Shown here in pieces: positions 1 to 64,000 of a stretch of 64,000 nucleotides of DNA. The translations under genes were made by a program, and so were the position numbers. Every line of letters starts with the position of its first letter. The first letter of the stretch is position 1. The notes beneath the pieces were generated by a model, which was given only the letters and a program-made list of their open reading frames with translations, was not told where the DNA came from and did no database searches. The stretch comes from Clostridia bacterium (lineage in GTDB: Bacteria > Bacillota > Clostridia > Oscillospirales > CAG-272), in NCBI GenBank assembly GCA_017621085.1, contig JAGATW010000028.1, positions 4,107-68,106 on the forward strand. Reading direction: 5' to 3'.

Positions 1-1779
1 AATTGTAGATGTTTCTCCTACATATACCACCTCAATCTTGTTATCATCGAGGAATTTAACTGTAGCCAAGCCTTCGTTTTCTTGGTTATATCCTACATAA
101 TATCCTGTCATTATTTCGTTGATATCAGGAGCTTCCTTAACTATGATTTCAAGCTCACAGGATACATTTTCAACCTTTGTAGAAGTTAACTTAACTACAT
201 ATGTGCCCGGGTTATATGCAATAAAGGTTGTAACCTCCTCGCCATCTATCTCATCACTTGACAAGTATGCCACCGATTCTGCAACATCTCCCAATATTTC
301 AGCAGTATATGAGCCATCATAATTTACGCCCGCATATGCCTTGAAGTTCAGAATCTTGTTAACATACATCTCAACATTCTCCACCTCATTAAACTCATTG
401 TATGACTCATCGTAAACCTCAGCACTGATACTTGTAGGTGGTAATAATGCCACATTTATGGTTGATATGGTTTCTATGCCATCAACAGTAATTACAAGGG
501 TATATGAGCCAGGTGAGCTTAACGGGAATGAGTATGTCAGTGTTTCTTTATCGTATATTGGAAATATCCATGGGTCAGATTTGGTGTCGTCATTATTGAA
601 CACCTCAATAGAGATATCACATAATGAAAGAATAGCTGTCAAGGGTTCTATTTCTGTAAACTGAAGTTTAATTGTCTCGTTTGCTTCAACCTCTATATCG
701 TATTCCTCGATATCCCTGCCGTTACCGTCGGTTATGATATATGAATACAACTTTATTGCACTGGAGCTATAAATGTTCTCTTTAGGCTCATTTTCGTTTG
801 TTGTGCTTTGAGTCATTGTACATTCATAGTCATTGTACTCACCGGTAGATGTTACTTTTGCATCAGAAATGATGCCCTCCTCATTGATAGTGAAGCTAAC
901 ACTAACATCACAACCATTCATCGTCAAGCCAAAGCCGACAACATTTCCATCAACTGTTCCAACCTTCGCTGCCGGATCATCACCGCTTATAACAAGACTA
1001 TACAAGTCTAATATAAAGTCGCTAACGCCGTATGATGCATTTTCATAATCTTGAGCAAATACATAGTTTATTTTAGCACCACCAAAGTTTTCCTCGGTTG
1101 CCACCTCATCAGGAAGACACGCCTTACCTGATTGAACCATTATTGCAAAAACATTATCATCTTCATCATATGAATAGTAATACTCGTTTGCATAGTCGTT
1201 ATTCTCATTCACATATGTAAATCCCTCGCTGATTTCATACCATGATGTAGTGAGGGTTGTTCCTAACGATAATTTACTGTATGTGCTTGTTTCGATTTTT
1301 CCAAATACAACCTTGTAACTGTTTGTGCGAACAATCTCTATTGCCTCAGCCAATGTAGAAAATGCCGGAAGCTTAAAGTATCCGCACTCGCAATTTCCAG
1401 TTTCATCAAAATCATGTGGTTCTACATCTTTTTTTGCATCATCATGTTCACATGTAGCCTTGTAATAATGATTTGTATCATCATAGCTAAGCTTGTTTTC
1501 GTAAGTATGCTCATGCACTTCCGGTTCATCCGGCTTTGAGCCCGGCGTCGAGCTCTCCGTTGAATCAGGTGTTGAGCTCTCTGTCGAATCAGGTGTAGAG
1601 CCTGTCGTTGAATTAGGTGTTGAAGCCTCAGTTGAGCCCGGTGTTGAGCTCTCTGTTGTGTCCGGTCTTGAGCTTTCTGTTGTAGGTTTGCTTGACTCAG
1701 TGGTGTTTTCGTCACCACATGCTACCAAGCATAAGGCTACAATCATTAAGCACAAAACCAAATAAATAAGCTTTTTCAT
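1..1779 (-). CDS. Large surface lipoprotein, N-terminal part only (3' end lies beyond the window start); paralog of 43743..46928
   Basis: Absent from the ORF track because it has no stop in the window. My translation from the ATG at 1777..1779 gives MKKLIYLVLCLMIVALCLVAC (lipobox), then S/T/P-rich 8-aa repeats. It continues VHEHTYENKLSYDDTNHYYKATCEHDDAKKDVEPHDFDETGNCECGYFKLP, which aligns with HEHTFATEYSYDEENHYYAATCEHSDEKSGVEAHSYDAAGNCKCGYFKLP of copy B. The frame was spot-checked open at 1..60, 601..660 and 1021..1080. Confidence 0.8.
   Translation of the reverse strand, partial: MKKLIYLVLCLMIVALCLVACGDENTTESSKPTTESSRPDTTESSTPGSTEASTPNSTTGSTPDSTESSTPDSTESSTPGSKPDEPEVHEHTYENKLSYDDTNHYYKATCEHDDAKKDVEPHDFDETGNCECGYFKLPAFSTLAEAIEIVRTNSYKVVFGKIETSTYSKLSLGTTLTTSWYEISEGFTYVNENNDYANEYYYSYDEDDNVFAIMVQSGKACLPDEVATEENFGGAKINYVFAQDYENASYGVSDFILDLYSLVISGDDPAAKVGTVDGNVVGFGLTMNGCDVSVSFTINEEGIISDAKVTSTGEYNDYECTMTQSTTNENEPKENIYSSSAIKLYSYIITDGNGRDIEEYDIEVEANETIKLQFTEIEPLTAILSLCDISIEVFNNDDTKSDPWIFPIYDKETLTYSFPLSSPGSYTLVITVDGIETISTINVALLPPTSISAEVYDESYNEFNEVENVEMYVNKILNFKAYAGVNYDGSYTAEILGDVAESVAYLSSDEIDGEEVTTFIAYNPGTYVVKLTSTKVENVSCELEIIVKEAPDINEIMTGYYVGYNQENEGLATVKFLDDNKIEVVYVGETSTI
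1531..1704 (-). repeat. Seven tandem 24-nt (8-aa) S/T/P-rich repeats in the linker of the copy-A large lipoprotein
   Basis: The translation reads TTESSKP-TTESSRPD-TTESSTPG-STEASTPN-STTGSTPD-STESSTPD-STESSTPG. Confidence 0.8.
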
Positions 1780-1799
1780 CCTTTTATCTCCTTATAAAA

Positions 1800-3518
1800 T
1801 CACTCGTAATACCCACATGCAAATAACCACTGGTCATCCTCTGTGGACTCATATGGTGGATTTCCGGTTTCTGCCCATCCGTCTCCATCCATAAATAAAA
1901 CTTGGTTTACCGAATACTTCTGCAAGAAATCCTTTAGTTCTTTTGTGACAGGCACTGCTCCGTCGCTATTGATTATGGACGCATATCCAATCAAACCAAT
2001 ATAGTCTTCAGAGCATTCAATCATACCTCCGTAAACCGACATCGACATTGACTGAGCGGAATCGTAGCTCTCTATAAAGAACTTGTAGTTCTCTGTTCCG
2101 TTAGAAACGGTCAATGCTTTGTTTCCCTGATACTCCACGGTTGTGAAGGAACGGTCCAGCACCTTCGTTCTTGCCGAGACTGTAATATCCGCATATATTA
2201 TTGGTCCGTAGCCGAAGCCGAAGCCATCCTCTGAATCATCGGTATATTTTGTTTCATCATATCTGTGATAGAATCCTGTTTTTTCATTATACCGATAGTT
2301 ATCTCCTATCAAAACGACTCTACCATTAATAGTTGTTGCAGGATTTACCCAAGTTTTACCAACATCGGCACCGTAAATCCTATTAAAGTATGACTTTAGG
2401 TGTTGAACGCATTGCCCGCGAATAAATTCATGCTTATTTAAGAAAATATTCAAAGCTAATCCATCGCTTAACTGCGCGCCTGTCAATGCTTGTAGCTCGT
2501 TGTACGACTCTTCTGTCGCAAAGCTATATTCATTCAAAAAATCTTCCTTACTTAAGGCTCTCATTTCCAATAGCTTATCAGCCATTATATCATACAGCTC
2601 ATTTGGAATAACATAGTCTGAGCTTGTATGCTCTAACTCAAAGCCACCCTCATACTGAACTGCAAAATCTACATTCAAGGGAAAATACTTTTCATTTCTT
2701 GCTGTAGCATAAATTGAAAATACAAAAACGACTTGTCCTCCACCGCTTGTAGAAATCATCTCGTCTGCTATTTCAACCTCATACTTGAAATTCTTAGTAT
2801 AATTCTCGCCTTCAGTTCCACCTGTGTCCAGTGTGTACAGATATATCGGAGCTGCAAAGCTACTTGTATAAACATCTATTTTTGGGTTAATCTTATCATC
2901 GGATGTCGAAACCCAGGATTCAATTGTATAAGTACCACTCTTAGTAGGTCTGAATTCAAAATATAGCTTCTGTTGTGCATTTTTTAGTGTGGCTCTGTAC
3001 ATACTGGTTGCTGACAGCTCTTTCCTGCTATACAGTCCCGAGCCTGCTCCCTTTGTTGTACCTATTTTATAGATATCAATTCTAACATTAGGCTTATCAT
3101 TTGTAGCCTCGTAAATGTTAGGGTTATATGTATAACCGTCAGGAATGTTATCCAGTGTTACTCTGTAATCTCCGTCAAGACCGTACATTACAGCTATTCC
3201 ATTTTCATTGACCGGAGCGGAAATAAACGAAATTCCATCTGTCCACTTAACCTTGATGGGTGACTCGGTATCTCCGGCAAACGGTAAACCGTTATACATA
3301 AGATAAACAGAAAACTCGCTTACTTCCTCACCCGGCTTGTCAGTGTCGGGGCTTTCTTCTTTTCCACTGCTCTCGGTTGTATCATTCGGTTTAGAGCTTG
3401 GTGTTGTTTGCTCACTAGATGATGTTGTGGAATCTTCTCCACCTGTATCGCCGGTATTACATCCAAAAAGCATCATAGCAAAGACTATTAACAAAAGTAT
3501 AGAAATAATTCTTTTCAT
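1800..3518 (-). CDS. Lipoprotein, 572 aa, beta-rich, function unknown (module component; paralog of 47024..48751)
   Basis: Signal peptide with lipobox (LLLIVFAMMLFGC), then an S/T/E/P-rich linker. Beta-sandwich-like blocks follow (DGDYRVTLDNIPDGYTYNP; TKSGTYTIESW). ATGA overlap with the upstream gene. Colinear and highly similar to the copy-B protein over its full length, including the C-terminal QWLFACGYYE. Confidence 0.85.
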   Translation of the reverse strand: MKRIISILLLIVFAMMLFGCNTGDTGGEDSTTSSSEQTTPSSKPNDTTESSGKEESPDTDKPGEEVSEFSVYLMYNGLPFAGDTESPIKVKWTDGISFISAPVNENGIAVMYGLDGDYRVTLDNIPDGYTYNPNIYEATNDKPNVRIDIYKIGTTKGAGSGLYSRKELSATSMYRATLKNAQQKLYFEFRPTKSGTYTIESWVSTSDDKINPKIDVYTSSFAAPIYLYTLDTGGTEGENYTKNFKYEVEIADEMISTSGGGQVVFVFSIYATARNEKYFPLNVDFAVQYEGGFELEHTSSDYVIPNELYDIMADKLLEMRALSKEDFLNEYSFATEESYNELQALTGAQLSDGLALNIFLNKHEFIRGQCVQHLKSYFNRIYGADVGKTWVNPATTINGRVVLIGDNYRYNEKTGFYHRYDETKYTDDSEDGFGFGYGPIIYADITVSARTKVLDRSFTTVEYQGNKALTVSNGTENYKFFIESYDSAQSMSMSVYGGMIECSEDYIGLIGYASIINSDGAVPVTKELKDFLQKYSVNQVLFMDGDGWAETGNPPYESTEDDQWLFACGYYE

Positions 3519-6190
3519 TTTGCTTTTCCTCCTATACCACCGATATTAAAAAAGCTCTTAATATCATTGAGTTTGATTTTTCTGATTATTACATCAATGA
3601 CATAAAGCACTATTGCTAACGCCATCAGATAAATAGTGTAATAGTAAACATATGTATCGACTTCGTTTTCGTCGTTCTCTATTTTCAATTCACCATTTTC
3701 ACTAACCGTACCATCTACAATAGCATTGTATAGCAAGCTTGCATCAAAAATCTCAAAGCTATTGTATTCCGGCTCATATGCAACATCAAAGCTTGTGTTA
3801 GCCTCAAATGATTCCTCACCGTATTCATACACCACTTTAAGCTTATATTTGCCGATAAAGCTTGAATCAAAGCTCATCTTATATGAGCCTGCAACATAAT
3901 ACAGTGTGTTTTTCGTTTCATCTCCGTTTGGACTTACAAGAGTCACGGAAACTATAACATCAGGATTATTCTCCGCGGGTATAATTTCCAAAACAGAGCC
4001 CGATGCGCTGTGAATCACATCTATCATAAAGGGATAGTCAATTCTTTCCTTCGGTGTATTGGTAATCAATATTCTCTGATACACCTCTGTTGCATTATTG
4101 TCATCCTCCCAGTCCTCTACCCACTTACCTGAGAAGGTAGTGGAAATTGATGTAACTCGTCCATCTCCATAATTCCAATAGGAATATATAGGAACTCTCA
4201 CAACATCTCCGGAGGGCTTTTCATAATCAACCGATAGCACCACCGTAACATTACTCTTTACCTTGCCGTAATAGTATCCTTTTATGTTTGGAAGACTAAC
4301 TACTCCATCTACCAAAGGATCATTGTAGTCCTCAATGTTTACAACGGTATCATTCTCTATCACCGATTGTGTTATATCATCTGCTATATCAGTTGATACA
4401 ACATCCTTTACAGCCTCAGGTGACTTTACATAATAGTACTTACCACCACCTGATTTTTGAATTCTTGTAAGGAAATCCGCGCCTTCATCGCTGGCTGTAT
4501 TTATGACTGATGTGTAGATGCCGTTTCTCTTCATTGTTGAGGCAATTGAAATTGCGTCATCTCTTTCATTAACGGCAGCATATGAACGGCCATCACTTAT
4601 GAGCATTACATATTTCTCGGAGAATGGCTGTTCCTTCATCTGCTCATATGCTACTCTCAAGCCTGCGCCCAAAACCGTTCCTTGTGTGGGCTTAATGGAA
4701 TTTATAATTTGTATTATCTCTTCCTTGTGTATCAAAGAGGTTGGTCGCTGAGCAATTGTAACCTCACCCGAAACAGTTATAACCATTACATAGTCAGTCT
4801 TAGACATCATATTGAGTAACTGTATAGCGGATTCCTTTGCCATAATAAGCTGTGATGCATCCTGCATACTTCTTGATGAATCTATTACCAATGCGTACAG
4901 CTTCGGATCTCCATCGGAATTACCATACTTTATCGCAAGCATATCTTCAAGAGTTTTGTAAATCTCATCGTCCTGATTTTGTATAAAGGTATTACCTGCT
5001 GTAATTAGGCTTTTTCCAAATTTAGATACAACCACATCCAGGTTATGAAGAAATGTAGTTGTGTTCTCTATTTCCTTAATATCCATATCAGAAATAATGA
5101 TTTCGTCATATTTGCAAAGCTCCTCGATGCTATAAGGAACAGGCTCCTTACGCTTTAACAAAAGCGGGGCATATATCTCTGCCTTCTCTTCATATAGCTC
5201 CTCTGCTCTTCTGAGATCTGATTTGGTTTTAGAAATCAAAAGCACCTGTAGCTTTTCTGTTATGGTCTGAGTAAATGCGTGAACATTATTTTTATCCGAA
5301 ACATCGTGGTTTGCATCCACTACTACCTTATAATCAAAGCTGCCACCCACGGATGTATCTAGCTCAATATTTACTATATTGAAGCCCTTTTGCAATTGTT
5401 TGGTTACTTCAGCCTTCAAGTTGCCTTCACTGTCAAACAATCTTACAAATGCATCATTCTTATCATTTTTGTTTCCCAAATTTGGAATATAATCAGAATT
5501 TGACTGTATTAAAACCTGAAGCGTTGATTTGTGATTAAGATATGTAGAAGGAGTATAATCAATATCATTGATTTGAACCTCATAGTCACCATCCTTAAGG
5601 TTACTGTCCACATATATTGCATCAATATAAATATTCTGTGTCTCCAACGCCTTTACAGCCGAAATCAGTCCTCCGGCAGTTGTTCCACTATTCTCCTTGC
5701 TATCAGTAATCAAAACAATTCTCTTAATTGCATCCTCAGAAAACATTCCTGCTGTGTATTCAAGTGCAGAGGCTATATCTGTCTTGCTGGTATCCACTGT
5801 ATTATCAGATACGGTGGTAAAGATACCTCCCAGATCCGTCAAGAGCTGTTGATCCTTGCCAAAGCACACTACTCCAACCTTGGAATTAGGTGGCAAATTT
5901 CCATCAAGATTTCTTATGTATTCATCTATTTGCTCATAGTTTCTGCTTGACGAATACGAAACATCTGCAACTACAAAAACCTCTGTTTCGGTCTTCACAG
6001 TTGTCTGGTGCAATCCGGAAAACGCAACCGACACTACTGCTACTATAAACAAATGAATTATCAAGGAAGCTATTGTGGATTTACTCTTATTTTCCTTCTT
6101 AATTGCCAGTATGTAAGGAATGATAGTAAGAAGTAAGAGCGGTATAGCTATTAAAAGCAAATACGGATTATCTAAGCTGATACTTTTCAT
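3515..6190 (-). CDS. Membrane protein with BatA-type N-terminus and two vWA (MIDAS) domains
   Basis: The ORF track gives 3515..6217. I moved the start to the ATG at 6190 (MKSISLDNPYLLL) by alignment to the paralog start MTSISFDNPYLLL. This reproduces the same 23-nt overlap with the upstream gene seen in copy B. DxSxS MIDAS motifs are VVADVSYSSS and LVIDSSRSM. C-terminal TM helix YYTIYLMALAIVLYVIDVII. Confidence 0.85.
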   Translation of the reverse strand: MKSISLDNPYLLLIAIPLLLLTIIPYILAIKKENKSKSTIASLIIHLFIVAVVSVAFSGLHQTTVKTETEVFVVADVSYSSSRNYEQIDEYIRNLDGNLPPNSKVGVVCFGKDQQLLTDLGGIFTTVSDNTVDTSKTDIASALEYTAGMFSEDAIKRIVLITDSKENSGTTAGGLISAVKALETQNIYIDAIYVDSNLKDGDYEVQINDIDYTPSTYLNHKSTLQVLIQSNSDYIPNLGNKNDKNDAFVRLFDSEGNLKAEVTKQLQKGFNIVNIELDTSVGGSFDYKVVVDANHDVSDKNNVHAFTQTITEKLQVLLISKTKSDLRRAEELYEEKAEIYAPLLLKRKEPVPYSIEELCKYDEIIISDMDIKEIENTTTFLHNLDVVVSKFGKSLITAGNTFIQNQDDEIYKTLEDMLAIKYGNSDGDPKLYALVIDSSRSMQDASQLIMAKESAIQLLNMMSKTDYVMVITVSGEVTIAQRPTSLIHKEEIIQIINSIKPTQGTVLGAGLRVAYEQMKEQPFSEKYVMLISDGRSYAAVNERDDAISIASTMKRNGIYTSVINTASDEGADFLTRIQKSGGGKYYYVKSPEAVKDVVSTDIADDITQSVIENDTVVNIEDYNDPLVDGVVSLPNIKGYYYGKVKSNVTVVLSVDYEKPSGDVVRVPIYSYWNYGDGRVTSISTTFSGKWVEDWEDDNNATEVYQRILITNTPKERIDYPFMIDVIHSASGSVLEIIPAENNPDVIVSVTLVSPNGDETKNTLYYVAGSYKMSFDSSFIGKYKLKVVYEYGEESFEANTSFDVAYEPEYNSFEIFDASLLYNAIVDGTVSENGELKIENDENEVDTYVYYYTIYLMALAIVLYVIDVIIRKIKLNDIKSFFNIGGIGGKAK

Positions 6191-8044
6191 AACAATACAC
6201 CACCCATTCTGCCACAAATATAACAGCTAAACATATGAAAAACACTATAAGCTCATCATATATTGCATCCAAGCCGCCCTCTCCTGCTTCTCCTGAAAGA
6301 CCAATTCTTTCCTCAGGCTCAGTAACAGGCTCTCTTTCTGCCTCTGGCATAGCAGAATAGATATAAAACTCTCTTGGTTGTCCTGAAATCATTGCTGTAA
6401 TTTTATATGTTCCAACCTCATCAAGCTTTAATTCGCTTACTGTGTTGTGAACACTCAAATGCGTTACATTATTCATTGGAGTGTCCACTCTGATGCTCTC
6501 ACAATTCGCTATTACATTAATCTGCGCATTTTCTCCGCAGTAGTACGACGTTTTCTCAATAACTACGGGGAAAGAAAAATCCAACAGATTTTTTACCAGC
6601 ATAACATAATCAGCCAGCAACGGCATATCCGAATCATGCAGGTCAAACGCAAATACAACCTCACGATTACCATAGGTATTTGCACCCGTAAATATAAGAG
6701 GATTACCCTCATGAGTAAACAGAGTGCTGAAGTTTCTATACACATCATACTTTGAATATTTTGATATGTATATCTCGCTTCCGTCCACATTTTCAAGTAG
6801 CTTTTTTATCATCGTTGCGCTTGCTTTTGACTTAACAATAGTCTCTGCCTTGTCAAGCTTGTTCTCTCCTTGATAGTTAAATCCGGAGTTCTCTATGCTC
6901 TTCGTCGTGTTGATTAACCAAACGCTTCCGTCCTTCGGGACAGCTTTTGGGTTGCAGGAATGGAATATATACAAGCCGTATCCTGTTATATCCCTGCTTT
7001 CACCATCTTCTTTCTTTAAATACTCATCCGGTGTCATAACCTTTACATCGGCATTACTTACTACATCTAATACCGTTTCCAAGAAAAACGGAGTATCACT
7101 TACGAGAAGAGTCTTGTATGAGTTTTCGCTTTTCACATTGAAAATGACGCTTTCATTGTCGAGCATCAATCCATCTTCATTAGTTATTCTCACCACTGCC
7201 TTCTGAAATTTCTCCAAATCAACCGACAATTCAAATTCTGATGGCTTTTCCTTTGAAACCTGAAGCTCTATAGACTTTGACACAGAAATCTCATCATTCA
7301 CAAGTAGTTCAACTGTAACCGTACCGTCGTTTTGATAAGACACAACCTTTCCTTTTACAGTTAAAACATCGTTCATTGTATAGTCGTATTCCACTTCGGT
7401 TAACGCATAGTTATTGCATGCACTGCCAACATTTATGACCTCAATATTATCAGTAGCATTATAGCTATTGTCCGTTATCAAGTAAGTTTTCACGCCGGGA
7501 TTTTCATTAAAGTAGCTTTGTGCTTTATTTTGAGCGCTACCAAAGTTCTCTTCAACGAATCCAACCTTCAGCTCATCTAAAAGCAATAGAGCCTTTTCTT
7601 TATCAGCTTCTCTCTCAAATACGGTAATAGTTTCGCTTCCTACGCACAACAGCGTATAAGTGCTTCCTTTTTGGCATCGGAGATAAGCTCTGATATTTCA
7701 TTTTTACCAATCTCAAATCTCGTCGTTTCTTCCGCACTCTTTATATTCATGCTTCCGCTTGCATCAAGAACAAAGCAATATTCCTTAGCGGCATTTGGCA
7801 CAGTTATAACAGGATGCGCAATTGTAAGAGATATTATCACTATCGCTAAAATCTGTAAAATTAAGCTGATAATTCCGGTTAGCTTGTTATCCCTCTTCCT
7901 TTTCTTTAAAAACCTTTCGCTAAGCGTCCAAAGATAGGTAGCTGAAACTGTTTGCTCCGTGTATTTGCTCTTGATTATATATATCAAAATCAAGATTGGT
8001 ATTCCTATTAATCCCAATAGTCCTAAGGGGTACAAAAAGCTCAT
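6168..8044 (-). pseudogene. BatA-like TM-vWA protein gene interrupted by a frameshift (intact paralog at 51416..53284)
   Basis: ORFs 7640..8044 (134 aa) and 6168..7649 (493 aa) are together colinear with the 622-aa copy-B protein. The N-terminus is MSFLYPLGLLGLIGIPIL with MIDAS motif FVLDASGSM. One extra base in the T5 run at 7668..7672 (A5 on the coding strand) would join the frames. The joined reading ..DAKKGSTYTLLCVGSETITVFE matches ..GNGSLYTLICVDNNTTTVFE in copy B. Confidence 0.7.
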
Positions 8045-8925
8045 TTCAACACCCCTTTCTCAATAAGCTTACCAAAGAATATGTCACTCATAGAATCTTC
8101 CGTTGACACAAGAAGATAATTTGCCCCTCTGGAGCCACATATATTACTGATTCTTTCAGTAACATAGTTGAGTGCTTCTTTGTATGCTTGTAATATTTCT
8201 CTTTTTATATTTTTTCTGTATGTTTTTTCAACATTTTCCGAATCAAAAAGATGAACCTTACCTCTGATTTTTGGATATAACTCTTCCGGAGATAAAACCT
8301 GTATACAAAAAACATCTCTTTTTTTGTCTGCCAAATGGTTTATAGCATTTTCGTAATCATTGTCGGTCAAAAAGTCCGAAATAATCACCGACATACCATC
8401 TCCATACCCTACATTTGTTGGGATAATCGCATCGCTTATAAAGCTGTCTCCGCCAAATTCAATTTCATTAAGCTTGCCGATTTCGGACAAAAAGGAATCC
8501 TTACCCACGATACCTGAAACAATTTCAAAAACCTGCTTGTCCTTAAGAGCAAATATAGAAACCTTATCCATTTCCGCCAAGGATAGATATGCTATGGTTG
8601 CCGCTATCCTTATTGCATGGTCGGCTTTATCGCCCTTTCCGTATTCCATTGAACGGCTTGTGTCTATGTATATCTTAGTGTGCATCTGCCTTTCATCCAA
8701 AAACAGCTTTTGATAAAGCTTATCAAATCTGGCATACGCATTCCAATCTATTTTGGTTATATCATCACCGGGAATATAATCACGATAATCAGCAAACTCG
8801 CAGGAAGAGCCATAGGTTTTACTTTGATGAGTTCCACCAAATAAGCCCGCTACATTGTTTTTAATCAAGGTTTGCAGTGATTCAATCTGTTGCAAAAACT
8901 CCTCATTGATTATTGCGTTTCTCAT
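8041..8925 (-). CDS. DUF58 family protein (vWA-like partner of MoxR)
   Basis: Hallmark block FADYRDYIPGDDITKIDWNAYARFDKLY. ATGA-type 4-nt overlap with the downstream gene. Paralog at 53281..54165, also 294 aa. Confidence 0.85.
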   Translation of the reverse strand: MRNAIINEEFLQQIESLQTLIKNNVAGLFGGTHQSKTYGSSCEFADYRDYIPGDDITKIDWNAYARFDKLYQKLFLDERQMHTKIYIDTSRSMEYGKGDKADHAIRIAATIAYLSLAEMDKVSIFALKDKQVFEIVSGIVGKDSFLSEIGKLNEIEFGGDSFISDAIIPTNVGYGDGMSVIISDFLTDNDYENAINHLADKKRDVFCIQVLSPEELYPKIRGKVHLFDSENVEKTYRKNIKREILQAYKEALNYVTERISNICGSRGANYLLVSTEDSMSDIFFGKLIEKGVLK

Positions 8926-8939
8926 ATTTTAATTGGCCC

Positions 8940-9938
8940 TTATTTTTTACTAGTTTCTCTTATAACCATACCAATTACATCGTCTACCGTCAGCTTTTCG
9001 TTTACTGCGGTGTAATTGATTTTAATTCTATGTCTTAATACAGGACGAGCTAAAGCATTTATATCCTCGTATGAAACGTTATAATTACCGTTTATCAGTG
9101 CTCTTACCTTGGCACATGTAATCAACGCCTGAGCTGCACGAGGTGATGCTCCGTACTTAATGTACTTCTTTGCAGATTCAGGAGACTTGCTAAGCTCCCT
9201 ATGTGTGTTTGATACAAGGTTAACCGCATAGCGAACAATATCATCAATAACAGGCACTTGTGATGCCAGCTTTCTCATTTCCAGGATTGTAGGTCCGTCT
9301 ACAACAGCGTTTGCCGTTTCATCAAGGGTAATTTGTGTCATATTTACGATATCAACAAGCTCATCGTCACTTGGAAATTCCATTATAAGCTTGAAAACAA
9401 AACGGTCCATTTGCGCTTCAGGCAATGGATAGGTACCATCCTGCTCTATCGGGTTTTCAGTAGCCAATACAAAAAACGGCTCGTTTAACTTATATGTTTG
9501 ATTACCAACGGTTATTTTGTGCTCCTGCATTACCTCAAGCATTGCTGACTGTGTCTTTGGTGTGGCACGGTTAATCTCATCGGCTAAAACCAAATTTGCA
9601 AAAATTGGACCCTTACGGAAGGAGCTAACCATCTTTCCGTCAGCATCCTTTTCTATAACATTTGTACCTGTTACATCGGATGGCATCAGGTCAGGCGTAA
9701 ACTGGATTCTGGAGAAGGGGAGACTTAGTGTTCTCGCCAAGGAACGGACAAGACGGGTTTTTCCAACGCCCGGAACGCCCTCCAAAAGAACATTTCCTCC
9801 TGCAATAATTGCAATAATAATGTTGTCTACTATCTCGTTTTGACCTACCACATCCTTGCGTAGCTCGGTCTTGATTAAACTCACTGTTTCGCTAAACTTC
9901 TTTACTTTTTCTATATTTTCAACATTTGGCTGTTTCAT
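8940..9938 (-). CDS. MoxR-family AAA+ ATPase
   Basis: Walker A LLEGVPGVGKT and Walker B LVLADEINRATPKTQSAMLEVMQE. Typical MoxR length (332 aa) and typical position upstream of DUF58. Confidence 0.9.
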   Translation of the reverse strand: MKQPNVENIEKVKKFSETVSLIKTELRKDVVGQNEIVDNIIIAIIAGGNVLLEGVPGVGKTRLVRSLARTLSLPFSRIQFTPDLMPSDVTGTNVIEKDADGKMVSSFRKGPIFANLVLADEINRATPKTQSAMLEVMQEHKITVGNQTYKLNEPFFVLATENPIEQDGTYPLPEAQMDRFVFKLIMEFPSDDELVDIVNMTQITLDETANAVVDGPTILEMRKLASQVPVIDDIVRYAVNLVSNTHRELSKSPESAKKYIKYGASPRAAQALITCAKVRALINGNYNVSYEDINALARPVLRHRIKINYTAVNEKLTVDDVIGMVIRETSKK

Positions 9939-9964
9939 TTCCTATTTCCTCATTCCTTGAAATC

Positions 9965-11431
9965 TTATTCACCCTTTGGTGTAGTCAATACTGAAAAATA
10001 TTTTTCCAATATTTTTGCCAGCTCCTCTGAAATCTCTCCGATAGCTATCATTTCGGTAATTTTACCATCGTAACGACCTATTATCGTTCCATATTCAACA
10101 TAAATCTCTGATATGTCCTTTTCGGGCTCGAGCTTTGGGTCAATTACTATATCATTGCTTCCGAACAGGGTTTCTCCCGTTCCAAAGCCTCCGTCATCAC
10201 CCTGCTCAGGTCTACCCTCTGGCTCATCGGTTACCGTATCATCCCCCTGAGACTCATCCTTCAAGTCCTCCTCGGTCAATCCAAAGATGCGCATCAGCTC
10301 ATTAACAACATGAATTTTAACATCCTCATTAAGCCTTTGCGTTGGAAGAATTTCACGTATTTTCTTTGGTGTGTCTGTGTTCAGAAGGCTATCAAGCTTA
10401 GTTGTAATGTAGCTTTCTGAATATGTATCATCCTCGGATATGGCGAGTAATACATCAAAAATTTCCTGCATAGCCATGCAAAGCTTGTCCTCGGACGGCA
10501 TTTTGGAATTCTTCAACAGAGCCCCAAGCTCATCCTTTAAGGAGATAATCTCTCCTTTGGTTTTGTCCTCGATGAGAGCAGTACATATTGTATTTAGTTC
10601 GGCTACCGTTGCATCAACGCTTAAGCTATACATATCATAAGCAAGATTTTTCAAATGTGCATTGCTCGACTTCTCAGCATAAATGTAAAACGCATAGGTT
10701 GTGTTAACTGTATTTATAATCCCTTGCACATTCTTTATTGAGGAAATGACATAGGTTTTCATATCCTCCATATACTCAATCTCATCCAGCTTTGACAGCA
10801 AAAGCGTCAGCTCAGCAATAACAGGCGCCTTGGCGCTGTCTTGAAGGTTTGATTCTTCAACCTCGCGAATCAAAGCCTCCAAAGCAATTTTATGATGGTC
10901 TGTAGCCTCAAACTCCTCCTTGGGAGGTGGCTCGGGATCGGTATTGTCAGGCGGTGAATCTATAGGATCATCCTCCTTAAGCTGTAATACTACAATCGCA
11001 CCTACCAGCAATGCAATTGAAAGAACGAAGGCAACTATTGTCAAAGCTATGCTCTTCCATTCCGGCTTGATTGTTTCGTTGTTCAGTGCCGAATCTGCAT
11101 CCTGTCTTTGAAGCTCTTTTATATCCCCGTCATCATCTCGATATGCTACCATGGTTTCAATTTTCTCATTCAACCCATAGCGCCTGTCTATTTTCCTGGC
11201 AATTTTTATATCAGACCTCCACAACAAGAAGAACAATGCCAAGCCCAATAGTATGCCCGATGATACGCCGATTAGCAGAATATATGCAAGAAGCAGGCTT
11301 ATCCATTCATAGCCGTCCAAAATCAATAAAACTGCTGTTACCGTTAAAGATAACGCGATTCCAGACAAAACGGACTTAATTATTGTTTCGATTAAAAATT
11401 GTCTTTTAAATCGCTTAAAGCCCTCACCCAT
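9965..11431 (-). CDS. Three-TM membrane protein with a long acidic helical C-terminal domain, function unknown (first gene of the operon)
   Basis: 488-aa ORF preceded by RBS AGGGGGA. Hydrophobic segments are near residues 20-70 and 125-150, followed by D/E/P-rich and helical sequence. Paralog at 55185..56675 with a conserved C-terminus (ITEM..GEISEELA.IL.KY.SVL.TP.G). Confidence 0.75.
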   Translation of the reverse strand: MGEGFKRFKRQFLIETIIKSVLSGIALSLTVTAVLLILDGYEWISLLLAYILLIGVSSGILLGLALFFLLWRSDIKIARKIDRRYGLNEKIETMVAYRDDDGDIKELQRQDADSALNNETIKPEWKSIALTIVAFVLSIALLVGAIVVLQLKEDDPIDSPPDNTDPEPPPKEEFEATDHHKIALEALIREVEESNLQDSAKAPVIAELTLLLSKLDEIEYMEDMKTYVISSIKNVQGIINTVNTTYAFYIYAEKSSNAHLKNLAYDMYSLSVDATVAELNTICTALIEDKTKGEIISLKDELGALLKNSKMPSEDKLCMAMQEIFDVLLAISEDDTYSESYITTKLDSLLNTDTPKKIREILPTQRLNEDVKIHVVNELMRIFGLTEEDLKDESQGDDTVTDEPEGRPEQGDDGGFGTGETLFGSNDIVIDPKLEPEKDISEIYVEYGTIIGRYDGKITEMIAIGEISEELAKILEKYFSVLTTPKGE

Positions 11432-11468
11432 CGTTTTTCCCCCTTTGAACGATATATATATTTTTAAT

Positions 11469-11497
11469 ATTTTATCATATTAATATAGCAAAGTCAA
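11469..11497 (-). promoter_or_regulatory. Predicted sigma-A-type promoter of the copy-A MoxR operon
   Basis: On the minus strand: TTGACT, 17 nt, TAAAAT, about 40 nt upstream of the start codon at 11431. Confidence 0.5.
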
Positions 11498-11612
11498 GAA
11501 ATATTTCCTTATTTACATATATTTAACAGAATGTAAAAGACGGATTAACATTGTTTTTCTTTTTGAAGCCGATGCTCTCCATATTCGCCGAAATTTTTTT
11601 ACAATTTGAAAG

Positions 11613-11641
11613 TTGAATGTTAATTATTTTTGTGGTACAAT
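11613..11641 (+). promoter_or_regulatory. Predicted promoter of the copy-A two-component/plsY operon
   Basis: TTGAAT, 17 nt, TACAAT, with a TG-extended -10 (TGgTACAAT). Confidence 0.45.
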
Positions 11642-11699
11642 TGTTTATATTCAGTTTATTTTGCTGATGTATGATTTTCACCGAGTGATGGAGGGATTT

Positions 11700-12374
11700 A
11701 TGTTTCAGATTCTAGTTGTTGACGATGATAAGAACACGCGTCTTTTATTGCGCGCTGTTCTTGAAAATGCAGGATACACTGTAAGCACCGCTTGTGACGG
11801 AATTGAAGCGCTTTCCGTTCTGGACAAAGAGCATATAGACTTAATTGTATTGGATATTATGATGCCAAACATGGATGGCTACGAATTAACTAAAACCATT
11901 CGTGAAAGTCAAAGCAACATGCCAATTCTTATGATTTCAGCTAAGCAATTGCCTGCTGACAAGCATAAGGGCTTTATAGTCGGAACGGACGATTATATCA
12001 CAAAGCCAATTGATGATGAAGAAATGCTTTTTAGAATCAAAGCTCTGTTGCGTCGGGCTAAAATTGCAAGTGAGCATCGAATTAAGGTAGGCGAGGTTAT
12101 TCTGGATTACGATTCCTTAACCGTAACCAAAAACGGCGAAGTGTACGAGCTTCCTCAAAAGGAATTTCTTTTGCTTTTCAAGCTTCTTTCCTTTCCCGGA
12201 AAGATTTTCACAAGAATACAATTGATGGATGAAATATGGGGCTCTGACAGTGAGACCGGATGGGAAACCGTTACCGTTCATATTGGCAGATTGCGCAAAA
12301 GGTTTGAGGGCTGGGAGGAATTCCAAATTGAAGCTGTGCGAGGACTTGGATACAAGGCGGTGAAAAAGCTGTGA
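11700..12374 (+). CDS. OmpR/PhoB-family response regulator
   Basis: Start moved to the ATG at 11700 (MFQILVVDDDKN), which follows RBS GGAGGGA and matches the paralog start MFNILVVDDDKN. Receiver motifs are DD..., VLDIMMP and ISAK. Winged-helix C-terminus has TVHIGRLRKRF and RGLGYK. Confidence 0.9.
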   Translation: MFQILVVDDDKNTRLLLRAVLENAGYTVSTACDGIEALSVLDKEHIDLIVLDIMMPNMDGYELTKTIRESQSNMPILMISAKQLPADKHKGFIVGTDDYITKPIDDEEMLFRIKALLRRAKIASEHRIKVGEVILDYDSLTVTKNGEVYELPQKEFLLLFKLLSFPGKIFTRIQLMDEIWGSDSETGWETVTVHIGRLRKRFEGWEEFQIEAVRGLGYKAVKKL

Positions 12375-13453
12375 AATACACAAACAAGAAAGATGCAAAA
12401 AACATTCGAAAGCTCACCCTGGTTTTTTCACTCATCGTTTTAATTGTTTTAATTGTTGTTCTCGGGCTATCCTCTTTGACTGCCTATATTCTTGCAAAAA
12501 TGCATTTGCTATCAGATGGCAATGAAGGCATTCAAGTTTCACATATCATACTATTCATGGCAATCACCAGCTTGGTAATGGGAACTATTATCTCGATTAT
12601 TACAAGCAAAATGATACTTAGTCCGTTGAATATGATAACCTCTAAAATCAACAGCTTAGCCTCCGGTAATTTTGGAACGAGAGTTGATTTTGATGAAATT
12701 GTAACCAGAGTTCCTTCTTTTTCAGAGCTTTCCTCTGTTTTCAATAAGCTGTCTGAGGAGCTTCAAAACACCGAAATGCTTAGAAGTGACTTTATTAACA
12801 ATTTTTCACACGAATTCAAAACGCCCATAGTTTCCATCTCAGGCTTTGCTAAGCTACTTAAAAAAGGGAATTTGACTGATGAGCAAAGGCGTGAATATTT
12901 GGATGCCATTGAGGAAGAATCTCTTCGCCTTGCGTATATGGCAACCAATGTGTTAAACCTTACCAAAATTGAAAACCAATCTATTTTGACTGATATTTCC
13001 AGTTACAATGTCTCCGAGCAGATTCGTTCTTGTATTTTACTGCTTGAGGGTAAGTGGTCAAAAAAGAATTTGGAATTTCAACTGGAGATAGAGGAGCATT
13101 CTATCAGCGCATGCGAAGAGCTTCTCAAGCAGGTTTGGATTAACCTTATCGACAATGCCATAAAGTTTTCCAATGACGGTCAGTTTATCACCATCTCTTC
13201 TCAGGATAAAGGTCAATACCTTTGCTTTTCAATCACAAACTACGGCATAGAGATTCCCAAGACCAAGCTGGACAAGATTTTCAACAAGTTTTATCAGTGT
13301 GATGAGTCTCACTCTACCCATGGAAATGGTATAGGACTTTCTATTGTTAAAAAAATCGTTTATTTACACAACGGTGAAATTAAGGTAGTTAGTGAAAACA
13401 ACTCTGTTTCCTTTCACATCTCACTACCAAAGAAACCTAATGGAGTAAAATAA
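12371..13453 (+). CDS. Sensor histidine kinase, two TM helices with a very short external loop (intramembrane-sensing type)
   Basis: GTG start overlaps the response regulator stop (GTGA). H-box FSHEFKTPIVSI, N-box NLIDNAIKFS and G-box GNGIGLSIV are present. Only about 15 residues lie between the two N-terminal hydrophobic helices. Confidence 0.9.
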   Translation: MKYTNKKDAKNIRKLTLVFSLIVLIVLIVVLGLSSLTAYILAKMHLLSDGNEGIQVSHIILFMAITSLVMGTIISIITSKMILSPLNMITSKINSLASGNFGTRVDFDEIVTRVPSFSELSSVFNKLSEELQNTEMLRSDFINNFSHEFKTPIVSISGFAKLLKKGNLTDEQRREYLDAIEEESLRLAYMATNVLNLTKIENQSILTDISSYNVSEQIRSCILLLEGKWSKKNLEFQLEIEEHSISACEELLKQVWINLIDNAIKFSNDGQFITISSQDKGQYLCFSITNYGIEIPKTKLDKIFNKFYQCDESHSTHGNGIGLSIVKKIVYLHNGEIKVVSENNSVSFHISLPKKPNGVK

Positions 13454-14127
13454 TGAATCCTATTTTTAAAGTTTTAATTTGTATTATTTCCGGATATTTG
13501 ATAGGCACAATAAACCCTTCCTACATTATGGGACGGATAAACGGTATTGACATACGAAAAAAGGGCTCCGGTAACGCAGGCGCATCAAACGCTCTTATTA
13601 TGTTTGGCAAGATAGCCGGTGTTTTTTGTGCTTTATTTGATATATTCAAAGCTGTTATCGCCATATATTTAACTTCAAGTATTTTCTTTCCTTCCTTTAA
13701 GCTTTCGTTTGTTATAACCGGTGTGTCCACAATTTTAGGACACATGTTCCCTTTTTATATGAAGTTCAAGGGTGGCAAGGGACTTGCCAGTCTCGGCGGT
13801 GTTGTCCTTGCATTTGACTGGCGCGTTTTTCTGATTCTTTTGTCGATAGAAATAGTTATTGTTTTGATTTCTGACTACATATGCTTCGTGCCATTGTCTG
13901 CATCTGTTGCTTTTCCAATCATTTACGGTATAATGGAAAAAGACATAATCAGCTCTTTGATTTTCCTTCTAATGACTGTAGCCATATTCTATAAGCACAT
14001 AGAAAACCTTTCCAGAATTCGCAACGGTACAGAGTTACATTTCAGCTACTTGTGGAACAAGGATAAGGAGTTGGAGCGAATGAACGAAAACGATGCTCCT
14101 TTGGATACCAATATTACAAAAAAATAA
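13453..14127 (+). CDS. plsY: PlsY-family glycerol-3-phosphate acyltransferase paralog
   Basis: All three PlsY blocks are present: GSGNAGASNA, KFKGGKGLASLGG and HIENLSRIRNGTE. The protein is multi-TM. TAATG overlap with the kinase stop suggests translational coupling. Confidence 0.8.
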   Translation: MNPIFKVLICIISGYLIGTINPSYIMGRINGIDIRKKGSGNAGASNALIMFGKIAGVFCALFDIFKAVIAIYLTSSIFFPSFKLSFVITGVSTILGHMFPFYMKFKGGKGLASLGGVVLAFDWRVFLILLSIEIVIVLISDYICFVPLSASVAFPIIYGIMEKDIISSLIFLLMTVAIFYKHIENLSRIRNGTELHFSYLWNKDKELERMNENDAPLDTNITKK

Positions 14128-14167
14128 AATTCGGAGGTGTCGGCTTATGTCGATTATCTCCGAATTT
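14127..14167 (+). terminator. Hairpin between plsY and the lipid kinase gene, copy A (terminator or attenuator)
   Basis: 10-bp stem AAATTCGGAG / CTCCGAATTT followed by T-rich TGTTTATTTTTGGTTTATTTTGTG. An extended -10 (TGcTAAAAT) follows at 14192..14200. Confidence 0.5.
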
Positions 14168-14232
14168 GTTTATTTTTGGTTTATTTTGTGATGCTAAAAT
14201 TCAATCATAATCAATTTGAATGGAGACTAATT

Positions 14233-15111
14233 ATGAGCAGAATTTGTGTTTTCTTTAACCCTCTTTGTAAAGCTGATTGTAACAGTGCAATTGAATCCCT
14301 TTTCCCCACCGATACCAAGGACTACTTCGACGTAACAGACGCGTTAGATTATAGTGCAATCATCAGCGAGCTGGAAAATTCCGACAAAATAATGGTTTGC
14401 GGTGGAGACGGAACACTTAACAGGTTTGTTAACGATATATATGATTTAGATATTAAAAACGATATTCTCTATTATGCGACAGGAACAGGAAATGACTTCT
14501 TAAGAGATATTGGACTCGGTCAAGAACGCGTTCCTATAAAAATAAACGACTATATTTCAAAGCTACCCGTAGTAACTGTTAAAGGAAAAAGCTATAGATT
14601 TTTAAACGGTGTCGGTTACGGAATTGACGGATATTGCTGTGAGGTGGGAGATAGGCTCCGCAAAACCTCTAAAAAGCCTATCAATTATACTTCCATTGCT
14701 ATAAAAGGACTACTGTTTTACTATAAGCCTACCGATGCGACAGTCACCGTTGACGGAGTTGAATATAAATTCAAAAAGGTTTGGATTGCACCAACTATGG
14801 CAGGAAGATACTACGGTGGCGGTATGCTCCCTGCGCCCAACCAAAGACGAGAGGATAGAGAAAAGCATGTTACACTTACCGTAATGCACAGTTCGGGAAA
14901 GCTCAAAACCTTGATGATATTCCCCTCCCTGTTCAAGGGTGAGCACGTAAAGCACACTAAGAATGTTACCGTCTTAGAGGGAAAAAGCATCTCTGTCAAA
15001 TTCAACAGGAATGTAGCTCTTCAAATTGACGGTGAAACAATTCTTGATGTTTCGGGCTATGATGTGCAGTTAGCCGATATTTTTGAAAAAAGCTCGCTAA
15101 GTAAGGCATAA
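14233..15111 (+). CDS. Diacylglycerol-kinase catalytic-domain lipid kinase (DagK/YegS/BmrU-like)
   Basis: Start moved to the ATG at 14233 (MSRICVFFNPL), matching the paralog start MGKIYALFNPL. Motifs are VCGGDGTLNRF, YYATGTGNDFLRD and LQIDGE. Confidence 0.8.
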   Translation: MSRICVFFNPLCKADCNSAIESLFPTDTKDYFDVTDALDYSAIISELENSDKIMVCGGDGTLNRFVNDIYDLDIKNDILYYATGTGNDFLRDIGLGQERVPIKINDYISKLPVVTVKGKSYRFLNGVGYGIDGYCCEVGDRLRKTSKKPINYTSIAIKGLLFYYKPTDATVTVDGVEYKFKKVWIAPTMAGRYYGGGMLPAPNQRREDREKHVTLTVMHSSGKLKTLMIFPSLFKGEHVKHTKNVTVLEGKSISVKFNRNVALQIDGETILDVSGYDVQLADIFEKSSLSKA

Positions 15112-15114
15112 ATT

Positions 15115-15142
15115 AAAAAAGATGGTTTTCACCATCTTTTTT
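15115..15142. terminator. Bidirectional rho-independent terminator
   Basis: AAAAAAGATGGT-tttc-ACCATCTTTTTT between convergent genes. Confidence 0.75.
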
Positions 15143-15935
15143 ATTTTTCCTCAAACAGATCCAAATCGGGCTTTTCAATCTCTATGTCTCTAGATGTGCT
15201 AATATCAATCGTCCGAATTTCATTATATCTTATACCGGCAGTTTCGGAAACGGTCTCGTATTTTATCCTCTTCATTACTCCTTCAGCGGTATAATACATA
15301 GTTACCTTCATCTCTGTTGCATCGCCAAGCTTTTCATAAGAATTGCTTGATGACAGCAGGTCTTTATATTCTTGCTCGTTAAAAGAGATTTCCACCTTGT
15401 ACAGCCTTCCTTCTCTTATAAACCTATTATACATAAATTTTTCATAAGGAATAGATATGAACATATGTTCAGTTTTGAATTTATTTGTTTTATACTTGGA
15501 TTCATATTCGCTGTATGCAAGTGATTCTTTTATTTTAGTACCTTGATTGGAGCTATATACTATTCCATTTATGTACCACATCTCCTGAGCTTCATCGCCT
15601 TCGCCTTCTTTACTCAGGCGCATATACTCCTCGTTGTCCTTTTTAACTATGGTACATAATTCGATTTTCTGCAAGGTATCTTTCTCGCTGAAAATTTTTG
15701 TTGTCGATGAATACTCTATCTCACGCCTTGTAGCTGATATTATTCTTTCGCTTTCTTTGATATATAAGGAATATGACGAATTGCTGTTCAAATAGTTAAG
15801 CTTCTCTCCATCTCCTGTCACATTGCTAACAGTAGTATTGTTACCATCACCAACCTCAATATAATCAGATTCGCACGAGGTAGCTATACCCACTAGCAGT
15901 ACAAGACAAAGGATAAGCAGAATTCTCTTTACCAT
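15141..15935 (-). CDS. Hypothetical lipoprotein
   Basis: 264-aa ORF with signal peptide and lipobox (LLVGIATSC). No recognisable catalytic motif. Confidence 0.6.
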   Translation of the reverse strand: MVKRILLILCLVLLVGIATSCESDYIEVGDGNNTTVSNVTGDGEKLNYLNSNSSYSLYIKESERIISATRREIEYSSTTKIFSEKDTLQKIELCTIVKKDNEEYMRLSKEGEGDEAQEMWYINGIVYSSNQGTKIKESLAYSEYESKYKTNKFKTEHMFISIPYEKFMYNRFIREGRLYKVEISFNEQEYKDLLSSSNSYEKLGDATEMKVTMYYTAEGVMKRIKYETVSETAGIRYNEIRTIDISTSRDIEIEKPDLDLFEEK

Positions 15936-16104
15936 ATTCTTTCTCCGTAAATAGTTCTTTTGTATTTATACAGTATAACACTTTCGACAAATAAATACAA
16001 GTTCTTACTGCTTTTTTATTTTTTTACCACTGAAATTATTATGTTGAAAAGATTTTCATTATGTGATATAATAAATTAAAGAATTCATTTTACGGAGTTT
16101 TTTG

Positions 16105-18279
16105 ATGAATAAGATTTTATTAACTTTACTTCTCGCGTTATTAGCTATGCTTGCTCTATGCTCCTGCGGGGACTGCAAGCACAGGTGGAAAACCGATGAC
16201 TGTGAGGAAGGAATGACCTGCTCTCTTTGCGGAGATACAAAGAGCGCTGAGCACGACTGGAAGGAAGCGAATTGCGTTTCTCCAAAAACATGTCGCGTAT
16301 GCAAAAAAACAGAGGGTGATATAGGAGATCACATTTGGTCTGAGGAAACCTGCTTGAAATCCAAAAGCTGTTCCATCTGCAAGCGTTCCACAGATCCCAT
16401 CCCTCACGACTGGCAAGATGCCACCTGCTATTCTCCAAAGACCTGTGCCCGTTGCAATCTTACCGAGGGTGAGATTGGTGATCACGAATGGTCCACTGCC
16501 ACTTGTCTTGAGCCGAGTGTGTGCAGGTTTTGCAATTTAGTTGATGACACGCCAGCATCTCATAGATGGGTTTTTGTTGACTGTGAAACTCCTCGTTATT
16601 GTAAATACTGTAGTACAGTGGAGGAGGATGCTCCCGGTCACAAGTGGATAGAAGCAACCTGCACAGACGCATCGTACTGCAACAAATGTAAGGTGATAAA
16701 GGGAACAGCCCTGGGCCACGCTTGGCAGGAGCCAAGCTGTACAGAGCCTAAAAATTGCTCACGATGCATGTTAACAGAGGGAGAGCCTCTTGGACACAAA
16801 TGGACTTTGAGCCAGGTGATAGCTCCAAGCTGTTCTGTCGGAAAGGAAATAAACACCTGTATCTGCGGAGAAACAGATATAATCACATCTCCCGCCAGCA
16901 TCAGTTATCATAAAAGCGACACAGATGGTACTTGTACCGTTTGCAACACAAAATTTGACACCTCTAAAATGACTTTAAAATCCTTAACAGTCGGAGAGCA
17001 TTATTTTGTTGAAAAGGAAGCAATTTTTACCAGCTCCGAAACCACTAACACAATTTACAAGCCTCTTACTTATGAGGATATCGGTATGCCTATCATTGAT
17101 TTGAATGGCGATATTTCCAAGGTAAGCAAATCATATGTTGTTACAATTCCATTTTCTTATAATGACGGAGAACAGTCCTTTGAGTGCTTTGCTGAGGTAA
17201 AGGTTCAAGGAGCGTCCAGCGCAGGATACCCTAAAAAGAATTACTCGATTAAGCTAGTCAACGAGCTTGGAGAAAAGAACAAGGTTAAGCTCGTTAAGGG
17301 GTGGGGAAAGCAACACAAATATTGCATGAAGGCAAACTACGTGGATTTTTCACAAGCCAGAAACGTCGTTTCTGCTCAGATTTTCGGTGATATTGTTCGC
17401 TCACGAGGTCTGGAAGATGAATTATCAAAAGCTCCAAACGGAGGAGCAATTGACGGTTTCCCTATCCTTGTCTACAATGAAGGCGATTTTTTGGGGCTTT
17501 ATACCATGAATATCCCTAAGGATAAATGGATGTTTGATATGAAGGACAGCGATGAAAAGAATCAAGCCATTTTAATGGGTGAGCATTGGAATTCTTCTGT
17601 CGCTTTCAGGCAGCCGATGTCCTATAATATGGGTTCATCAGGATGGGAGCTTGAATACGCCTCAAACGAGGATAGCTTAATCGACAACAGCACCAGCTGG
17701 GTTGTAGATAGCATGAATCGGGTTATCAACTTTGTTATTAACAACGACGGTCAGGCATTCATTGACGGAATTGATGATTACATTGATGTAGATAAATGCA
17801 TAGACACTATGATTTATACGTTTTTCATTTGTGCCGATGATAATCTGAGTAAAAATATTTTATGGGTTACATTTGACGGCAAAATCTGGTTCTCCAGCGT
17901 TTATGATATGGATGGAACATGGGGAATGAAGTGGAACGGCTCTATCGAATTTAATGAAAATACACATCTTATCTCAAATTTGGCAAAGAAAAATAACACA
18001 AACTATAACTTACTATGGGAAAGGCTTTACGATAACTTCTACGATAGAATAGTAGAACGATACAAGGAGCTACGCGAAGGACCTTTGTCAATTTCCAACA
18101 TTTCATCAAGATTCATAGAATTCTTTAATAAAATTCCCGATATAGTTTATGATGCTGAAAAGTCCAGATGGCCTTCAGTTCCCAGCCACTCCACTAACAA
18201 TTTCAACCAAATTATCACCTTTGCCAACAAGCGAATTGAAAAGATGGATGATATCCTAATAAACAATAATTTGGAATAG
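16105..18279 (+). CDS. Secreted or lipoprotein CotH-family (atypical kinase fold) protein with nine N-terminal Cys/His repeats
   Basis: ATG at 16105 follows GGAG. Signal peptide LLALLAMLALCSC. The C-terminal two thirds carry CotH-like blocks (KKNYSIKL, KANYVDFSQARN, LWVTFDGKIWFSSVYDMDGTWG). The N-terminus has 9 repeats of HxW-x4-C-x5-C-xx-C. Confidence 0.7.
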   Translation: MNKILLTLLLALLAMLALCSCGDCKHRWKTDDCEEGMTCSLCGDTKSAEHDWKEANCVSPKTCRVCKKTEGDIGDHIWSEETCLKSKSCSICKRSTDPIPHDWQDATCYSPKTCARCNLTEGEIGDHEWSTATCLEPSVCRFCNLVDDTPASHRWVFVDCETPRYCKYCSTVEEDAPGHKWIEATCTDASYCNKCKVIKGTALGHAWQEPSCTEPKNCSRCMLTEGEPLGHKWTLSQVIAPSCSVGKEINTCICGETDIITSPASISYHKSDTDGTCTVCNTKFDTSKMTLKSLTVGEHYFVEKEAIFTSSETTNTIYKPLTYEDIGMPIIDLNGDISKVSKSYVVTIPFSYNDGEQSFECFAEVKVQGASSAGYPKKNYSIKLVNELGEKNKVKLVKGWGKQHKYCMKANYVDFSQARNVVSAQIFGDIVRSRGLEDELSKAPNGGAIDGFPILVYNEGDFLGLYTMNIPKDKWMFDMKDSDEKNQAILMGEHWNSSVAFRQPMSYNMGSSGWELEYASNEDSLIDNSTSWVVDSMNRVINFVINNDGQAFIDGIDDYIDVDKCIDTMIYTFFICADDNLSKNILWVTFDGKIWFSSVYDMDGTWGMKWNGSIEFNENTHLISNLAKKNNTNYNLLWERLYDNFYDRIVERYKELREGPLSISNISSRFIEFFNKIPDIVYDAEKSRWPSVPSHSTNNFNQIITFANKRIEKMDDILINNNLE
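16174..16878 (+). repeat. Nine tandem repeats of about 78 nt (26 aa) encoding HxW-x4-C-x5-C-xx-C modules inside the CotH gene
   Basis: Counted in the translation: CKHRW.., HDWKEANC.., HIWSEETC.., HDWQDATC.., HEWSTATC.., HRWVFVDC.., HKWIEATC.., HAWQEPSC.., HKWTLSQ... Confidence 0.85.
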
Positions 18280-18282
18280 AAA

Positions 18283-18316
18283 AAGTGTGCTCCGTAAAAT
18301 GAGCACACTTTTTTCT
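18283..18316 (+). terminator. Rho-independent terminator after the CotH gene
   Basis: Stem AAGTGTGCTC / GAGCACACTT followed by a T run. Confidence 0.75.
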
Positions 18317-18353
18317 TGCAAGAGCTACTTATCTGTGATATAATGAGGTTGAG

Positions 18354-19166
18354 GTGATTATTTTGACGCAAATTAAAGATATAAAGCTGTTTTTGTTTGA
18401 TATGGACGGAACCTTGTACTTGGGTGATCGGCTTTTCGATTTCACCTGTGAGTTACTCGACACAATAAAGCTCAGCGGTGGAAAGTATATGTTTATGACT
18501 AACAATTCCTCTAAAAGCGTAGCTGATTACATAAAAAAGCTTGCCAAGCTCGGAATCAACTCCGACTATGATGATTTCATCACATCATCGCAAGCAACTG
18601 CCTACTATCTAAAAAAACACTATGATAATAAAATTTTATATGTATGCGGTACTGAGTCTCTTAAGGACGAATTAAGGAGCAACGGGTTTATAGTCACAGA
18701 TGATTTGGATAAGGTTGAGCTTATCGTTATGGGATTTGATACAGAGCTTACCTTTAAAAAGCTCCACGACGTATCCAAGCTTTTGCTTACCAGAAGGGAT
18801 ATTCCTTATATAGCTACCAATCCTGATTATGTTTGTCCTACTGAATTTGGAAGTGTTCCCGATTGCGGTAGTGTATGTGATATGCTTTTCAATGTATCAA
18901 AAAAACGGCCTGTGGTGATTGGTAAGCCCGAGCCTTTAATGCCACTTTTAGCTATGGAAAGATTCGGTTTCAAAAAAGAGGAAACTGCCGTTATCGGCGA
19001 TAGAATCTACACAGATATAAAAAGCGGTATCAGTGCCGGTGCGGTAACTATTCTGGTACTGAGCGGTGAAACAACCAAAGAAATACTGGATTCCTCCAAG
19101 GACAAGCCAGACTATGTACTTGAAAGTGCTGAAGAAATCTTGAACATCCTTAAAAAGCAAGATTAA
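18354..19166 (+). CDS. HAD-IIA (NagD-like) sugar phosphatase
   Basis: Motifs FDMDGTLY, MTNNSS and IGDRIYTDI. The start may be the TTG at 18363 rather than the GTG at 18354. Confidence 0.75.
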   Translation: MIILTQIKDIKLFLFDMDGTLYLGDRLFDFTCELLDTIKLSGGKYMFMTNNSSKSVADYIKKLAKLGINSDYDDFITSSQATAYYLKKHYDNKILYVCGTESLKDELRSNGFIVTDDLDKVELIVMGFDTELTFKKLHDVSKLLLTRRDIPYIATNPDYVCPTEFGSVPDCGSVCDMLFNVSKKRPVVIGKPEPLMPLLAMERFGFKKEETAVIGDRIYTDIKSGISAGAVTILVLSGETTKEILDSSKDKPDYVLESAEEILNILKKQD

Positions 19167-19178
19167 CTCAATAATATT

Positions 19179-19210
19179 AAACAGCAGGGCAAATATGCCC
19201 TGCTGTTTCT
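19179..19210. terminator. Bidirectional terminator
   Basis: AAACAGCAGGGC-aaatat-GCCCTGCTGTTT between convergent genes. Confidence 0.75.
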
Positions 19211-19232
19211 CTGTTGATTTATGCGTTTTACT

Positions 19233-21635
19233 TTAATATCTAAAAGGAATATCATACACTGAGATTATTGAAATATTCTTCAGTAGCTCGTCGGCTTCAA
19301 GACTTGTTTTTGCAAAAACCGTATACGGCTGAGCACTTGACAAATCAAAATAATTATCTTCAAGCTCTACATCGAAATTTTTGAAGGTTATTTGAACATT
19401 TTTTGCAAGCACATCAGACACAAATACAAGACATACACCGCCATCGGTTTTATTGACTGTAACCTGTATTTGAGGCTTAAGAAATTTGAAGTATTTCGGC
19501 TTTGTACCCAGCTCTACATTCCTTGCTATCAGCTTGCCATTTTCATCATACAGCTCAGCATAAAAATATGTGTCGTTATGCCCACTAAACTCGCTGTTTT
19601 GCATCGTCTCCACATCCAGAGATGTGAGCGGTTTTATCGACACGGGCTTGGACATTTCGTATATTTTGTCAAAATTATTCTTAGTTACTCCCACCTTTAT
19701 GAATCCGTGGAATTCACCCATTGTTTCGTTAGCTATATTTACAGAAACGCAATCGCTATCGTTGAATATACCAAGAGAAACCGGTTGGTAAAACTTTTTT
19801 GCAAAGAAATGAAGCGCCTTGTATCTACCGTAATAGTCGATGCTTGACCAGGATGCTACCGGCCACGGGTCATTCAGCTGCCAATAAATTGAACCCATTG
19901 TGTATCCACGGCATCTTCTGAAATGCTCAACTCCATATTTTATTGCCATTGCTTGATTTAATTGAGAAGCATATACGGTTGTTTCCAAATCCTTTGGCAT
20001 TTGGTATGCTTCAGCCAAATATCTGAGAAGCTTTACATTTCCATGCCAATGCTTTTGGTGACTCTCCATAGTATATGAAAGCAAGTTGCGTTCTTCCAGT
20101 GGACAAAATTCATCAATTGTTTTAATGGACGGCAGACTTTCAAAGCCATATTCTGAACAGAAGCGAGGCTTGTGCTTTCTGTATTCATCAAACTCACAAT
20201 TGCCATTCCACACATCCCAAAAATGAACATCTCCTCGCGTGTAATCCCGGGGGTCATCAAAGCTTCCGCCTGATGTTGGACTTGAGGGAGTGTTTGAAAT
20301 GTACGGTGCGTGCTGTTTGCACACAGATGGCAATATTTCCTCATATAATTTCAAATAGTCCTCACGGACCTGACTATCGTTGCCATCGACACCCTCCCAG
20401 AAGCATATTGCCTCTTCCATCTCGTTGTTTCCACAGAGTAATCCCAGTGAGGCATGATGCCTTATTCTCTTTACATTATATGTAGCCTCCAGGACAAATT
20501 CCTTTTCCATATCCTTGTTTAGCCAAATGTTAGCACAAGCTACCATAAAATCCTGCCAAACAATCAACCCGTATCTGTCACACAGCTCATAAAAGTAGTC
20601 ACAGGGATAGTATGCTCCTCCCCACACTCTGATACAGTTGAAATTGGCAAATACGCAATCCTGTATCAATCTTTCCAGTCGTTCATTAGTCTCACGGGAC
20701 AAAAGACTGTCTATCGGTACATAGTTTGCTCCCATGGCGAATATTTTCACGCCATTTACTACAAAGCAAAATTCTTGACCTTCTTCGTCTTTTTCCTGAC
20801 TCAGCTCCAATGTGCGTAATCCAATAGATTTTGTTATTCTATCTATCTCCACATTGTTATGATACAAAACAAAGGATATATCATATAGCTCTTGCTTACC
20901 GTACCCGTTTGGCCACCAAATTCTTGGATTGTCGATTAACACCTCTCCATTATTGTTTTGAAGCGCTACTGTTTTTCCATCTATCTCGCATCTTATTTCA
21001 GTATCAATAGAATTGTGCTTAGTTGATGCCGAAAGCTCGAGCTGTACTGTATTTTTCTTATGATGCTGAGCAATATAAACATCCTCCAGTTTGTCTATAT
21101 TGTAGCAGTGTACCTCTACCGGACGAAAAATCCCTATATTAGGTAGCTTTGGCGCCCAGTCCCAGCCCGACATATAAAACGCCTTCCTCAAATGCGATGC
21201 GCCCGGCAATGTATCACCATTCATATACAAGTGATGAACACTCTCCATTTTATCAAAATAATTTATAGGAGACTTGAATTCCAGCTTGATTTCATTTTTA
21301 TTTTTTGCTATGCTCTTGATATCATACTCATACATTCGGTGCATATTCATTACGCTGTCAAGAAGGATGCCGTTCAAATATATGTCGCAAATGGTGTCAA
21401 GTCCATAGAAGCTTATTTCAATTTTTTCACATTCAAGGTCTTCTTCTGTCAGAATAAATTCGGTATAAAATGTACAATCCATTTTCGATAAATTGCATAT
21501 TTTTTCCTCATTATTTCCGTAATATGGGTCTTCGATTATCCCATGATTATATAATACGCTGTACATATCGCAAGGCACAGAGCAGCTTAGCTCTGAATGC
21601 TTGTCAAAATTCATTTTCCAATCGTTTATTATCAT
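19233..21635 (-). CDS. GH2 beta-mannosidase
   Basis: Blocks MSGWDWAP, LIVWQDFMVACA and CSEYGFESLP. Start moved to the second ATG (MIINDWK) because GGAGG lies 5 nt upstream. No signal peptide. Confidence 0.8.
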   Translation of the reverse strand: MIINDWKMNFDKHSELSCSVPCDMYSVLYNHGIIEDPYYGNNEEKICNLSKMDCTFYTEFILTEEDLECEKIEISFYGLDTICDIYLNGILLDSVMNMHRMYEYDIKSIAKNKNEIKLEFKSPINYFDKMESVHHLYMNGDTLPGASHLRKAFYMSGWDWAPKLPNIGIFRPVEVHCYNIDKLEDVYIAQHHKKNTVQLELSASTKHNSIDTEIRCEIDGKTVALQNNNGEVLIDNPRIWWPNGYGKQELYDISFVLYHNNVEIDRITKSIGLRTLELSQEKDEEGQEFCFVVNGVKIFAMGANYVPIDSLLSRETNERLERLIQDCVFANFNCIRVWGGAYYPCDYFYELCDRYGLIVWQDFMVACANIWLNKDMEKEFVLEATYNVKRIRHHASLGLLCGNNEMEEAICFWEGVDGNDSQVREDYLKLYEEILPSVCKQHAPYISNTPSSPTSGGSFDDPRDYTRGDVHFWDVWNGNCEFDEYRKHKPRFCSEYGFESLPSIKTIDEFCPLEERNLLSYTMESHQKHWHGNVKLLRYLAEAYQMPKDLETTVYASQLNQAMAIKYGVEHFRRCRGYTMGSIYWQLNDPWPVASWSSIDYYGRYKALHFFAKKFYQPVSLGIFNDSDCVSVNIANETMGEFHGFIKVGVTKNNFDKIYEMSKPVSIKPLTSLDVETMQNSEFSGHNDTYFYAELYDENGKLIARNVELGTKPKYFKFLKPQIQVTVNKTDGGVCLVFVSDVLAKNVQITFKNFDVELEDNYFDLSSAQPYTVFAKTSLEADELLKNISIISVYDIPFRY

Positions 21636-21705
21636 ATATGCCTCCATTTATATTATACATTAATATTATCATAGTTTTTCGTCTGTTGCAACATATTTTG
21701 CTAAT

Positions 21706-21736
21706 AAAAATGGCACTCGTTTTGAGTGCCATTTTT
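21706..21736 (-). terminator. Terminator after the DUF4091-like gene
   Basis: Stem AAAAATGGCACTC / GAGTGCCATTTTT. Confidence 0.7.
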
Positions 21737-21747
21737 ATTGTTTTATT

Positions 21748-23364
21748 TCAGTTTATAAGCGCTTGTTGAGCAAGCTTTCTTATTTTTTTGAGTGCTTTTA
21801 TACTGCGTGGGTAATCAGTAAATGTCTTTTTAAAGCCGTTGTCAAGGAGAAGCTTTTCGGCATTTGCCCTGCCTATTTTCTTCTCTAAGCATTTAAACAG
21901 CTTGTAATCCTGCAATCCGTCAAAAAAGTTCTCAAAACGAATAGAATCAAGAGCGCCATCCCTTCCCGGATAAACGCAGTAGCAGTCTCCGCTTTGCAAT
22001 CCTCCCCCTGCATCGGTAATCAAATAAGGGTCAACTGCTTCATCCGAAAGCACCGAATTATAGAAATTATATCCCCAATGCAAGAAGCCCTTTATATCAT
22101 TCAGATACATTTGCATTCCTAAAACTCTGATTCTCTCTCCCGGCATAGACATATATCTGTTAGATAAATACGAATGCGACTCACTGCAACAATAATAAGC
22201 CCATAAATCAGGAGTATTATTTTCAAGAAAGGTTTGTATGTGAGCAGTTGATGAGATTGCAACATCTACCAGCCCTTTCTTGTAAAACTCATAATCGCTA
22301 AGCGCATCCATTACAATTGCATCAGGAGCGTATTTCTTAAAGATATTCTTTGCCCCCATGTAGGAATCAAGGCATTGCTCGTATGGCTCGTCTGAAAGAT
22401 GGAAACGACAGCTTTGGTACAGCTGTTCTTCCTTTAACACCTCTATAAGCTTGGGCAAGAATGCTCCTAAAAAGGCTTCGTAATCTTCTCCTGTTGCATT
22501 GGTTTCCCAACCGAAAATTCTTTTTAGCCTTCCATTTACCCGTGCTACTATCTTCGGTGCGTGCTTAGCTCCCCATTGAGTAAACAAATGACTCATTTCA
22601 AAATATTTGATGCCAAGCTCTTTAACCTTTTTCATAAATGAAATGAGCCGATTGAAATCAAATGAATATCCGTTTTCTGTTTTTGTGACATCTACAAGCT
22701 GCACAGTCAGTCGTTCGCTTCCATGCCTTGTGTCCAGTGGTGGCGTAAACATAGGTACTAGGAGCATATTCATACCGTGTCTTGTCGCTGATTTAATGAA
22801 ATCATACATTATTCTATTGTATTTCGATGAAAACACCTTTAAATTATAATAATTAGCTAATGAATCATAGTGAAACCAGTTAGTGTAAATAAGGTCGCTT
22901 TCCCCCAAATAATAATCAAGAACTGTCACCTTATAATCGGTTTTTCCTAATACATATCCATTTTGCTCTAATGTTATCTCAATTGGATAAACACCCGGCT
23001 TCAAGTCTCCCTTCACTGTAAACCACAGGCTGTTATATGAGTCCTGTCTTGCCGTGGGCTTCCGTTTTTCGCATGAGCACAAAACATCGGGGCACAAAAA
23101 TGCCTTCTTGCTCAAATAATAATCATCGCCATCTCCCAAAACCGGAGTTGTACAGGAAACATATTCAACCTGTCTGAATGATATGTATTTTTTAATTGGA
23201 CTTTTTATCTTTACCTCTATTTCCTTTTGAAGCCAATCAATCTTATAGGCAACCTGAAATGACAGAGTTTCGTCTCTTGCCATTGTATTCTCTTTTTCAA
23301 GCATTCTAGGCTTTTTATCAACCAATACCTTTTCTTCAGCACAAATCGTATAAATTTCGTTCAT
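21748..23364 (-). CDS. DUF4091-like putative glycoside hydrolase (GH123-like; tentative)
   Basis: Long ORF with start moved to the ATG at 23364 (MNEIYTI), which follows GGAGGAG. The family call rests on my recollection of DUF4091-type sequence and on glycosidase context only. Confidence 0.45.
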   Translation of the reverse strand: MNEIYTICAEEKVLVDKKPRMLEKENTMARDETLSFQVAYKIDWLQKEIEVKIKSPIKKYISFRQVEYVSCTTPVLGDGDDYYLSKKAFLCPDVLCSCEKRKPTARQDSYNSLWFTVKGDLKPGVYPIEITLEQNGYVLGKTDYKVTVLDYYLGESDLIYTNWFHYDSLANYYNLKVFSSKYNRIMYDFIKSATRHGMNMLLVPMFTPPLDTRHGSERLTVQLVDVTKTENGYSFDFNRLISFMKKVKELGIKYFEMSHLFTQWGAKHAPKIVARVNGRLKRIFGWETNATGEDYEAFLGAFLPKLIEVLKEEQLYQSCRFHLSDEPYEQCLDSYMGAKNIFKKYAPDAIVMDALSDYEFYKKGLVDVAISSTAHIQTFLENNTPDLWAYYCCSESHSYLSNRYMSMPGERIRVLGMQMYLNDIKGFLHWGYNFYNSVLSDEAVDPYLITDAGGGLQSGDCYCVYPGRDGALDSIRFENFFDGLQDYKLFKCLEKKIGRANAEKLLLDNGFKKTFTDYPRSIKALKKIRKLAQQALIN

Positions 23365-23586
23365 TTCTTGCTCCTCCAAATGAAATTCCTTTATAGAAAG
23401 TATATCATAAATCAATGCACAATTCAATAAAAGCGCACAAGATTTCTCATTATATTAAAAAAGCAAGAAACGGATTTCACCCGTATCTCGCTCTTTATTA
23501 ACGTTTATTGATAATATTCAAGTAAGTAGCTTATGCTAGCTTCCAAGTGGTCCTTGATATAAGATAGATGCCTGCCTATATCTTTC

Positions 23587-24627
23587 TTATTTGATGCTAT
23601 TTCGTTTTGAATGGCGAACCAAGCCAGGAATCAATAGCACCAATGAAGTGGCTAAAATTGTTAGAAAAACTATACAGTGAATGTTATTTTCAAGTGTTAC
23701 ATCCACAGTCCAGTTTGAAAAATCTGCTTTAAAAATATTTGCGCCGTTGATTCCTTCCTGTACAGATGGATTTTGTACCTTTAAAAGCAGTGGCGGAATA
23801 TACATAAATACATCTACGAGAAGCAGTATTATACTTGTTTTGAAAAACCTATTTGTCTTGAAAAGCCGCACACTTATTATCAGATTCAAAGCCAAATATA
23901 TATATGCTACAATTGGTAGAGCAACGGTAATATACCACCAGCTACCACCTGTGTAAATATTGATAGCGATCAAAAGAATATTCAGCATTATAAAATCTAT
24001 ACCTATTGAAACAAAATCACCAAATCTTTTCACTTTTGAGAAAGCATCATACTTTGCTATATATATCGGTGTAAAGATAATTACCATCCCTAAAAGTACG
24101 GACAGAAACACAATCCAAAACCAATCTCCCTCGGTATAAATCGCACAGATGGCAAGTAAAATGCATAGTGCGAGAAAATTTGAAAGAGGTAAGAATATTA
24201 GCTTGTATCTCTTGATTATTCCCGGAAGATTTGTAAAGGTAAAAGCAAGTAAAAGGGATGATAAAACAATCCAAAACCAGCTTAGAGTGTGATTTATTGC
24301 AATATTGCAAATGAAGCACGGTATAAGTGCAACACCATATGATATATAGAAGAACAAGCTCCATGACAAGGAGAAGACTCTCCATTTTTTTGCCTGTACC
24401 TTTTCCTCTCTTGCATGATTATCTATGCTGGCTGTGATAAGCTCATGCTCAGTAACGCCCAACAGCTCAGAAATTTTGGGAAGAAGGGTGATATCAGGGT
24501 GAGCAATATCCTTTTCCCACTTGCTTACTGCAGATTCCGACACAAACAGCAGCTTTGACAATTCCTTCTGTGTCATACCCTTTTCCAGGCGCTTTTGCTT
24601 CAAAAAAGAACCGAAGCTATTCTCCAT
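23587..24627 (-). CDS. XRE-family HTH regulator fused to a polytopic membrane domain
   Basis: N-terminal HTH GMTQKELSKLLFVSESAVSKWEKDIAHPD, followed by roughly 8 hydrophobic helices. Confidence 0.8.
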   Translation of the reverse strand: MENSFGSFLKQKRLEKGMTQKELSKLLFVSESAVSKWEKDIAHPDITLLPKISELLGVTEHELITASIDNHAREEKVQAKKWRVFSLSWSLFFYISYGVALIPCFICNIAINHTLSWFWIVLSSLLLAFTFTNLPGIIKRYKLIFLPLSNFLALCILLAICAIYTEGDWFWIVFLSVLLGMVIIFTPIYIAKYDAFSKVKRFGDFVSIGIDFIMLNILLIAINIYTGGSWWYITVALPIVAYIYLALNLIISVRLFKTNRFFKTSIILLLVDVFMYIPPLLLKVQNPSVQEGINGANIFKADFSNWTVDVTLENNIHCIVFLTILATSLVLLIPGLVRHSKRNSIK

Positions 24628-24794
24628 AAATTCACCTCAACTATTTTCAGATGATGTAATTATAACACAATCTTTCTAGTGTTGCACCCTTTTTTGTGAA
24701 AATATGAGCTTGAAAATCTTTCAAGTTGGAAAAAACCGAAGGGAGTGTACAATTTTACAAGATTATTTAGTGAAAATATCTTGTACAGTAAATA

Positions 24795-24830
24795 GCAAAA
24801 AAGGGGCTGTTGCAGTAAGAAGGCCCCTTT
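24795..24830 (-). terminator. Orphan minus-strand terminator-like hairpin in an intergenic region
   Basis: Stem AAGGGGC / GCCCCTT with a T6 run on the minus strand. No minus-strand gene lies upstream of it. Confidence 0.4.
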
Positions 24831-24985
24831 GATGTATTTATAGAGGAAATTAGCATTACACGAATGCTTGCGCAAGCATTGCTTAGTGATTTATATGTAT
24901 TTTCATCAATACAATGGGTATTTACTTTTGTATGTTTTTATGATACAATAAATTTAACGAATTTTTATACATTGAGGTGGTATAT

Positions 24986-26212
24986 ATGATAATTGAAAAT
25001 CGTATTAAAAAATTTGAAAATTTAGGCTTTGGAATGTTTGTACATTTCGGTCTTTACAGCGTTCACGGAAAGGGCGAATGGGCTTACAATATAAATATTA
25101 CACCTAAGGACTATGAAAAGCTTTTTTATTTGTTCTCTCCTGATAAGGATTGGGCAAAAAACCTTGTTTCGGCAGCTAAAGGTGCAGGCTGTAAGTATAT
25201 CACAATAACGACAAGGCATCACGATGGCTTTTCTCTTTATGATACCTGTGGATTGAATGAATACGATGCACCTCACTCAGCGGCAGGCCGTGATTTGATT
25301 CGTGAGTTTGTTGATGAATGTAACAAGGAAGAAATTGTTCCGTTTTTCTATCACACGCTTCTTGACTGGCATGAAAAAAGCTACAAGGAGAATTTTCCAA
25401 AATATCTTGAATATTTGCGAGCAAGTGTAGAAATTCTGTGTAAAAACTATGGCAAAATAGGTGGCTTGTGGTTTGACGGAATGTGGGATAAAAAGGATGA
25501 AAACTGGGAAGAGGATGAGCTTTATTCTCTTATCAGAAAATATCAGCCCGACGCTATGATTATTAACAATACAGGACTTTCTGCTCGTGGCGAGCTTGGT
25601 CACATAGAGCTTGACTCAGTAACCTTTGAGCGAGGTCGTCCCCGTCCTATCAATTTAGACGACTCTCCGAAATATATAGCAAGTGAAATGTGTCAGATTT
25701 TCGGCAATTATTGGGGATATGCAAAAAGAGATTTCAACTTTAAATCCCTAATTGAAATAATTGAAGATTTCTGCATTTGCAGAAGATACGGCGCAAACTA
25801 TCTTCTTAATATCGGCCCTATGGGCAACGGTCAGCTTCGTCCACTTGACAAGGCAATGCTCGGTGCACTTGGCGAATGGGTTGATATTTACAAAGAGGCT
25901 CTTTATTTACCTCGCCCTGCTAAAATCGAAATTGAAAACAAGGAAAAGAACTTCCTTCTCAAAGGTAACGGTTGTTATTATTTCTTTGCCTATGATCTTG
26001 AGGTATCGGCAAATATCAATGTTGAGCTTGCAAAGGAAAAACTCGACCGCAACAATGTGTTTACCTTCAATGAAAAAATCAAGTCAATTAAGTGGCTTGA
26101 CAACGGTGAGGATGTAGTGTTCACTCAAGACGGAGAGAAGGTAACAATTATAAATGTTCCTCAGCTTTACGGTGAACACTATGTTGTAAGAATAGCAAAA
26201 ATTGAAATATAA
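24986..26212 (+). CDS. GH29 alpha-L-fucosidase
   Basis: Blocks FGMFVHFGLYSVHGKGEW, TTRHHDGFSLYDT and GGLWFDG. ATG at 24986 follows GAGGTGG. No signal peptide. Confidence 0.85.
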   Translation: MIIENRIKKFENLGFGMFVHFGLYSVHGKGEWAYNINITPKDYEKLFYLFSPDKDWAKNLVSAAKGAGCKYITITTRHHDGFSLYDTCGLNEYDAPHSAAGRDLIREFVDECNKEEIVPFFYHTLLDWHEKSYKENFPKYLEYLRASVEILCKNYGKIGGLWFDGMWDKKDENWEEDELYSLIRKYQPDAMIINNTGLSARGELGHIELDSVTFERGRPRPINLDDSPKYIASEMCQIFGNYWGYAKRDFNFKSLIEIIEDFCICRRYGANYLLNIGPMGNGQLRPLDKAMLGALGEWVDIYKEALYLPRPAKIEIENKEKNFLLKGNGCYYFFAYDLEVSANINVELAKEKLDRNNVFTFNEKIKSIKWLDNGEDVVFTQDGEKVTIINVPQLYGEHYVVRIAKIEI

Positions 26213-26220
26213 ATTAGGGT

Positions 26221-28377
26221 ATGATTATGGACATTAAAGAATTACTTGATAAAATGTCGTTAAAGGAAAAGCTATATCAGCTTGAGCAATTTGATTCAAA
26301 CGTGATTTTATACGATAAAAATATGCCTGTAACGGGACCGATTACAAAGCTTGAATTAGATGAGAAATACGTTTTTGAAACGGGCTCACTTGTAAACTCC
26401 TTTGGTGCAAAAAGAACAATAGAAATTCAAAAGAATTTTTTGGAGCATAGCAAGAATAAAATTCCCGTAGTCATTATGCAAGACGTTGTTCGAGGCTATA
26501 GAACGCTTTATCCTATAAATTTGGGACTTTCCTGCTCCTTTGATATGGAGCTTTGCGAAAAATGCGCAGCCATGGCAGCAAAGGAAGCGAGCATTGACGG
26601 TGTGCACATGACCCTTGCGCCTATGCTTGACGTTTCCCGTGATGCAAGATGGGGCAGAGTAATGGAAACAAGTGGAGAGGATACTTACTTAACTTGCGAA
26701 ATTGCCAAAGCAACTACAAGAGGATTTAAAGGCGACGGAAAAAGCTATGGTCTTGGTGTAGGCTGTAAGCATATGGCAGGATACGGAGCACCTGAAAGTG
26801 GCAAGGATTATAATCTTTCTGATATGAGCGAGGTAACCTTGAGGGAAACATATTTGCCACCATATAAGGCATCAATAGATGAGGGTGCTTTGCTGGTAAT
26901 GGCAGGACAGCAAACGCTAAACGGCATACCCTGTGTCTTAAATCCTCATCTTATGAAGGATATTTTAAGAGATGAGTGGGGCTTTGATGGCATTGTAATT
27001 TCCGACTATAACTGTCTGGCAAGCACTGTTGACCACGGATATTGCGAAAATCACAAGCAAGCAGTGGAGCTTGCAATGAAGACAGAAGTGAATATGGAAA
27101 TGGCGACATCTTGCATTGTTAAATACGGTGAGGAGCTGGTTAACGAGGGCAAGGTGACCATAGAGCAAATTGACAAGGCTGTTTTGCGCATCTTAAAGGT
27201 TAAAGAAAAATTAGGCTTGTTTGAAAATCCGTATCGCTATGCAAATCCCGAAGAAGCCGAAAAAATTCTCGGCTGTAAAGAACATAGAGAGCTTGCGCGT
27301 ATAGCAAGTGAGGAAAGTGCAGTGCTTCTTAAAAACAATGGCATTTTGCCTTTTGGCAAAGACGTAAAAAATGTTGCACTTATAGGTCCGCTTGCAAATG
27401 AGAAGCAAATTGTTGGCTCTTGGTGGTGTGCATACGATAAAGATGAAACCGTTACCGTATATGATGGTATTAAAAATTTACTTCCTAATGCAGAGATCAC
27501 GTATGCTCAAGGCTGTGATTTGGCTCTTGATGCTACCGACCTTTCAAAAATTGAAGAGGCAGTTACTCTTGCAATGAAAGCAGACGTGGTAATTCTTTGT
27601 GTTGGCGAGGATATGAGAGATAGTGGCGAATCTAAATCGAAAGCATTCTTGGAGCTGTCCTTTGCCCAAAAGGAGCTAATAAAAAGAGTTACAGAGGTCA
27701 ACAAAAATACCGCTATGGTGCTATTTACAGGAAGACCGCTTGTACTAACTGAGGAAAACCAAATAGCAAGCGCAATTTTAAATGTGTTCTTCCCTGGCAC
27801 AGAGGGAGGAAACGCAATTGCCAACCTCTTATTTGGAAACAGCGTACCATGTGGTAAGCTTACAATGTCCTTCCCCCATAATGTAGGACAGTGCCCTGTA
27901 TATTATAATCATTTCTATACTGGAAATTACCGTACTGATGACACAAAAAGACAGCTGTTCAAATCGTGCTATATTGATGGACCTAATAAGCCACTTTATC
28001 CCTTCGGCTATGGCTTGAGTTATACTGAATTTGAATATAGTGACCATAAAATCAGTAACAATACAATGACTGAAAACGGTAAAATAATAGCTTCGGTTAA
28101 GGTAAAAAATACAGGTAAATACAAGGCTAAGGAAATTGTGCAAATGTACATTCAAGACCTTTTTGGATCAGTTGTACGACCTGTAAAGGAGCTTCGTGGA
28201 TTTAAAAAAATAGAGCTTCTTCCAAATGAGGAAAAAACAGTTGAATTTGAAATCACCAAGGATACTCTTGCCTTTGTAGGCGCTGACTTGAAGCGAAAAG
28301 CAGAAAAGGGTAAATTCCGTATTTTTATTGGTAAGGATAGTGAAATTGCATCGTTTGGAGAATTTGAGTTAATATAA
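26221..28377 (+). CDS. GH3 beta-glucosidase-like hydrolase (BglX type)
   Basis: Blocks KHMAGYG and the nucleophile block WGFDGIVISDY, plus a C-terminal FnIII-like domain. The start could be 26227. No signal peptide. Confidence 0.85.
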   Translation: MIMDIKELLDKMSLKEKLYQLEQFDSNVILYDKNMPVTGPITKLELDEKYVFETGSLVNSFGAKRTIEIQKNFLEHSKNKIPVVIMQDVVRGYRTLYPINLGLSCSFDMELCEKCAAMAAKEASIDGVHMTLAPMLDVSRDARWGRVMETSGEDTYLTCEIAKATTRGFKGDGKSYGLGVGCKHMAGYGAPESGKDYNLSDMSEVTLRETYLPPYKASIDEGALLVMAGQQTLNGIPCVLNPHLMKDILRDEWGFDGIVISDYNCLASTVDHGYCENHKQAVELAMKTEVNMEMATSCIVKYGEELVNEGKVTIEQIDKAVLRILKVKEKLGLFENPYRYANPEEAEKILGCKEHRELARIASEESAVLLKNNGILPFGKDVKNVALIGPLANEKQIVGSWWCAYDKDETVTVYDGIKNLLPNAEITYAQGCDLALDATDLSKIEEAVTLAMKADVVILCVGEDMRDSGESKSKAFLELSFAQKELIKRVTEVNKNTAMVLFTGRPLVLTEENQIASAILNVFFPGTEGGNAIANLLFGNSVPCGKLTMSFPHNVGQCPVYYNHFYTGNYRTDDTKRQLFKSCYIDGPNKPLYPFGYGLSYTEFEYSDHKISNNTMTENGKIIASVKVKNTGKYKAKEIVQMYIQDLFGSVVRPVKELRGFKKIELLPNEEKTVEFEITKDTLAFVGADLKRKAEKGKFRIFIGKDSEIASFGEFELI

Positions 28378-28517
28378 GCAAAACGATGGCGAAAGTGGAG
28401 ACATAATAACGAAACCAGACTGAAAATGCCCTTAACGATTTGGTGTCAGCATTGAACAAGGTATCATATCAAATTATAGCATATGAATATACAATACAAG
28501 AAACGCCGAATAAAAAG

Positions 28518-28567
28518 AAACCTAACCCATATCAAACACTGTTAGGTGTTCAATATAGGTTAGGTTT
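28518..28567 (-). terminator. Terminator-like hairpin after the XRE gene at 28609..29367
   Basis: 10-bp arms AAACCTAACC / GGTTAGGTTT with an inner hairpin. On the minus strand it is followed by CTTTTTATT. Confidence 0.45.
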
Positions 28568-28608
28568 GGTGAGCCAAGGGTAATGTAAATCGAAAAATAT
28601 TTTATAGG

Positions 28609-29367
28609 TTAATAGCAAAACATTTTCAGCATTGATGGAATGTGCATAAATGAGCCATCAATTCGATATAAAAGCTCGTTTTTGCTTTCTTTTGGTGTAA
28701 ATGGTATTTCCTTTAATGCTATTTCAACCTCATTTTCTTGGATGTTAGACTTTATTGCAATTTCTTTAATGGACACAAATTTATCAAAATCGTTAATTGT
28801 TAAATCATACAAGGCATATAAAACACGCATTACATTTGGTTTGAGTAGCTTTTCCATACTTAAAGCAATTTGATATTGCTCCACCATATTTGGTGAGGTA
28901 TAGCTACCATTGTGAGAAAAATATATTCCATTACTACAACGTACAGTATTTCCACAAGGTAAAGAAGAAGCAGAATACCCCCACTTTTTAGGTTCGTTGT
29001 TTGCATAGTCTTCGTTAAATTTATACGGAAGATTATTTGCAAAGCCTTCACTTGATATTGCATCGTGTAAAAGAGTTGCCAATCTAAATGAATTTTCAAA
29101 AATTTCATTTGAGGGCAAGGAAGAAAGCATATTTTTTACTCTTAAAATTGTGTCTGCTTTACTTTCTATCGTTTCGCAACCGAGCAAAGAGTCAACAGTA
29201 ACCCCGAAAAACTTAGCTATTTCAGGCAAAAGCTGAATATCAGGACAACAAATTGAAGCTTCCCATTTGCTAACAGATTGATTTGTAACTCCTAAAGCAT
29301 TCGCCAATGATTCTTGCGTTATACCACTTTCTTTTCTTAAAAACGCTATTTGTTCATTTATCTTCAT
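28609..29367 (-). CDS. XRE-family HTH regulator with an uncharacterised C-terminal domain
   Basis: N-terminal HTH GITQESLANALGVTNQSVSKWEASICCPD. Confidence 0.75.
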   Translation of the reverse strand: MKINEQIAFLRKESGITQESLANALGVTNQSVSKWEASICCPDIQLLPEIAKFFGVTVDSLLGCETIESKADTILRVKNMLSSLPSNEIFENSFRLATLLHDAISSEGFANNLPYKFNEDYANNEPKKWGYSASSLPCGNTVRCSNGIYFSHNGSYTSPNMVEQYQIALSMEKLLKPNVMRVLYALYDLTINDFDKFVSIKEIAIKSNIQENEVEIALKEIPFTPKESKNELLYRIDGSFMHIPSMLKMFCY

Positions 29368-29506
29368 TTTTCAAAATCCTTTCATTGTTCTTGTAGCTAC
29401 AATTAAATTATACAGGACTTTTGAAGCAAATACAATGACGCATTTGTTTGATATGCAAATTTTCTTTCCAACTTGGTGTTGGATTTCTATTGACAGTTGA
29501 ATTATT

Positions 29507-29524
29507 TAATCTAACAAGTTATTG
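29507..29524 (+). promoter_or_regulatory. Conserved 18-nt box TAATCTAACAAGTTATTG overlapping the predicted -35 of the first HTH-TPR gene
   Basis: The same box, with one mismatch, lies upstream of the paralogous gene at 30431..30448. It contains the TAAC-NN-GTTA palindrome. Confidence 0.5.
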
Positions 29525-29588
29525 TTTATTTCTCTTTTGTAGTGTATAATCAAATTGTAAGCTTACAAAAACGATTTTGGAGGACACT

Positions 29589-30374
29589 ATGAACATAGGA
29601 AACAAAATAAAAGAGCTCAGAAAAAAGAAAGGTCTCACACAAGAGCAATTAGCTTCGAGTATAAATATATCTTTTCAAGCGATTAGTAAATGGGAAAATA
29701 ATATTGCTTTACCCGATATAACAATGATGCCTGTATTAGCTACATTTTTCGGTGTTTCTATGGATGAATTATTTGATTTCAGCTTAAAGGAAATGGAAGA
29801 GGACATAGAAAGAATAGTTGACGAAGCATATAAATACAGGGAAACTGATTATAAAAAAGGCAGACAAATACTTGAAGAGGGTTTGAAAAAATACCCAAAT
29901 AATGAAATATTGCTAAACAATCTACTGTATGTAATGAACTGCCGAGAAAACCCAGACGAAACAATAAAAATTGCAAGCTATTTAATTGAACAGACAAAAG
30001 AAGCAGACATAAAATATGATGCTTTAAGATTTTTGTCATATGCACTAAAGGAAAAAGGCGATATAGAGGGAGCAAGAAAGGCATTAGAGCAAATTCCCGA
30101 AATATATTTTACAAAGCTAAGTGAACTTGCATTTTTATTGACAGGCAAAGAAAAATTTGAGGTAGCAGATAAGCAAAAATGGATTTCATTTGAAAACCTA
30201 ATTCAAATGATGTGGAAAATAGCAGAATGCTACGAGGCAGAGGGAGAAACAGAAAAAGCCATTAAAGAAACTCAAATAGCTCTTAAAATGATTGAGCTTT
30301 TAGGAAATATGGAGTGCTTTAATAATTATGTAGAATTTTTTAATAGGCAAATACAACGAATGAGCAATAAATAA
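29589..30374 (+). CDS. XRE HTH + TPR-like helical repeat regulator (RRNPP-like architecture)
   Basis: ATG at 29589 follows GGAGGA. HTH is GLTQEQLASSINISFQAISKWENNIALPD. The C-terminus is helical and repeat-like (YKKGRQILEEGLKKYPNNEILLNNL...). Confidence 0.75.
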   Translation: MNIGNKIKELRKKKGLTQEQLASSINISFQAISKWENNIALPDITMMPVLATFFGVSMDELFDFSLKEMEEDIERIVDEAYKYRETDYKKGRQILEEGLKKYPNNEILLNNLLYVMNCRENPDETIKIASYLIEQTKEADIKYDALRFLSYALKEKGDIEGARKALEQIPEIYFTKLSELAFLLTGKEKFEVADKQKWISFENLIQMMWKIAECYEAEGETEKAIKETQIALKMIELLGNMECFNNYVEFFNRQIQRMSNK

Positions 30375-30381
30375 AGCGAAT

Positions 30382-30410
30382 CGAGTGCTGATTTTCGGCA
30401 CTCGTTTTCT
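30382..30410 (+). terminator. Terminator after the first HTH-TPR gene
   Basis: Stem CGAGTGC / GCACTCG followed by TTTTCT. Confidence 0.6.
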
Positions 30411-30430
30411 AATGATAGGTTAGTTTTTTC

Positions 30431-30448
30431 TAATCTAACGAGTTATTG
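30431..30448 (+). promoter_or_regulatory. Conserved 18-nt box TAATCTAACGAGTTATTG overlapping the predicted -35 (TTGAAT) of the second HTH-TPR gene
   Basis: 17 of 18 positions are identical to 29507..29524. TTGAAT, 17 nt, (TGc)TAAGAT follows. Confidence 0.5.
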
Positions 30449-30500
30449 AATTACAAAACTGATTATGCTAAGATAAAAGTGTAAAGCGGAGGTGAATACA

Positions 30501-31223
30501 ATGACAATAGGTGAAAAAATCAAGTATTTTCGTACTCAAAAAGGGATGACACAAGAAAAGTTAGCTTCTGAACTGTTTGTTTCATATCAAGCTGTTTCAA
30601 AATGGGAAAGAAACGAAACATTACCCGACATAACTGTTTTATCAAAGCTCGCAAAAACTCTTGAGGTATCGTGTGATGCAATATTGACAGACAACATAGC
30701 ACTAAAGCAAAGAGAGATAGAGAAAATTATTGATAAAGCAACAAAAGAAAAAATTGAAAACAGAATACAAATTTATGAAAAAGCAATAGAAAAGTTCCCT
30801 AATAACGAACAAATTATAATGGAACTTATAGTTTCTTACAGTATGGCAAATAATTGCGATAATTGGAACGGTTATAGAAAAAGCATAATTGCTTATGCTG
30901 AGTATATTGTAGCTAATACAAAAAATGCTCAATACAGATATAAAGCGATACAAATACTGTGTTATATTTACAGAGAAACAGAAAATTTTGATAGGATAAA
31001 AACACTTGCCGAAGAAATGCCAACCATTGAACAATGCAAAGAAGCATTGATATATCATTCTATGCAAGGAGTAGAATATAAAAATGGAATGTTTGATTAT
31101 GTTATAAAATTAACTGACACATTAGAAACAATTCTTTCGGTAATTTTATATCCAAAATCTACTGAAAAATTGGAAAGTTTAATGTGCGAAATTAGAGCCT
31201 TAACAAAAGATTATAAAATATGA
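30501..31223 (+). CDS. XRE HTH + TPR-like helical repeat regulator, paralog of the previous gene
   Basis: ATG at 30501 follows GGAGGTG. HTH is GMTQEKLASELFVSYQAVSKWERNETLPD. TPR-like block is IYEKAIEKFPNNEQIIMELI. Confidence 0.75.
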   Translation: MTIGEKIKYFRTQKGMTQEKLASELFVSYQAVSKWERNETLPDITVLSKLAKTLEVSCDAILTDNIALKQREIEKIIDKATKEKIENRIQIYEKAIEKFPNNEQIIMELIVSYSMANNCDNWNGYRKSIIAYAEYIVANTKNAQYRYKAIQILCYIYRETENFDRIKTLAEEMPTIEQCKEALIYHSMQGVEYKNGMFDYVIKLTDTLETILSVILYPKSTEKLESLMCEIRALTKDYKI

Positions 31224-31243
31224 ATTATTTGTGAAATGGCACT

Positions 31244-31307
31244 GTGGCGTGTGCTTGTATATATACAAGTGGCTCGGTTTCGCCTCGCCAATACAAGCAC
31301 ACGCCAC
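31244..31307. repeat. GC-rich nested palindromic element
   Basis: The 17-nt arm GTGGCGTGTGCTTGTAT (31244..31260) is exactly complementary to ATACAAGCACACGCCAC (31291..31307). An inner perfect palindrome CTTGTATATATACAAG lies at 31254..31269, and a TGGC...GCCA mini-stem lies between. Confidence 0.6.
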
Positions 31308-31398
31308 AACCGACTGAACAAACAAAAATGGGTAAATTGAACAAACTGACTACCAAAGATAAAAAGACAAAATACGAAGGCGAGTGAAATGAGTTTTT

Positions 31399-31429
31399 AC
31401 TTGTTATTTATCTTGTTTAAATAACAAGT
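31399..31429. promoter_or_regulatory. Perfect 12-bp inverted repeat ACTTGTTATTTA-N7-TAAATAACAAGT upstream of the PNPOx-like gene
   Basis: Read directly from the sequence. The arms contain TAACAAGT, the core of the 18-nt box at 29507. Confidence 0.4.
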
Positions 31430-31503
31430 ACCATTCTCTTTCTGCGGGTTGATTTATTTATAATTTTGTGATAAAATAATGCTATAAGTCTTTGGGGGTA
31501 TTT

Positions 31504-31980
31504 ATGTTTAGAGAGGTTAGTAGGAAAAAGCAGGCTCTTGCTTTTGAGGATATTGTTACCATATTGGTTAATGAAAGGCGTGGGGTTTTGTCTGTTTTGG
31601 GTGATGATGGGTATCCTTATGGAGTGCCAATGAATTATTGGTATAATGAGGAAAATGGGTACATTTATTTTCACAGTGGAAAAAAGGGACACAAGGTTGA
31701 CTCTATTATGAAAGACAACAAGGCTTCCTTTTGCGTATATGACAAGGGCTACAAAAAAGATGGCGAATGGGCATTGAATATTAAAAGTGTAATTGCTTTT
31801 GGTAGAATTTTTCCTGTTGAGGACTATGAAAAGTCAATGGAAATTTGCAAAAAATTAAGCTTAAAATATACAAGTGATATTGAATACATAGAAAATGAGA
31901 TTAAGAGCTTTGGTAATGCTACTCTATGTTTTGAATTAAGACCTGAGCATATTACCGGTAAGATAGTTAATGAGTCGTAG
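31504..31980 (+). CDS. Pyridoxamine-5'-phosphate-oxidase-like FMN-binding split-barrel protein
   Basis: Pattern LSVLGDDGYPYGVPMNYWYNEENGYIYFHSGKKGHKVD is typical of this family. ATG at 31504. Confidence 0.65.
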   Translation: MFREVSRKKQALAFEDIVTILVNERRGVLSVLGDDGYPYGVPMNYWYNEENGYIYFHSGKKGHKVDSIMKDNKASFCVYDKGYKKDGEWALNIKSVIAFGRIFPVEDYEKSMEICKKLSLKYTSDIEYIENEIKSFGNATLCFELRPEHITGKIVNES

Positions 31981-31985
31981 TTTTA

Positions 31986-32027
31986 CAAAAAAATTGCCTT
32001 CTCCTGTGAGAGAAGGCAATTTTTTAT
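31986..32027. terminator. Bidirectional terminator
   Basis: AAAAAAATTGCCTTCT ... AGAAGGCAATTTTTT between convergent genes. Confidence 0.75.
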
Positions 32028-32045
32028 TAAGTTTTGATTGCTTTT

Positions 32046-32693
32046 TTATAGATTTTCTAAAAATGTGCCAAGCTTTTGAGCTATGATTTGATGGCATTTA
32101 TCGTTAGGGTGGACTCCGTCCGGCATATATTCTCTGCACCACTCAGCGTTGTTGCCTAAGAGGTCATCGTCATAAAACAAGTCAAGGACCGGAACTGAAT
32201 TACGGTTGCAAACCTCTTTTACAGCCTTTGCATATTCGCAAAGAGGGTATTGTGTCACGCCCTCGGGCTTCCATGCGCCCCGACCGTCCTCGTTTAGTCT
32301 ATGTAATGGAGTCATAAACACAACGTGCTTAAATTGCTTTTTTAGAGTATCAATAAGCACCTGTACTCCACCATAAAAGGTGTACATTGTTTTGTCCTGT
32401 GGTGTACCTAAGGCAGCTTGACCCGTGCCAAAATCGTTTGTGCCACCGAAAACAACTACCATATCGGCATCTTCCATATTATTGGCGCGTAATATAAAAT
32501 CTCTGTCACGCACAAGGCTTGTAATTTCACCTTGACGAGCAATTCTTGTTCCACCCTCTCCATAGTTTCTTACTGCGCAAAGGTCATATTTTTTCTTTAA
32601 TAAGCTATGAAATACTGCATCTTGAGAGCTAACTCCTACGCCCTGCGTAATACTATCGCCTAAAAAATTTATTGTCTTTCCTTTTAGTTCCAT
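32046..32693 (-). CDS. SGNH/GDSL hydrolase (third of three tandem paralogs)
   Basis: Block I FLGDSITQG, block III VFGGTNDF and block V DGVHPN. Confidence 0.8.
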   Translation of the reverse strand: MELKGKTINFLGDSITQGVGVSSQDAVFHSLLKKKYDLCAVRNYGEGGTRIARQGEITSLVRDRDFILRANNMEDADMVVVFGGTNDFGTGQAALGTPQDKTMYTFYGGVQVLIDTLKKQFKHVVFMTPLHRLNEDGRGAWKPEGVTQYPLCEYAKAVKEVCNRNSVPVLDLFYDDDLLGNNAEWCREYMPDGVHPNDKCHQIIAQKLGTFLENL

Positions 32694-32694
32694 T

Positions 32695-33357
32695 TTATAA
32701 ATTCTCCAAGAATTTTTGTAGCTTATTTGCTATTAGTTTTTGTCCCTCGTCATTTGGATGTAAGCCGTCAGGCATATATTTTTCGCACCATGCCCAAACA
32801 CGAGCCGGCATTCCACTATCCTTGAACATATCGAGAACAGGAATTGAAAACAGCTCACAAACCTCTCTTATTGCATTTACAAAATCGCTAAGCGGCTTTG
32901 CATTTGGATTGTTCTCTTCCTTACGTTTATTATAGTCAAGCTCCTCATTTAATCTATGTAATGGAGTCATAAACACAATTGGCTTATCAGGGAAATTTTT
33001 AATTAGATAGAGGCAAAGTGTTTTTACAGCACCATAAAAGGTATAAACGTCATTATCCTCCATTGTGCCAAGTGGAATATTACCATGACCAAAATCGTTT
33101 GTGCCACCAAATACAACTATTATATCTACGTCCTTATCCATTCTTTCGGCACGCATATTAAAGTCCTCGTCAGATGGTGAGTCAGTTATATTATGCACTC
33201 TTGCAATACGGCTACCCCCAACTCCATAGTTACGTGCTTCCTTTAAGCCTGCATTTCTTTTAATTATGTTAGGGTAAAAGTTTTCCTCTTTTTCTACTCT
33301 TGCACCCTCTGTAATGCTATCACCAATAAAATTTATTTTCTTTCCTTTTAGTTCCAT
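32695..33357 (-). CDS. SGNH/GDSL hydrolase (second of three tandem paralogs)
   Basis: Blocks FIGDSITEG, VFGGTNDF and DGLHPN. Confidence 0.8.
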   Translation of the reverse strand: MELKGKKINFIGDSITEGARVEKEENFYPNIIKRNAGLKEARNYGVGGSRIARVHNITDSPSDEDFNMRAERMDKDVDIIVVFGGTNDFGHGNIPLGTMEDNDVYTFYGAVKTLCLYLIKNFPDKPIVFMTPLHRLNEELDYNKRKEENNPNAKPLSDFVNAIREVCELFSIPVLDMFKDSGMPARVWAWCEKYMPDGLHPNDEGQKLIANKLQKFLENL

Positions 33358-34001
33358 TATAAGTTCTCCAAGAATTTTTGTAGCTTACGCGCCATTATAT
33401 CGTGTCCAAAATCATTTGGATGCAAGCCGTCAGGCATATATCTGTCGCACCATACCCGCATATTTCCATTCATTCCACTCTCCTTGTACATATCAAGAAC
33501 CGGAATTGAATAGTACTCACAAACATCTCTTATTGCTTGAACAAAGCAAACTAAATCACTTGATTTGCCACTCCAGCTAAATGCTTTTTCCTCCATTCTA
33601 TGAATAGGAGTCATAAATACTATTGTTTTACCAACATATTCTTTAATTAGGTATTTACAAAGGTGGTGCATTCCACCATAAAAGGTTGTAATGTCCTCGT
33701 TATCCATTGTTCCTAACGGAATTGTTGCGTGGCCATAATCGTTTGTGCCACCAAATACAACTACTATATCTGCATCCTTTTTCATTTCAGGTGCGCGAAG
33801 GTTAAAATCCTGGTCGAATGGGTCCTTGGTTACCTCTAACAGTCTTGCTATTTTTGTTCCGCTTTTACCATAGTTACGAGCTTCCTTTAAGCCCACATTT
33901 TTCTTTAATACTGCATGATAGATGTAATCAGGTCCACTTGTGCCAACACCCTCTGTAATACTATCACCTAAAAAATTAATTATCTTTCCCTTTAGCTCCA
34001 T
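33357..34001 (-). CDS. SGNH/GDSL hydrolase (first of three tandem paralogs)
   Basis: Blocks FLGDSITEG, VFGGTNDY and DGLHPN. Confidence 0.8.
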   Translation of the reverse strand: MELKGKIINFLGDSITEGVGTSGPDYIYHAVLKKNVGLKEARNYGKSGTKIARLLEVTKDPFDQDFNLRAPEMKKDADIVVVFGGTNDYGHATIPLGTMDNEDITTFYGGMHHLCKYLIKEYVGKTIVFMTPIHRMEEKAFSWSGKSSDLVCFVQAIRDVCEYYSIPVLDMYKESGMNGNMRVWCDRYMPDGLHPNDFGHDIMARKLQKFLENL

Positions 34002-34076
34002 TGCTCTTCTCCTTGAATTTCATTAAGTTTATTTTAACAATATTTGTTAAAATATTCAAGGCTTTACGGTGATTTT

Positions 34077-34985
34077 TTAAAATAAAATTGGGAAAGTAAA
34101 TAGTATTTCCTTAAGCTTTAAGTAAATATCTGTTATTTGGCTTATCGGTAAGGGGTTTTCACCAATTCCACACTCTATTGTAAATGAGGGCTTATCGTAT
34201 TCCTTTATAAGCCAGTCTGTAAGCCCACCGTATTGTCCTGTGCCATTACTTTCAGACAACTTATAACCTGTTATTCTTGATATTAGCTTTCCTATATATT
34301 CTGCCTTAGATAAAGCTTTTTCTCTTGATTTACAATATATTTCCTCGCCCTGAGTGTGAAATGTCAGCACTCCTTCTATTTCGTCCATATGTAGTCTTAT
34401 AAAATTGGCAAGAGCGCTTACCTCCGGCTCACTTTCAGGATATTCCCCACTGTATTTTGCTCTGCCGTTTGTTATTCCCAATTCCTTTTCTATTTTCTTG
34501 TATTCCTCAAAGTAGGCAGTATAATTATGGTTTAAATCTACTCCCCGTCCGTTTGCACTCCAGTTTGAAAAATCCTCTGAGCCATTGTAGTTAATTATTC
34601 TATCTCTTATAGGATTGTCATCTTTTATTCCCTGCAATCTATACTCGACCCCATCAGGATTTAGCATAGGGACAATATAAATTTTTCTCATTTTGTATAG
34701 GTATCTTGTATTTATTTGATACATTTGTCCGTATCTTTCGTATGCCTCTAAATAGTCCCTTATAAAGTTAAGCATTACTGATGTGCATACATTTTCATTT
34801 GCGTGGTGAGTGGAAACATACAAAACCGATTTTTGAGCACTTCTATCTCCTAAGGTTACTATTGGTATTGACTTTGTAAATACGCTTTCGCCAATATAGG
34901 ATATATTAAGCTCCTCGTGGTTTAATTGTAGCTCGTTTAGCTCCTCCATTAGCTGATTATGAGTAAATTCTCTTGAATATTGCAT
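34077..34985 (-). CDS. M14-family zinc peptidase (gamma-D-glutamyl-diamino-acid endopeptidase-like)
   Basis: Blocks STHHANE (HxxE) and LTFHTQGE. Start moved to the ATG at 34985 (MQYSREF), which follows AAGGAGA. Confidence 0.7.
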   Translation of the reverse strand: MQYSREFTHNQLMEELNELQLNHEELNISYIGESVFTKSIPIVTLGDRSAQKSVLYVSTHHANENVCTSVMLNFIRDYLEAYERYGQMYQINTRYLYKMRKIYIVPMLNPDGVEYRLQGIKDDNPIRDRIINYNGSEDFSNWSANGRGVDLNHNYTAYFEEYKKIEKELGITNGRAKYSGEYPESEPEVSALANFIRLHMDEIEGVLTFHTQGEEIYCKSREKALSKAEYIGKLISRITGYKLSESNGTGQYGGLTDWLIKEYDKPSFTIECGIGENPLPISQITDIYLKLKEILFTFPILF

Positions 34986-35101
34986 ACATTTCTCCTTTAA
35001 TGTGTTTTTTTTATGAAAATTTATAGTTTTTTTAACATTATATCTTCTATTTTTGTTATTTTTATGATACAATAGGTTAGATTACTTTTAGGTAGGTATT
35101 T

Positions 35102-35833
35102 ATGAATAAGAAATTTTTTAAGCTGTCCTTGACGCTAAATGTTATTTTCGCCCTTGTGGCTGTTGGTTTTTCTCTTATTTTTTACTTCTACTCCACTCAG
35201 GTGTATGAGGGAGAATCTTTTTTAAATTTTCTTTTCTATGTAAAAACATTTTTTGATTTACTTGCTGTGTTTGTAGGATATACTACAATTATTTACGCAT
35301 TCTCCCAATTTGATTTCAAGAATGGCTTATTATCAATTGGAGTTTTCTCTATTTCGTTCCTTATTTCATTTGTATTTCAGGTTGTAGGCTCTATTATTGA
35401 TAACACCGGCGAATTTACTGTTGATTTCTTTGTATATGTAATATATTATTCATTTGGCCAAGGCTTTATTACCCAAATGGTTCCTGCATTAGTCCTTGCT
35501 TTAATTACCTACAAGCTTACTAAAAACGGAACTCAAAGAATTAAGAGCTTTTTCTCTTGGACAAATTCCATTCAAAAGGTTATGCTTGTTGGAACTCTTG
35601 TGATTTTTGGTCTTAACCTTATTTCCCACACAGGCTTTACTATGCTACCGAATCTAATAACCGAGCTAAACGACTATGGCTCAATTACACACGACCACTT
35701 AACTGCTATTATTGTTTCTTATGTGGAAATTTGCGTCTTTTATCTTGTAATGCAATATACTGTTTACTACTTTATGTATAAAATTTACCATGGGTTTGTT
35801 CTTAACAGCTCTAACAAAAAGGAGACTATATGA
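35102..35833 (+). CDS. Polytopic membrane protein, function unknown
   Basis: 243-aa ORF with about 6 hydrophobic helices. ATGA overlap with the next gene. Confidence 0.6.
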   Translation: MNKKFFKLSLTLNVIFALVAVGFSLIFYFYSTQVYEGESFLNFLFYVKTFFDLLAVFVGYTTIIYAFSQFDFKNGLLSIGVFSISFLISFVFQVVGSIIDNTGEFTVDFFVYVIYYSFGQGFITQMVPALVLALITYKLTKNGTQRIKSFFSWTNSIQKVMLVGTLVIFGLNLISHTGFTMLPNLITELNDYGSITHDHLTAIIVSYVEICVFYLVMQYTVYYFMYKIYHGFVLNSSNKKETI

Positions 35834-37221
35834 AAAAAATAATTTGTATTTTTCTTGTTCTTATAACGGTATTTTCTGTTTGTGCTTGCTCTTGCATAAG
35901 AGGAGAAAACAAATATGAGTATGAGGACATGACTGAATATATTAAGCTTCCAAATTACAAGGACCATACCTACTCCGTTGAGGTTGATTCACTTAAGCTT
36001 GCTGTTGGCACATATCTTATGCAGTATTCCTCTGAATATACCGTAAAAAGAGGCGACAGAATAAATGTTGACTTGAATTTCTATGAAATTCTTGACCCGG
36101 TTGTTGATATAAAGGGTAATGAAATAACAGAGCTTAAGTCTGATGATTTATGGCTTGAAAACGTAGCAACTCCTACTGTTGATGGTGGCTATCAAATTTC
36201 ATATTTGATTGAAAACAATATGATTGGTTTGAAAATCGGTGCGGCTGCTATTACAAGAAAGCTTACTCTTGCTGATGATTTTTACAAAGAGGAATATCGT
36301 GGCAAAGAAATTTTTGTTGACATTAAGGTTAACAATGTAGCTGTTGATGTTGGCGATGTTTTGTTAGCTTCTTACACAGGCTACTATATTGATGCTGATG
36401 GTAAAATTGTTCAGGAAAACGGCAAGGATAAAATCTTTGATGAATCCGACTCCTCCAGCTTCTATGTTGGTGCTAACTTAGCAATTGATGAGTTTGAAGA
36501 GGGTCTTATTGGAATGACAATTGGTGTGGAAAAGGATATTTATGCAACATTCCCATCAGAGTATGAGCCGGCTCCTGAGCTTGCAGGACAAAGAGTTTTA
36601 TTTAGAGTTAAGGTAAAGTCCCTCTATACTCCTCCTGTTTATGATGATAAATTTGTAACAACATATTTCTCCGGTATTAAAACGGTTGCTGAATTTGAGG
36701 AAAAGCTTAAGGAAGAATATGTTCTTTCATTAGTTTACGATTACATTTCCGAAAATGCACATGTTATTGAATATCCTAAGGCTGAATACAAGGCAGCTTT
36801 AAGACAGCTTATTGAAATCGAAGGCGTTTTTGCTGAGAATATGAATGTTACTCTTGATAAGTACATCGAACAGGAATATGGAATGACACGTGATGCCTAT
36901 GTAAAGTCTAATATGAAAACAGAAATGATTTTCTATTCATTACGTAATATATTAGGCGATGCCGTTATTCCTACCGATACTGAGCTTAAGGCTGAGCGCG
37001 ATGCTTTAATTGCTTATTATAAAAATAGCTATATGCAAAATGATGGTCTTACTGAAACTGTTGCTACAACAGAGGCAAAGGAGTTTGTTGATGCACTTGG
37101 TGAATCATATATTTATGAGCAGGTGCTTTACTCAAAGATTGACAAGGTAATTCCAACACAGGTTGAAATTGAAATGATTCCTGCTACAAAGAGCTATGTA
37201 TTTGATGCAAAGGCTGAATAA
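35830..37221 (+). CDS. Lipoprotein with trigger-factor-type FKBP PPIase domain(s) and a TF-like C-terminal helical domain
   Basis: Lipobox VFSVCAC. The block FYVGANLAIDEFEEGLIGMTIGVEKDIYATFPSEYEPAPELAGQRVLFRVKVKSLY matches the trigger-factor PPIase pattern (G..FIPGFE..L.G...GE......FP..Y....LAGK...F.V.V). A weaker upstream copy is present (VKRGDRINVDL...YRGKEIFVDIKVNNV). Confidence 0.65.
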   Translation: MKKIICIFLVLITVFSVCACSCIRGENKYEYEDMTEYIKLPNYKDHTYSVEVDSLKLAVGTYLMQYSSEYTVKRGDRINVDLNFYEILDPVVDIKGNEITELKSDDLWLENVATPTVDGGYQISYLIENNMIGLKIGAAAITRKLTLADDFYKEEYRGKEIFVDIKVNNVAVDVGDVLLASYTGYYIDADGKIVQENGKDKIFDESDSSSFYVGANLAIDEFEEGLIGMTIGVEKDIYATFPSEYEPAPELAGQRVLFRVKVKSLYTPPVYDDKFVTTYFSGIKTVAEFEEKLKEEYVLSLVYDYISENAHVIEYPKAEYKAALRQLIEIEGVFAENMNVTLDKYIEQEYGMTRDAYVKSNMKTEMIFYSLRNILGDAVIPTDTELKAERDALIAYYKNSYMQNDGLTETVATTEAKEFVDALGESYIYEQVLYSKIDKVIPTQVEIEMIPATKSYVFDAKAE

Positions 37222-37283
37222 TCAATAAAAAATAACAGGCTAATATAAATTAAGTTTGCAATGCAACCTATATAAAAATCAAT

Positions 37284-37325
37284 AAAAAAACAAGGTCTTT
37301 CGTTTGTAAGACCTTGTTTTTTTAT
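37284..37325 (+). terminator. Terminator after the TF-like lipoprotein gene
   Basis: Stem ACAAGGTCT / AGACCTTGT followed by T8. Confidence 0.75.
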
Positions 37326-37437
37326 TAAAGAAGACAGGGGACGGAATACAGTGGATGGTGGTGTGTCTTGAACTTCCCAATGCTTGCTCTTTACCATTCT
37401 CTCCGATTTGATTTTTTCGGTTAAAATTTATTATTAA

Positions 37438-37488
37438 TAAAAAGCCCATTGGCATTCTGCAAAAAGCAGCGCCAATGGGCTTTTTTAG
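37438..37488 (-). terminator. Terminator after the DUF523-HAD-HD operon
   Basis: Stem AGCCCATTGGC / GCCAATGGGCT flanked by A and T runs. Confidence 0.7.
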
Positions 37489-37541
37489 TTTTGTTCAAAA
37501 TAAAACCAAAATTTAAAAAATTTGAAGGTATTCGTATGTTT

Positions 37542-38147
37542 TTATTTTCTTTTTGACCTGTCAGTTTCCAAGTAATATGTAGCCTCCATATCGGCAGTTG
37601 ACAATGCAAATGCAAGTGGGAACATTTCAAATGCTTTGCCAACGGAGTTTATGGCGATTGAGCTTTCTACATTGGAAAAGCCCATATGATATCTTATAGC
37701 AAAGGCTTCCTCTCTTGTTAGCTTCATAAATGGGGTTATCATATATACGCTTTTTTCACCGTGACCATACGGTAGAGTGTCATCAAATTCAAAATATGGC
37801 ACCTTTTCCCATTGTCCTTGCTCATTTTTAGCATTACGATAGCTAATTTTATAAACATTCATTTTGCAAAGGTCGTGCAGTAGGGACACAATTGCAATGC
37901 TTTCGTCACTATAATTAAGTCCATACTTCTCCTTTGCAACAGGTCTATTAAGATATTCGCATAAGCAATCATATACATTTAATGAATGCTCACACAAGCC
38001 ACCCTCGTAAGCACTGTGATATCTTGCACTTGCCGGAGCTGTAAAAAAGTCTGATGATGGGGAGCATATAAAATCAAGTAATTTGTCAGCACCCTCTCTT
38101 TTAATTTTTGATTTGAATATTTCTATAAATCTGTCTCTTGCATTCAT
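37542..38147 (-). CDS. HD-domain phosphohydrolase
   Basis: Blocks RYHSAYEGGLCEHSLNV and SLLHDLCK. Confidence 0.7.
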   Translation of the reverse strand: MNARDRFIEIFKSKIKREGADKLLDFICSPSSDFFTAPASARYHSAYEGGLCEHSLNVYDCLCEYLNRPVAKEKYGLNYSDESIAIVSLLHDLCKMNVYKISYRNAKNEQGQWEKVPYFEFDDTLPYGHGEKSVYMITPFMKLTREEAFAIRYHMGFSNVESSIAINSVGKAFEMFPLAFALSTADMEATYYLETDRSKRK

Positions 38148-38160
38148 TTTTATTTCTCCT

Positions 38161-38886
38161 TTATTCTGATAGTAGCTCGTCTATCATATCTGCTATTCTA
38201 TTACATTGGTGCTTTGCAACACTCTTTAATTCATCTACTGCGTTTGATACTGCATAGCCACAAAACTCCTTTACCATAGGTATGTCGTTTACATTATCAC
38301 CTACTGCGTAAATTTCCGGATTTTCAAAAAGACTTGCATACTCATAAATTCCTGTTACCTTTGAGGTATTGGCAGGTGGCATATCAACTGCATTACCGTT
38401 TCTGTGTGCGCTGATTTTATCGCTAAAGTTATTTCTTACATACTCTGCAAATTCCTCAGCTATTTCCTCCTTTGGGAAAAAGCAATTTGCGTGGGTAAAT
38501 TCACTGATTTTTGACAAATCGTGTGGTATTTTGCCAAGAACATCTACAAAGCATTTTGTAAGAACATCGCCTACCGCAAAAAAGCCTGCATTAAGCTCTA
38601 AGGCTTTTTTTATCATAATATCAAAAAAGGAATCAACCTTGCCCTTTTTAACATATAAAACGTCGCCCTCTCCGTTTTTAATAAATGCTCCTGTACAACA
38701 AATAAGAAAGTCAAACTCAAAGCCATTTTCCTGTCTTATCCATGTTGCAAGCTCAACATCTCTTCCTGTTACAATACCAAATTTGTGTCCTGCCTTACGG
38801 AAGCGCCTTATTGCTTCCTTATCACTATCACTTATTTTTCCTTGATAGTTTATTGTTCCATCATAATCACTTGCAATTATTTTCAT
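38161..38886 (-). CDS. HAD-superfamily (Cof-type) phosphatase
   Basis: Motif I IASDYDGTI and motif IV VGDNVNDIPM. Confidence 0.75.
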   Translation of the reverse strand: MKIIASDYDGTINYQGKISDSDKEAIRRFRKAGHKFGIVTGRDVELATWIRQENGFEFDFLICCTGAFIKNGEGDVLYVKKGKVDSFFDIMIKKALELNAGFFAVGDVLTKCFVDVLGKIPHDLSKISEFTHANCFFPKEEIAEEFAEYVRNNFSDKISAHRNGNAVDMPPANTSKVTGIYEYASLFENPEIYAVGDNVNDIPMVKEFCGYAVSNAVDELKSVAKHQCNRIADMIDELLSE

Positions 38887-39317
38887 AGGTCAATGCCTTC
38901 TATTTCCCTTTCATCTAATACGACTATTCCGTTTTTAATTAAAAGATTTGCACAAATTCCATTGCCCTTTGTTAAGGTTTTAGAATATGTACCATCATAA
39001 ACAAATCCCTTTCCACAGGACGGGCTACGAGCCTTTAAAACAGCAAGGTCACATTGATTTTCAATTGCTAAATTCAAGGCTATTTGCGCTCCCTTATTAT
39101 ATTCAAGGGTAACATCTGTTCCATTTTCCATTAACACTCTGTCCCCTACAATTTCGCTTGGGCAACGAGGGGTAGGAAGTCCTCCCATAACCTCAGGGCA
39201 TATGGGAATTATGTTGTGCCCCTTGAGCTTATTTATTACTGCCTCATTAGGCTTTGAGCATCCGTCATATCTGCACCTTTCACCTAACAAGCACGCGCTT
39301 ACTAAAACATTTTTCAT
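38883..39317 (-). CDS. DUF523 protein (TudS-like Fe-S desulfurase family)
   Basis: Blocks LVSACLLGERCRYDG, ICPEVMGGLPTPR and ARSPSCG. ATGA overlap with the HAD gene. Confidence 0.7.
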   Translation of the reverse strand: MKNVLVSACLLGERCRYDGCSKPNEAVINKLKGHNIIPICPEVMGGLPTPRCPSEIVGDRVLMENGTDVTLEYNKGAQIALNLAIENQCDLAVLKARSPSCGKGFVYDGTYSKTLTKGNGICANLLIKNGIVVLDEREIEGIDL

Positions 39318-39448
39318 TTTTTAGCTCCTTTTTATTATTTTACCATATATACATAATTTTTTCAAGGCTTTAGTTGGTAGCTTGTTGACTTTTTGTGCAT
39401 ATTATGATAACATATACATGTAATCTTACATAGGTAAGGAGTGATATT

Positions 39449-40093
39449 ATGATTGAACAGCTATATATGCTTCTTGACATTGCTTTAGCCGGTTTTCTTG
39501 GCTTTTTAATCGGTCTTGAAAGAAAGCTTAAAATGAAGGAGGCAGGAATACGCACACATACTATTGTGTGTATTGGCTCTGCTCTTTTGATGGTTATAAG
39601 TAAATATGGCTTTACTGCTGAGGCTGACAGTGCAAGAATTGCAGCGCAAATAGTTTCCGGTATCGGTTTTTTGGGTGCAGGTATAATTGTGTATAGACAG
39701 CACGAGGTAAAGGGTCTTACTACTGCTGCGGGTATTTGGGCATCTGCCGGTGTTGGTATGGCTTGCGGTGCTTCTATGTATGTAATTGCTGTTGGTGCAA
39801 CTGTTATTTTAATTGGCTCACAAGTTGTTTTTAGGTTGAAAATTCCACCTTTTAGAAGCAAGAAGTCCTTTTCCGTTAAAATCAGGTTTAGACAGGAAAA
39901 TGAAGCCAACAAGCGCATTAAGGAAATTTTTGGTGTTGATAGATTTAATCATTTAATTATTGAGCGTCAGGGTGAGGATATTATTTATAGCGCTATGCTT
40001 AATACCGTTAAGGAGCTTTCCTCCACACAATTAAACAACATAATTTGCTCAAATGATTTTATCTATTCTATTGAAAGATGCGATAACGATTAA
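39449..40093 (+). CDS. mgtC: MgtC/SapB-family membrane protein
   Basis: Blocks GLERKLKMKEAGIRTHTIVCIGSAL, GIGFLGAG and TAAGIWASAGVGMACG. Confidence 0.75.
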   Translation: MIEQLYMLLDIALAGFLGFLIGLERKLKMKEAGIRTHTIVCIGSALLMVISKYGFTAEADSARIAAQIVSGIGFLGAGIIVYRQHEVKGLTTAAGIWASAGVGMACGASMYVIAVGATVILIGSQVVFRLKIPPFRSKKSFSVKIRFRQENEANKRIKEIFGVDRFNHLIIERQGEDIIYSAMLNTVKELSSTQLNNIICSNDFIYSIERCDND

Positions 40094-40096
40094 CAT

Positions 40097-40135
40097 AAAA
40101 AAGAAGAAGTTCGTTTACGAACTTCTTCTTTTTTA
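40097..40135. terminator. Bidirectional terminator (mgtC / Nudix)
   Basis: AAAAAAGAAGAAGTTCG-ttta-CGAACTTCTTCTTTTTT. Confidence 0.8.
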
Positions 40136-40136
40136 T

Positions 40137-40604
40137 TCATTTAACTAATTTACCATTGAGATAATAGTCTGTAAGTGTTTCTCCCTTATAGTTAAGCTTT
40201 AGTGAAAAGAAGTCCTTTTCTGTTTCTAACAATTTAAGAAAAATCAAATCTCCACTCCACATATTTAAGGATGAAATATCTTTCTTGTCTATCCATTTAA
40301 GATTGCCTTCGTTACAATCTATTAATGTGCCTGTAAATTCCTTACAGGTGAACAAGTGCATTTGCTCCGTTTCATATTTATCTGAATTAAAGGTCACAAC
40401 GGCTCTATACTGTGGGGAAATCAGAGTTAGTCCTGTTTCCTCCCATGCCTCACGAATGGCACAATCGTATGGACTTTCTCCCTCTTCAAAATGACCACCT
40501 ATTCCCATCCATTTTCCTTGGCTTCCGTCATTTTTCAGATTTGAACGCTGAAGCATTAAGTATTTATTATCCTTTTCTATGTAGCATAATGTTGTGTCTT
40601 TCAT
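40137..40604 (-). CDS. Nudix hydrolase (MutT-like)
   Basis: Nudix box GIGGHFEEGESPYDCAIREAWEETGL. Confidence 0.8.
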   Translation of the reverse strand: MKDTTLCYIEKDNKYLMLQRSNLKNDGSQGKWMGIGGHFEEGESPYDCAIREAWEETGLTLISPQYRAVVTFNSDKYETEQMHLFTCKEFTGTLIDCNEGNLKWIDKKDISSLNMWSGDLIFLKLLETEKDFFSLKLNYKGETLTDYYLNGKLVK

Positions 40605-40622
40605 TTTTATTCTCCATTTATT

Positions 40623-40658
40623 AAAGCAGTAGCCGTTTTAAAGGCTACTGCTTTTATT
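40623..40658 (-). terminator. Terminator after the LRR protein gene
   Basis: Stem AAAGCAGTAGCC / GGCTACTGCTTT. Confidence 0.7.
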
Positions 40659-43553
40659 TTACACTTGAGGGATATTTACAAGCTCATTATAAGATGCGCC
40701 TGTAATGCCAACTGTTGCTTCGCCATTTGAAATATAATTAATTGATGTGCCATCAAAGAGATATGCACACATAATTATTTTTGTATCGCTTGTTTTCTCG
40801 TTAAAGCCTTTTATTTTTATTTCAACTACACTTATTAAATTTCCAACAGGTATTTGAACAATGCCCTCATCAATTATTAATTCTCCATTCTTAAAGGAAA
40901 GTGGGTATTGTGTTTCATTAGTTGGATTTGCAAGCACGATAAAGCCATATGTAAGCTTATCGTTTACAGATTCACACAAGCTATATACGCCTAAGTTGAT
41001 TACATAGCCTTGAACCATACTTGCTTCGTTAAATTCGCTAACTGAATAACCAAGTGATTTTATCATTGGTTCAATCGCTTCCTCATAATAACCATTGTTA
41101 TCACATCTCATACAGTCGTATCTTGCGATGCCGTTTTCTAAATATCCATTTAGATATACTACATCTACAAGAGTACCCTTTAAATGTCCAAGAGCCGGAA
41201 GAACGGTTGTTTCAATTGTTCCCTCTGTAAAGGTTTCACTATTTGTTAAGGTGCCAACAAAGGTCTTATAGGTTGCAAATGATGCGGTTGAGCCACATGG
41301 ACAGTCTGTTATATAGCCAAAGCTACCATCCTTAGTACAGGTTGCATCCTCCATACCCTGCTCGTACTTATGTGGAATATCATACACAATTGTATATGCA
41401 GGATAGTCAATTCCACCCTTTGTTGTTGCGTTACAGCCATTAAAGGCATTTCCGTTAGTTATGGGAGCATTTGTGTAAATGGTAATACCGTGACATTGAT
41501 AGAAGGTATTGTTTGGCAAGGAAAGCTCCTCTGAGTGAATATATACCTCAACAGGCTTTTCACCACCATTCTCAACGCAGAAGGTATATTCCATTGACAT
41601 TGATGTAACCTCCATCAATACAATCTTCTGCATTTTTTGACAGTAGTCAAACGGCTTACCCATTAATGTTTTTATTCCTCTACCAACATACAGATATTCT
41701 ACTGCACAATCATAAAATGCAGCTTCATTACGGAAAATTGGCTCAGAATAATCAGGGAAAATAAGCTCCTTGATTTGTGTTCTTCTAAAGCAATTGTGTC
41801 CAAAATCGTATTTACTGAATGCGCTGAGCTTTAATTCTGTTAAGGATTTCTTTTCATTAAAGCAGCTTGCCTTAAATACAACATCTGCACCCTCAACCTC
41901 AGAGCGAATTGCCTGTATTACATTGTTAGAGCAGGATGATGCAAATTCAACCTTTGCTTTACCAATATTAATCTCTGTTATGCCTGTATATTTTGAAAAG
42001 CTTTCTATTATTACGTTGGCATTATTCTTTATATTTAATACCTTAAGAGTGCTATTGCTTTCACTAAAGTTGATTTTTGAAATACCAACAGGAATTTCAA
42101 TTGCTACTATACTTGCTACATCATATACATCAAATGATTTCAAGCCCGTTAATGTATATATTTTTGCACCCATAGTTTCAATACTGTCAAGCTTTAAAAC
42201 ATCTGAAACAAGTACTGTTACCACCTTTTCATAAGCATCACCGGTATTTGGGTCATTAATGCTTACCGTTACATTGATTTCAAGATTTGTTGGGTCAAAG
42301 GAATAGCTTTGGTCCATTTCCTTTGAGCATACTTCACATTTATAGCTCTTTGTACCGGGAGTTGTTTCTGTTGCAGGAATATGGTTAATAAGCTCCCAAA
42401 TATGCTCAGCAAGCGCGCCTGTGCGTATTGCAAAGCTTTCACCGCAAAGTGGGCAAATATAGCTTGAGGTTTTAAGGTTTACACAGGATGCATTCAAAAC
42501 GTTTATATCAAAGCCATGCTGACAAGAATCATTAGTTATAACGTCATATTTAACATCATCAATTGTAACACTTGTAATAGCCTTGCCTTCCCCGGCTGAG
42601 GACAATACAACTAAGCCACCATTTGTAAAGTTAGCACCATTTTCTACTGTTACTACATATTTATCAGCTGCACCATTATTCCAATATTCAATTGAATTAG
42701 CTCCGTCGGGCAATAAAAATGTACCATTACCGATTGTAAGATTTACAGTAGCTGCTTCACCTACGCTATTAAAATGCATTAATTTGTCTGCAACCTCAAT
42801 TTTCATTGGGTCAATTACAGCATTCAGAATTTCATCAAGAACACCATTAACACTTAATAGACGATTGCATTTTACAGTTCCGTGTACTTCAAACACAACC
42901 GGCTCAGTAATCCAACCACTTTCTAAGCGATTTGAAAAGTTGCAAAGGTTACCGGGTGTTTCGACAGTCACATTCTTACCTAATACAAAGCCAACCTTTC
43001 TGTCATCATAGCCGTGAATTTCTGTATTGAACAGGTGGCCTGAGCCTGTGTGAATAATACTACCCTCACCGACGATAAAAAGACCTGCTCTTCTCTGTGA
43101 AAATACATTCTTTGCACCGGAGATAATACTGTGACCATTTAGGTCAACGAAAAGTCTACCACCGTCGTTTATGCTAATTGTTGATTCAAGCACTAAGTCT
43201 TCTTGTAGTTGGATATACTGCCATCCCCATTGGCTACTGGTAGAGTTAATGTTTAAATTTGTGGAATAGTGTCCACTAAACTGATGGATATCTGTATCCT
43301 TAGTAACTGTGATAGTTTCACCCATTGCAAAAATATCGCCCTCATAGGTAAACCAATTAGTTACTTCGTTACCTGCGCCTGAATATGGAGTATCACGAAG
43401 AGTGATTGTACCTGTTTCATCTGTTTGAACTGTATCCTTTTTAGTGCCACCATCCCAATATGTTATATTGTACACCTCAGCTGAAATGCATATTGCCATC
43501 AAGCATACAAGAGCAAGTGACATTAAAAGAGAAAATAAAAGCTTTCTTTTCAT
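40659..43553 (-). CDS. Secreted 964-aa BspA-type leucine-rich-repeat surface protein with Cys/His modules
   Basis: Signal peptide MKRKLLFSLLMSLALVCLMAICISA. The central region has BspA-like repeats (FASSCSNNVIQAI.., FKASCFNEKKSLTELKL.., FGHNCFRRTQIKELIFPD.., EAAFYDCAVEYLYVG). Cys/His modules include CPLCGESFAIRTGALAEHIW...YKCEVCSKE. Confidence 0.7.
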   Translation of the reverse strand: MKRKLLFSLLMSLALVCLMAICISAEVYNITYWDGGTKKDTVQTDETGTITLRDTPYSGAGNEVTNWFTYEGDIFAMGETITVTKDTDIHQFSGHYSTNLNINSTSSQWGWQYIQLQEDLVLESTISINDGGRLFVDLNGHSIISGAKNVFSQRRAGLFIVGEGSIIHTGSGHLFNTEIHGYDDRKVGFVLGKNVTVETPGNLCNFSNRLESGWITEPVVFEVHGTVKCNRLLSVNGVLDEILNAVIDPMKIEVADKLMHFNSVGEAATVNLTIGNGTFLLPDGANSIEYWNNGAADKYVVTVENGANFTNGGLVVLSSAGEGKAITSVTIDDVKYDVITNDSCQHGFDINVLNASCVNLKTSSYICPLCGESFAIRTGALAEHIWELINHIPATETTPGTKSYKCEVCSKEMDQSYSFDPTNLEINVTVSINDPNTGDAYEKVVTVLVSDVLKLDSIETMGAKIYTLTGLKSFDVYDVASIVAIEIPVGISKINFSESNSTLKVLNIKNNANVIIESFSKYTGITEINIGKAKVEFASSCSNNVIQAIRSEVEGADVVFKASCFNEKKSLTELKLSAFSKYDFGHNCFRRTQIKELIFPDYSEPIFRNEAAFYDCAVEYLYVGRGIKTLMGKPFDYCQKMQKIVLMEVTSMSMEYTFCVENGGEKPVEVYIHSEELSLPNNTFYQCHGITIYTNAPITNGNAFNGCNATTKGGIDYPAYTIVYDIPHKYEQGMEDATCTKDGSFGYITDCPCGSTASFATYKTFVGTLTNSETFTEGTIETTVLPALGHLKGTLVDVVYLNGYLENGIARYDCMRCDNNGYYEEAIEPMIKSLGYSVSEFNEASMVQGYVINLGVYSLCESVNDKLTYGFIVLANPTNETQYPLSFKNGELIIDEGIVQIPVGNLISVVEIKIKGFNEKTSDTKIIMCAYLFDGTSINYISNGEATVGITGASYNELVNIPQV

Positions 43554-43698
43554 AGTAAATCTCCTTTCACATTTTTACATTTATAGTATATCACTTATTT
43601 ACTTGTAAGTCAACTTATTTTATGTGCAATTAGCATATTAATTTTCTAAAATATCAAGGTGTTTTGTGCATTTCATCCAACAGGCTTTTAAATTAAAA

Positions 43699-43730
43699 CA
43701 AAAAAAGAAACCCACGATTGTGGGTTTCCC
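43699..43730 (-). terminator. Terminator ending the copy-B MoxR/vWA/lipoprotein operon
   Basis: Stem GAAACCCAC-gatt-GTGGGTTTC, followed on the minus strand by T7. Confidence 0.8.
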
Positions 43731-43742
43731 TTTTATAATCAA

Positions 43743-46700
43743 TTAATACTGAATTTGAGAAAATACAAGGTCGCCAAATGAGTCTACCATTACAATGCTA
43801 CCGTCTTCGTAGTTTGTAAGAATTTGCTCAAGAGGAATACCTGCATTTACATCCTTTGAATCTTCCTCGTTAATATCAAATACGATTGTGTTTGATTCAA
43901 CTGTATATGTACCAACAAGCTCGAATGCATAGGATGTATCATAGAGATAGAATGCTGTTTCAGACTGGAACTCAAGAATCATCATATAGTCGCCATACTG
44001 CCATGCTGTGCCAGCTAATTCAGCTGCTGTGATGCCTGCGTTTTCTTCGTCATCAGAGCCTGTAGCCTCGTCAACTGTGATTGTGAACACCCACATATCT
44101 GGCATTACAAAGTTAACCCAGTACTCACCAGCAAGACCTTCGCTATCATCCTGCTTAGTTGCAACATTAAATACTCCACCTGAGGTCTTAGCAGCAAATG
44201 TTAAGTTGCCATTAGCATCAAAAGCAAGCTGAACGTCTGATGTTTCAACGCCATCCTTGTAAATTGTGAATACGCCATTTGCATATTCAAATGTGTACTG
44301 ACCATCAACGTCATTTCTACCATTGTTGTTATCAACAACGTCGATTGTACCTGTTATAGCAGATGGTTCTTCAGGAGCTACTGTTGCACCTGTGATTTCG
44401 ATTACGTACATTTCCGGCATAGGACCATTTACGCTGTACTTACCAACAAAATCTCCGTCGCTGCCATCAGTCTTCTCCATTGCTATAGGATTACGAAGAC
44501 CTGGACACTGGAACTGGTAGCCACCACCTAAACCAATAGAAATGATAATTGCATTTGTTTCCTCGCCATCCTTGTAAACAACAACTGTGCCATCATCTAA
44601 TAATACATAGTCATATGTACCGCTGTCTCTACCGTTATAAATGTTGTCAGTTACGATAATTTGACCATCATATTCAACACCAGCTACTTCGTCCGGTGTG
44701 AATACTACTGAATAGTGGTCTTGAGAGCCATAAGGACTATTAAAAATAGCTGTGTATGTACCGCCAAGAGCACCCTCTGCGCCATCTTGTTTTACAAGAG
44801 TAGCAACAACAGGAGATGTACCTACCTGAATTGTGTAGTTACCATCTAAGCCAACACCAATAAAAATGTTGTCAACCACTTCGCCGTCCTTGTAAATTAC
44901 AAATGCGCCATCTTCATTGATTTCATATGTGTATGTGCCATTAAGTGTAGGCTGACCATATGTCAATGCTGTGATTGTCATAGAACCTGTGTTAGCCTCT
45001 TCAACAGGCTCAGATGGAACAACAGGCTCAGCCTTTTCAAGAATGTAATCATTACCGTCTTGAGCGGTGATTACAAGCTCGTAGTTTTCATTTACACTTA
45101 TGCCAAGAGCAACATCGTCGCCACTTACATACTCAAATGCAATAGCACCATCAGCATAAGCATAGCTGAATACGCCAGTTGTAGGTTCGCCACCCATCAT
45201 TGCATTTTGATATGTGATTTCAACTGTACCTGTTGTTTCTGTTTCAGGTGTAAATGTTGCGATAATGTTTTCCATACCCCAATCATTTGTACCCTTGTAG
45301 TAGCCGTTGAGCATTGCAGCTACGTCCGGTGTTTCCAATACGTTAACTGTAAGCTCGCAGGAAAGTGTTTCTATCTTAGTAGATGTAAGCTTAATTGTAT
45401 ATGTGCCAACCTCAGAAGCTGTAAATACCTTAACAGCTTCGCCATCTTCCTCACCGTCTGTGAGTGAAGCTACTGTTTCAGCAATTTCGCCAAGGATTTC
45501 TGCTACATATGAGCCGTCCTCATATTCACCAACAAGAGCTTTAATGCTGATGGACTTGCCAACATACATATTGATTTCGCTCATTTCTTCAAACAACCAG
45601 TCTGATGGGTTATAAACGCCTGCAGAAATAGATGTTGGGTCTTCATAAGGAATTTCAACAGTTGTAACTGTTTCCTCACCATTAACCAAAATTGTTACAG
45701 TGTATGTGCCAGGAGTTGGAAGTGTAAAGAAGTATGAAAGTGTTTCTTCATTGAAGAATGGAAAGAAATATGGTTCTTCTCCATTTTGGTCAACAATCTT
45801 AAACTCGATGTTAGCAAAGTTAAAATCAGCTGTTACTGGAGAAACCTCTGTAAAGAAGAATTCTATAGGCGTACCTGCTTCTACATTTACAACATTTTCA
45901 GAAACGTCATTGCCGTCCTTGTCTGTAATTACATAAGAATCAATTTTAACACTTTCCGGGTCAAATGGGTTTGACTTGTTGTTTGTTGATTGCTCGATGT
46001 CATACTCATATGATGTGCCATATTCGTATGTTGTTTCGATTGCGATGTTAGCATTGGAAATAACGCCCTCTTCGTTAACTGTAAATACAACATTAGCTGT
46101 TGTTGTATCGTTTACTGTTAATGAGAATGTAAAGCTGTTGTTATCAACTGTGCCAACCACTGTACCCTCTTCAGCTGATGCAAGTGCCATATTGTACAAT
46201 GCTTCAATAAATGCTTCTACACCACATACAGCTGTTTCATAATCATCTGCAAAATCAAATGTAAATCTGTAGCCCTTCATTGACTCTTCTGATGTATTCT
46301 CATCAACCTGTGGAGCAAATGGAACCTGTACAAATACGCCAAATACGTCACCGTTCTTGTCGTATGCGTAGAAATACTGGTTAACATACTCATTTACAGC
46401 AATGATTCTTACAAAGTCATCATTGAACTCAGTCCATACAGCGCCGTATGTAGTCATGCCAGAGTAGTTACCTGCAGCAATTGTTGTCATTGTGCTTGTT
46501 ACAAGCTTACCAGCGTTAGCCTTTGCAATCTCAATTGCTTGAGCTACAGAGGTGATTTCCGGAAGCTTGAAGTAACCGCACTTGCAGTTACCAGCAGCAT
46601 CATAGCTGTGAGCCTCTACGCCACTCTTTTCATCACTGTGCTCGCAGGTTGCAGCATAGTAGTGATTTTCTTCGTCGTAGGAGTACTCTGTTGCGAATGT

Positions 46701-46928
46701 GTGTTCATGAACAACAACATCTTCGGTATTATCACCTGTGTTGTCGCCATTGTTTTCGCCGTCTTCGTCATCGTTGTTATTGTTATCATTGTTGACGCTT
46801 CCGGCAGTTGAGCTTGAAGAGCTTGGCTTTGGCTCTTCGCTCTGTTCCTCATCATCACAAGCAACGAAGCAAAGTGTCATTGACAACGCGATGAGAAGAC
46901 ATAGTGCTAAATACAAAAATCTTTTCAT
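43743..46928 (-). CDS. Large surface lipoprotein, 1061 aa (last gene of the copy-B operon)
   Basis: Lipobox LCFVAC, then a D/N/E-rich linker and a His/Cys module (HEHTF...ATCEH...AHSYDAAGNCKCGYF). Beta-rich domains follow, including three internal repeats of about 100 aa (GTYTYEINEDGAFVIYKDGE / GTYDYVLLDDGTVVVYKDGE / GQYTFEYANGVFTIYKDGVE). Confidence 0.85.
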   Translation of the reverse strand: MKRFLYLALCLLIALSMTLCFVACDDEEQSEEPKPSSSSSTAGSVNNDNNNNDDEDGENNGDNTGDNTEDVVVHEHTFATEYSYDEENHYYAATCEHSDEKSGVEAHSYDAAGNCKCGYFKLPEITSVAQAIEIAKANAGKLVTSTMTTIAAGNYSGMTTYGAVWTEFNDDFVRIIAVNEYVNQYFYAYDKNGDVFGVFVQVPFAPQVDENTSEESMKGYRFTFDFADDYETAVCGVEAFIEALYNMALASAEEGTVVGTVDNNSFTFSLTVNDTTTANVVFTVNEEGVISNANIAIETTYEYGTSYEYDIEQSTNNKSNPFDPESVKIDSYVITDKDGNDVSENVVNVEAGTPIEFFFTEVSPVTADFNFANIEFKIVDQNGEEPYFFPFFNEETLSYFFTLPTPGTYTVTILVNGEETVTTVEIPYEDPTSISAGVYNPSDWLFEEMSEINMYVGKSISIKALVGEYEDGSYVAEILGEIAETVASLTDGEEDGEAVKVFTASEVGTYTIKLTSTKIETLSCELTVNVLETPDVAAMLNGYYKGTNDWGMENIIATFTPETETTGTVEITYQNAMMGGEPTTGVFSYAYADGAIAFEYVSGDDVALGISVNENYELVITAQDGNDYILEKAEPVVPSEPVEEANTGSMTITALTYGQPTLNGTYTYEINEDGAFVIYKDGEVVDNIFIGVGLDGNYTIQVGTSPVVATLVKQDGAEGALGGTYTAIFNSPYGSQDHYSVVFTPDEVAGVEYDGQIIVTDNIYNGRDSGTYDYVLLDDGTVVVYKDGEETNAIIISIGLGGGYQFQCPGLRNPIAMEKTDGSDGDFVGKYSVNGPMPEMYVIEITGATVAPEEPSAITGTIDVVDNNNGRNDVDGQYTFEYANGVFTIYKDGVETSDVQLAFDANGNLTFAAKTSGGVFNVATKQDDSEGLAGEYWVNFVMPDMWVFTITVDEATGSDDEENAGITAAELAGTAWQYGDYMMILEFQSETAFYLYDTSYAFELVGTYTVESNTIVFDINEEDSKDVNAGIPLEQILTNYEDGSIVMVDSFGDLVFSQIQY
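44070..44990 (-). repeat. Three diverged internal repeats of about 100 aa in the copy-B large lipoprotein (approximate borders)
   Basis: Recurring pattern G.Y.YE....G.F.IYKDGE......I..G..G.Y......... followed by K.DG..G...G.Y. Confidence 0.6.
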
Positions 46929-47023
46929 ATTTTAGCCTCCTTCATATAAAATAATTTATAAATAACTCTTGTGTGTGGGGATTTGGCACTTATCCCCACA
47001 AAAAGAATTTTTACCTATTGGTT

Positions 47024-48751
47024 TTATTCATAATAGCCACAAGCAAAGAGCCATTGGCTATTCTCAGCAGACTCGTATGGGATATCTCCTGTTTCAGCCC
47101 ATCCGTCTCCGTCCATAAACATAACCTGGTTTACAGAATATTTTTGCAAGAATTGACGTACCTCCTCTGTTACAGGAACAGCACCGTCACTGTTTGCAAT
47201 ATCGTGGTAGCCCTTGAGATTGGTATATGCCTCGTCAAGCTCTATATAGCCACCATATGTAGTAAGTGAGGATGATTGCGCGTGATTATAGCCCTCAACA
47301 AATAGCTTGTAGTTTTCCGTTCCGTTTGAAACGGTTAGCGCCTTGTTTCCTCGATATTCAATATTAATAAGAGCATCGTCAAGAATACCTGTTCTTGTAG
47401 CAACTGAAATATCAGCATATAATATTGGACCATAGCCAAAGCCATAACCGTTTTCAGAGTCATCGGTATACTTGGTTTCATCATATTTATGATAGAAGCC
47501 TGTTTTTTCATTATAGCGATAATTACTTTCAAGCAAAACTACCTTGCCGGAAATAGTTTCTGCCGGGGTTTGCCATGTTTTGCCCTTATCTAAATCGTAA
47601 TAGTGATTAAAATATCTTATTAAGTATTGATTTGCAAAATTATAGAGTAGTCTGTTTTCTTCTTTGTTGAAGAAAGCATTCATATAAAGCGCATCATTTA
47701 GATTACTCTCTGTTAAATCATGCATATTATAGTAAGCAAGCGGGTCATTTTCAAAAGCAGGATATTTTGCTATCAGCTCTTCCTTAGTATATGACCTTAG
47801 CTCTCTTAATCTATCAGACATTATAGCATAGATTTCATTTGGAAGCATATAATCTGACACTGCATGTTCAAGCTCAAAGCCACCCTCATACTGTACTGCA
47901 AAGTTAATTTGTGCCGGGAAATACTTATCGTTTCTTGCAGAGGTGTGAATGGCAAATATAAATACTACCTGTCCACCACCTGAGCTTGATATCATTTCCT
48001 CAGCTATTTCCACCTCATACTTAAAGTTCTTTGTATAGTTTTTGCCCTCTTTACCACCTGCATCTAAGGTGTAAAGGTAGTTAGGAGCAGCAAAGCTACT
48101 TGAATAAACGTCAATTTTTGGATTTACCTTATCGTCATAGGTTGACACCCAGGATTCAATTGTGTATGTGCCACTTTTTCTTGGCTTAAATTCATAGTAA
48201 ACCTTTTGATTATCGTTTTTCAAGGTTACACTATACATACTTGTTTCCTTAATTACCTTACGACTATATAAGCTATTTCCAGTACCTGTGGTAGTTCCTA
48301 TTGGGTATATATCCACGGTAATTTCAGGATTATCATTTGTTGCAATATAGATGTTAGGGTTATATGTATAGCCCTCTGGCATATTTTTAAGGGAAACACT
48401 ATAATCTCCGTCTAAACCAAGGGCTGTTGCATAGCCCTCATCATTTACAGCCGAATCAACAAAGGAAATTCCATCATTCCAATTTACGATAACGGGATTA
48501 GACTTATCAAAAGCATTAAATGGTTCTCCACTTAATGATAGATTTACCTTAAATACTATTTCATCTTCATCGTCCGGCTTTTCCGGTTTGTCGGGATTAT
48601 CTACATTGTCATTATTATCGCTTGAAGTAGTTGTATCAGGCTTTGAGCTTTCTGTACTACTTGGCGTGCCACTTGGATTTTCGGTATTGTCACATCCTAT
48701 GATTGCAAGCAAGAGGAGCATGGCTAAAATGGTTAAAAGTATTTTTTTCAT
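47024..48751 (-). CDS. Lipoprotein, 575 aa (paralog of 1800..3518)
   Basis: Lipobox LLLAIIGC followed by an S/T/D/P linker. Colinear with the copy-A protein. TAATG overlap with the upstream gene. Confidence 0.85.
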   Translation of the reverse strand: MKKILLTILAMLLLLAIIGCDNTENPSGTPSSTESSKPDTTTSSDNNDNVDNPDKPEKPDDEDEIVFKVNLSLSGEPFNAFDKSNPVIVNWNDGISFVDSAVNDEGYATALGLDGDYSVSLKNMPEGYTYNPNIYIATNDNPEITVDIYPIGTTTGTGNSLYSRKVIKETSMYSVTLKNDNQKVYYEFKPRKSGTYTIESWVSTYDDKVNPKIDVYSSSFAAPNYLYTLDAGGKEGKNYTKNFKYEVEIAEEMISSSGGGQVVFIFAIHTSARNDKYFPAQINFAVQYEGGFELEHAVSDYMLPNEIYAIMSDRLRELRSYTKEELIAKYPAFENDPLAYYNMHDLTESNLNDALYMNAFFNKEENRLLYNFANQYLIRYFNHYYDLDKGKTWQTPAETISGKVVLLESNYRYNEKTGFYHKYDETKYTDDSENGYGFGYGPILYADISVATRTGILDDALINIEYRGNKALTVSNGTENYKLFVEGYNHAQSSSLTTYGGYIELDEAYTNLKGYHDIANSDGAVPVTEEVRQFLQKYSVNQVMFMDGDGWAETGDIPYESAENSQWLFACGYYE

Positions 48752-51438
48752 TATGCTTTTCCTCCTGCCTTACTTTTTTTAAAAAAGCTCTTAATATCTG
48801 TCCATTTAAGCTTTCTTACAATTATGTCAATGACGAACAATACTATTGCTGCTACCATTAGTGGTATTGTGTAATAATAAATGTAGGTTTCAATTTCGCT
48901 TTCGTCATTTTCAATTTTCAAAGCTCCGTTTTCACTAACGTTGCCACTATTTCCAACGGAGTTATATAGAATTGCAGAGTCAAACAAATCAAATCTATTG
49001 TATTCAGATAGATATGATATGTTAAAGCTTGTGCTTCCTTCAAATACCTCTTCGCCAAAGATATAGTTAACGCTTACATCGTATTTGCCTATTTCACCAA
49101 CCTCAAAGGGTAGCTGATACAAGCCCTTTTCATAGTAAAGACGTGCAACTGTTTCCTTTCCATTCGGTGATGTTATTTTAACATCTACTACAACGTCAGG
49201 ATTATTTTCGGCAGGGATTACCTCTAAAACTGCTCCTGTATTTTCAACGGATACACCAATATTAAATGGATAGTCTAACCTTTCCTTTGGTGTATTGGTT
49301 GTTAATAATCCGGTTAAAACAGATGCTCCATTAGGGTCATTATACCAATTATCAATCCATTTTCCGGAAAAGGTGGTTGAAAGTGATGCTACTCGTCCGT
49401 TACCATAATTCCAATAAGAATAAAGTGGTACTAAAACAGTTTCTCCTGTTGGAAATTTATACTCAACATTTAAAACCGTGGTAGCATTTGATTTGGTAAC
49501 ACCAAAATAATATCCACCAATGTTCGGAAGCTCTAATATACCTTGAATTATTGGGTCCTCATAATCTTCAATAATTACAGGAATATCGCCCTCAATTAAT
49601 GTTTCTGTTATATCGTCTGCAATTTCTGTTGATACAACCTCAGATACCTCCTCGGGAGATTCAACAAAATAGTAATTACCACGACCGGCAGTTGCAATTT
49701 GCTTTAATAATTCTTGAGCGCCTGCTACTGTACTATTGGTATTGATGGTTGACACAGCAATACCTGATTTGCGCATTTGGGACACAATATTAATTGGGTC
49801 ATCCTTTTGGTCAACTGCAAGATATGTACGTCCGTCACTTATGAGTATAGCGTGCTTTTGATAGAAGGATTGATTTTCCATCATTTCCTTTGCAAGCTTT
49901 AAGCCTGCGCCAAGCACGGTGCCCTGTGTTGGTTGAATACCATTTATAGCTTGAATAATTGTTTCCTTATGAGCCACTGCTGTTGGCATTAGAGCCATGG
50001 AAGCATCACCCGATACGGAGAAAATTGCTACATAGTCCTGTGGGGACATTGTATTTAAAAGCTCAATTGCTGATTGCTTTGCCATTATAAGCTGATAAGC
50101 ATCCTGCATACTTCTTGATGAGTCGATAACTATACCGTATAGCTTAGGCTCGCCGCTTGTATTACCATACTGGATTGCCATCATATCCTTAAAGGCTGAA
50201 TACAAATTATTATCTTGGTTTTGAACAAAGGTATTACCGGCAGTTATTAAGCTTTTACCAAACTTGGATACTACTATGTCAAGATTTGAAATAAAGGCTG
50301 TTGCATTTTCAATTTCCTTTATATCTATGCTTGACAAAATAAATTCATCAAACTTACAAAGCTCCTCTATGCTATACGGCACAGGCTCTTTCTTTTTCAA
50401 TAGAAGCGGTGCATATATTTCAGCACTTTCACCATAAAGCTCTTCAGCTCTTGTTAAGTCAGCCTTTGTATTTGAAACAAGTAAAACCTTAATCTTTTCG
50501 TTTACTGTTTGAGTAAAGTAAAATTCGTTATTGTGCGGAGATGTATCGTGACTTGCATCAACCACGACCTTATAATCCTTTACTCCACCTGTAGTTGTAT
50601 CAAGGTCAATTGTTATTAGGTTAAAGCCCTTATGAAGTGGCTTTGATACCTCCTTCTTCATTACACCTGCTTCATCATACAGGCGAATAAAGGCATCATT
50701 TCTGTCCTTTTGATTTTCATCATTTGGAATATAATCAGTATTTGACTGAATTAATATCTGTAAAACGGAATCGTGGTTTAAATAGGTTGATTTAACATAA
50801 TCTACGCTATTAATTTGAACCTCGTATTCGGTGTCCTTTATGTTGCTATCAAGATAAATTGCGTCAACATAAATGTCCTGTGCCTCAAGATTGCTTATAG
50901 CATTTATAATTCTTGAAGCTTCAGTTGTCAAGGTTTCCTTACCGTCTGTTAACAAAACTATTCTTTTGATTGTGTTGCTTGAAAACATAGTTGATGCATA
51001 ATTTAGCGCACTTACTATGTCTGTTGCACTTGTATCAACCAAGGTATTCTTTACAGATGAAAACTCACCACCAAATTCAGTATTGATAGCATAATCTCTG
51101 CCGAAGCAAACTACACCTACCTTAGAATTGGCAGGAAGATTTTCCTTTTTAATCAATTCCTTTATGTATTCATCTGTTTTGTCAATGTTGCTATTTGTGG
51201 AGTAGGAAACATCGGCTACAATTAAAACCTCTGTTTCTGTTTTAACAGTTATTTTTTGTAGTCCTGCAAGGGCAAGTGCTACTAACGCCACCATTACGGT
51301 GTGCAATATTAATGTTGTAATTGTTGATTTGCTCTTATTCTCTTTTCTTATGGCAATTATGTACGGTACTACCAATAATGCCAGCATAGGAATGGCAATT
51401 AGCAACAAGTATGGATTATCGAAGCTGATACTTGTCAT
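48751..51438 (-). CDS. Membrane protein with BatA-type N-terminus and two vWA (MIDAS) domains
   Basis: N-terminus MTSISFDNPYLLLIAIPMLALLVVPY. MIDAS motifs IVADVSYSTN and IVIDSSRSM. C-terminal TM helix. 23-nt overlap with the upstream gene. Confidence 0.85.
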   Translation of the reverse strand: MTSISFDNPYLLLIAIPMLALLVVPYIIAIRKENKSKSTITTLILHTVMVALVALALAGLQKITVKTETEVLIVADVSYSTNSNIDKTDEYIKELIKKENLPANSKVGVVCFGRDYAINTEFGGEFSSVKNTLVDTSATDIVSALNYASTMFSSNTIKRIVLLTDGKETLTTEASRIINAISNLEAQDIYVDAIYLDSNIKDTEYEVQINSVDYVKSTYLNHDSVLQILIQSNTDYIPNDENQKDRNDAFIRLYDEAGVMKKEVSKPLHKGFNLITIDLDTTTGGVKDYKVVVDASHDTSPHNNEFYFTQTVNEKIKVLLVSNTKADLTRAEELYGESAEIYAPLLLKKKEPVPYSIEELCKFDEFILSSIDIKEIENATAFISNLDIVVSKFGKSLITAGNTFVQNQDNNLYSAFKDMMAIQYGNTSGEPKLYGIVIDSSRSMQDAYQLIMAKQSAIELLNTMSPQDYVAIFSVSGDASMALMPTAVAHKETIIQAINGIQPTQGTVLGAGLKLAKEMMENQSFYQKHAILISDGRTYLAVDQKDDPINIVSQMRKSGIAVSTINTNSTVAGAQELLKQIATAGRGNYYFVESPEEVSEVVSTEIADDITETLIEGDIPVIIEDYEDPIIQGILELPNIGGYYFGVTKSNATTVLNVEYKFPTGETVLVPLYSYWNYGNGRVASLSTTFSGKWIDNWYNDPNGASVLTGLLTTNTPKERLDYPFNIGVSVENTGAVLEVIPAENNPDVVVDVKITSPNGKETVARLYYEKGLYQLPFEVGEIGKYDVSVNYIFGEEVFEGSTSFNISYLSEYNRFDLFDSAILYNSVGNSGNVSENGALKIENDESEIETYIYYYTIPLMVAAIVLFVIDIIVRKLKWTDIKSFFKKSKAGGKA

Positions 51439-53284
51439 AGCAATACACCACCCAATCTGCCACCATAATTACAGCCAAGCAAATAAAGAATATTATGAGC
51501 TTATCGTATATGCCATCAAAGCCCTTTCCACTTGCTTCGCCAAGGAGGCTAATTTCGCCCTCGTTTTCTGTTACGGGGTCTTTTTCCTCATCTACCATTG
51601 CAGAATAGATATTGAAGCTTCTCGCCTGTCCTGCAATTGTTGCAGTAATTGTGTAAACACCCACCTCGTCAAGCTGAAATTCACTTATCATTTCTTTTGT
51701 GCTTAAGTGAGATATTTTACCTCTTGGGCTTTCTACACGAATGCTTTCGCAATTAGACACTATATTAATTTGCGCCTTGTCGCCACATTCATAAAAGGCT
51801 TCATCAATTACAGATGGGAATGAGAATTTTATAAGATTATTTACTAAAAATACATAATCTGCCAAAAGTGGCAAATCTGAATTGTGAAGGTCAAATGCAA
51901 ATACAACCTCACGGTTTCCATAGGTATTTACACCTGTGAATATTACCGGATTTCCTTCATGAGTGAACAATGTATCAAAATTACGATATGTATCGTACTT
52001 TGAGTACTTTGATACATATATTTCGTTTCCGTCCACATCACTCAAAAGCTTTCTTATAGTTGATGCACTTGCCTTTGTTTTTGATATTTTCTCTGCCTTA
52101 TCAAGCTTAATTTCACCTTGATAATTAAAGCCGGAATTTTCTATACTCGCGGTTGAATTTATTAGCCATACGCTACCATCATCCGGTACGGATTTTGGAT
52201 TACAGGAATGGAATACATATAAGCCATAGCCCTTGATTTCTCTTGACTTATTTTCTTCCTTTGTCAAGTAGTCATTAGGAGACATAACTGTTATGCTCTC
52301 ACTTCCTACACTCTTCAAAACTGTTTCTAAGAAAAATGGTGTTTGACTTACTAACAATGTTTTATAAGCATTTGCCTTATTCACGTTGTAAATAACGCTT
52401 TCGTTATCAAGTGCTAAAGCGTCACTATTAAGGATTTTGACTGTTGCACTATCAAAGCTTTCAACATACAAATCAAATGTAAATTTCTTTGCTACACCCT
52501 TTTGTACGCTTATTTCCTGTTGTGCGCTTTCATCTCCGGCATTTACCTGAAGATTAATTGTTGCGTCGCTTTCATAAGATGTTACATAACCACTAATGCT
52601 TAAGCTACCTAAAACAGAATAATCATATGTAACCTGTGACAAGGCATAGTTGTCCTTTTCGCTTGCTACATTTATTAGATGAATGTTCTTAGCCTCACTA
52701 TAGGACTTGTCCGTAACAAGATATGTAAGAGTACCCTTGTTTGCATCAAAATATGATTGCGCTTTAGACAAAGCAGTACTTACGTTTTGAGAGCCGAAGC
52801 CGGATTTTAGTTCATCTATAAGGAGCAAGGCATCATCTTTATCTGTTTCCTTTTCAAAAACAGTTGTGGTGTTATTATCAACACAGATAAGGGTATATAA
52901 GCTACCATTGCCTGAATCCTCAATGATTTCTTTTATTCTGTCCTTGCCTACCTCAAATCTTGACTTGTTATTTTCCATTTCCATACTCATGCTTCCACTT
53001 GAATCAAGTATGAAGCAATATTCATTTGCTCCATTTGGTATTGTAAACACCGGTTGAGCTATGGTTAAGGAAATAATAGCAATTGCCAAAATCTGCAAAA
53101 TCAAGCTAATAATACCTGTCAGCTTGTTGTCTTTTTTCTTTTTCTTTAAGAATTTTTCGCTAAGAGTCCATAGATAAGTAGCAGACACAGTTTGCTCTGT
53201 GTACTTGCTCTTAATTATGTAAATTAATACAAGAATTGGAATTCCTATTAATCCCAATAGTCCTAAGGGATACTGAAAGCTCAT
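51416..53284 (-). CDS. BatA-like TM-vWA protein (intact copy, 622 aa)
   Basis: N-terminus MSFQYPLGLLGLIGIPILVLIYII (aerotolerance-regulator N-terminal type). MIDAS motif FILDSSGSM. C-terminal TM helix LIIFFICLAVIMVADWVVYCY. Confidence 0.85.
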   Translation of the reverse strand: MSFQYPLGLLGLIGIPILVLIYIIKSKYTEQTVSATYLWTLSEKFLKKKKKDNKLTGIISLILQILAIAIISLTIAQPVFTIPNGANEYCFILDSSGSMSMEMENNKSRFEVGKDRIKEIIEDSGNGSLYTLICVDNNTTTVFEKETDKDDALLLIDELKSGFGSQNVSTALSKAQSYFDANKGTLTYLVTDKSYSEAKNIHLINVASEKDNYALSQVTYDYSVLGSLSISGYVTSYESDATINLQVNAGDESAQQEISVQKGVAKKFTFDLYVESFDSATVKILNSDALALDNESVIYNVNKANAYKTLLVSQTPFFLETVLKSVGSESITVMSPNDYLTKEENKSREIKGYGLYVFHSCNPKSVPDDGSVWLINSTASIENSGFNYQGEIKLDKAEKISKTKASASTIRKLLSDVDGNEIYVSKYSKYDTYRNFDTLFTHEGNPVIFTGVNTYGNREVVFAFDLHNSDLPLLADYVFLVNNLIKFSFPSVIDEAFYECGDKAQINIVSNCESIRVESPRGKISHLSTKEMISEFQLDEVGVYTITATIAGQARSFNIYSAMVDEEKDPVTENEGEISLLGEASGKGFDGIYDKLIIFFICLAVIMVADWVVYCYDKYQLR

Positions 53285-54165
53285 TTCAATACCTCCTTTT
53301 CTACCATCCTGCCAAAGAAGACATCGCCCATTGAGTCCTCAGATGATACTAATAGGTAATGTGCGCCTCTTGATGCACAAACATTGCCTATTCTTTCTTG
53401 AACATACTCAAGCGCTTTTCTGTACGCTTGCATTATATCCTTTTTAATATTCTTTCTGTAAATCTTTTCAGCAGATTCAGAGTCATACAAATGTACCTTA
53501 CCTCTGATTTTCGGATTAAGCTCGTCCGGCGACAAAACCTGAATACAGAACACATCTCTTTTCTTATCGGCTAAGTGGTTAATAGCACTTTCATAATCGT
53601 TATCTGTTAGAAAATCAGAAATAATTACCGACATACCATCGCCATAGCCAACGCTTGATGGAATAACGGCATCACTAATATAGCTATCTCCACTAAACTC
53701 TAAATCGTTTAGCTTGCCTATTTCGCCAACATAAGAGTCCTTTCCAACCATACCGGAAATAATTTCTATTATCTCCTTGTTACGTATAGCATAAATGGAA
53801 ACCTTGTCCATTTCGTTAAGAGAAAGGTATGCAACCGTTGCGGCAAGTCTTAGTGCTTGCTCTGCCTTATCGGCTCTACCATATTCCATTGAACGGCTTG
53901 CATCAATGTATATCTTGGTGTGCATTTGACGTTCGTCAAGATAAAGCTTTTGATAAAGCTTATCAAAACGAGCATATGCATTCCAATCTATTTTGGTTAT
54001 ATCATCACCCGGAATATAATCACGATAATCAGCAAACTCACAGGATGAGCCGAAGGTTTTACTTTGGTGAGTTCCACCAAACAAGCCTGCAACATTATTT
54101 TTAATAAGCGATTGCAATGCTTCTACCTGCTGTAAAAATTCCTCGTTGATTATTGAATTCTTCAT
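53281..54165 (-). CDS. DUF58 family protein
   Basis: Block FADYRDYIPGDDITKIDWNAYARFDKLY. 294 aa. 4-nt overlap with the downstream gene. Confidence 0.85.
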   Translation of the reverse strand: MKNSIINEEFLQQVEALQSLIKNNVAGLFGGTHQSKTFGSSCEFADYRDYIPGDDITKIDWNAYARFDKLYQKLYLDERQMHTKIYIDASRSMEYGRADKAEQALRLAATVAYLSLNEMDKVSIYAIRNKEIIEIISGMVGKDSYVGEIGKLNDLEFSGDSYISDAVIPSSVGYGDGMSVIISDFLTDNDYESAINHLADKKRDVFCIQVLSPDELNPKIRGKVHLYDSESAEKIYRKNIKKDIMQAYRKALEYVQERIGNVCASRGAHYLLVSSEDSMGDVFFGRMVEKEVLK

Positions 54166-54177
54166 TTTTGCTGACCT

Positions 54178-55161
54178 TTATTTCTTTTTTGTTTCTTTCA
54201 CAAGTAAATCAATTACATCATCAACAGTCAGCTTTTCATTTACGGCAGTATAATTGATTTTAATTCTATGTCTTAATACAGGACGTGCAAGTGCTTCGAT
54301 ATCCTCATATGAAACATTAAAGTTGCCATTTATGAGCGCTCTTACCTTAGCACAAGTAATTAATGCCTGTGCAGCACGTGGAGATGCACCGTATTTAATA
54401 TATTTCTTTGTACAATCAGGAGATTTTTCAAGCTCTGCGTGAGTGTTAGATACAAGCTTAACTGCATACTTAACAACATCATCAATAACCGGAACCTGAG
54501 AAGCAAGCTGTCTCATTTCAAGAATTGTAGGTCCATCTACAACTGCTTGAGCATTTTCATCAAGTGTGATTTGTGTCATGTTTACAATGTCAACAAGCTC
54601 TTCATCGCTTGGGAACTTCATTATTAGCTTAAACACAAAACGGTCCATTTGCGCCTCCGGCAATGGATATGTACCGTCCTGCTCAATTGGGTTCTCTGTT
54701 GCAAGCACAAAGAATGGCTCCTCAAGGTCATATCTATCGTTACCGACTGTTATTTTATGCTCCTGCATTACTTCAAGCATAGCAGACTGTGTTTTTGGTG
54801 TTGCACGGTTAATTTCGTCAGCTAAAACAAGATTTGCAAAAATAGGGCCTTTACGGAAGGAGCTTACCATTTTTCCTGTTGCATCCTTTTCAATTACATT
54901 TGTACCTGTAACGTCAGATGGCATAAGGTCAGGAGTAAACTGTATTCTTGAGAATGGTAGGCTAAGAGTTCTACCAAGAGAACGAACTAAACGTGTTTTA
55001 CCAACGCCCGGTACACCCTCTAAAAGAACGTTACCGCCTGCTATAATTGCGATTATTACATTATCTACGATTTCATTTTGACCTACAACGTCCTTGCGAA
55101 GCTCTGCTTTGATTAAGCTAACTGTTTCACTAAACTTTTTTACCTTTTCCATGTTTTCCAT
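54178..55161 (-). CDS. MoxR-family AAA+ ATPase
   Basis: Walker A GVPGVGKT and Walker B LVLADEINR. By eye, about nine of ten residues are identical to the copy-A protein. Confidence 0.9.
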   Translation of the reverse strand: MENMEKVKKFSETVSLIKAELRKDVVGQNEIVDNVIIAIIAGGNVLLEGVPGVGKTRLVRSLGRTLSLPFSRIQFTPDLMPSDVTGTNVIEKDATGKMVSSFRKGPIFANLVLADEINRATPKTQSAMLEVMQEHKITVGNDRYDLEEPFFVLATENPIEQDGTYPLPEAQMDRFVFKLIMKFPSDEELVDIVNMTQITLDENAQAVVDGPTILEMRQLASQVPVIDDVVKYAVKLVSNTHAELEKSPDCTKKYIKYGASPRAAQALITCAKVRALINGNFNVSYEDIEALARPVLRHRIKINYTAVNEKLTVDDVIDLLVKETKKK

Positions 55162-55184
55162 ATCATTAATTTCCTTTACTTTTC

Positions 55185-56675
55185 TTAATTTTGACCACCT
55201 TGAGGTGTTATTAGTACCGAATAATACTTCCTCAAGATTTCAGCTAATTCCTCAGAAATTTCGCCATTGCGTAGCATTTCTGTAATTTTGGATTCGTAAT
55301 TTGCAATAACCTCACCATACTGAACGTTTATGTTGTCAACGTTTCCAGCCGGCTCTTTGTCCTTGTCTATAACTATATCGTCACTACCAAAAATATTTCC
55401 ACCTGCACCGTATCCACCGTCTTCACCAACTTCCGGTCTGTCCTCCGGCTCGGTAGTTTCAAAATCATCATTTTCGTCGGTTTTTTCCTTAATATCATCC
55501 TCGGTAATACCGAATATACGCATAAGCTCGCTTACTACACGGTCTTTTACGTCATTATTGACTTTTTCCTGTGGTATAATCTTCTTAAGCTCACCAATCG
55601 CTGTACGATTAAAAGCTTCATCAATTTTAGAAAGAATGTTTTCATCTGTATATGTTCTTTCAACAATCAGAGTTAATGAGTCGTTTAGTGCTTTCAGCAC
55701 TCCATACAGTCCATCTTCCTCGCCAAGTCCCGAGTTACGAATAATTGCACCTAATTCATCATTAAAATCTGCAATGTCATCCTTGCTGCCGCCAAGCACA
55801 AACAAGCCTGAGCTAATTGATACGAACTCAGTTTCAATTACACTCATATTCAAGCTATATAAGGCAAGACTAAGCTTCTTTATGCTACTATTTGAATTAT
55901 CCTTAGCAAGCATATGTACTTTAAATGTTGAGCTGGCTCCATTTACATGGGCACGCACCGCTTTGATTACACCAACTACATATTCCTTCATTTGAGATTG
56001 CATTCTCAAATTATCAAGCTCTGAAAGCAATACATTCAGCTCGGATAGAACATTTGCCTTAACGTCAGCCTGCATATTTGATTTTTCAACCTCTTGAATT
56101 AAAGCCTCAAGAGCGATTCTTTGATGGTCGGTAGGAGTAAACTCCTCATCCTCATCATCCTCACCACCCTGTTGGGTGTCATCACCCGGGTCATGTGTGG
56201 GGGTATTCTCCTCACTTTTAAATGCTACAACTATGGCTGTAACAAGGTATGCTGCACAGATAACAAGAGCAACAAAAAAAGCAACTAATCCTTTTAGCAA
56301 GCCAAGCATATTGGTTGGTTTGCTATCGAGGATTTTTATTGCATCCTCTCTTTGAAGAAGCTTAATATCTCCATCGTCATCCAAAAAGGCGTGCATTGTT
56401 TGAATTTTTTCTCTTAAGCCATATGTATTATCAAGCTTTTTTGCCAGCTTTTTATCATTTGGCTTGAGAACAAAAAACGTGCCAAGTCCTAAAAGTAATC
56501 CAAAAGCAACACCTGTAAGAACTGCGTAAACCATATTAAAGTCAAGCTTTTTAAGCGTGGTTACAATTAGGAAGGTTGCAACGACAAGTAAGACGGCACA
56601 GATGCCTGTAAGAATAGCCTTTATAACAGCATCTAACACATATTTTTTCTTAAAGCGTTTAAAGCTCTCACCCAT
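55185..56675 (-). CDS. Three-TM membrane protein with an acidic helical C-terminal domain (first gene of the copy-B operon)
   Basis: The ORF track start is 56693. AAAGGAGGA lies inside that extension, so the ATG at 56675 or 56678 (MGESFKRF, compare copy A MGEGFKRF) is the likelier start. Confidence 0.75.
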   Translation of the reverse strand: MGESFKRFKKKYVLDAVIKAILTGICAVLLVVATFLIVTTLKKLDFNMVYAVLTGVAFGLLLGLGTFFVLKPNDKKLAKKLDNTYGLREKIQTMHAFLDDDGDIKLLQREDAIKILDSKPTNMLGLLKGLVAFFVALVICAAYLVTAIVVAFKSEENTPTHDPGDDTQQGGEDDEDEEFTPTDHQRIALEALIQEVEKSNMQADVKANVLSELNVLLSELDNLRMQSQMKEYVVGVIKAVRAHVNGASSTFKVHMLAKDNSNSSIKKLSLALYSLNMSVIETEFVSISSGLFVLGGSKDDIADFNDELGAIIRNSGLGEEDGLYGVLKALNDSLTLIVERTYTDENILSKIDEAFNRTAIGELKKIIPQEKVNNDVKDRVVSELMRIFGITEDDIKEKTDENDDFETTEPEDRPEVGEDGGYGAGGNIFGSDDIVIDKDKEPAGNVDNINVQYGEVIANYESKITEMLRNGEISEELAEILRKYYSVLITPQGGQN

Positions 56676-56713
56676 CATTGTTCCTCCTTTCATTTTTTAT
56701 AATATTATTTATT

Positions 56714-56742
56714 ATTTTAACACAAATATATAATGGTGTCAA
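56714..56742 (-). promoter_or_regulatory. Predicted sigma-A-type promoter of the copy-B MoxR operon
   Basis: On the minus strand: TTGACA, 17 nt, TAAAAT, with extended TGt. Confidence 0.5.
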
Positions 56743-56904
56743 GGCGAAAATTACAAAATATACTTTTTTCCACTTTTTTAGACAAAAATGTAAAAATATG
56801 ACGATGGATTTCTTTTTCATCAATTTTGAATTCTCGTTTAACTTTTTGTCGTGAATAGTTTTGTTTCAGTTTAGCATCGTTTTGTAAAATTGTTAAAAAT
56901 AATA

Positions 56905-56933
56905 TTGATAAAATTGTAAATGTGTGTTAAAAT
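56905..56933 (+). promoter_or_regulatory. Predicted promoter of the copy-B two-component/plsY operon
   Basis: TTGATA, 17 nt, TAAAAT, with extended TGt. Confidence 0.45.
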
Positions 56934-56963
56934 GTTAATCTATCGTAAATAAGGAGGGATTAT

Positions 56964-57638
56964 ATGTTCAACATACTGGTAGTTGACGACGACAAAAACA
57001 CTCGTTTGTTTCTAAAGGCAGTTTTAGAGGATGCCGGATATACTGTTTATACTGCTAACAACGGAGTTGATGCATTAAACGTTATGGATTCTGAGCATGT
57101 TGATTTAGTTGTGCTTGATGTTATGATGCCGATTATGGATGGCTATGAGCTTACCAAAATTTTGCGTCAAAGCCAAGATAATCTTCCTATACTTATGATT
57201 TCCGCAAAGCAGCTTCCCAAGGACAAGCATATGGGCTTTTTAGCAGGAACTGACGACTACATAACCAAGCCAATTGATGATGAAGAAATGCTGTATAGAA
57301 TCAAGGCACTTTTGCGTCGTGCAAAAATTGCAAGCGAGCATAAAATTTTCATTGGTGATGTTGTATTGGATTATGATTCATTAACTGTAACTAAGGGTAG
57401 TGAGATAATGGAGCTTCCTCAAAAGGAATTTTTGCTTTTATTTAAGCTTCTCTCATATCCCGGCAAGATTTTCACACGCATACAATTAATGGACGAAATA
57501 TGGGGTGCTGATAGCGAAACCGGTTGGGAAACTGTAACCGTACATATTGGCAGGCTGCGTAAAAGGTTTGAAGGCTGGGATGAATTTCAAATAGAGGCTG
57601 TTCGTGGTCTTGGCTACAAGGCGGTGAAAAAGCAATGA
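56964..57638 (+). CDS. OmpR/PhoB-family response regulator
   Basis: Start MFNILVVDDDKN follows AAGGAGGGA. Same motifs as the copy-A regulator. Confidence 0.9.
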   Translation: MFNILVVDDDKNTRLFLKAVLEDAGYTVYTANNGVDALNVMDSEHVDLVVLDVMMPIMDGYELTKILRQSQDNLPILMISAKQLPKDKHMGFLAGTDDYITKPIDDEEMLYRIKALLRRAKIASEHKIFIGDVVLDYDSLTVTKGSEIMELPQKEFLLLFKLLSYPGKIFTRIQLMDEIWGADSETGWETVTVHIGRLRKRFEGWDEFQIEAVRGLGYKAVKKQ

Positions 57639-58705
57639 AATACACAAACAAAAAAGATCAAAGCAACATAAGAAGACTAACCCTTATATTTTCTTTGATT
57701 GTTTTGGCTGTTCTTATTGTTGTTTTGGGACTTTCCTCTTTAGCGGCTTTTATACTAATTGAGGTAGGAGTTATTTCTCCCGAGGAGGGTATAGGCACAT
57801 CTCATATTATTTTATTTATGGCAATATCAAGTGTAGCCCTTGGTACTATCATATCAATCATTGCAAGCAAAATGATTTTAAGCCCACTTAATATGGTTAC
57901 ATCAAAAATCAAAAGCCTTGCAAATGGTAATTTTGGAACAAGAGTTGATTTTGATGAAATTGTTAGTCGTATGCCTTCTTTTTTAGAGCTTTCAACTGTG
58001 TTTAACAAGCTCTCCGAGGAGCTTCAAAACACTGAAATGCTACGAAGCGATTTTATTAACAACTTTTCTCACGAGTTTAAAACACCTATTGTTTCAATTG
58101 CCGGCTTTGCAAAGCTACTGAAAAAAGGAAATTTGACAGAGGAGCAAAAGGAGCAATATATCACTGCTATTGAAGAAGAGTCTATGCGACTTTCCTATAT
58201 GGCAACGAATGTATTAAATTTAACCAGAATCGAAAACCAATCTATTCTTTCCGATGTTACAGAATTTAATGTATCAGAGCAAATTCGTTCCTGTATTCTT
58301 CTTTTAGAGCCGAAATGGTCAAAAAAGAAGCTTGATTTTCAGTTTGAGCTTGATGAATACACCCTTGTTGCAAGTGAGGAGCTTTTAAAGCAAGTGTGGA
58401 TTAATTTAATTGACAATGCAATTAAGTTTTCTAATGACAGTGGTACTATTTCTATAAACGCTATTGAAAAAAAGAATGCTTTGTCTATTTCCATAACAAA
58501 TTACGGCTTTGATATTCCAAAGGAAGCTATTCCAAAGCTTTTTAACAAGTTTTATCAAGCAGACGCTTCACACTCAACCGAAGGCAACGGAGTTGGGTTG
58601 GCTATTGTAAAAAAGATAGTAGATTTACATAATGGTAGCATAAAGGCTACAAGCGAGAATTTAGCAGTCACCCTTACCGTTACCATGCCGAAAAATATAT
58701 ATTAG
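57635..58705 (+). CDS. Sensor histidine kinase (intramembrane-sensing type)
   Basis: ATGA overlap with the response regulator. H-box FSHEFKTPIVSI, N-box NLIDNAIKFS and G-box GNGVGLAIV. Confidence 0.9.
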   Translation: MKYTNKKDQSNIRRLTLIFSLIVLAVLIVVLGLSSLAAFILIEVGVISPEEGIGTSHIILFMAISSVALGTIISIIASKMILSPLNMVTSKIKSLANGNFGTRVDFDEIVSRMPSFLELSTVFNKLSEELQNTEMLRSDFINNFSHEFKTPIVSIAGFAKLLKKGNLTEEQKEQYITAIEEESMRLSYMATNVLNLTRIENQSILSDVTEFNVSEQIRSCILLLEPKWSKKKLDFQFELDEYTLVASEELLKQVWINLIDNAIKFSNDSGTISINAIEKKNALSISITNYGFDIPKEAIPKLFNKFYQADASHSTEGNGVGLAIVKKIVDLHNGSIKATSENLAVTLTVTMPKNIY

Positions 58706-58717
58706 GAGATAACTTGA

Positions 58718-59404
58718 ATGAATAGTTTATTAAAGGCTTTAATATGCATAGCATTAGGCTATTTTATTGGCACGATTAATCCTTCATATTTGATTGCTAA
58801 GATAAAGGACTTTGACATAAGAAAACGTGGTTCCGGTAATGCAGGGGCATCAAATGCACTAATTGTTTTTGGCAAGGCTGTTGGCATTTTTTGTGCGCTT
58901 TTTGATATTTACAAGGCGTGTCTTGCAATAGAGCTTGCAAGACGTGTGATTTTCCCCGATTATAGTCTTGCTTTCATTATTACAGGCACAGCTGCAATCA
59001 TTGGACATATGTACCCATTTTATATGAAATTCAAGGGTGGCAAGGGACTTGCTTGTCTTGGTGGTGTTGTTTTGATGTATGACTGGAAATTCTTTTTAAT
59101 TCTCTTAGCAATTGAAATCATTGTTGTTCTTGCAACTGACTACATATGCTTTGTTCCTATGACTGCATCTATTATCTTCCCTATTGCGTATGGTATTTTT
59201 GAAAAATCCTTTCATAGCGCTTGCATTTTCTTGTTTGCAACTGTATTGATTTTGTTTAAGCACGCAGAAAACATTATTAGAATCAGAAACAAAACAGAGC
59301 TTCACTTTAGCTACCTTTGGAACAAGGAAAAGGAGCTTGAGAGAATGAATGAAAGTGATGTCAACATAGATGTTTCTAAGGATAATGAGGAAAACAAAAA
59401 ATAA
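58718..59404 (+). CDS. plsY: PlsY-family glycerol-3-phosphate acyltransferase paralog
   Basis: Blocks GSGNAGASNA, KFKGGKGLACLGG and HAENIIRIRNKTE. Starts 12 nt after the kinase stop, with AGGAGA upstream. Confidence 0.8.
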   Translation: MNSLLKALICIALGYFIGTINPSYLIAKIKDFDIRKRGSGNAGASNALIVFGKAVGIFCALFDIYKACLAIELARRVIFPDYSLAFIITGTAAIIGHMYPFYMKFKGGKGLACLGGVVLMYDWKFFLILLAIEIIVVLATDYICFVPMTASIIFPIAYGIFEKSFHSACIFLFATVLILFKHAENIIRIRNKTELHFSYLWNKEKELERMNESDVNIDVSKDNEENKK

Positions 59405-59410
59405 TTTTTT

Positions 59411-59442
59411 GAGGATGAGGCGAATTTTGTCGTTTTATCCTC
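59411..59442 (+). terminator. Hairpin between plsY and the lipid kinase gene, copy B (terminator or attenuator)
   Basis: Stem GAGGAT / ATCCTC followed by TTTTTGTTTATTTTTAGTTTATTTTTGTG. An extended -10 (TGgTAATAT) follows near 59480..59488. Confidence 0.45.
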
Positions 59443-59511
59443 TTTTTGTTTATTTTTAGTTTATTTTTGTGTTTTATTATGGTAATATAGATTCTTTAAG
59501 GAGATGATAAT

Positions 59512-60384
59512 ATGGGCAAGATTTACGCACTTTTTAACCCTCTTTCAGCAAATAAATCAGGTGAAGAAAAGGCAAATAAGCTAATTGGCTTTTTTCCTGG
59601 GGAGGATATTGATTTTGTTGATATTACTAAGATTAACAATTATAAATCCTTTATTGATTTTTTAGAGTCTGATGATAGAATTGTAATTTGTGGTGGAGAT
59701 GGCACAATAAATCGTTTTGCAAATGAAATTTTTGATTTAAAAATAAAAAATGAAATTTTATACTACGCAACCGGATCAGGCAATGATTTTTTACGTGATT
59801 TAGAAAAAAATGCTGAAGATGGTCCTGTTTCACTAAACGAGCATTTAACAAATTTGCCTGTTGTAACTGTTAAAGGTAAAGATTATCGTTTTATTAATGG
59901 AATTGGCTATGGTATTGATGGCTATTGCTGTGAGGTTGGAGATAAGCTAAGAAATTCTTCAGCTAAATCAATAAACTACACATCTATTGCAATTAAGGGA
60001 CTTTTGTTCCATTATAAGCCTACAAATGCTACTGTTTATGTAGATGGTCAAAAATATGAATTTAAAAAGGTATGGATTGCACCAACTATGGTAGGTAGGT
60101 TTTATGGTGGTGGCATGATGCCTGCACCTAAGCAAAACAGAAACGATAGATGTGACCACGTTTCTCTTTCATTGCTTTATGGCTCAGGTAAATTGAAAAC
60201 CTTAATGATGTTTCCTTCTCTTTTTAAGGGTGAGCATGTTAAATATAAAAACCATGTTGCTATATTTACCGGAAAGAATATTACCGTTGAATTTGACAGA
60301 CCTGTTGCTTTGCAAATTGATGGCGAAACAATTCTTGATGTTTCAAGCTACGAGGTTAAATTAGGAGTACACGCCAAAATATAA
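59512..60384 (+). CDS. Diacylglycerol-kinase catalytic-domain lipid kinase
   Basis: Motifs ICGGDGTINRF, YYATGSGNDFLRD and LQIDGE. Confidence 0.8.
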   Translation: MGKIYALFNPLSANKSGEEKANKLIGFFPGEDIDFVDITKINNYKSFIDFLESDDRIVICGGDGTINRFANEIFDLKIKNEILYYATGSGNDFLRDLEKNAEDGPVSLNEHLTNLPVVTVKGKDYRFINGIGYGIDGYCCEVGDKLRNSSAKSINYTSIAIKGLLFHYKPTNATVYVDGQKYEFKKVWIAPTMVGRFYGGGMMPAPKQNRNDRCDHVSLSLLYGSGKLKTLMMFPSLFKGEHVKYKNHVAIFTGKNITVEFDRPVALQIDGETILDVSSYEVKLGVHAKI

Positions 60385-60387
60385 GCT

Positions 60388-60418
60388 AAAAAGCACACTA
60401 TGACTTTAGTGTGCTTTT
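60388..60418 (+). terminator. Terminator after the copy-B lipid kinase gene
   Basis: Stem AAAAGCACACTA / TAGTGTGCTTTT. Confidence 0.75.
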
Positions 60419-60501
60419 GCTTTAACTTGTATTGACATTACACTAAAAAAATGATATTATTAAAGAGTAAATTTTCATCATAGTAAACACTTGGAGGAAT
60501 T

Positions 60502-61638
60502 ATGAATTTTACAGATGTTAAAAGGCTAATTGATACAATGCCCTTGCGTGGAATACCGTTTTTTGAGCTAATCGTTACCAAGGATGGAAATGAGGTTTTC
60601 AGACACAGGGTCGGCTATTCTGACGGAAAACAGGAAAAGCCATTTAAGGAAAATGATTTATATTGGCTTTTTTCCACATCAAAGCTAATAACCTGTGTTT
60701 GTGCTATGAGGCTTATTGATAATGGTATTATTAAGCTTGATGACCCCGTTGCAAAATACATTCCTTCCTTTGCAAATTTAACCGTAAGACAAGCAGATGG
60801 TACAACTACTCCTTGTAAGACTGTAATGACTATTGAGCATCTGTTTACTATGACCTCCGGTATTGGTCCTGACCATGAGGATAGAAGGAATTTAAATAAA
60901 ATTCTTGATAAAAATCCAAACGCTACTACTCTTGAGCTTGTCAGCAGCTTTGCAAGCGTACCACTATATTTTGAGCCGGGAACAAGGTATCAATATGGCT
61001 TTAGTCATGATACTTTGGCGGCTGTTGTTGAGGTGGCAAGTAATACACGTTTTTCTGAATACGTACAAAAAAATGTTTTAGACCCACTTAATATGACTGA
61101 CACAGGCTTTAGACCTACAGTTGAGCAAAAAGCGCGCTTTGCATCAACGTATAGATATGATAATTCCAACGGCACAAGTGTTTTAATTCCTACAGAAAAC
61201 AGATACGCTATTACTCCTAATTATGATAGTGGTGGGGCAGGTCTTTTTAGCTGTGCCCAAGATTATATTAAATTTTTAACAGTACTTGCCTGTGGTGGCA
61301 CAACAAAGGATGGCTATTGCCTTTTAAGTGAAAATGCTATAAAGCAAATGGAAATAAACCGTCTTTGCAAGGAAGCTTTAAGCGACTTTGTTAATGGAAG
61401 ATTGCATGGCTATGGCTGGGGGCTTTGCGGAAGAGTTCACATTAACCCTGTATATTCCCTTTCAAAATCAGCAGTTGGTGAATTTGGTTGGGATGGGGCT
61501 GCCGGATGCTTTTCTATGGTTGATAGAAAAAACAAGGTTGCTATTTTCTATGGAATGCAGGTACATAATTGTACATATTCTTATATCATACTTCAACCAC
61601 TTATTCGCACCTTGGTTTATAAGGCATTGGAGGACTAA
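60502..61638 (+). CDS. Serine hydrolase of the beta-lactamase/PBP4* (class C-like) family
   Basis: SxxK motif FSTSKLIT. Typical length. RBS GGAGGA. Confidence 0.7.
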   Translation: MNFTDVKRLIDTMPLRGIPFFELIVTKDGNEVFRHRVGYSDGKQEKPFKENDLYWLFSTSKLITCVCAMRLIDNGIIKLDDPVAKYIPSFANLTVRQADGTTTPCKTVMTIEHLFTMTSGIGPDHEDRRNLNKILDKNPNATTLELVSSFASVPLYFEPGTRYQYGFSHDTLAAVVEVASNTRFSEYVQKNVLDPLNMTDTGFRPTVEQKARFASTYRYDNSNGTSVLIPTENRYAITPNYDSGGAGLFSCAQDYIKFLTVLACGGTTKDGYCLLSENAIKQMEINRLCKEALSDFVNGRLHGYGWGLCGRVHINPVYSLSKSAVGEFGWDGAAGCFSMVDRKNKVAIFYGMQVHNCTYSYIILQPLIRTLVYKALED

Positions 61639-62247
61639 ATGGTATTTTATCTTGTAACAATTTTTATTTCAATGGTTATAATAGCAGTAGCTAACGCACT
61701 TGTTGTTCCCTTTGAGATTAGCAATTTTTTGTGGATTTTCTTAAATGTGACTATTGGTACGGTGGGCGTTATTGCTATTGATGGCCTTGGTGCTTTTCTT
61801 GTACGCAGAGCATTACCGGAAAAATGGTTTTTACCACAAAAAAAGCTATTTACTGTTTCAAAAAAGGAGCATAACTTTTATAAGGCTATCAAAATTAAGG
61901 CTTGGAAGGACAAGGTGCCTGAGCTTGGTATGTTTACTGCATTTAGTAAGAGTGAATTTAAAAGCTCAAGTGATAAAAATTATTTAAAGAGATTTATAAT
62001 TGAAAGCAACTATGGTGTTATTTGCCATTTACAAAATGCTATTTTGGGTTTTTTGATTTTGTTTATTCCATATATTAACGGAACAAATGTAGTATTTCCT
62101 TGTTATGCTTCTATTTGGGTTCCTATTTTTGCTGTAAACTTTATTCTCAGTATGCTACCTGTGTTTATTTTAAGATACACAAGCTATACTCTTTTAAGAC
62201 TTTACGAAAAACAGCTTAAGAAGGAAGCACAATTGCAAGATATGTAA
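61639..62247 (+). CDS. Small polytopic membrane protein, weakly reminiscent of CrtO-type glycosyl-carotenoid acyltransferases
   Basis: 202-aa ORF starting 1 nt after the upstream stop. The block FYKAIKIKAWKDKVPELG...IIESNYGVICHL resembles my recollection of the CrtO family. This is unverified. Confidence 0.4.
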   Translation: MVFYLVTIFISMVIIAVANALVVPFEISNFLWIFLNVTIGTVGVIAIDGLGAFLVRRALPEKWFLPQKKLFTVSKKEHNFYKAIKIKAWKDKVPELGMFTAFSKSEFKSSSDKNYLKRFIIESNYGVICHLQNAILGFLILFIPYINGTNVVFPCYASIWVPIFAVNFILSMLPVFILRYTSYTLLRLYEKQLKKEAQLQDM

Positions 62248-62261
62248 GCTTTTAAGCAATT

Positions 62262-62291
62262 AAAAAGCGTCGCTCAAAGCGACGCTTTTTT
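62262..62291. terminator. Bidirectional terminator
   Basis: AAAAAGCGTCGC-tcaaa-GCGACGCTTTTT. Confidence 0.8.
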
Positions 62292-62292
62292 A

Positions 62293-64000
62293 TTATTTTT
62301 TAACAAAAATAACCACAGGGTCAAGAGTTTTTGCAGAAATATCTAAAATATATCTATCATTCTCTTTTTCATAGTTAAGTGGCATTTCTTCTCCGTTTGG
62401 TGCTAAATATGAAAAATTCTTTGCTTCAAAATTACATACTAACTCTACATTTTCTATTGTATCAATCCCTAAATTAAAGATTGCACAGAATAGCTTACTT
62501 TCATTTATATCTGCTACTTTTAGGTATACCTCTTCATCACCCGGGAAATAAATAGGCATTTCTCCTGTTTTGTTTAATATATCTATTAACTGCTCTTTTC
62601 TTGAATAATTAAGGAATGAAAATGTACCGGATGATATGCTATATTCTGATGTTGGACTACCGCAAAATACAATCACTGTGCCGCCCAACTCATTTGTATA
62701 GCCTGTAACACCCGGGAATAGCGTTTCATAGCTTTCATAATCTGTGGTGTTACATACATATGAATATGCTTTCGTTTTTTCTGACGTTGGAATTAATTCC
62801 ATAATCTTATCTTGAATTTTAGTGTGGTTACCATTAATGCCTATAATCTCACGCACCGGTTGTTTGCCTGTCCACGGGCGAACGTCAACGCCAAGATATT
62901 TACCAAAGCCACGATTGATTAAGTTTAATGCTGTGTCGGACGCTAAAAATACCGGTCCTTTTAGAATTTCTAAAATTTCACTATCGCTAAGACGTGTATC
63001 AACATCTCCCTCTAAGCACACAACTCCTCCCATTTCGCTGGAAAAATACATTGGCAAGCCAAGTCTTTCAAGGACATAGTAGCTCCAGCCGTCCCATTCC
63101 TCCTTTACTCGACCATATGTAAAGTCCGGAGTTGAGGGAACGAATATTCTACATCCACGCCATTTTAGGCTTGGTTGAAGCTCAGCTAATTTTTCATAAA
63201 AGCCACGGTATTTACTTAATACTTTTCTGTATGCTATTCCACTTTTTTCCTCGTGAGCTATTAAGCGTGTAATCCAGTGCTTTGCACCATTAGCACCCTC
63301 TAAAATTGAACCGGTAAAGTGTGTGTGAAGCCCTTGTGCGCTTACGCTATATCTATTTTGTGGGCAGGTGTCGGTTTCTGCTAAAAGAACATCTGCTTTG
63401 CCCCTTAGCTTTGCAATTTGGGTCGCGGCACGGTGGAACACTCTGCTAAAAAATCTTGTGCCTTGTGGGGTGTAGTTTCCATTATTAATTCTAATAGTTA
63501 CAGGGTTGCCATCGCCGGCTAAGGTAGATGCTATTTCATAGGCGAATTCTGCATTGTTGCCACAACAACAATACGATACAGGCAATTTAGGATTTACACT
63601 ATCAAAGCCTGCACGCATTATTTTGGCTGTTTCTATCAAGGAATCTCTTTGTACATCTATGAAAATGTCTGTATATTTTTTTGCAAGAGCTGTTTTTTCG
63701 TTTACTATCTTCCATAGCTCTCGGTTTGAAAGGTCAGTACCTGCGCGCTTATTAAACTCTGCCATATGTAGAGGACAAGCACAGCCCTCTCCCTTATACC
63801 AAATGGTGCGAAAATCGTCATCTATCATTACGCAAGAGGGATTATATGAGGCTATGGTTGCCATAACATTATATATGTATTTTTTAAAGCCCTCATCATA
63901 TGGGCAAGCGACACGGGTAGCCACTCCGTCAGTAAAATTGACGTGAGTTTGATATGGAAACATTTCACCTAAAATCCAGCCGTGACCAACTGTTGCTTGA
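62293..64000 (-). CDS. Uncharacterised protein, 5' end beyond the window (possibly glycan-related by context)
   Basis: The frame stays open upstream of the track's ATG at 63963 (..QATVGHGWILGEMFPYQ..), so the gene probably starts outside the window. I recognised no motif. Confidence 0.5.
   Translation of the reverse strand, partial: QATVGHGWILGEMFPYQTHVNFTDGVATRVACPYDEGFKKYIYNVMATIASYNPSCVMIDDDFRTIWYKGEGCACPLHMAEFNKRAGTDLSNRELWKIVNEKTALAKKYTDIFIDVQRDSLIETAKIMRAGFDSVNPKLPVSYCCCGNNAEFAYEIASTLAGDGNPVTIRINNGNYTPQGTRFFSRVFHRAATQIAKLRGKADVLLAETDTCPQNRYSVSAQGLHTHFTGSILEGANGAKHWITRLIAHEEKSGIAYRKVLSKYRGFYEKLAELQPSLKWRGCRIFVPSTPDFTYGRVKEEWDGWSYYVLERLGLPMYFSSEMGGVVCLEGDVDTRLSDSEILEILKGPVFLASDTALNLINRGFGKYLGVDVRPWTGKQPVREIIGINGNHTKIQDKIMELIPTSEKTKAYSYVCNTTDYESYETLFPGVTGYTNELGGTVIVFCGSPTSEYSISSGTFSFLNYSRKEQLIDILNKTGEMPIYFPGDEEVYLKVADINESKLFCAIFNLGIDTIENVELVCNFEAKNFSYLAPNGEEMPLNYEKENDRYILDISAKTLDPVVIFVKK

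Follow-up and report, generated by a model that had tools for sequence, protein, structure and literature searches.

A two-component system joined to a PlsY-family acyltransferase and a divergent lipid kinase in two paralogous blocks of a Clostridia bacterium

A two-component system occurs twice in the 64-kb window (the whole stretch of DNA analysed, 64,000 nucleotides from an uncultured gut Clostridia bacterium), each time together with genes for a PlsY-family acyltransferase and a lipid kinase. The reading that we favour, with a probability of roughly 0.55, is that these are two old paralogous copies of a lineage-specific regulon, in which the two-component system switches on both lipid enzymes. 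The sensor would consist of an OmpR-family response regulator and a small intramembrane-sensing histidine kinase. The genes for regulator, histidine kinase and PlsY would form a first, translationally coupled transcription unit ending at an intrinsic terminator, and the lipid kinase gene would form a second unit by itself. The phosphorylated regulator would bind a direct repeat, GTTTA-N6-GTTTA, at the -35 site, 11 nt upstream of the -10 hexamer; with such a box in front of each unit, the system would autoregulate the first and separately activate the second. The output would be raised levels of an acyl-phosphate-dependent acyltransferase and of a lipid kinase with the DAGK/sphingosine-kinase fold, so that membrane stress would stimulate the synthesis or recycling of lipids of the lysophosphatidate/phosphatidate type.

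Gene content and junctions of the two copies

Pfam domains identify the same four gene types in copy A (11700-15111) and copy B (56964-60384), both arranged divergently from a MoxR operon, as originally predicted (Table 1). The regulator and histidine kinase genes overlap in both copies. The plsY gene overlaps the histidine kinase gene in copy A (TAATG) and follows it in copy B after a 12-nt gap with AGGAGA before the plsY ATG, and these junctions bear out the proposed joining of plsY to the two-component genes in a single unit with translational coupling. In copy A the longest open reading frames start too far upstream (11613 for the regulator gene), and the starts were corrected by alignment to copy B. 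NCBIfam profile comparison matched the copy B regulator to no equivalog.

The proteins of A and B are 44-91% identical, and the two copies were rejected as assembly duplicates in favour of old paralogous blocks. Independent metagenome contigs match the two sides separately, L006 the A side (99.95% identical) and L001 and L025 the B side (99.5-99.9%), and all three break or diverge at window position ~29.5-30.2 kb. The placement of A and B 45 kb apart on one replicon, or in one genome, therefore comes from this assembly alone.

Table 1. Positions in the window of the genes and regulatory features of both copies and of their divergent neighbours.
Feature	Position	Strand	Details
Copy A MoxR/DUF58/VWA operon	1800-11431	-	Own promoter 11497-11469
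Copy A putative response-regulator box, regulator gene	11643-11658	+	GTTTA-N6-GTTTA, 11 nt, TATGAT (11670-11675)
Copy A response regulator	11700-12374	+	Start corrected to ATG 11700
Copy A histidine kinase	12371-13453	+	GTGA overlap with regulator gene (12371-12374)
Copy A PlsY-family acyltransferase, Arg45-less clade	13453-14127	+	TAATG overlap with histidine kinase gene (13451-13455)
Copy A terminator-like hairpin after plsY	14127-14167	+	-23.8 kcal/mol, z = -6.6
Copy A putative response-regulator box, lipid kinase gene	14168-14183	+	GTTTA-N6-GTTTA, 11 nt, TAAAAT (14195-14200)
Copy A lipid kinase	14233-15111	+	Start corrected to ATG 14233
Copy A terminator after lipid kinase gene	15114-15143	+	
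Copy B MoxR operon	47024-56693	-	502-aa membrane protein, MoxR, DUF58, BatA/VWA, two VWA proteins, 575-aa protein; own promoter 56742-56714
Copy B putative response-regulator box, regulator gene	56858-56873	+	GTTTT-N6-GTTTA (one mismatch), 11 nt, TAAAAT (56885-56890)
Copy B extra sigma-70-like promoter between box and regulator gene	56905-56933	+	TTGATA-17-TAAAAT, TG
Copy B response regulator, OmpR/PhoB family	56964-57638	+	224 aa; Response_reg 1.5e-29, Trans_reg_C 9.8e-18
Copy B histidine kinase, intramembrane-type	57635-58705	+	356 aa; 2 TM, 13-aa loop, HAMP-like linker, HisKA, HATPase_c; ATGA overlap with regulator gene (57635-57638)
Copy B PlsY-family acyl-phosphate acyltransferase, Arg45-less clade (Ile49, Pro147)	58718-59404	+	PF02660 G3P_acyltransf, 145 bits; C-terminal extension HFSYLWNKEKELER; gap before gene 58706-58717
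Copy B terminator-like hairpin (13 bp) and U-run after plsY	59411-59442	+	-18.1 kcal/mol, z = -5.3
Copy B putative response-regulator box, lipid kinase gene	59448-59463	+	GTTTA-N6-GTTTA, 11 nt, TATTAT (59475-59480)
Copy B soluble lipid kinase, DAGK_cat/YegS_C superfamily, divergent subfamily	59512-60384	+	290 aa; DAGK_cat and YegS_C
Copy B terminator-like hairpin after lipid kinase gene	60389-60418	+	

Terminators, promoters and the direct repeat

The spacer between plsY and the lipid kinase gene measures 105-107 nt in both copies: plsY ends at a stable, terminator-like hairpin with a U-run, and a separate promoter follows for the lipid kinase gene. Hairpins at this place are stable in four loci (z -5.3 to -6.6), with different sequences and the same structure. 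The exact repeat GTTTA-N6-GTTTA is found three times in the window, against 0.35 expected, and the sites lie 5' of regulator gene A and of both lipid kinase genes; the fourth promoter, that of regulator gene B, carries a version with one mismatch. Across seven loci, 13 of the 14 regulator and lipid-kinase promoters show the geometry box-11 nt-TAnnnT, placed 42-54 nt 5' of the start codon, or 91-93 nt for B-type regulator genes, and the repeat had no match in nine loci without the module. The regulator probably binds at this box. Alternatively, the repeat, which like the genome is AT-rich, could represent a conserved UP-like element of the promoter. The predicted inclusion of the lipid kinase in this regulatory unit is supported by the box that its promoter shares with that of the regulator, an arrangement kept in both copies and in relatives.

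The box of regulator gene B has the same position and geometry as those of copy A and of relative L008. This gene also has an additional, ordinary sigma-70 promoter, which speaks against the favoured reading.

The sensor and the two lipid enzymes

Topology analysis gives the histidine kinase two transmembrane segments and a 13-residue loop, in support of the intramembrane type originally assigned. Conservation is lowest in the loop, with 23% of its columns invariant vs 73% for TM2. Given two helices and so short a loop, the signal is most likely read within the membrane. Membrane-state-sensing two-component control of lipid-remodelling genes, as proposed here, is familiar from DesK-DesR of Bacillus subtilis and from LiaFSR/SapRS-type envelope-stress systems. 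DesK, unlike the module kinase, is a five-TM HisKA_3 protein whose partner regulator is of the NarL type and whose target is a desaturase. To our knowledge, none of these operons includes plsY or a DAGK-family kinase gene. LiaFSR/SapRS-type systems act in the envelope stress of enterococci (PMC13123819). SaeRS of Staphylococcus aureus likewise pairs an OmpR-family regulator with an intramembrane kinase whose two transmembrane segments are joined by a very short linker, and the site that its regulator binds, GTTAA-N6-GTTAA, is like the present repeat a direct repeat of 5-bp half-sites with a 6-bp spacer (PMC5083920). The similarity to the module, whose binding site is deduced from sequence, is generic to OmpR/HisKA systems, and SaeRS targets are virulence factors whereas those of the module would be lipid enzymes.

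Does the acyltransferase act on glycerol 3-phosphate (G3P)? The PlsY signature blocks are kept, as predicted, but of the six residues that contact G3P two have changed, Ile49 standing in place of Arg45 and Pro147 in place of Ser142. Both losses run through a large clade that includes the module proteins, accompanied there by correlated changes at residues 35, 36 and 41. The module proteins share the PF02660 fold family with A. aeolicus PlsY of the PlsX/PlsY/PlsC pathway (PDB 5XJ5; 192-residue alignment, E = 2.7e-21), from which they differ in these two residues, in the C-terminal extension and in genetic context, plsY being joined here to a two-component operon instead of having a housekeeping context. 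Furthermore, they barely reach the NCBIfam equivalog cut-off (138.9 and 138.3 vs 137.2 bits). Arg45, which belongs to the phosphate clamp for G3P, and Ser142 are experimentally important in the A. aeolicus enzyme, where R45A lowers kcat/Km ~3190-fold (PMC5700162). Because both are absent, G3P acyltransferase activity is not assured, and the assumption that the enzyme makes lysophosphatidic acid from G3P is not a safe one; with the acceptor pocket altered, the enzyme may yield something other than lysophosphatidate. Conservation extends to the acyl-phosphate site (Thr41 as Ser, His92, the GGKG loop) and to Ser35, Lys104, His177 and Asn180. Since Ser, Lys104 and Asn180, three of the four residues of the phosphate clamp, persist together with His177, the acceptor is still likely to be phosphorylated. 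A Lys or Arg found at position 33 or 36 in many members of the clade could be compensatory. Multiple PF02660 genes per genome are also known from gut Firmicutes such as L. johnsonii, where expression of plsY1/plsY2 is condition-dependent and the paralogues are induced by exogenous fatty acid; that study describes no dedicated two-component system, linked lipid kinase or altered G3P pocket (PMC11625735).

The lipid kinase has GGDGT in both copies; the second predicted motif, GTGNDF, is present in A and reads GSGNDF in B. The label 'DagK-type' holds at the level of the superfamily only, because the scores (66 and 77 bits) lie below the TIGR00147 cut-off of 118.65. In common with DgkB, YegS and BmrU and, by fold, with human sphingosine kinase 1 (SphK1), the protein has a two-domain DAGK_cat/YegS_C architecture, GGDGT, G(T/S)GNDF and a C-terminal DGE (Foldseek E 1e-12 to 2e-17). 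It is distant from the three bacterial enzymes (profile E-values 1.5e-8 for BmrU and 2.5e-6 for DgkB), and its gene differs from theirs in lying behind a dedicated putative regulator-box promoter. The best match of the structural model (pLDDT 86) is the eukaryotic SphK1 (TM 0.73-0.76, vs 0.60-0.66 for DgkB, YegS and BmrU), at 13-14% sequence identity and with hhalign covering the N-domain only. DgkB recycles diacylglycerol, and membrane remodelling is known to come under two-component control (PMC13123819, PMC7864038).

Neighbourhood, relatives and alternative readings

The full arrangement is kept in L006, L008, L009 and L023. In L022 regulator, histidine kinase and lipid kinase genes lie beside a MoxR operon with no plsY, and in L017 all four genes occur without a MoxR operon within 3.9 kb upstream, where NUDIX and unrelated genes are found. 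The constant core is thus the two-component system plus the lipid kinase, which survives loss of MoxR (L017) or of plsY (L022), and its linkage to the MoxR operon is common without being obligatory.

The operons beside both copies encode MoxR (AAA_3), DUF58, BatA/VWA and VWA proteins by Pfam domains. They share with known Bat operons, such as the Bacteroides aerotolerance operon and Borrelia BB0170-0176 (PMC5700661), a MoxR AAA_3 ATPase, DUF58, a BatA N-terminal domain with VWA and further VWA proteins in one operon, and differ in beginning with a family-less membrane protein of ~500 aa. For known Bat operons no adjacency to a two-component/plsY/kinase module is reported. A rival reading, which follows the original prediction, sees in the module a dedicated phosphatidic-acid supply arm, coupled functionally and regulatorily to the MoxR machine, for instance to provide lipid for its assembly. 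This is unlikely, even with a common intergenic region and with a divergent adjacency retained in both copies and in L006, L008, L009, L022 and L023 despite the divergence of the proteins. The MoxR operons have their own near-consensus sigma-70 promoters with extended -10 (TTGACA-17-TAAAAT, 11/12; TTGACT-17-TAAAAT, 10/12), the box lies ~120-150 bp from them, with the orientation and position expected for the plus-strand promoter, exact and mismatch searches for the repeat found no second box near the minus-strand promoter, and L017 lacks the operon. Regulatory coupling accordingly finds no support in cis-elements; the MoxR operon is a common neighbour with a constitutive-type promoter, not an integral part of the module.

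Two further readings concern the enzymes themselves. They may be the cell's normal, duplicated genes for phospholipid synthesis and diacylglycerol recycling, lying beside a two-component system by chance, and plsY would then not be the 'extra' gene that it was originally taken for. Outside the lineage their closest relatives (~60% identity) stand alone as single genes in other Oscillospirales, in housekeeping-like surroundings with core-gene neighbours that include dnaX-recR, yajC-rimM-trmD and the ATP synthase operon, so the module genes might be the lineage's only copies; the PlsYs of A and B (65% identical) are about as distant from each other as from stand-alone ones (58-65%), and neither the window nor any of the loci compared showed a canonical plsY. 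However, the coupling of plsY to the histidine kinase gene and the conserved box directly 5' of the lipid kinase gene, specific to module-bearing loci, make such a coincidence improbable. Arg-type PlsYs do occur in MAGs labelled Oscillospiraceae/Ruminococcaceae, and the loss of plsY in L022 is hard to square with plsY being a sole, essential gene unless the genome has a further one outside the module. It is also conceivable, though again doubtful, that the module salvages or detoxifies membrane-active single-chain lipids and is induced as these amphiphiles disturb the membrane; the Arg45-less PlsY would then acylate an acceptor other than G3P, or one bound differently, and the sphingosine-kinase-like enzyme would phosphorylate a single-chain lipid, for example a monoacylglycerol or a long-chain base. 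The clade-wide pocket changes beside an intact acyl-phosphate site, the cost of R45A, the structural likeness to SphK1, the intramembrane sensor and a source in the herbivore gut, rich in lipolysis products, are all consistent with this. Against it stand the largely retained phosphate clamp, the possible compensation at position 33 or 36, the low, N-domain-limited sequence match to sphingosine kinase and the fact that the PlsY and lipid kinase genes are unlinked outside this lineage.

The arrangement, with its apparently sensor-controlled lipid enzymes, is not known to have been described before and is confined to a narrow lineage. The module is a real, lineage-restricted variant of envelope-lipid regulation.

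Gene organization, assembly and lineage of the module

The response regulator, histidine kinase, plsY and lipid kinase genes occur as copy A and copy B, and copy A repeats the layout of copy B, including the divergent operon, across 1800-15111; two start codons in copy A were corrected by alignment to copy B. In both copies the genes for the regulator (receiver and winged-helix domains) and the kinase (HisKA and HATPase_c domains) adjoin and overlap, through ATGA in copy B and GTGA in copy A, and plsY belongs to the same unit, joined by a TAATG overlap in copy A and by a 12-nt gap with AGGAGA in copy B, all as the original prediction had described. Protein identity between the copies ranges from 44% for the first membrane protein of the divergent operon to 91% for MoxR, with 83% for the regulator, 74% for the histidine kinase, 66% for PlsY and 62% for the lipid kinase. 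Judged by their sequences, copies A and B are old paralogous blocks. A mobile element or defence island was considered and set aside, the flanking genes being ordinary and the Pfam scans containing no recombinase or tRNA.

Coordinates of module genes, regulatory signals and neighboring features
Feature	Copy	Position	Strand	Basis
Response regulator, OmpR-type	B	56964-57638	+	ORF map, Pfam/NCBIfam scans
Histidine kinase (HisKA/HATPase_c)	B	57635-58705	+	ORF map, Pfam/NCBIfam scans
PlsY-family protein (PF02660)	B	58718-59404	+	ORF map, Pfam/NCBIfam scans
Lipid kinase (DAGK_cat + YegS_C)	B	59512-60384	+	ORF map, Pfam/NCBIfam scans
PlsY-family gene	A	13453-14127		
Regulator start codon, ATG	A	11700		A-to-B alignment
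Lipid kinase start codon, ATG	A	14233		A-to-B alignment
Regulator/kinase overlap, ATGA	B	57635-57638		
Regulator/kinase overlap, GTGA	A	12371-12374		
Kinase/plsY overlap, TAATG	A	13451-13455		
Exact box before regulator	A	11643		
Exact box before lipid kinase	A	14168		
Exact box before lipid kinase	B	59448		
One-mismatch box GTTTT-N6-GTTTA before regulator (fourth promoter)	B	56858		
Box-like site		21740-21755	+	
Hairpin + U-run after plsY	B	59411-59442		
Hairpin + U-run after plsY	A	14127-14167		
MoxR operon promoter	B	56742-56714		
MoxR operon promoter	A	11497-11469		
First MoxR-operon gene	A	9965-11431	-	
First MoxR-operon gene	B	55185-56693	-	
Downstream unit, promoter	B	60432-60460		
Beta-lactamase-family serine hydrolase	B	60502-61638		
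CrtO-like membrane acyltransferase	B	61639-62247		
Downstream unit, terminator	B	62262-62290		
Xre-type regulator gene cluster		28600-31250		
Tandem GDSL-lipase genes		32046-34001	-	

It is the present assembly alone that places both copies on one replicon. Independent contigs match the A side and the B side separately at 99.5-99.95% identity and end or diverge at 29.5-30.2 kb, inside the Xre-type HTH gene cluster; a look-up for contigs bridging the two copies yielded none. This cluster is low in GC (0.32) and consists of three regulator genes of the Xre type (HTH_3, with or without TPR), and its gene content varies between samples (L025-L027). The window also has three tandem GDSL-lipase genes, with one extra copy in two of these metagenome loci (L025 and L026, 99.9% identity), which indicates recent copy-number variation. 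Genes for CotH, BspA-type LRR and dockerin-containing proteins, GH2, GH3, GH123 and fucosidase lie at 16102-18279 and 40659-43553, and from 19275 onward in the compared locus L001. This gene content suggests that the organism is a glycan degrader, possibly with cellulosome-like structures.

The overall observation holds, and the module is kept in a narrow lineage. Proteins identical to those of copy B are present on herbivore-gut metagenome contigs, and the whole arrangement is kept in the two nearest species-level genomes, the MAGs 'Clostridia bacterium RGIG4287' (roe deer colon, PlsY 91% identical) and 'Oscillospiraceae bacterium SIG635' (79%). It is also kept at locus L023 (PlsY 76% identical), together with the beta-lactamase-family and CrtO-like genes found downstream of copy B. 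Two further loci separate the parts: L017 (PlsY 66% identical) has regulator, kinase, PlsY and lipid kinase genes without a MoxR operon, and L022 (lipid kinase 69% identical) has a MoxR operon with regulator, kinase and lipid kinase genes but no plsY, the gap between its two kinase genes being 93 nt. The invariant core is thus the two-component system with the lipid kinase. The module is confined to a narrow uncultured lineage; counted at 90% identity, its clade comprises about 17 clusters of PlsY and about 21 of the lipid kinase (some 17-22 protein clusters). Outside this clade both enzymes stand alone in unrelated, housekeeping-like neighborhoods, as in PlsYs about 62% identical (L005, L018) and lipid kinases about 60% identical (L013-L016). 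A genome-collection scan with copy B PlsY, using overly specific peptide patterns, returned 5 loci only, and a metagenome scan with a kinase alignment found no orthologues, its hits being only about 30% identical.

The sensor, a putative regulator box and the MoxR operon

The histidine kinase has hydrophobic segments at about residues 14-43 and 57-82. These two transmembrane helices, with a 13-residue loop between them (an extracytoplasmic linker below 25 aa) and no periplasmic sensor domain, fit an intramembrane-sensing kinase. Conservation is lowest in the loop and high in the second helix and the HAMP-like linker. Neither regulator nor kinase reaches an NCBIfam equivalog, and their PDB relatives are generic. 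In a Lachnospiraceae MAG (L011, 8638-11453) another Arg-less PlsY, 42% identical and with Ile at position 45, faces a histidine kinase/regulator pair in convergent orientation; that pair is 29-34% identical to the one in the window. The neighborhood could be fortuitous or reflect a PlsY/two-component association of independent origin.

How far might control by the regulator extend? A hairpin with a U-run follows plsY in both copies (-18.1 kcal/mol, z = -5.3 in copy B; -23.8 kcal/mol, z = -6.6 in copy A), and loci L017 and L023 have hairpins of unlike sequence at the equivalent site. Such conservation of position with variation of sequence is the pattern expected of a real terminator. An Rfam scan of the window matched no RNA family, and the spacer between plsY and the lipid kinase gene corresponds to none of the known riboswitches or leaders. 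Directly downstream of the hairpin stands the putative regulator box, a direct repeat GTTTA-N6-GTTTA, for which the 64-kb window has three exact occurrences against 0.35 expected. Thirteen of the 14 regulator and lipid kinase promoters at seven loci share the geometry of box, 11 nt and TAnnnT, located 42-54 nt from the start codon (91-93 nt for the B-type regulator genes), and the box is absent from compared loci without the module. With one mismatch allowed, 14 sites are found across the window against 9.5 expected, without enrichment, and the box evidence is restricted to sites that are exact or conserved in position. Activator-dependent promoters of the OmpR/PhoB type classically show such a layout, in which a repeat with 11-bp periodicity takes the place of the -35 element. 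The box also resembles the SaeR site, GTTAA-N6-GTTAA (PMC5083920). From this arrangement we infer two putative regulator-dependent units, one running from the regulator gene through the kinase gene and plsY to the terminator and the other consisting of the lipid kinase gene alone.

A box-like site on the plus strand, GTTTTATTTCAGTTTA, is one base off the copy B regulator box and sits between minus-strand GH2 and GH123 genes, where no gene on the plus strand follows it; the site probably arose by chance but could drive an antisense transcript. Copy B, unlike copy A, is followed by a separate unit that has a near-consensus promoter and a strong terminator and is not preceded by a regulator box. 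Its two genes are those of a beta-lactamase-family serine hydrolase and of a CrtO-like membrane acyltransferase. Both adjoin the B-type module in L023; L022 has the beta-lactamase-family gene, with no CrtO-like gene.

The divergent operon, on the minus strand in copy B, encodes a 502-aa membrane protein, MoxR (AAA_3), DUF58, BatA/VWA and double-VWA proteins and further proteins. Its first gene is the fastest-evolving of the block (44% identity between the copies), and the product (about 490-500 aa) begins with transmembrane segments and ends in an acidic tail. No family of Pfam or NCBIfam is matched by it, the copy B protein reaching LPG_synthase_TM below threshold (24 against 33.4 bits). Both MoxR operons carry their own near-consensus extended -10 promoters, 120-150 bp from the box, and no box adjoins them, so the sequence gives co-regulation no support. 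The regulatory coupling to this Bat-like operon in the original prediction is therefore not borne out, and the linkage itself is incompletely conserved: it is seen in six arrangements and missing in L017.

An Arg-less PlsY clade and a predicted sphingosine kinase-like fold

PlsY of A. aeolicus (aaPlsY) is, to our knowledge, the only structurally characterised PlsY. The window PlsYs align with it at E = 2.7e-21, without gaps through motif 1, and score 145.2 (B) and 144.0 bits (A) for PF02660 (Pfam gathering 24.1), passing the 137.2-bit cut-off of the NCBIfam equivalog TIGR00023 marginally, with 138.9 (B) and 138.3 bits (A). The acyl-phosphate 'phosphate hole' is kept, with Ser45 at Thr41 of aaPlsY, His97 at His92 and G107-G108-K109-G110 as the GGKG loop 3. 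The G3P phosphate clamp is incomplete: Ser39 (aaPlsY Ser35), Lys109 (Lys104) and Asn185 (Asn180) are kept, and Arg45 is replaced by Ile49 in both copies. Incomplete, too, are the residues binding the G3P 2-OH, His182 (His177) being kept and Ser142 being Pro147 in both copies. The claim that all three PlsY signature blocks are retained is literally true but misses the changes at Arg45 and Ser142 that are relevant to function. In aaPlsY, Arg45 is part of the phosphate clamp; R45A has a 36-fold higher Km for G3P and a kcat/Km reduced by a factor of about 3190, over 90% of the activity is gone in R45K and 70% in S142A, and T41S stays active (PMC5700162). Arg45 is present in 92% of 7,288 PlsY homologues (PMC5700162).

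The substitution is shared widely. Of the 120 closest homologues, 115 have a hydrophobic residue at position 45 (aaPlsY numbering here and below), namely 111 Ile, 3 Met and 1 Leu, the other five not matching the motif pattern. When 1.84 billion representatives were searched exhaustively, about 100 of the nearest 150 clusters at 50% identity had Ile, Leu, Met or Val there. For comparison, 144 Arg-type sequences, with Arg45 by definition, were set against about 110 non-Arg sequences hydrophobic at 45. Position 35 is Ser in 100% of the Arg-type set versus Ser in 61% and Thr in 35% of the non-Arg set; position 36 is Gly in 96% versus Lys, Arg or His in 35%; position 41 is Thr in 100% versus Ser in 68%; and position 142 is Ser in 96% versus Thr in 51%, Pro in 24% and Ser in 10%. 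His92, Lys104, His177 and Asn180 are kept in both groups alike. The window PlsYs end in a C-terminal extension, HFSYLWNKEKELER, and many clade members have a similar one. By these residue patterns the Arg-less PlsYs form a clade of their own, large, diverse and widespread in Clostridia, in which the acceptor pocket is remodelled. MAGs with the labels Oscillospiraceae/Ruminococcaceae and Lachnospiraceae include PlsYs of either type; with NCBI protein accession numbers more than 10^4 apart, no compared pair seems to come from a single MAG. The neighborhood of one Arg-type Oscillospiraceae PlsY (L024) is uninformative and is not a der-plsY-gpsA cluster. The assignment of the window PlsYs as G3P acyltransferases is uncertain. 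Neither a plsY-containing two-component operon nor an Arg-less PlsY clade is described in the open-access literature searched.

The lipid kinase carries GGDGT and G(S/T)GNDF motifs and a C-terminal DGE as well; GGDGT, GxGNDF and DGE are invariant in the homologue alignment. Pfam scores exceed the gathering thresholds (23.6 for DAGK_cat, 27 for YegS_C) in copy B (46.0 and 55.1) and copy A (40.3 and 64.1), and TIGR00147 (YegS/Rv2252/BmrU) scores of 66.4 (B) and 77.0 bits (A) fall far under the 118.65 cut-off. A 20-sequence profile finds BmrU at 1.5e-8 and DgkB, remotely, at 2.5e-6. The AF2 model of the copy B protein is confident (pLDDT 86.2) and has a two-domain fold, for which Foldseek matches SphK1, BmrU, DgkB and YegS at E 2e-17 to 1e-12. 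The best match is human sphingosine kinase 1 (TM 0.73-0.76, E = 2e-17), with BmrU, DgkB and YegS at TM 0.60-0.66; the structural matches include acylglycerol kinase (7cgp_B) as well. Comparison of the profile with human SphK1 aligned the N-terminal domain only, at 45% probability, too little to compare lipid-pocket residues. The modelled SphK1-like fold is a lead on the type of substrate, perhaps a single-chain lipid, rather than an assignment.

Candidate mechanism and its implications

The best-supported reading, with a probability of about 0.55, is that the module is a lineage-specific duplicated regulon in which a sensor controls a PlsY-family acyltransferase and a lipid kinase. An intramembrane-sensing two-component system would autoregulate the operon that includes the acyltransferase gene and, through a second copy of the box, activate the lipid kinase gene, so that perturbation of the membrane would raise synthesis or recycling of lysophosphatidate/phosphatidate-type lipids. 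There is precedent for membrane remodelling under two-component control (PMC13123819), for DgkB as a factor in tolerating agents that act on the envelope (PMC7864038) and for induction of plsY paralogues by exogenous fatty acids (PMC11625735). Of the original interpretation, the coupling of a two-component system to lipid enzymes is retained, the coupling to MoxR is not, and the G3P acyltransferase assignment is in doubt.

That the module works together with the MoxR machine, as originally proposed, appears unlikely, since the promoter layout and the locus lacking a MoxR operon weaken the idea. Could PlsY and the lipid kinase be plain housekeeping enzymes? We consider this improbable, as it is weakened by the box, by the translational coupling of plsY and by the locus without plsY. 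It is also possible, if doubtful, that the enzymes form a salvage or detoxification route with an acceptor other than G3P, to which Ile49 and Pro147 of PlsY and the SphK-like fold of the lipid kinase would point. A more specific and equally speculative proposal is that the clade without Arg45 and Ser142 consists of acyl-phosphate-dependent acyltransferases with a non-G3P acceptor, forming here, with a sphingosine kinase-like kinase, a sensor-induced two-enzyme route that would turn membrane-toxic single-chain lipids into phospholipid precursors. Free fatty acids would enter such a route via acyl-phosphate, and the kinase would be the entry point for monoacylglycerols or long-chain bases.

The PlsY and lipid kinase steps are usually treated as constitutive housekeeping. 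If the model of a sensor-controlled regulon holds, the module would be a compact natural case of a membrane-embedded sensor directly controlling the steps with which phospholipid synthesis or recycling begins, and a simple predicted operator with a predicted regulon of two promoters would make it easily testable. Annotation calls all proteins of the Arg-less clade 'G3P acyltransferase'. As PlsY is pursued as an antibacterial target and is annotated so uniformly, an altered acceptor or G3P binding mode would matter. A change in acceptor specificity or G3P binding would bear on the enzymology of the family and on metabolic reconstructions of gut Clostridia.
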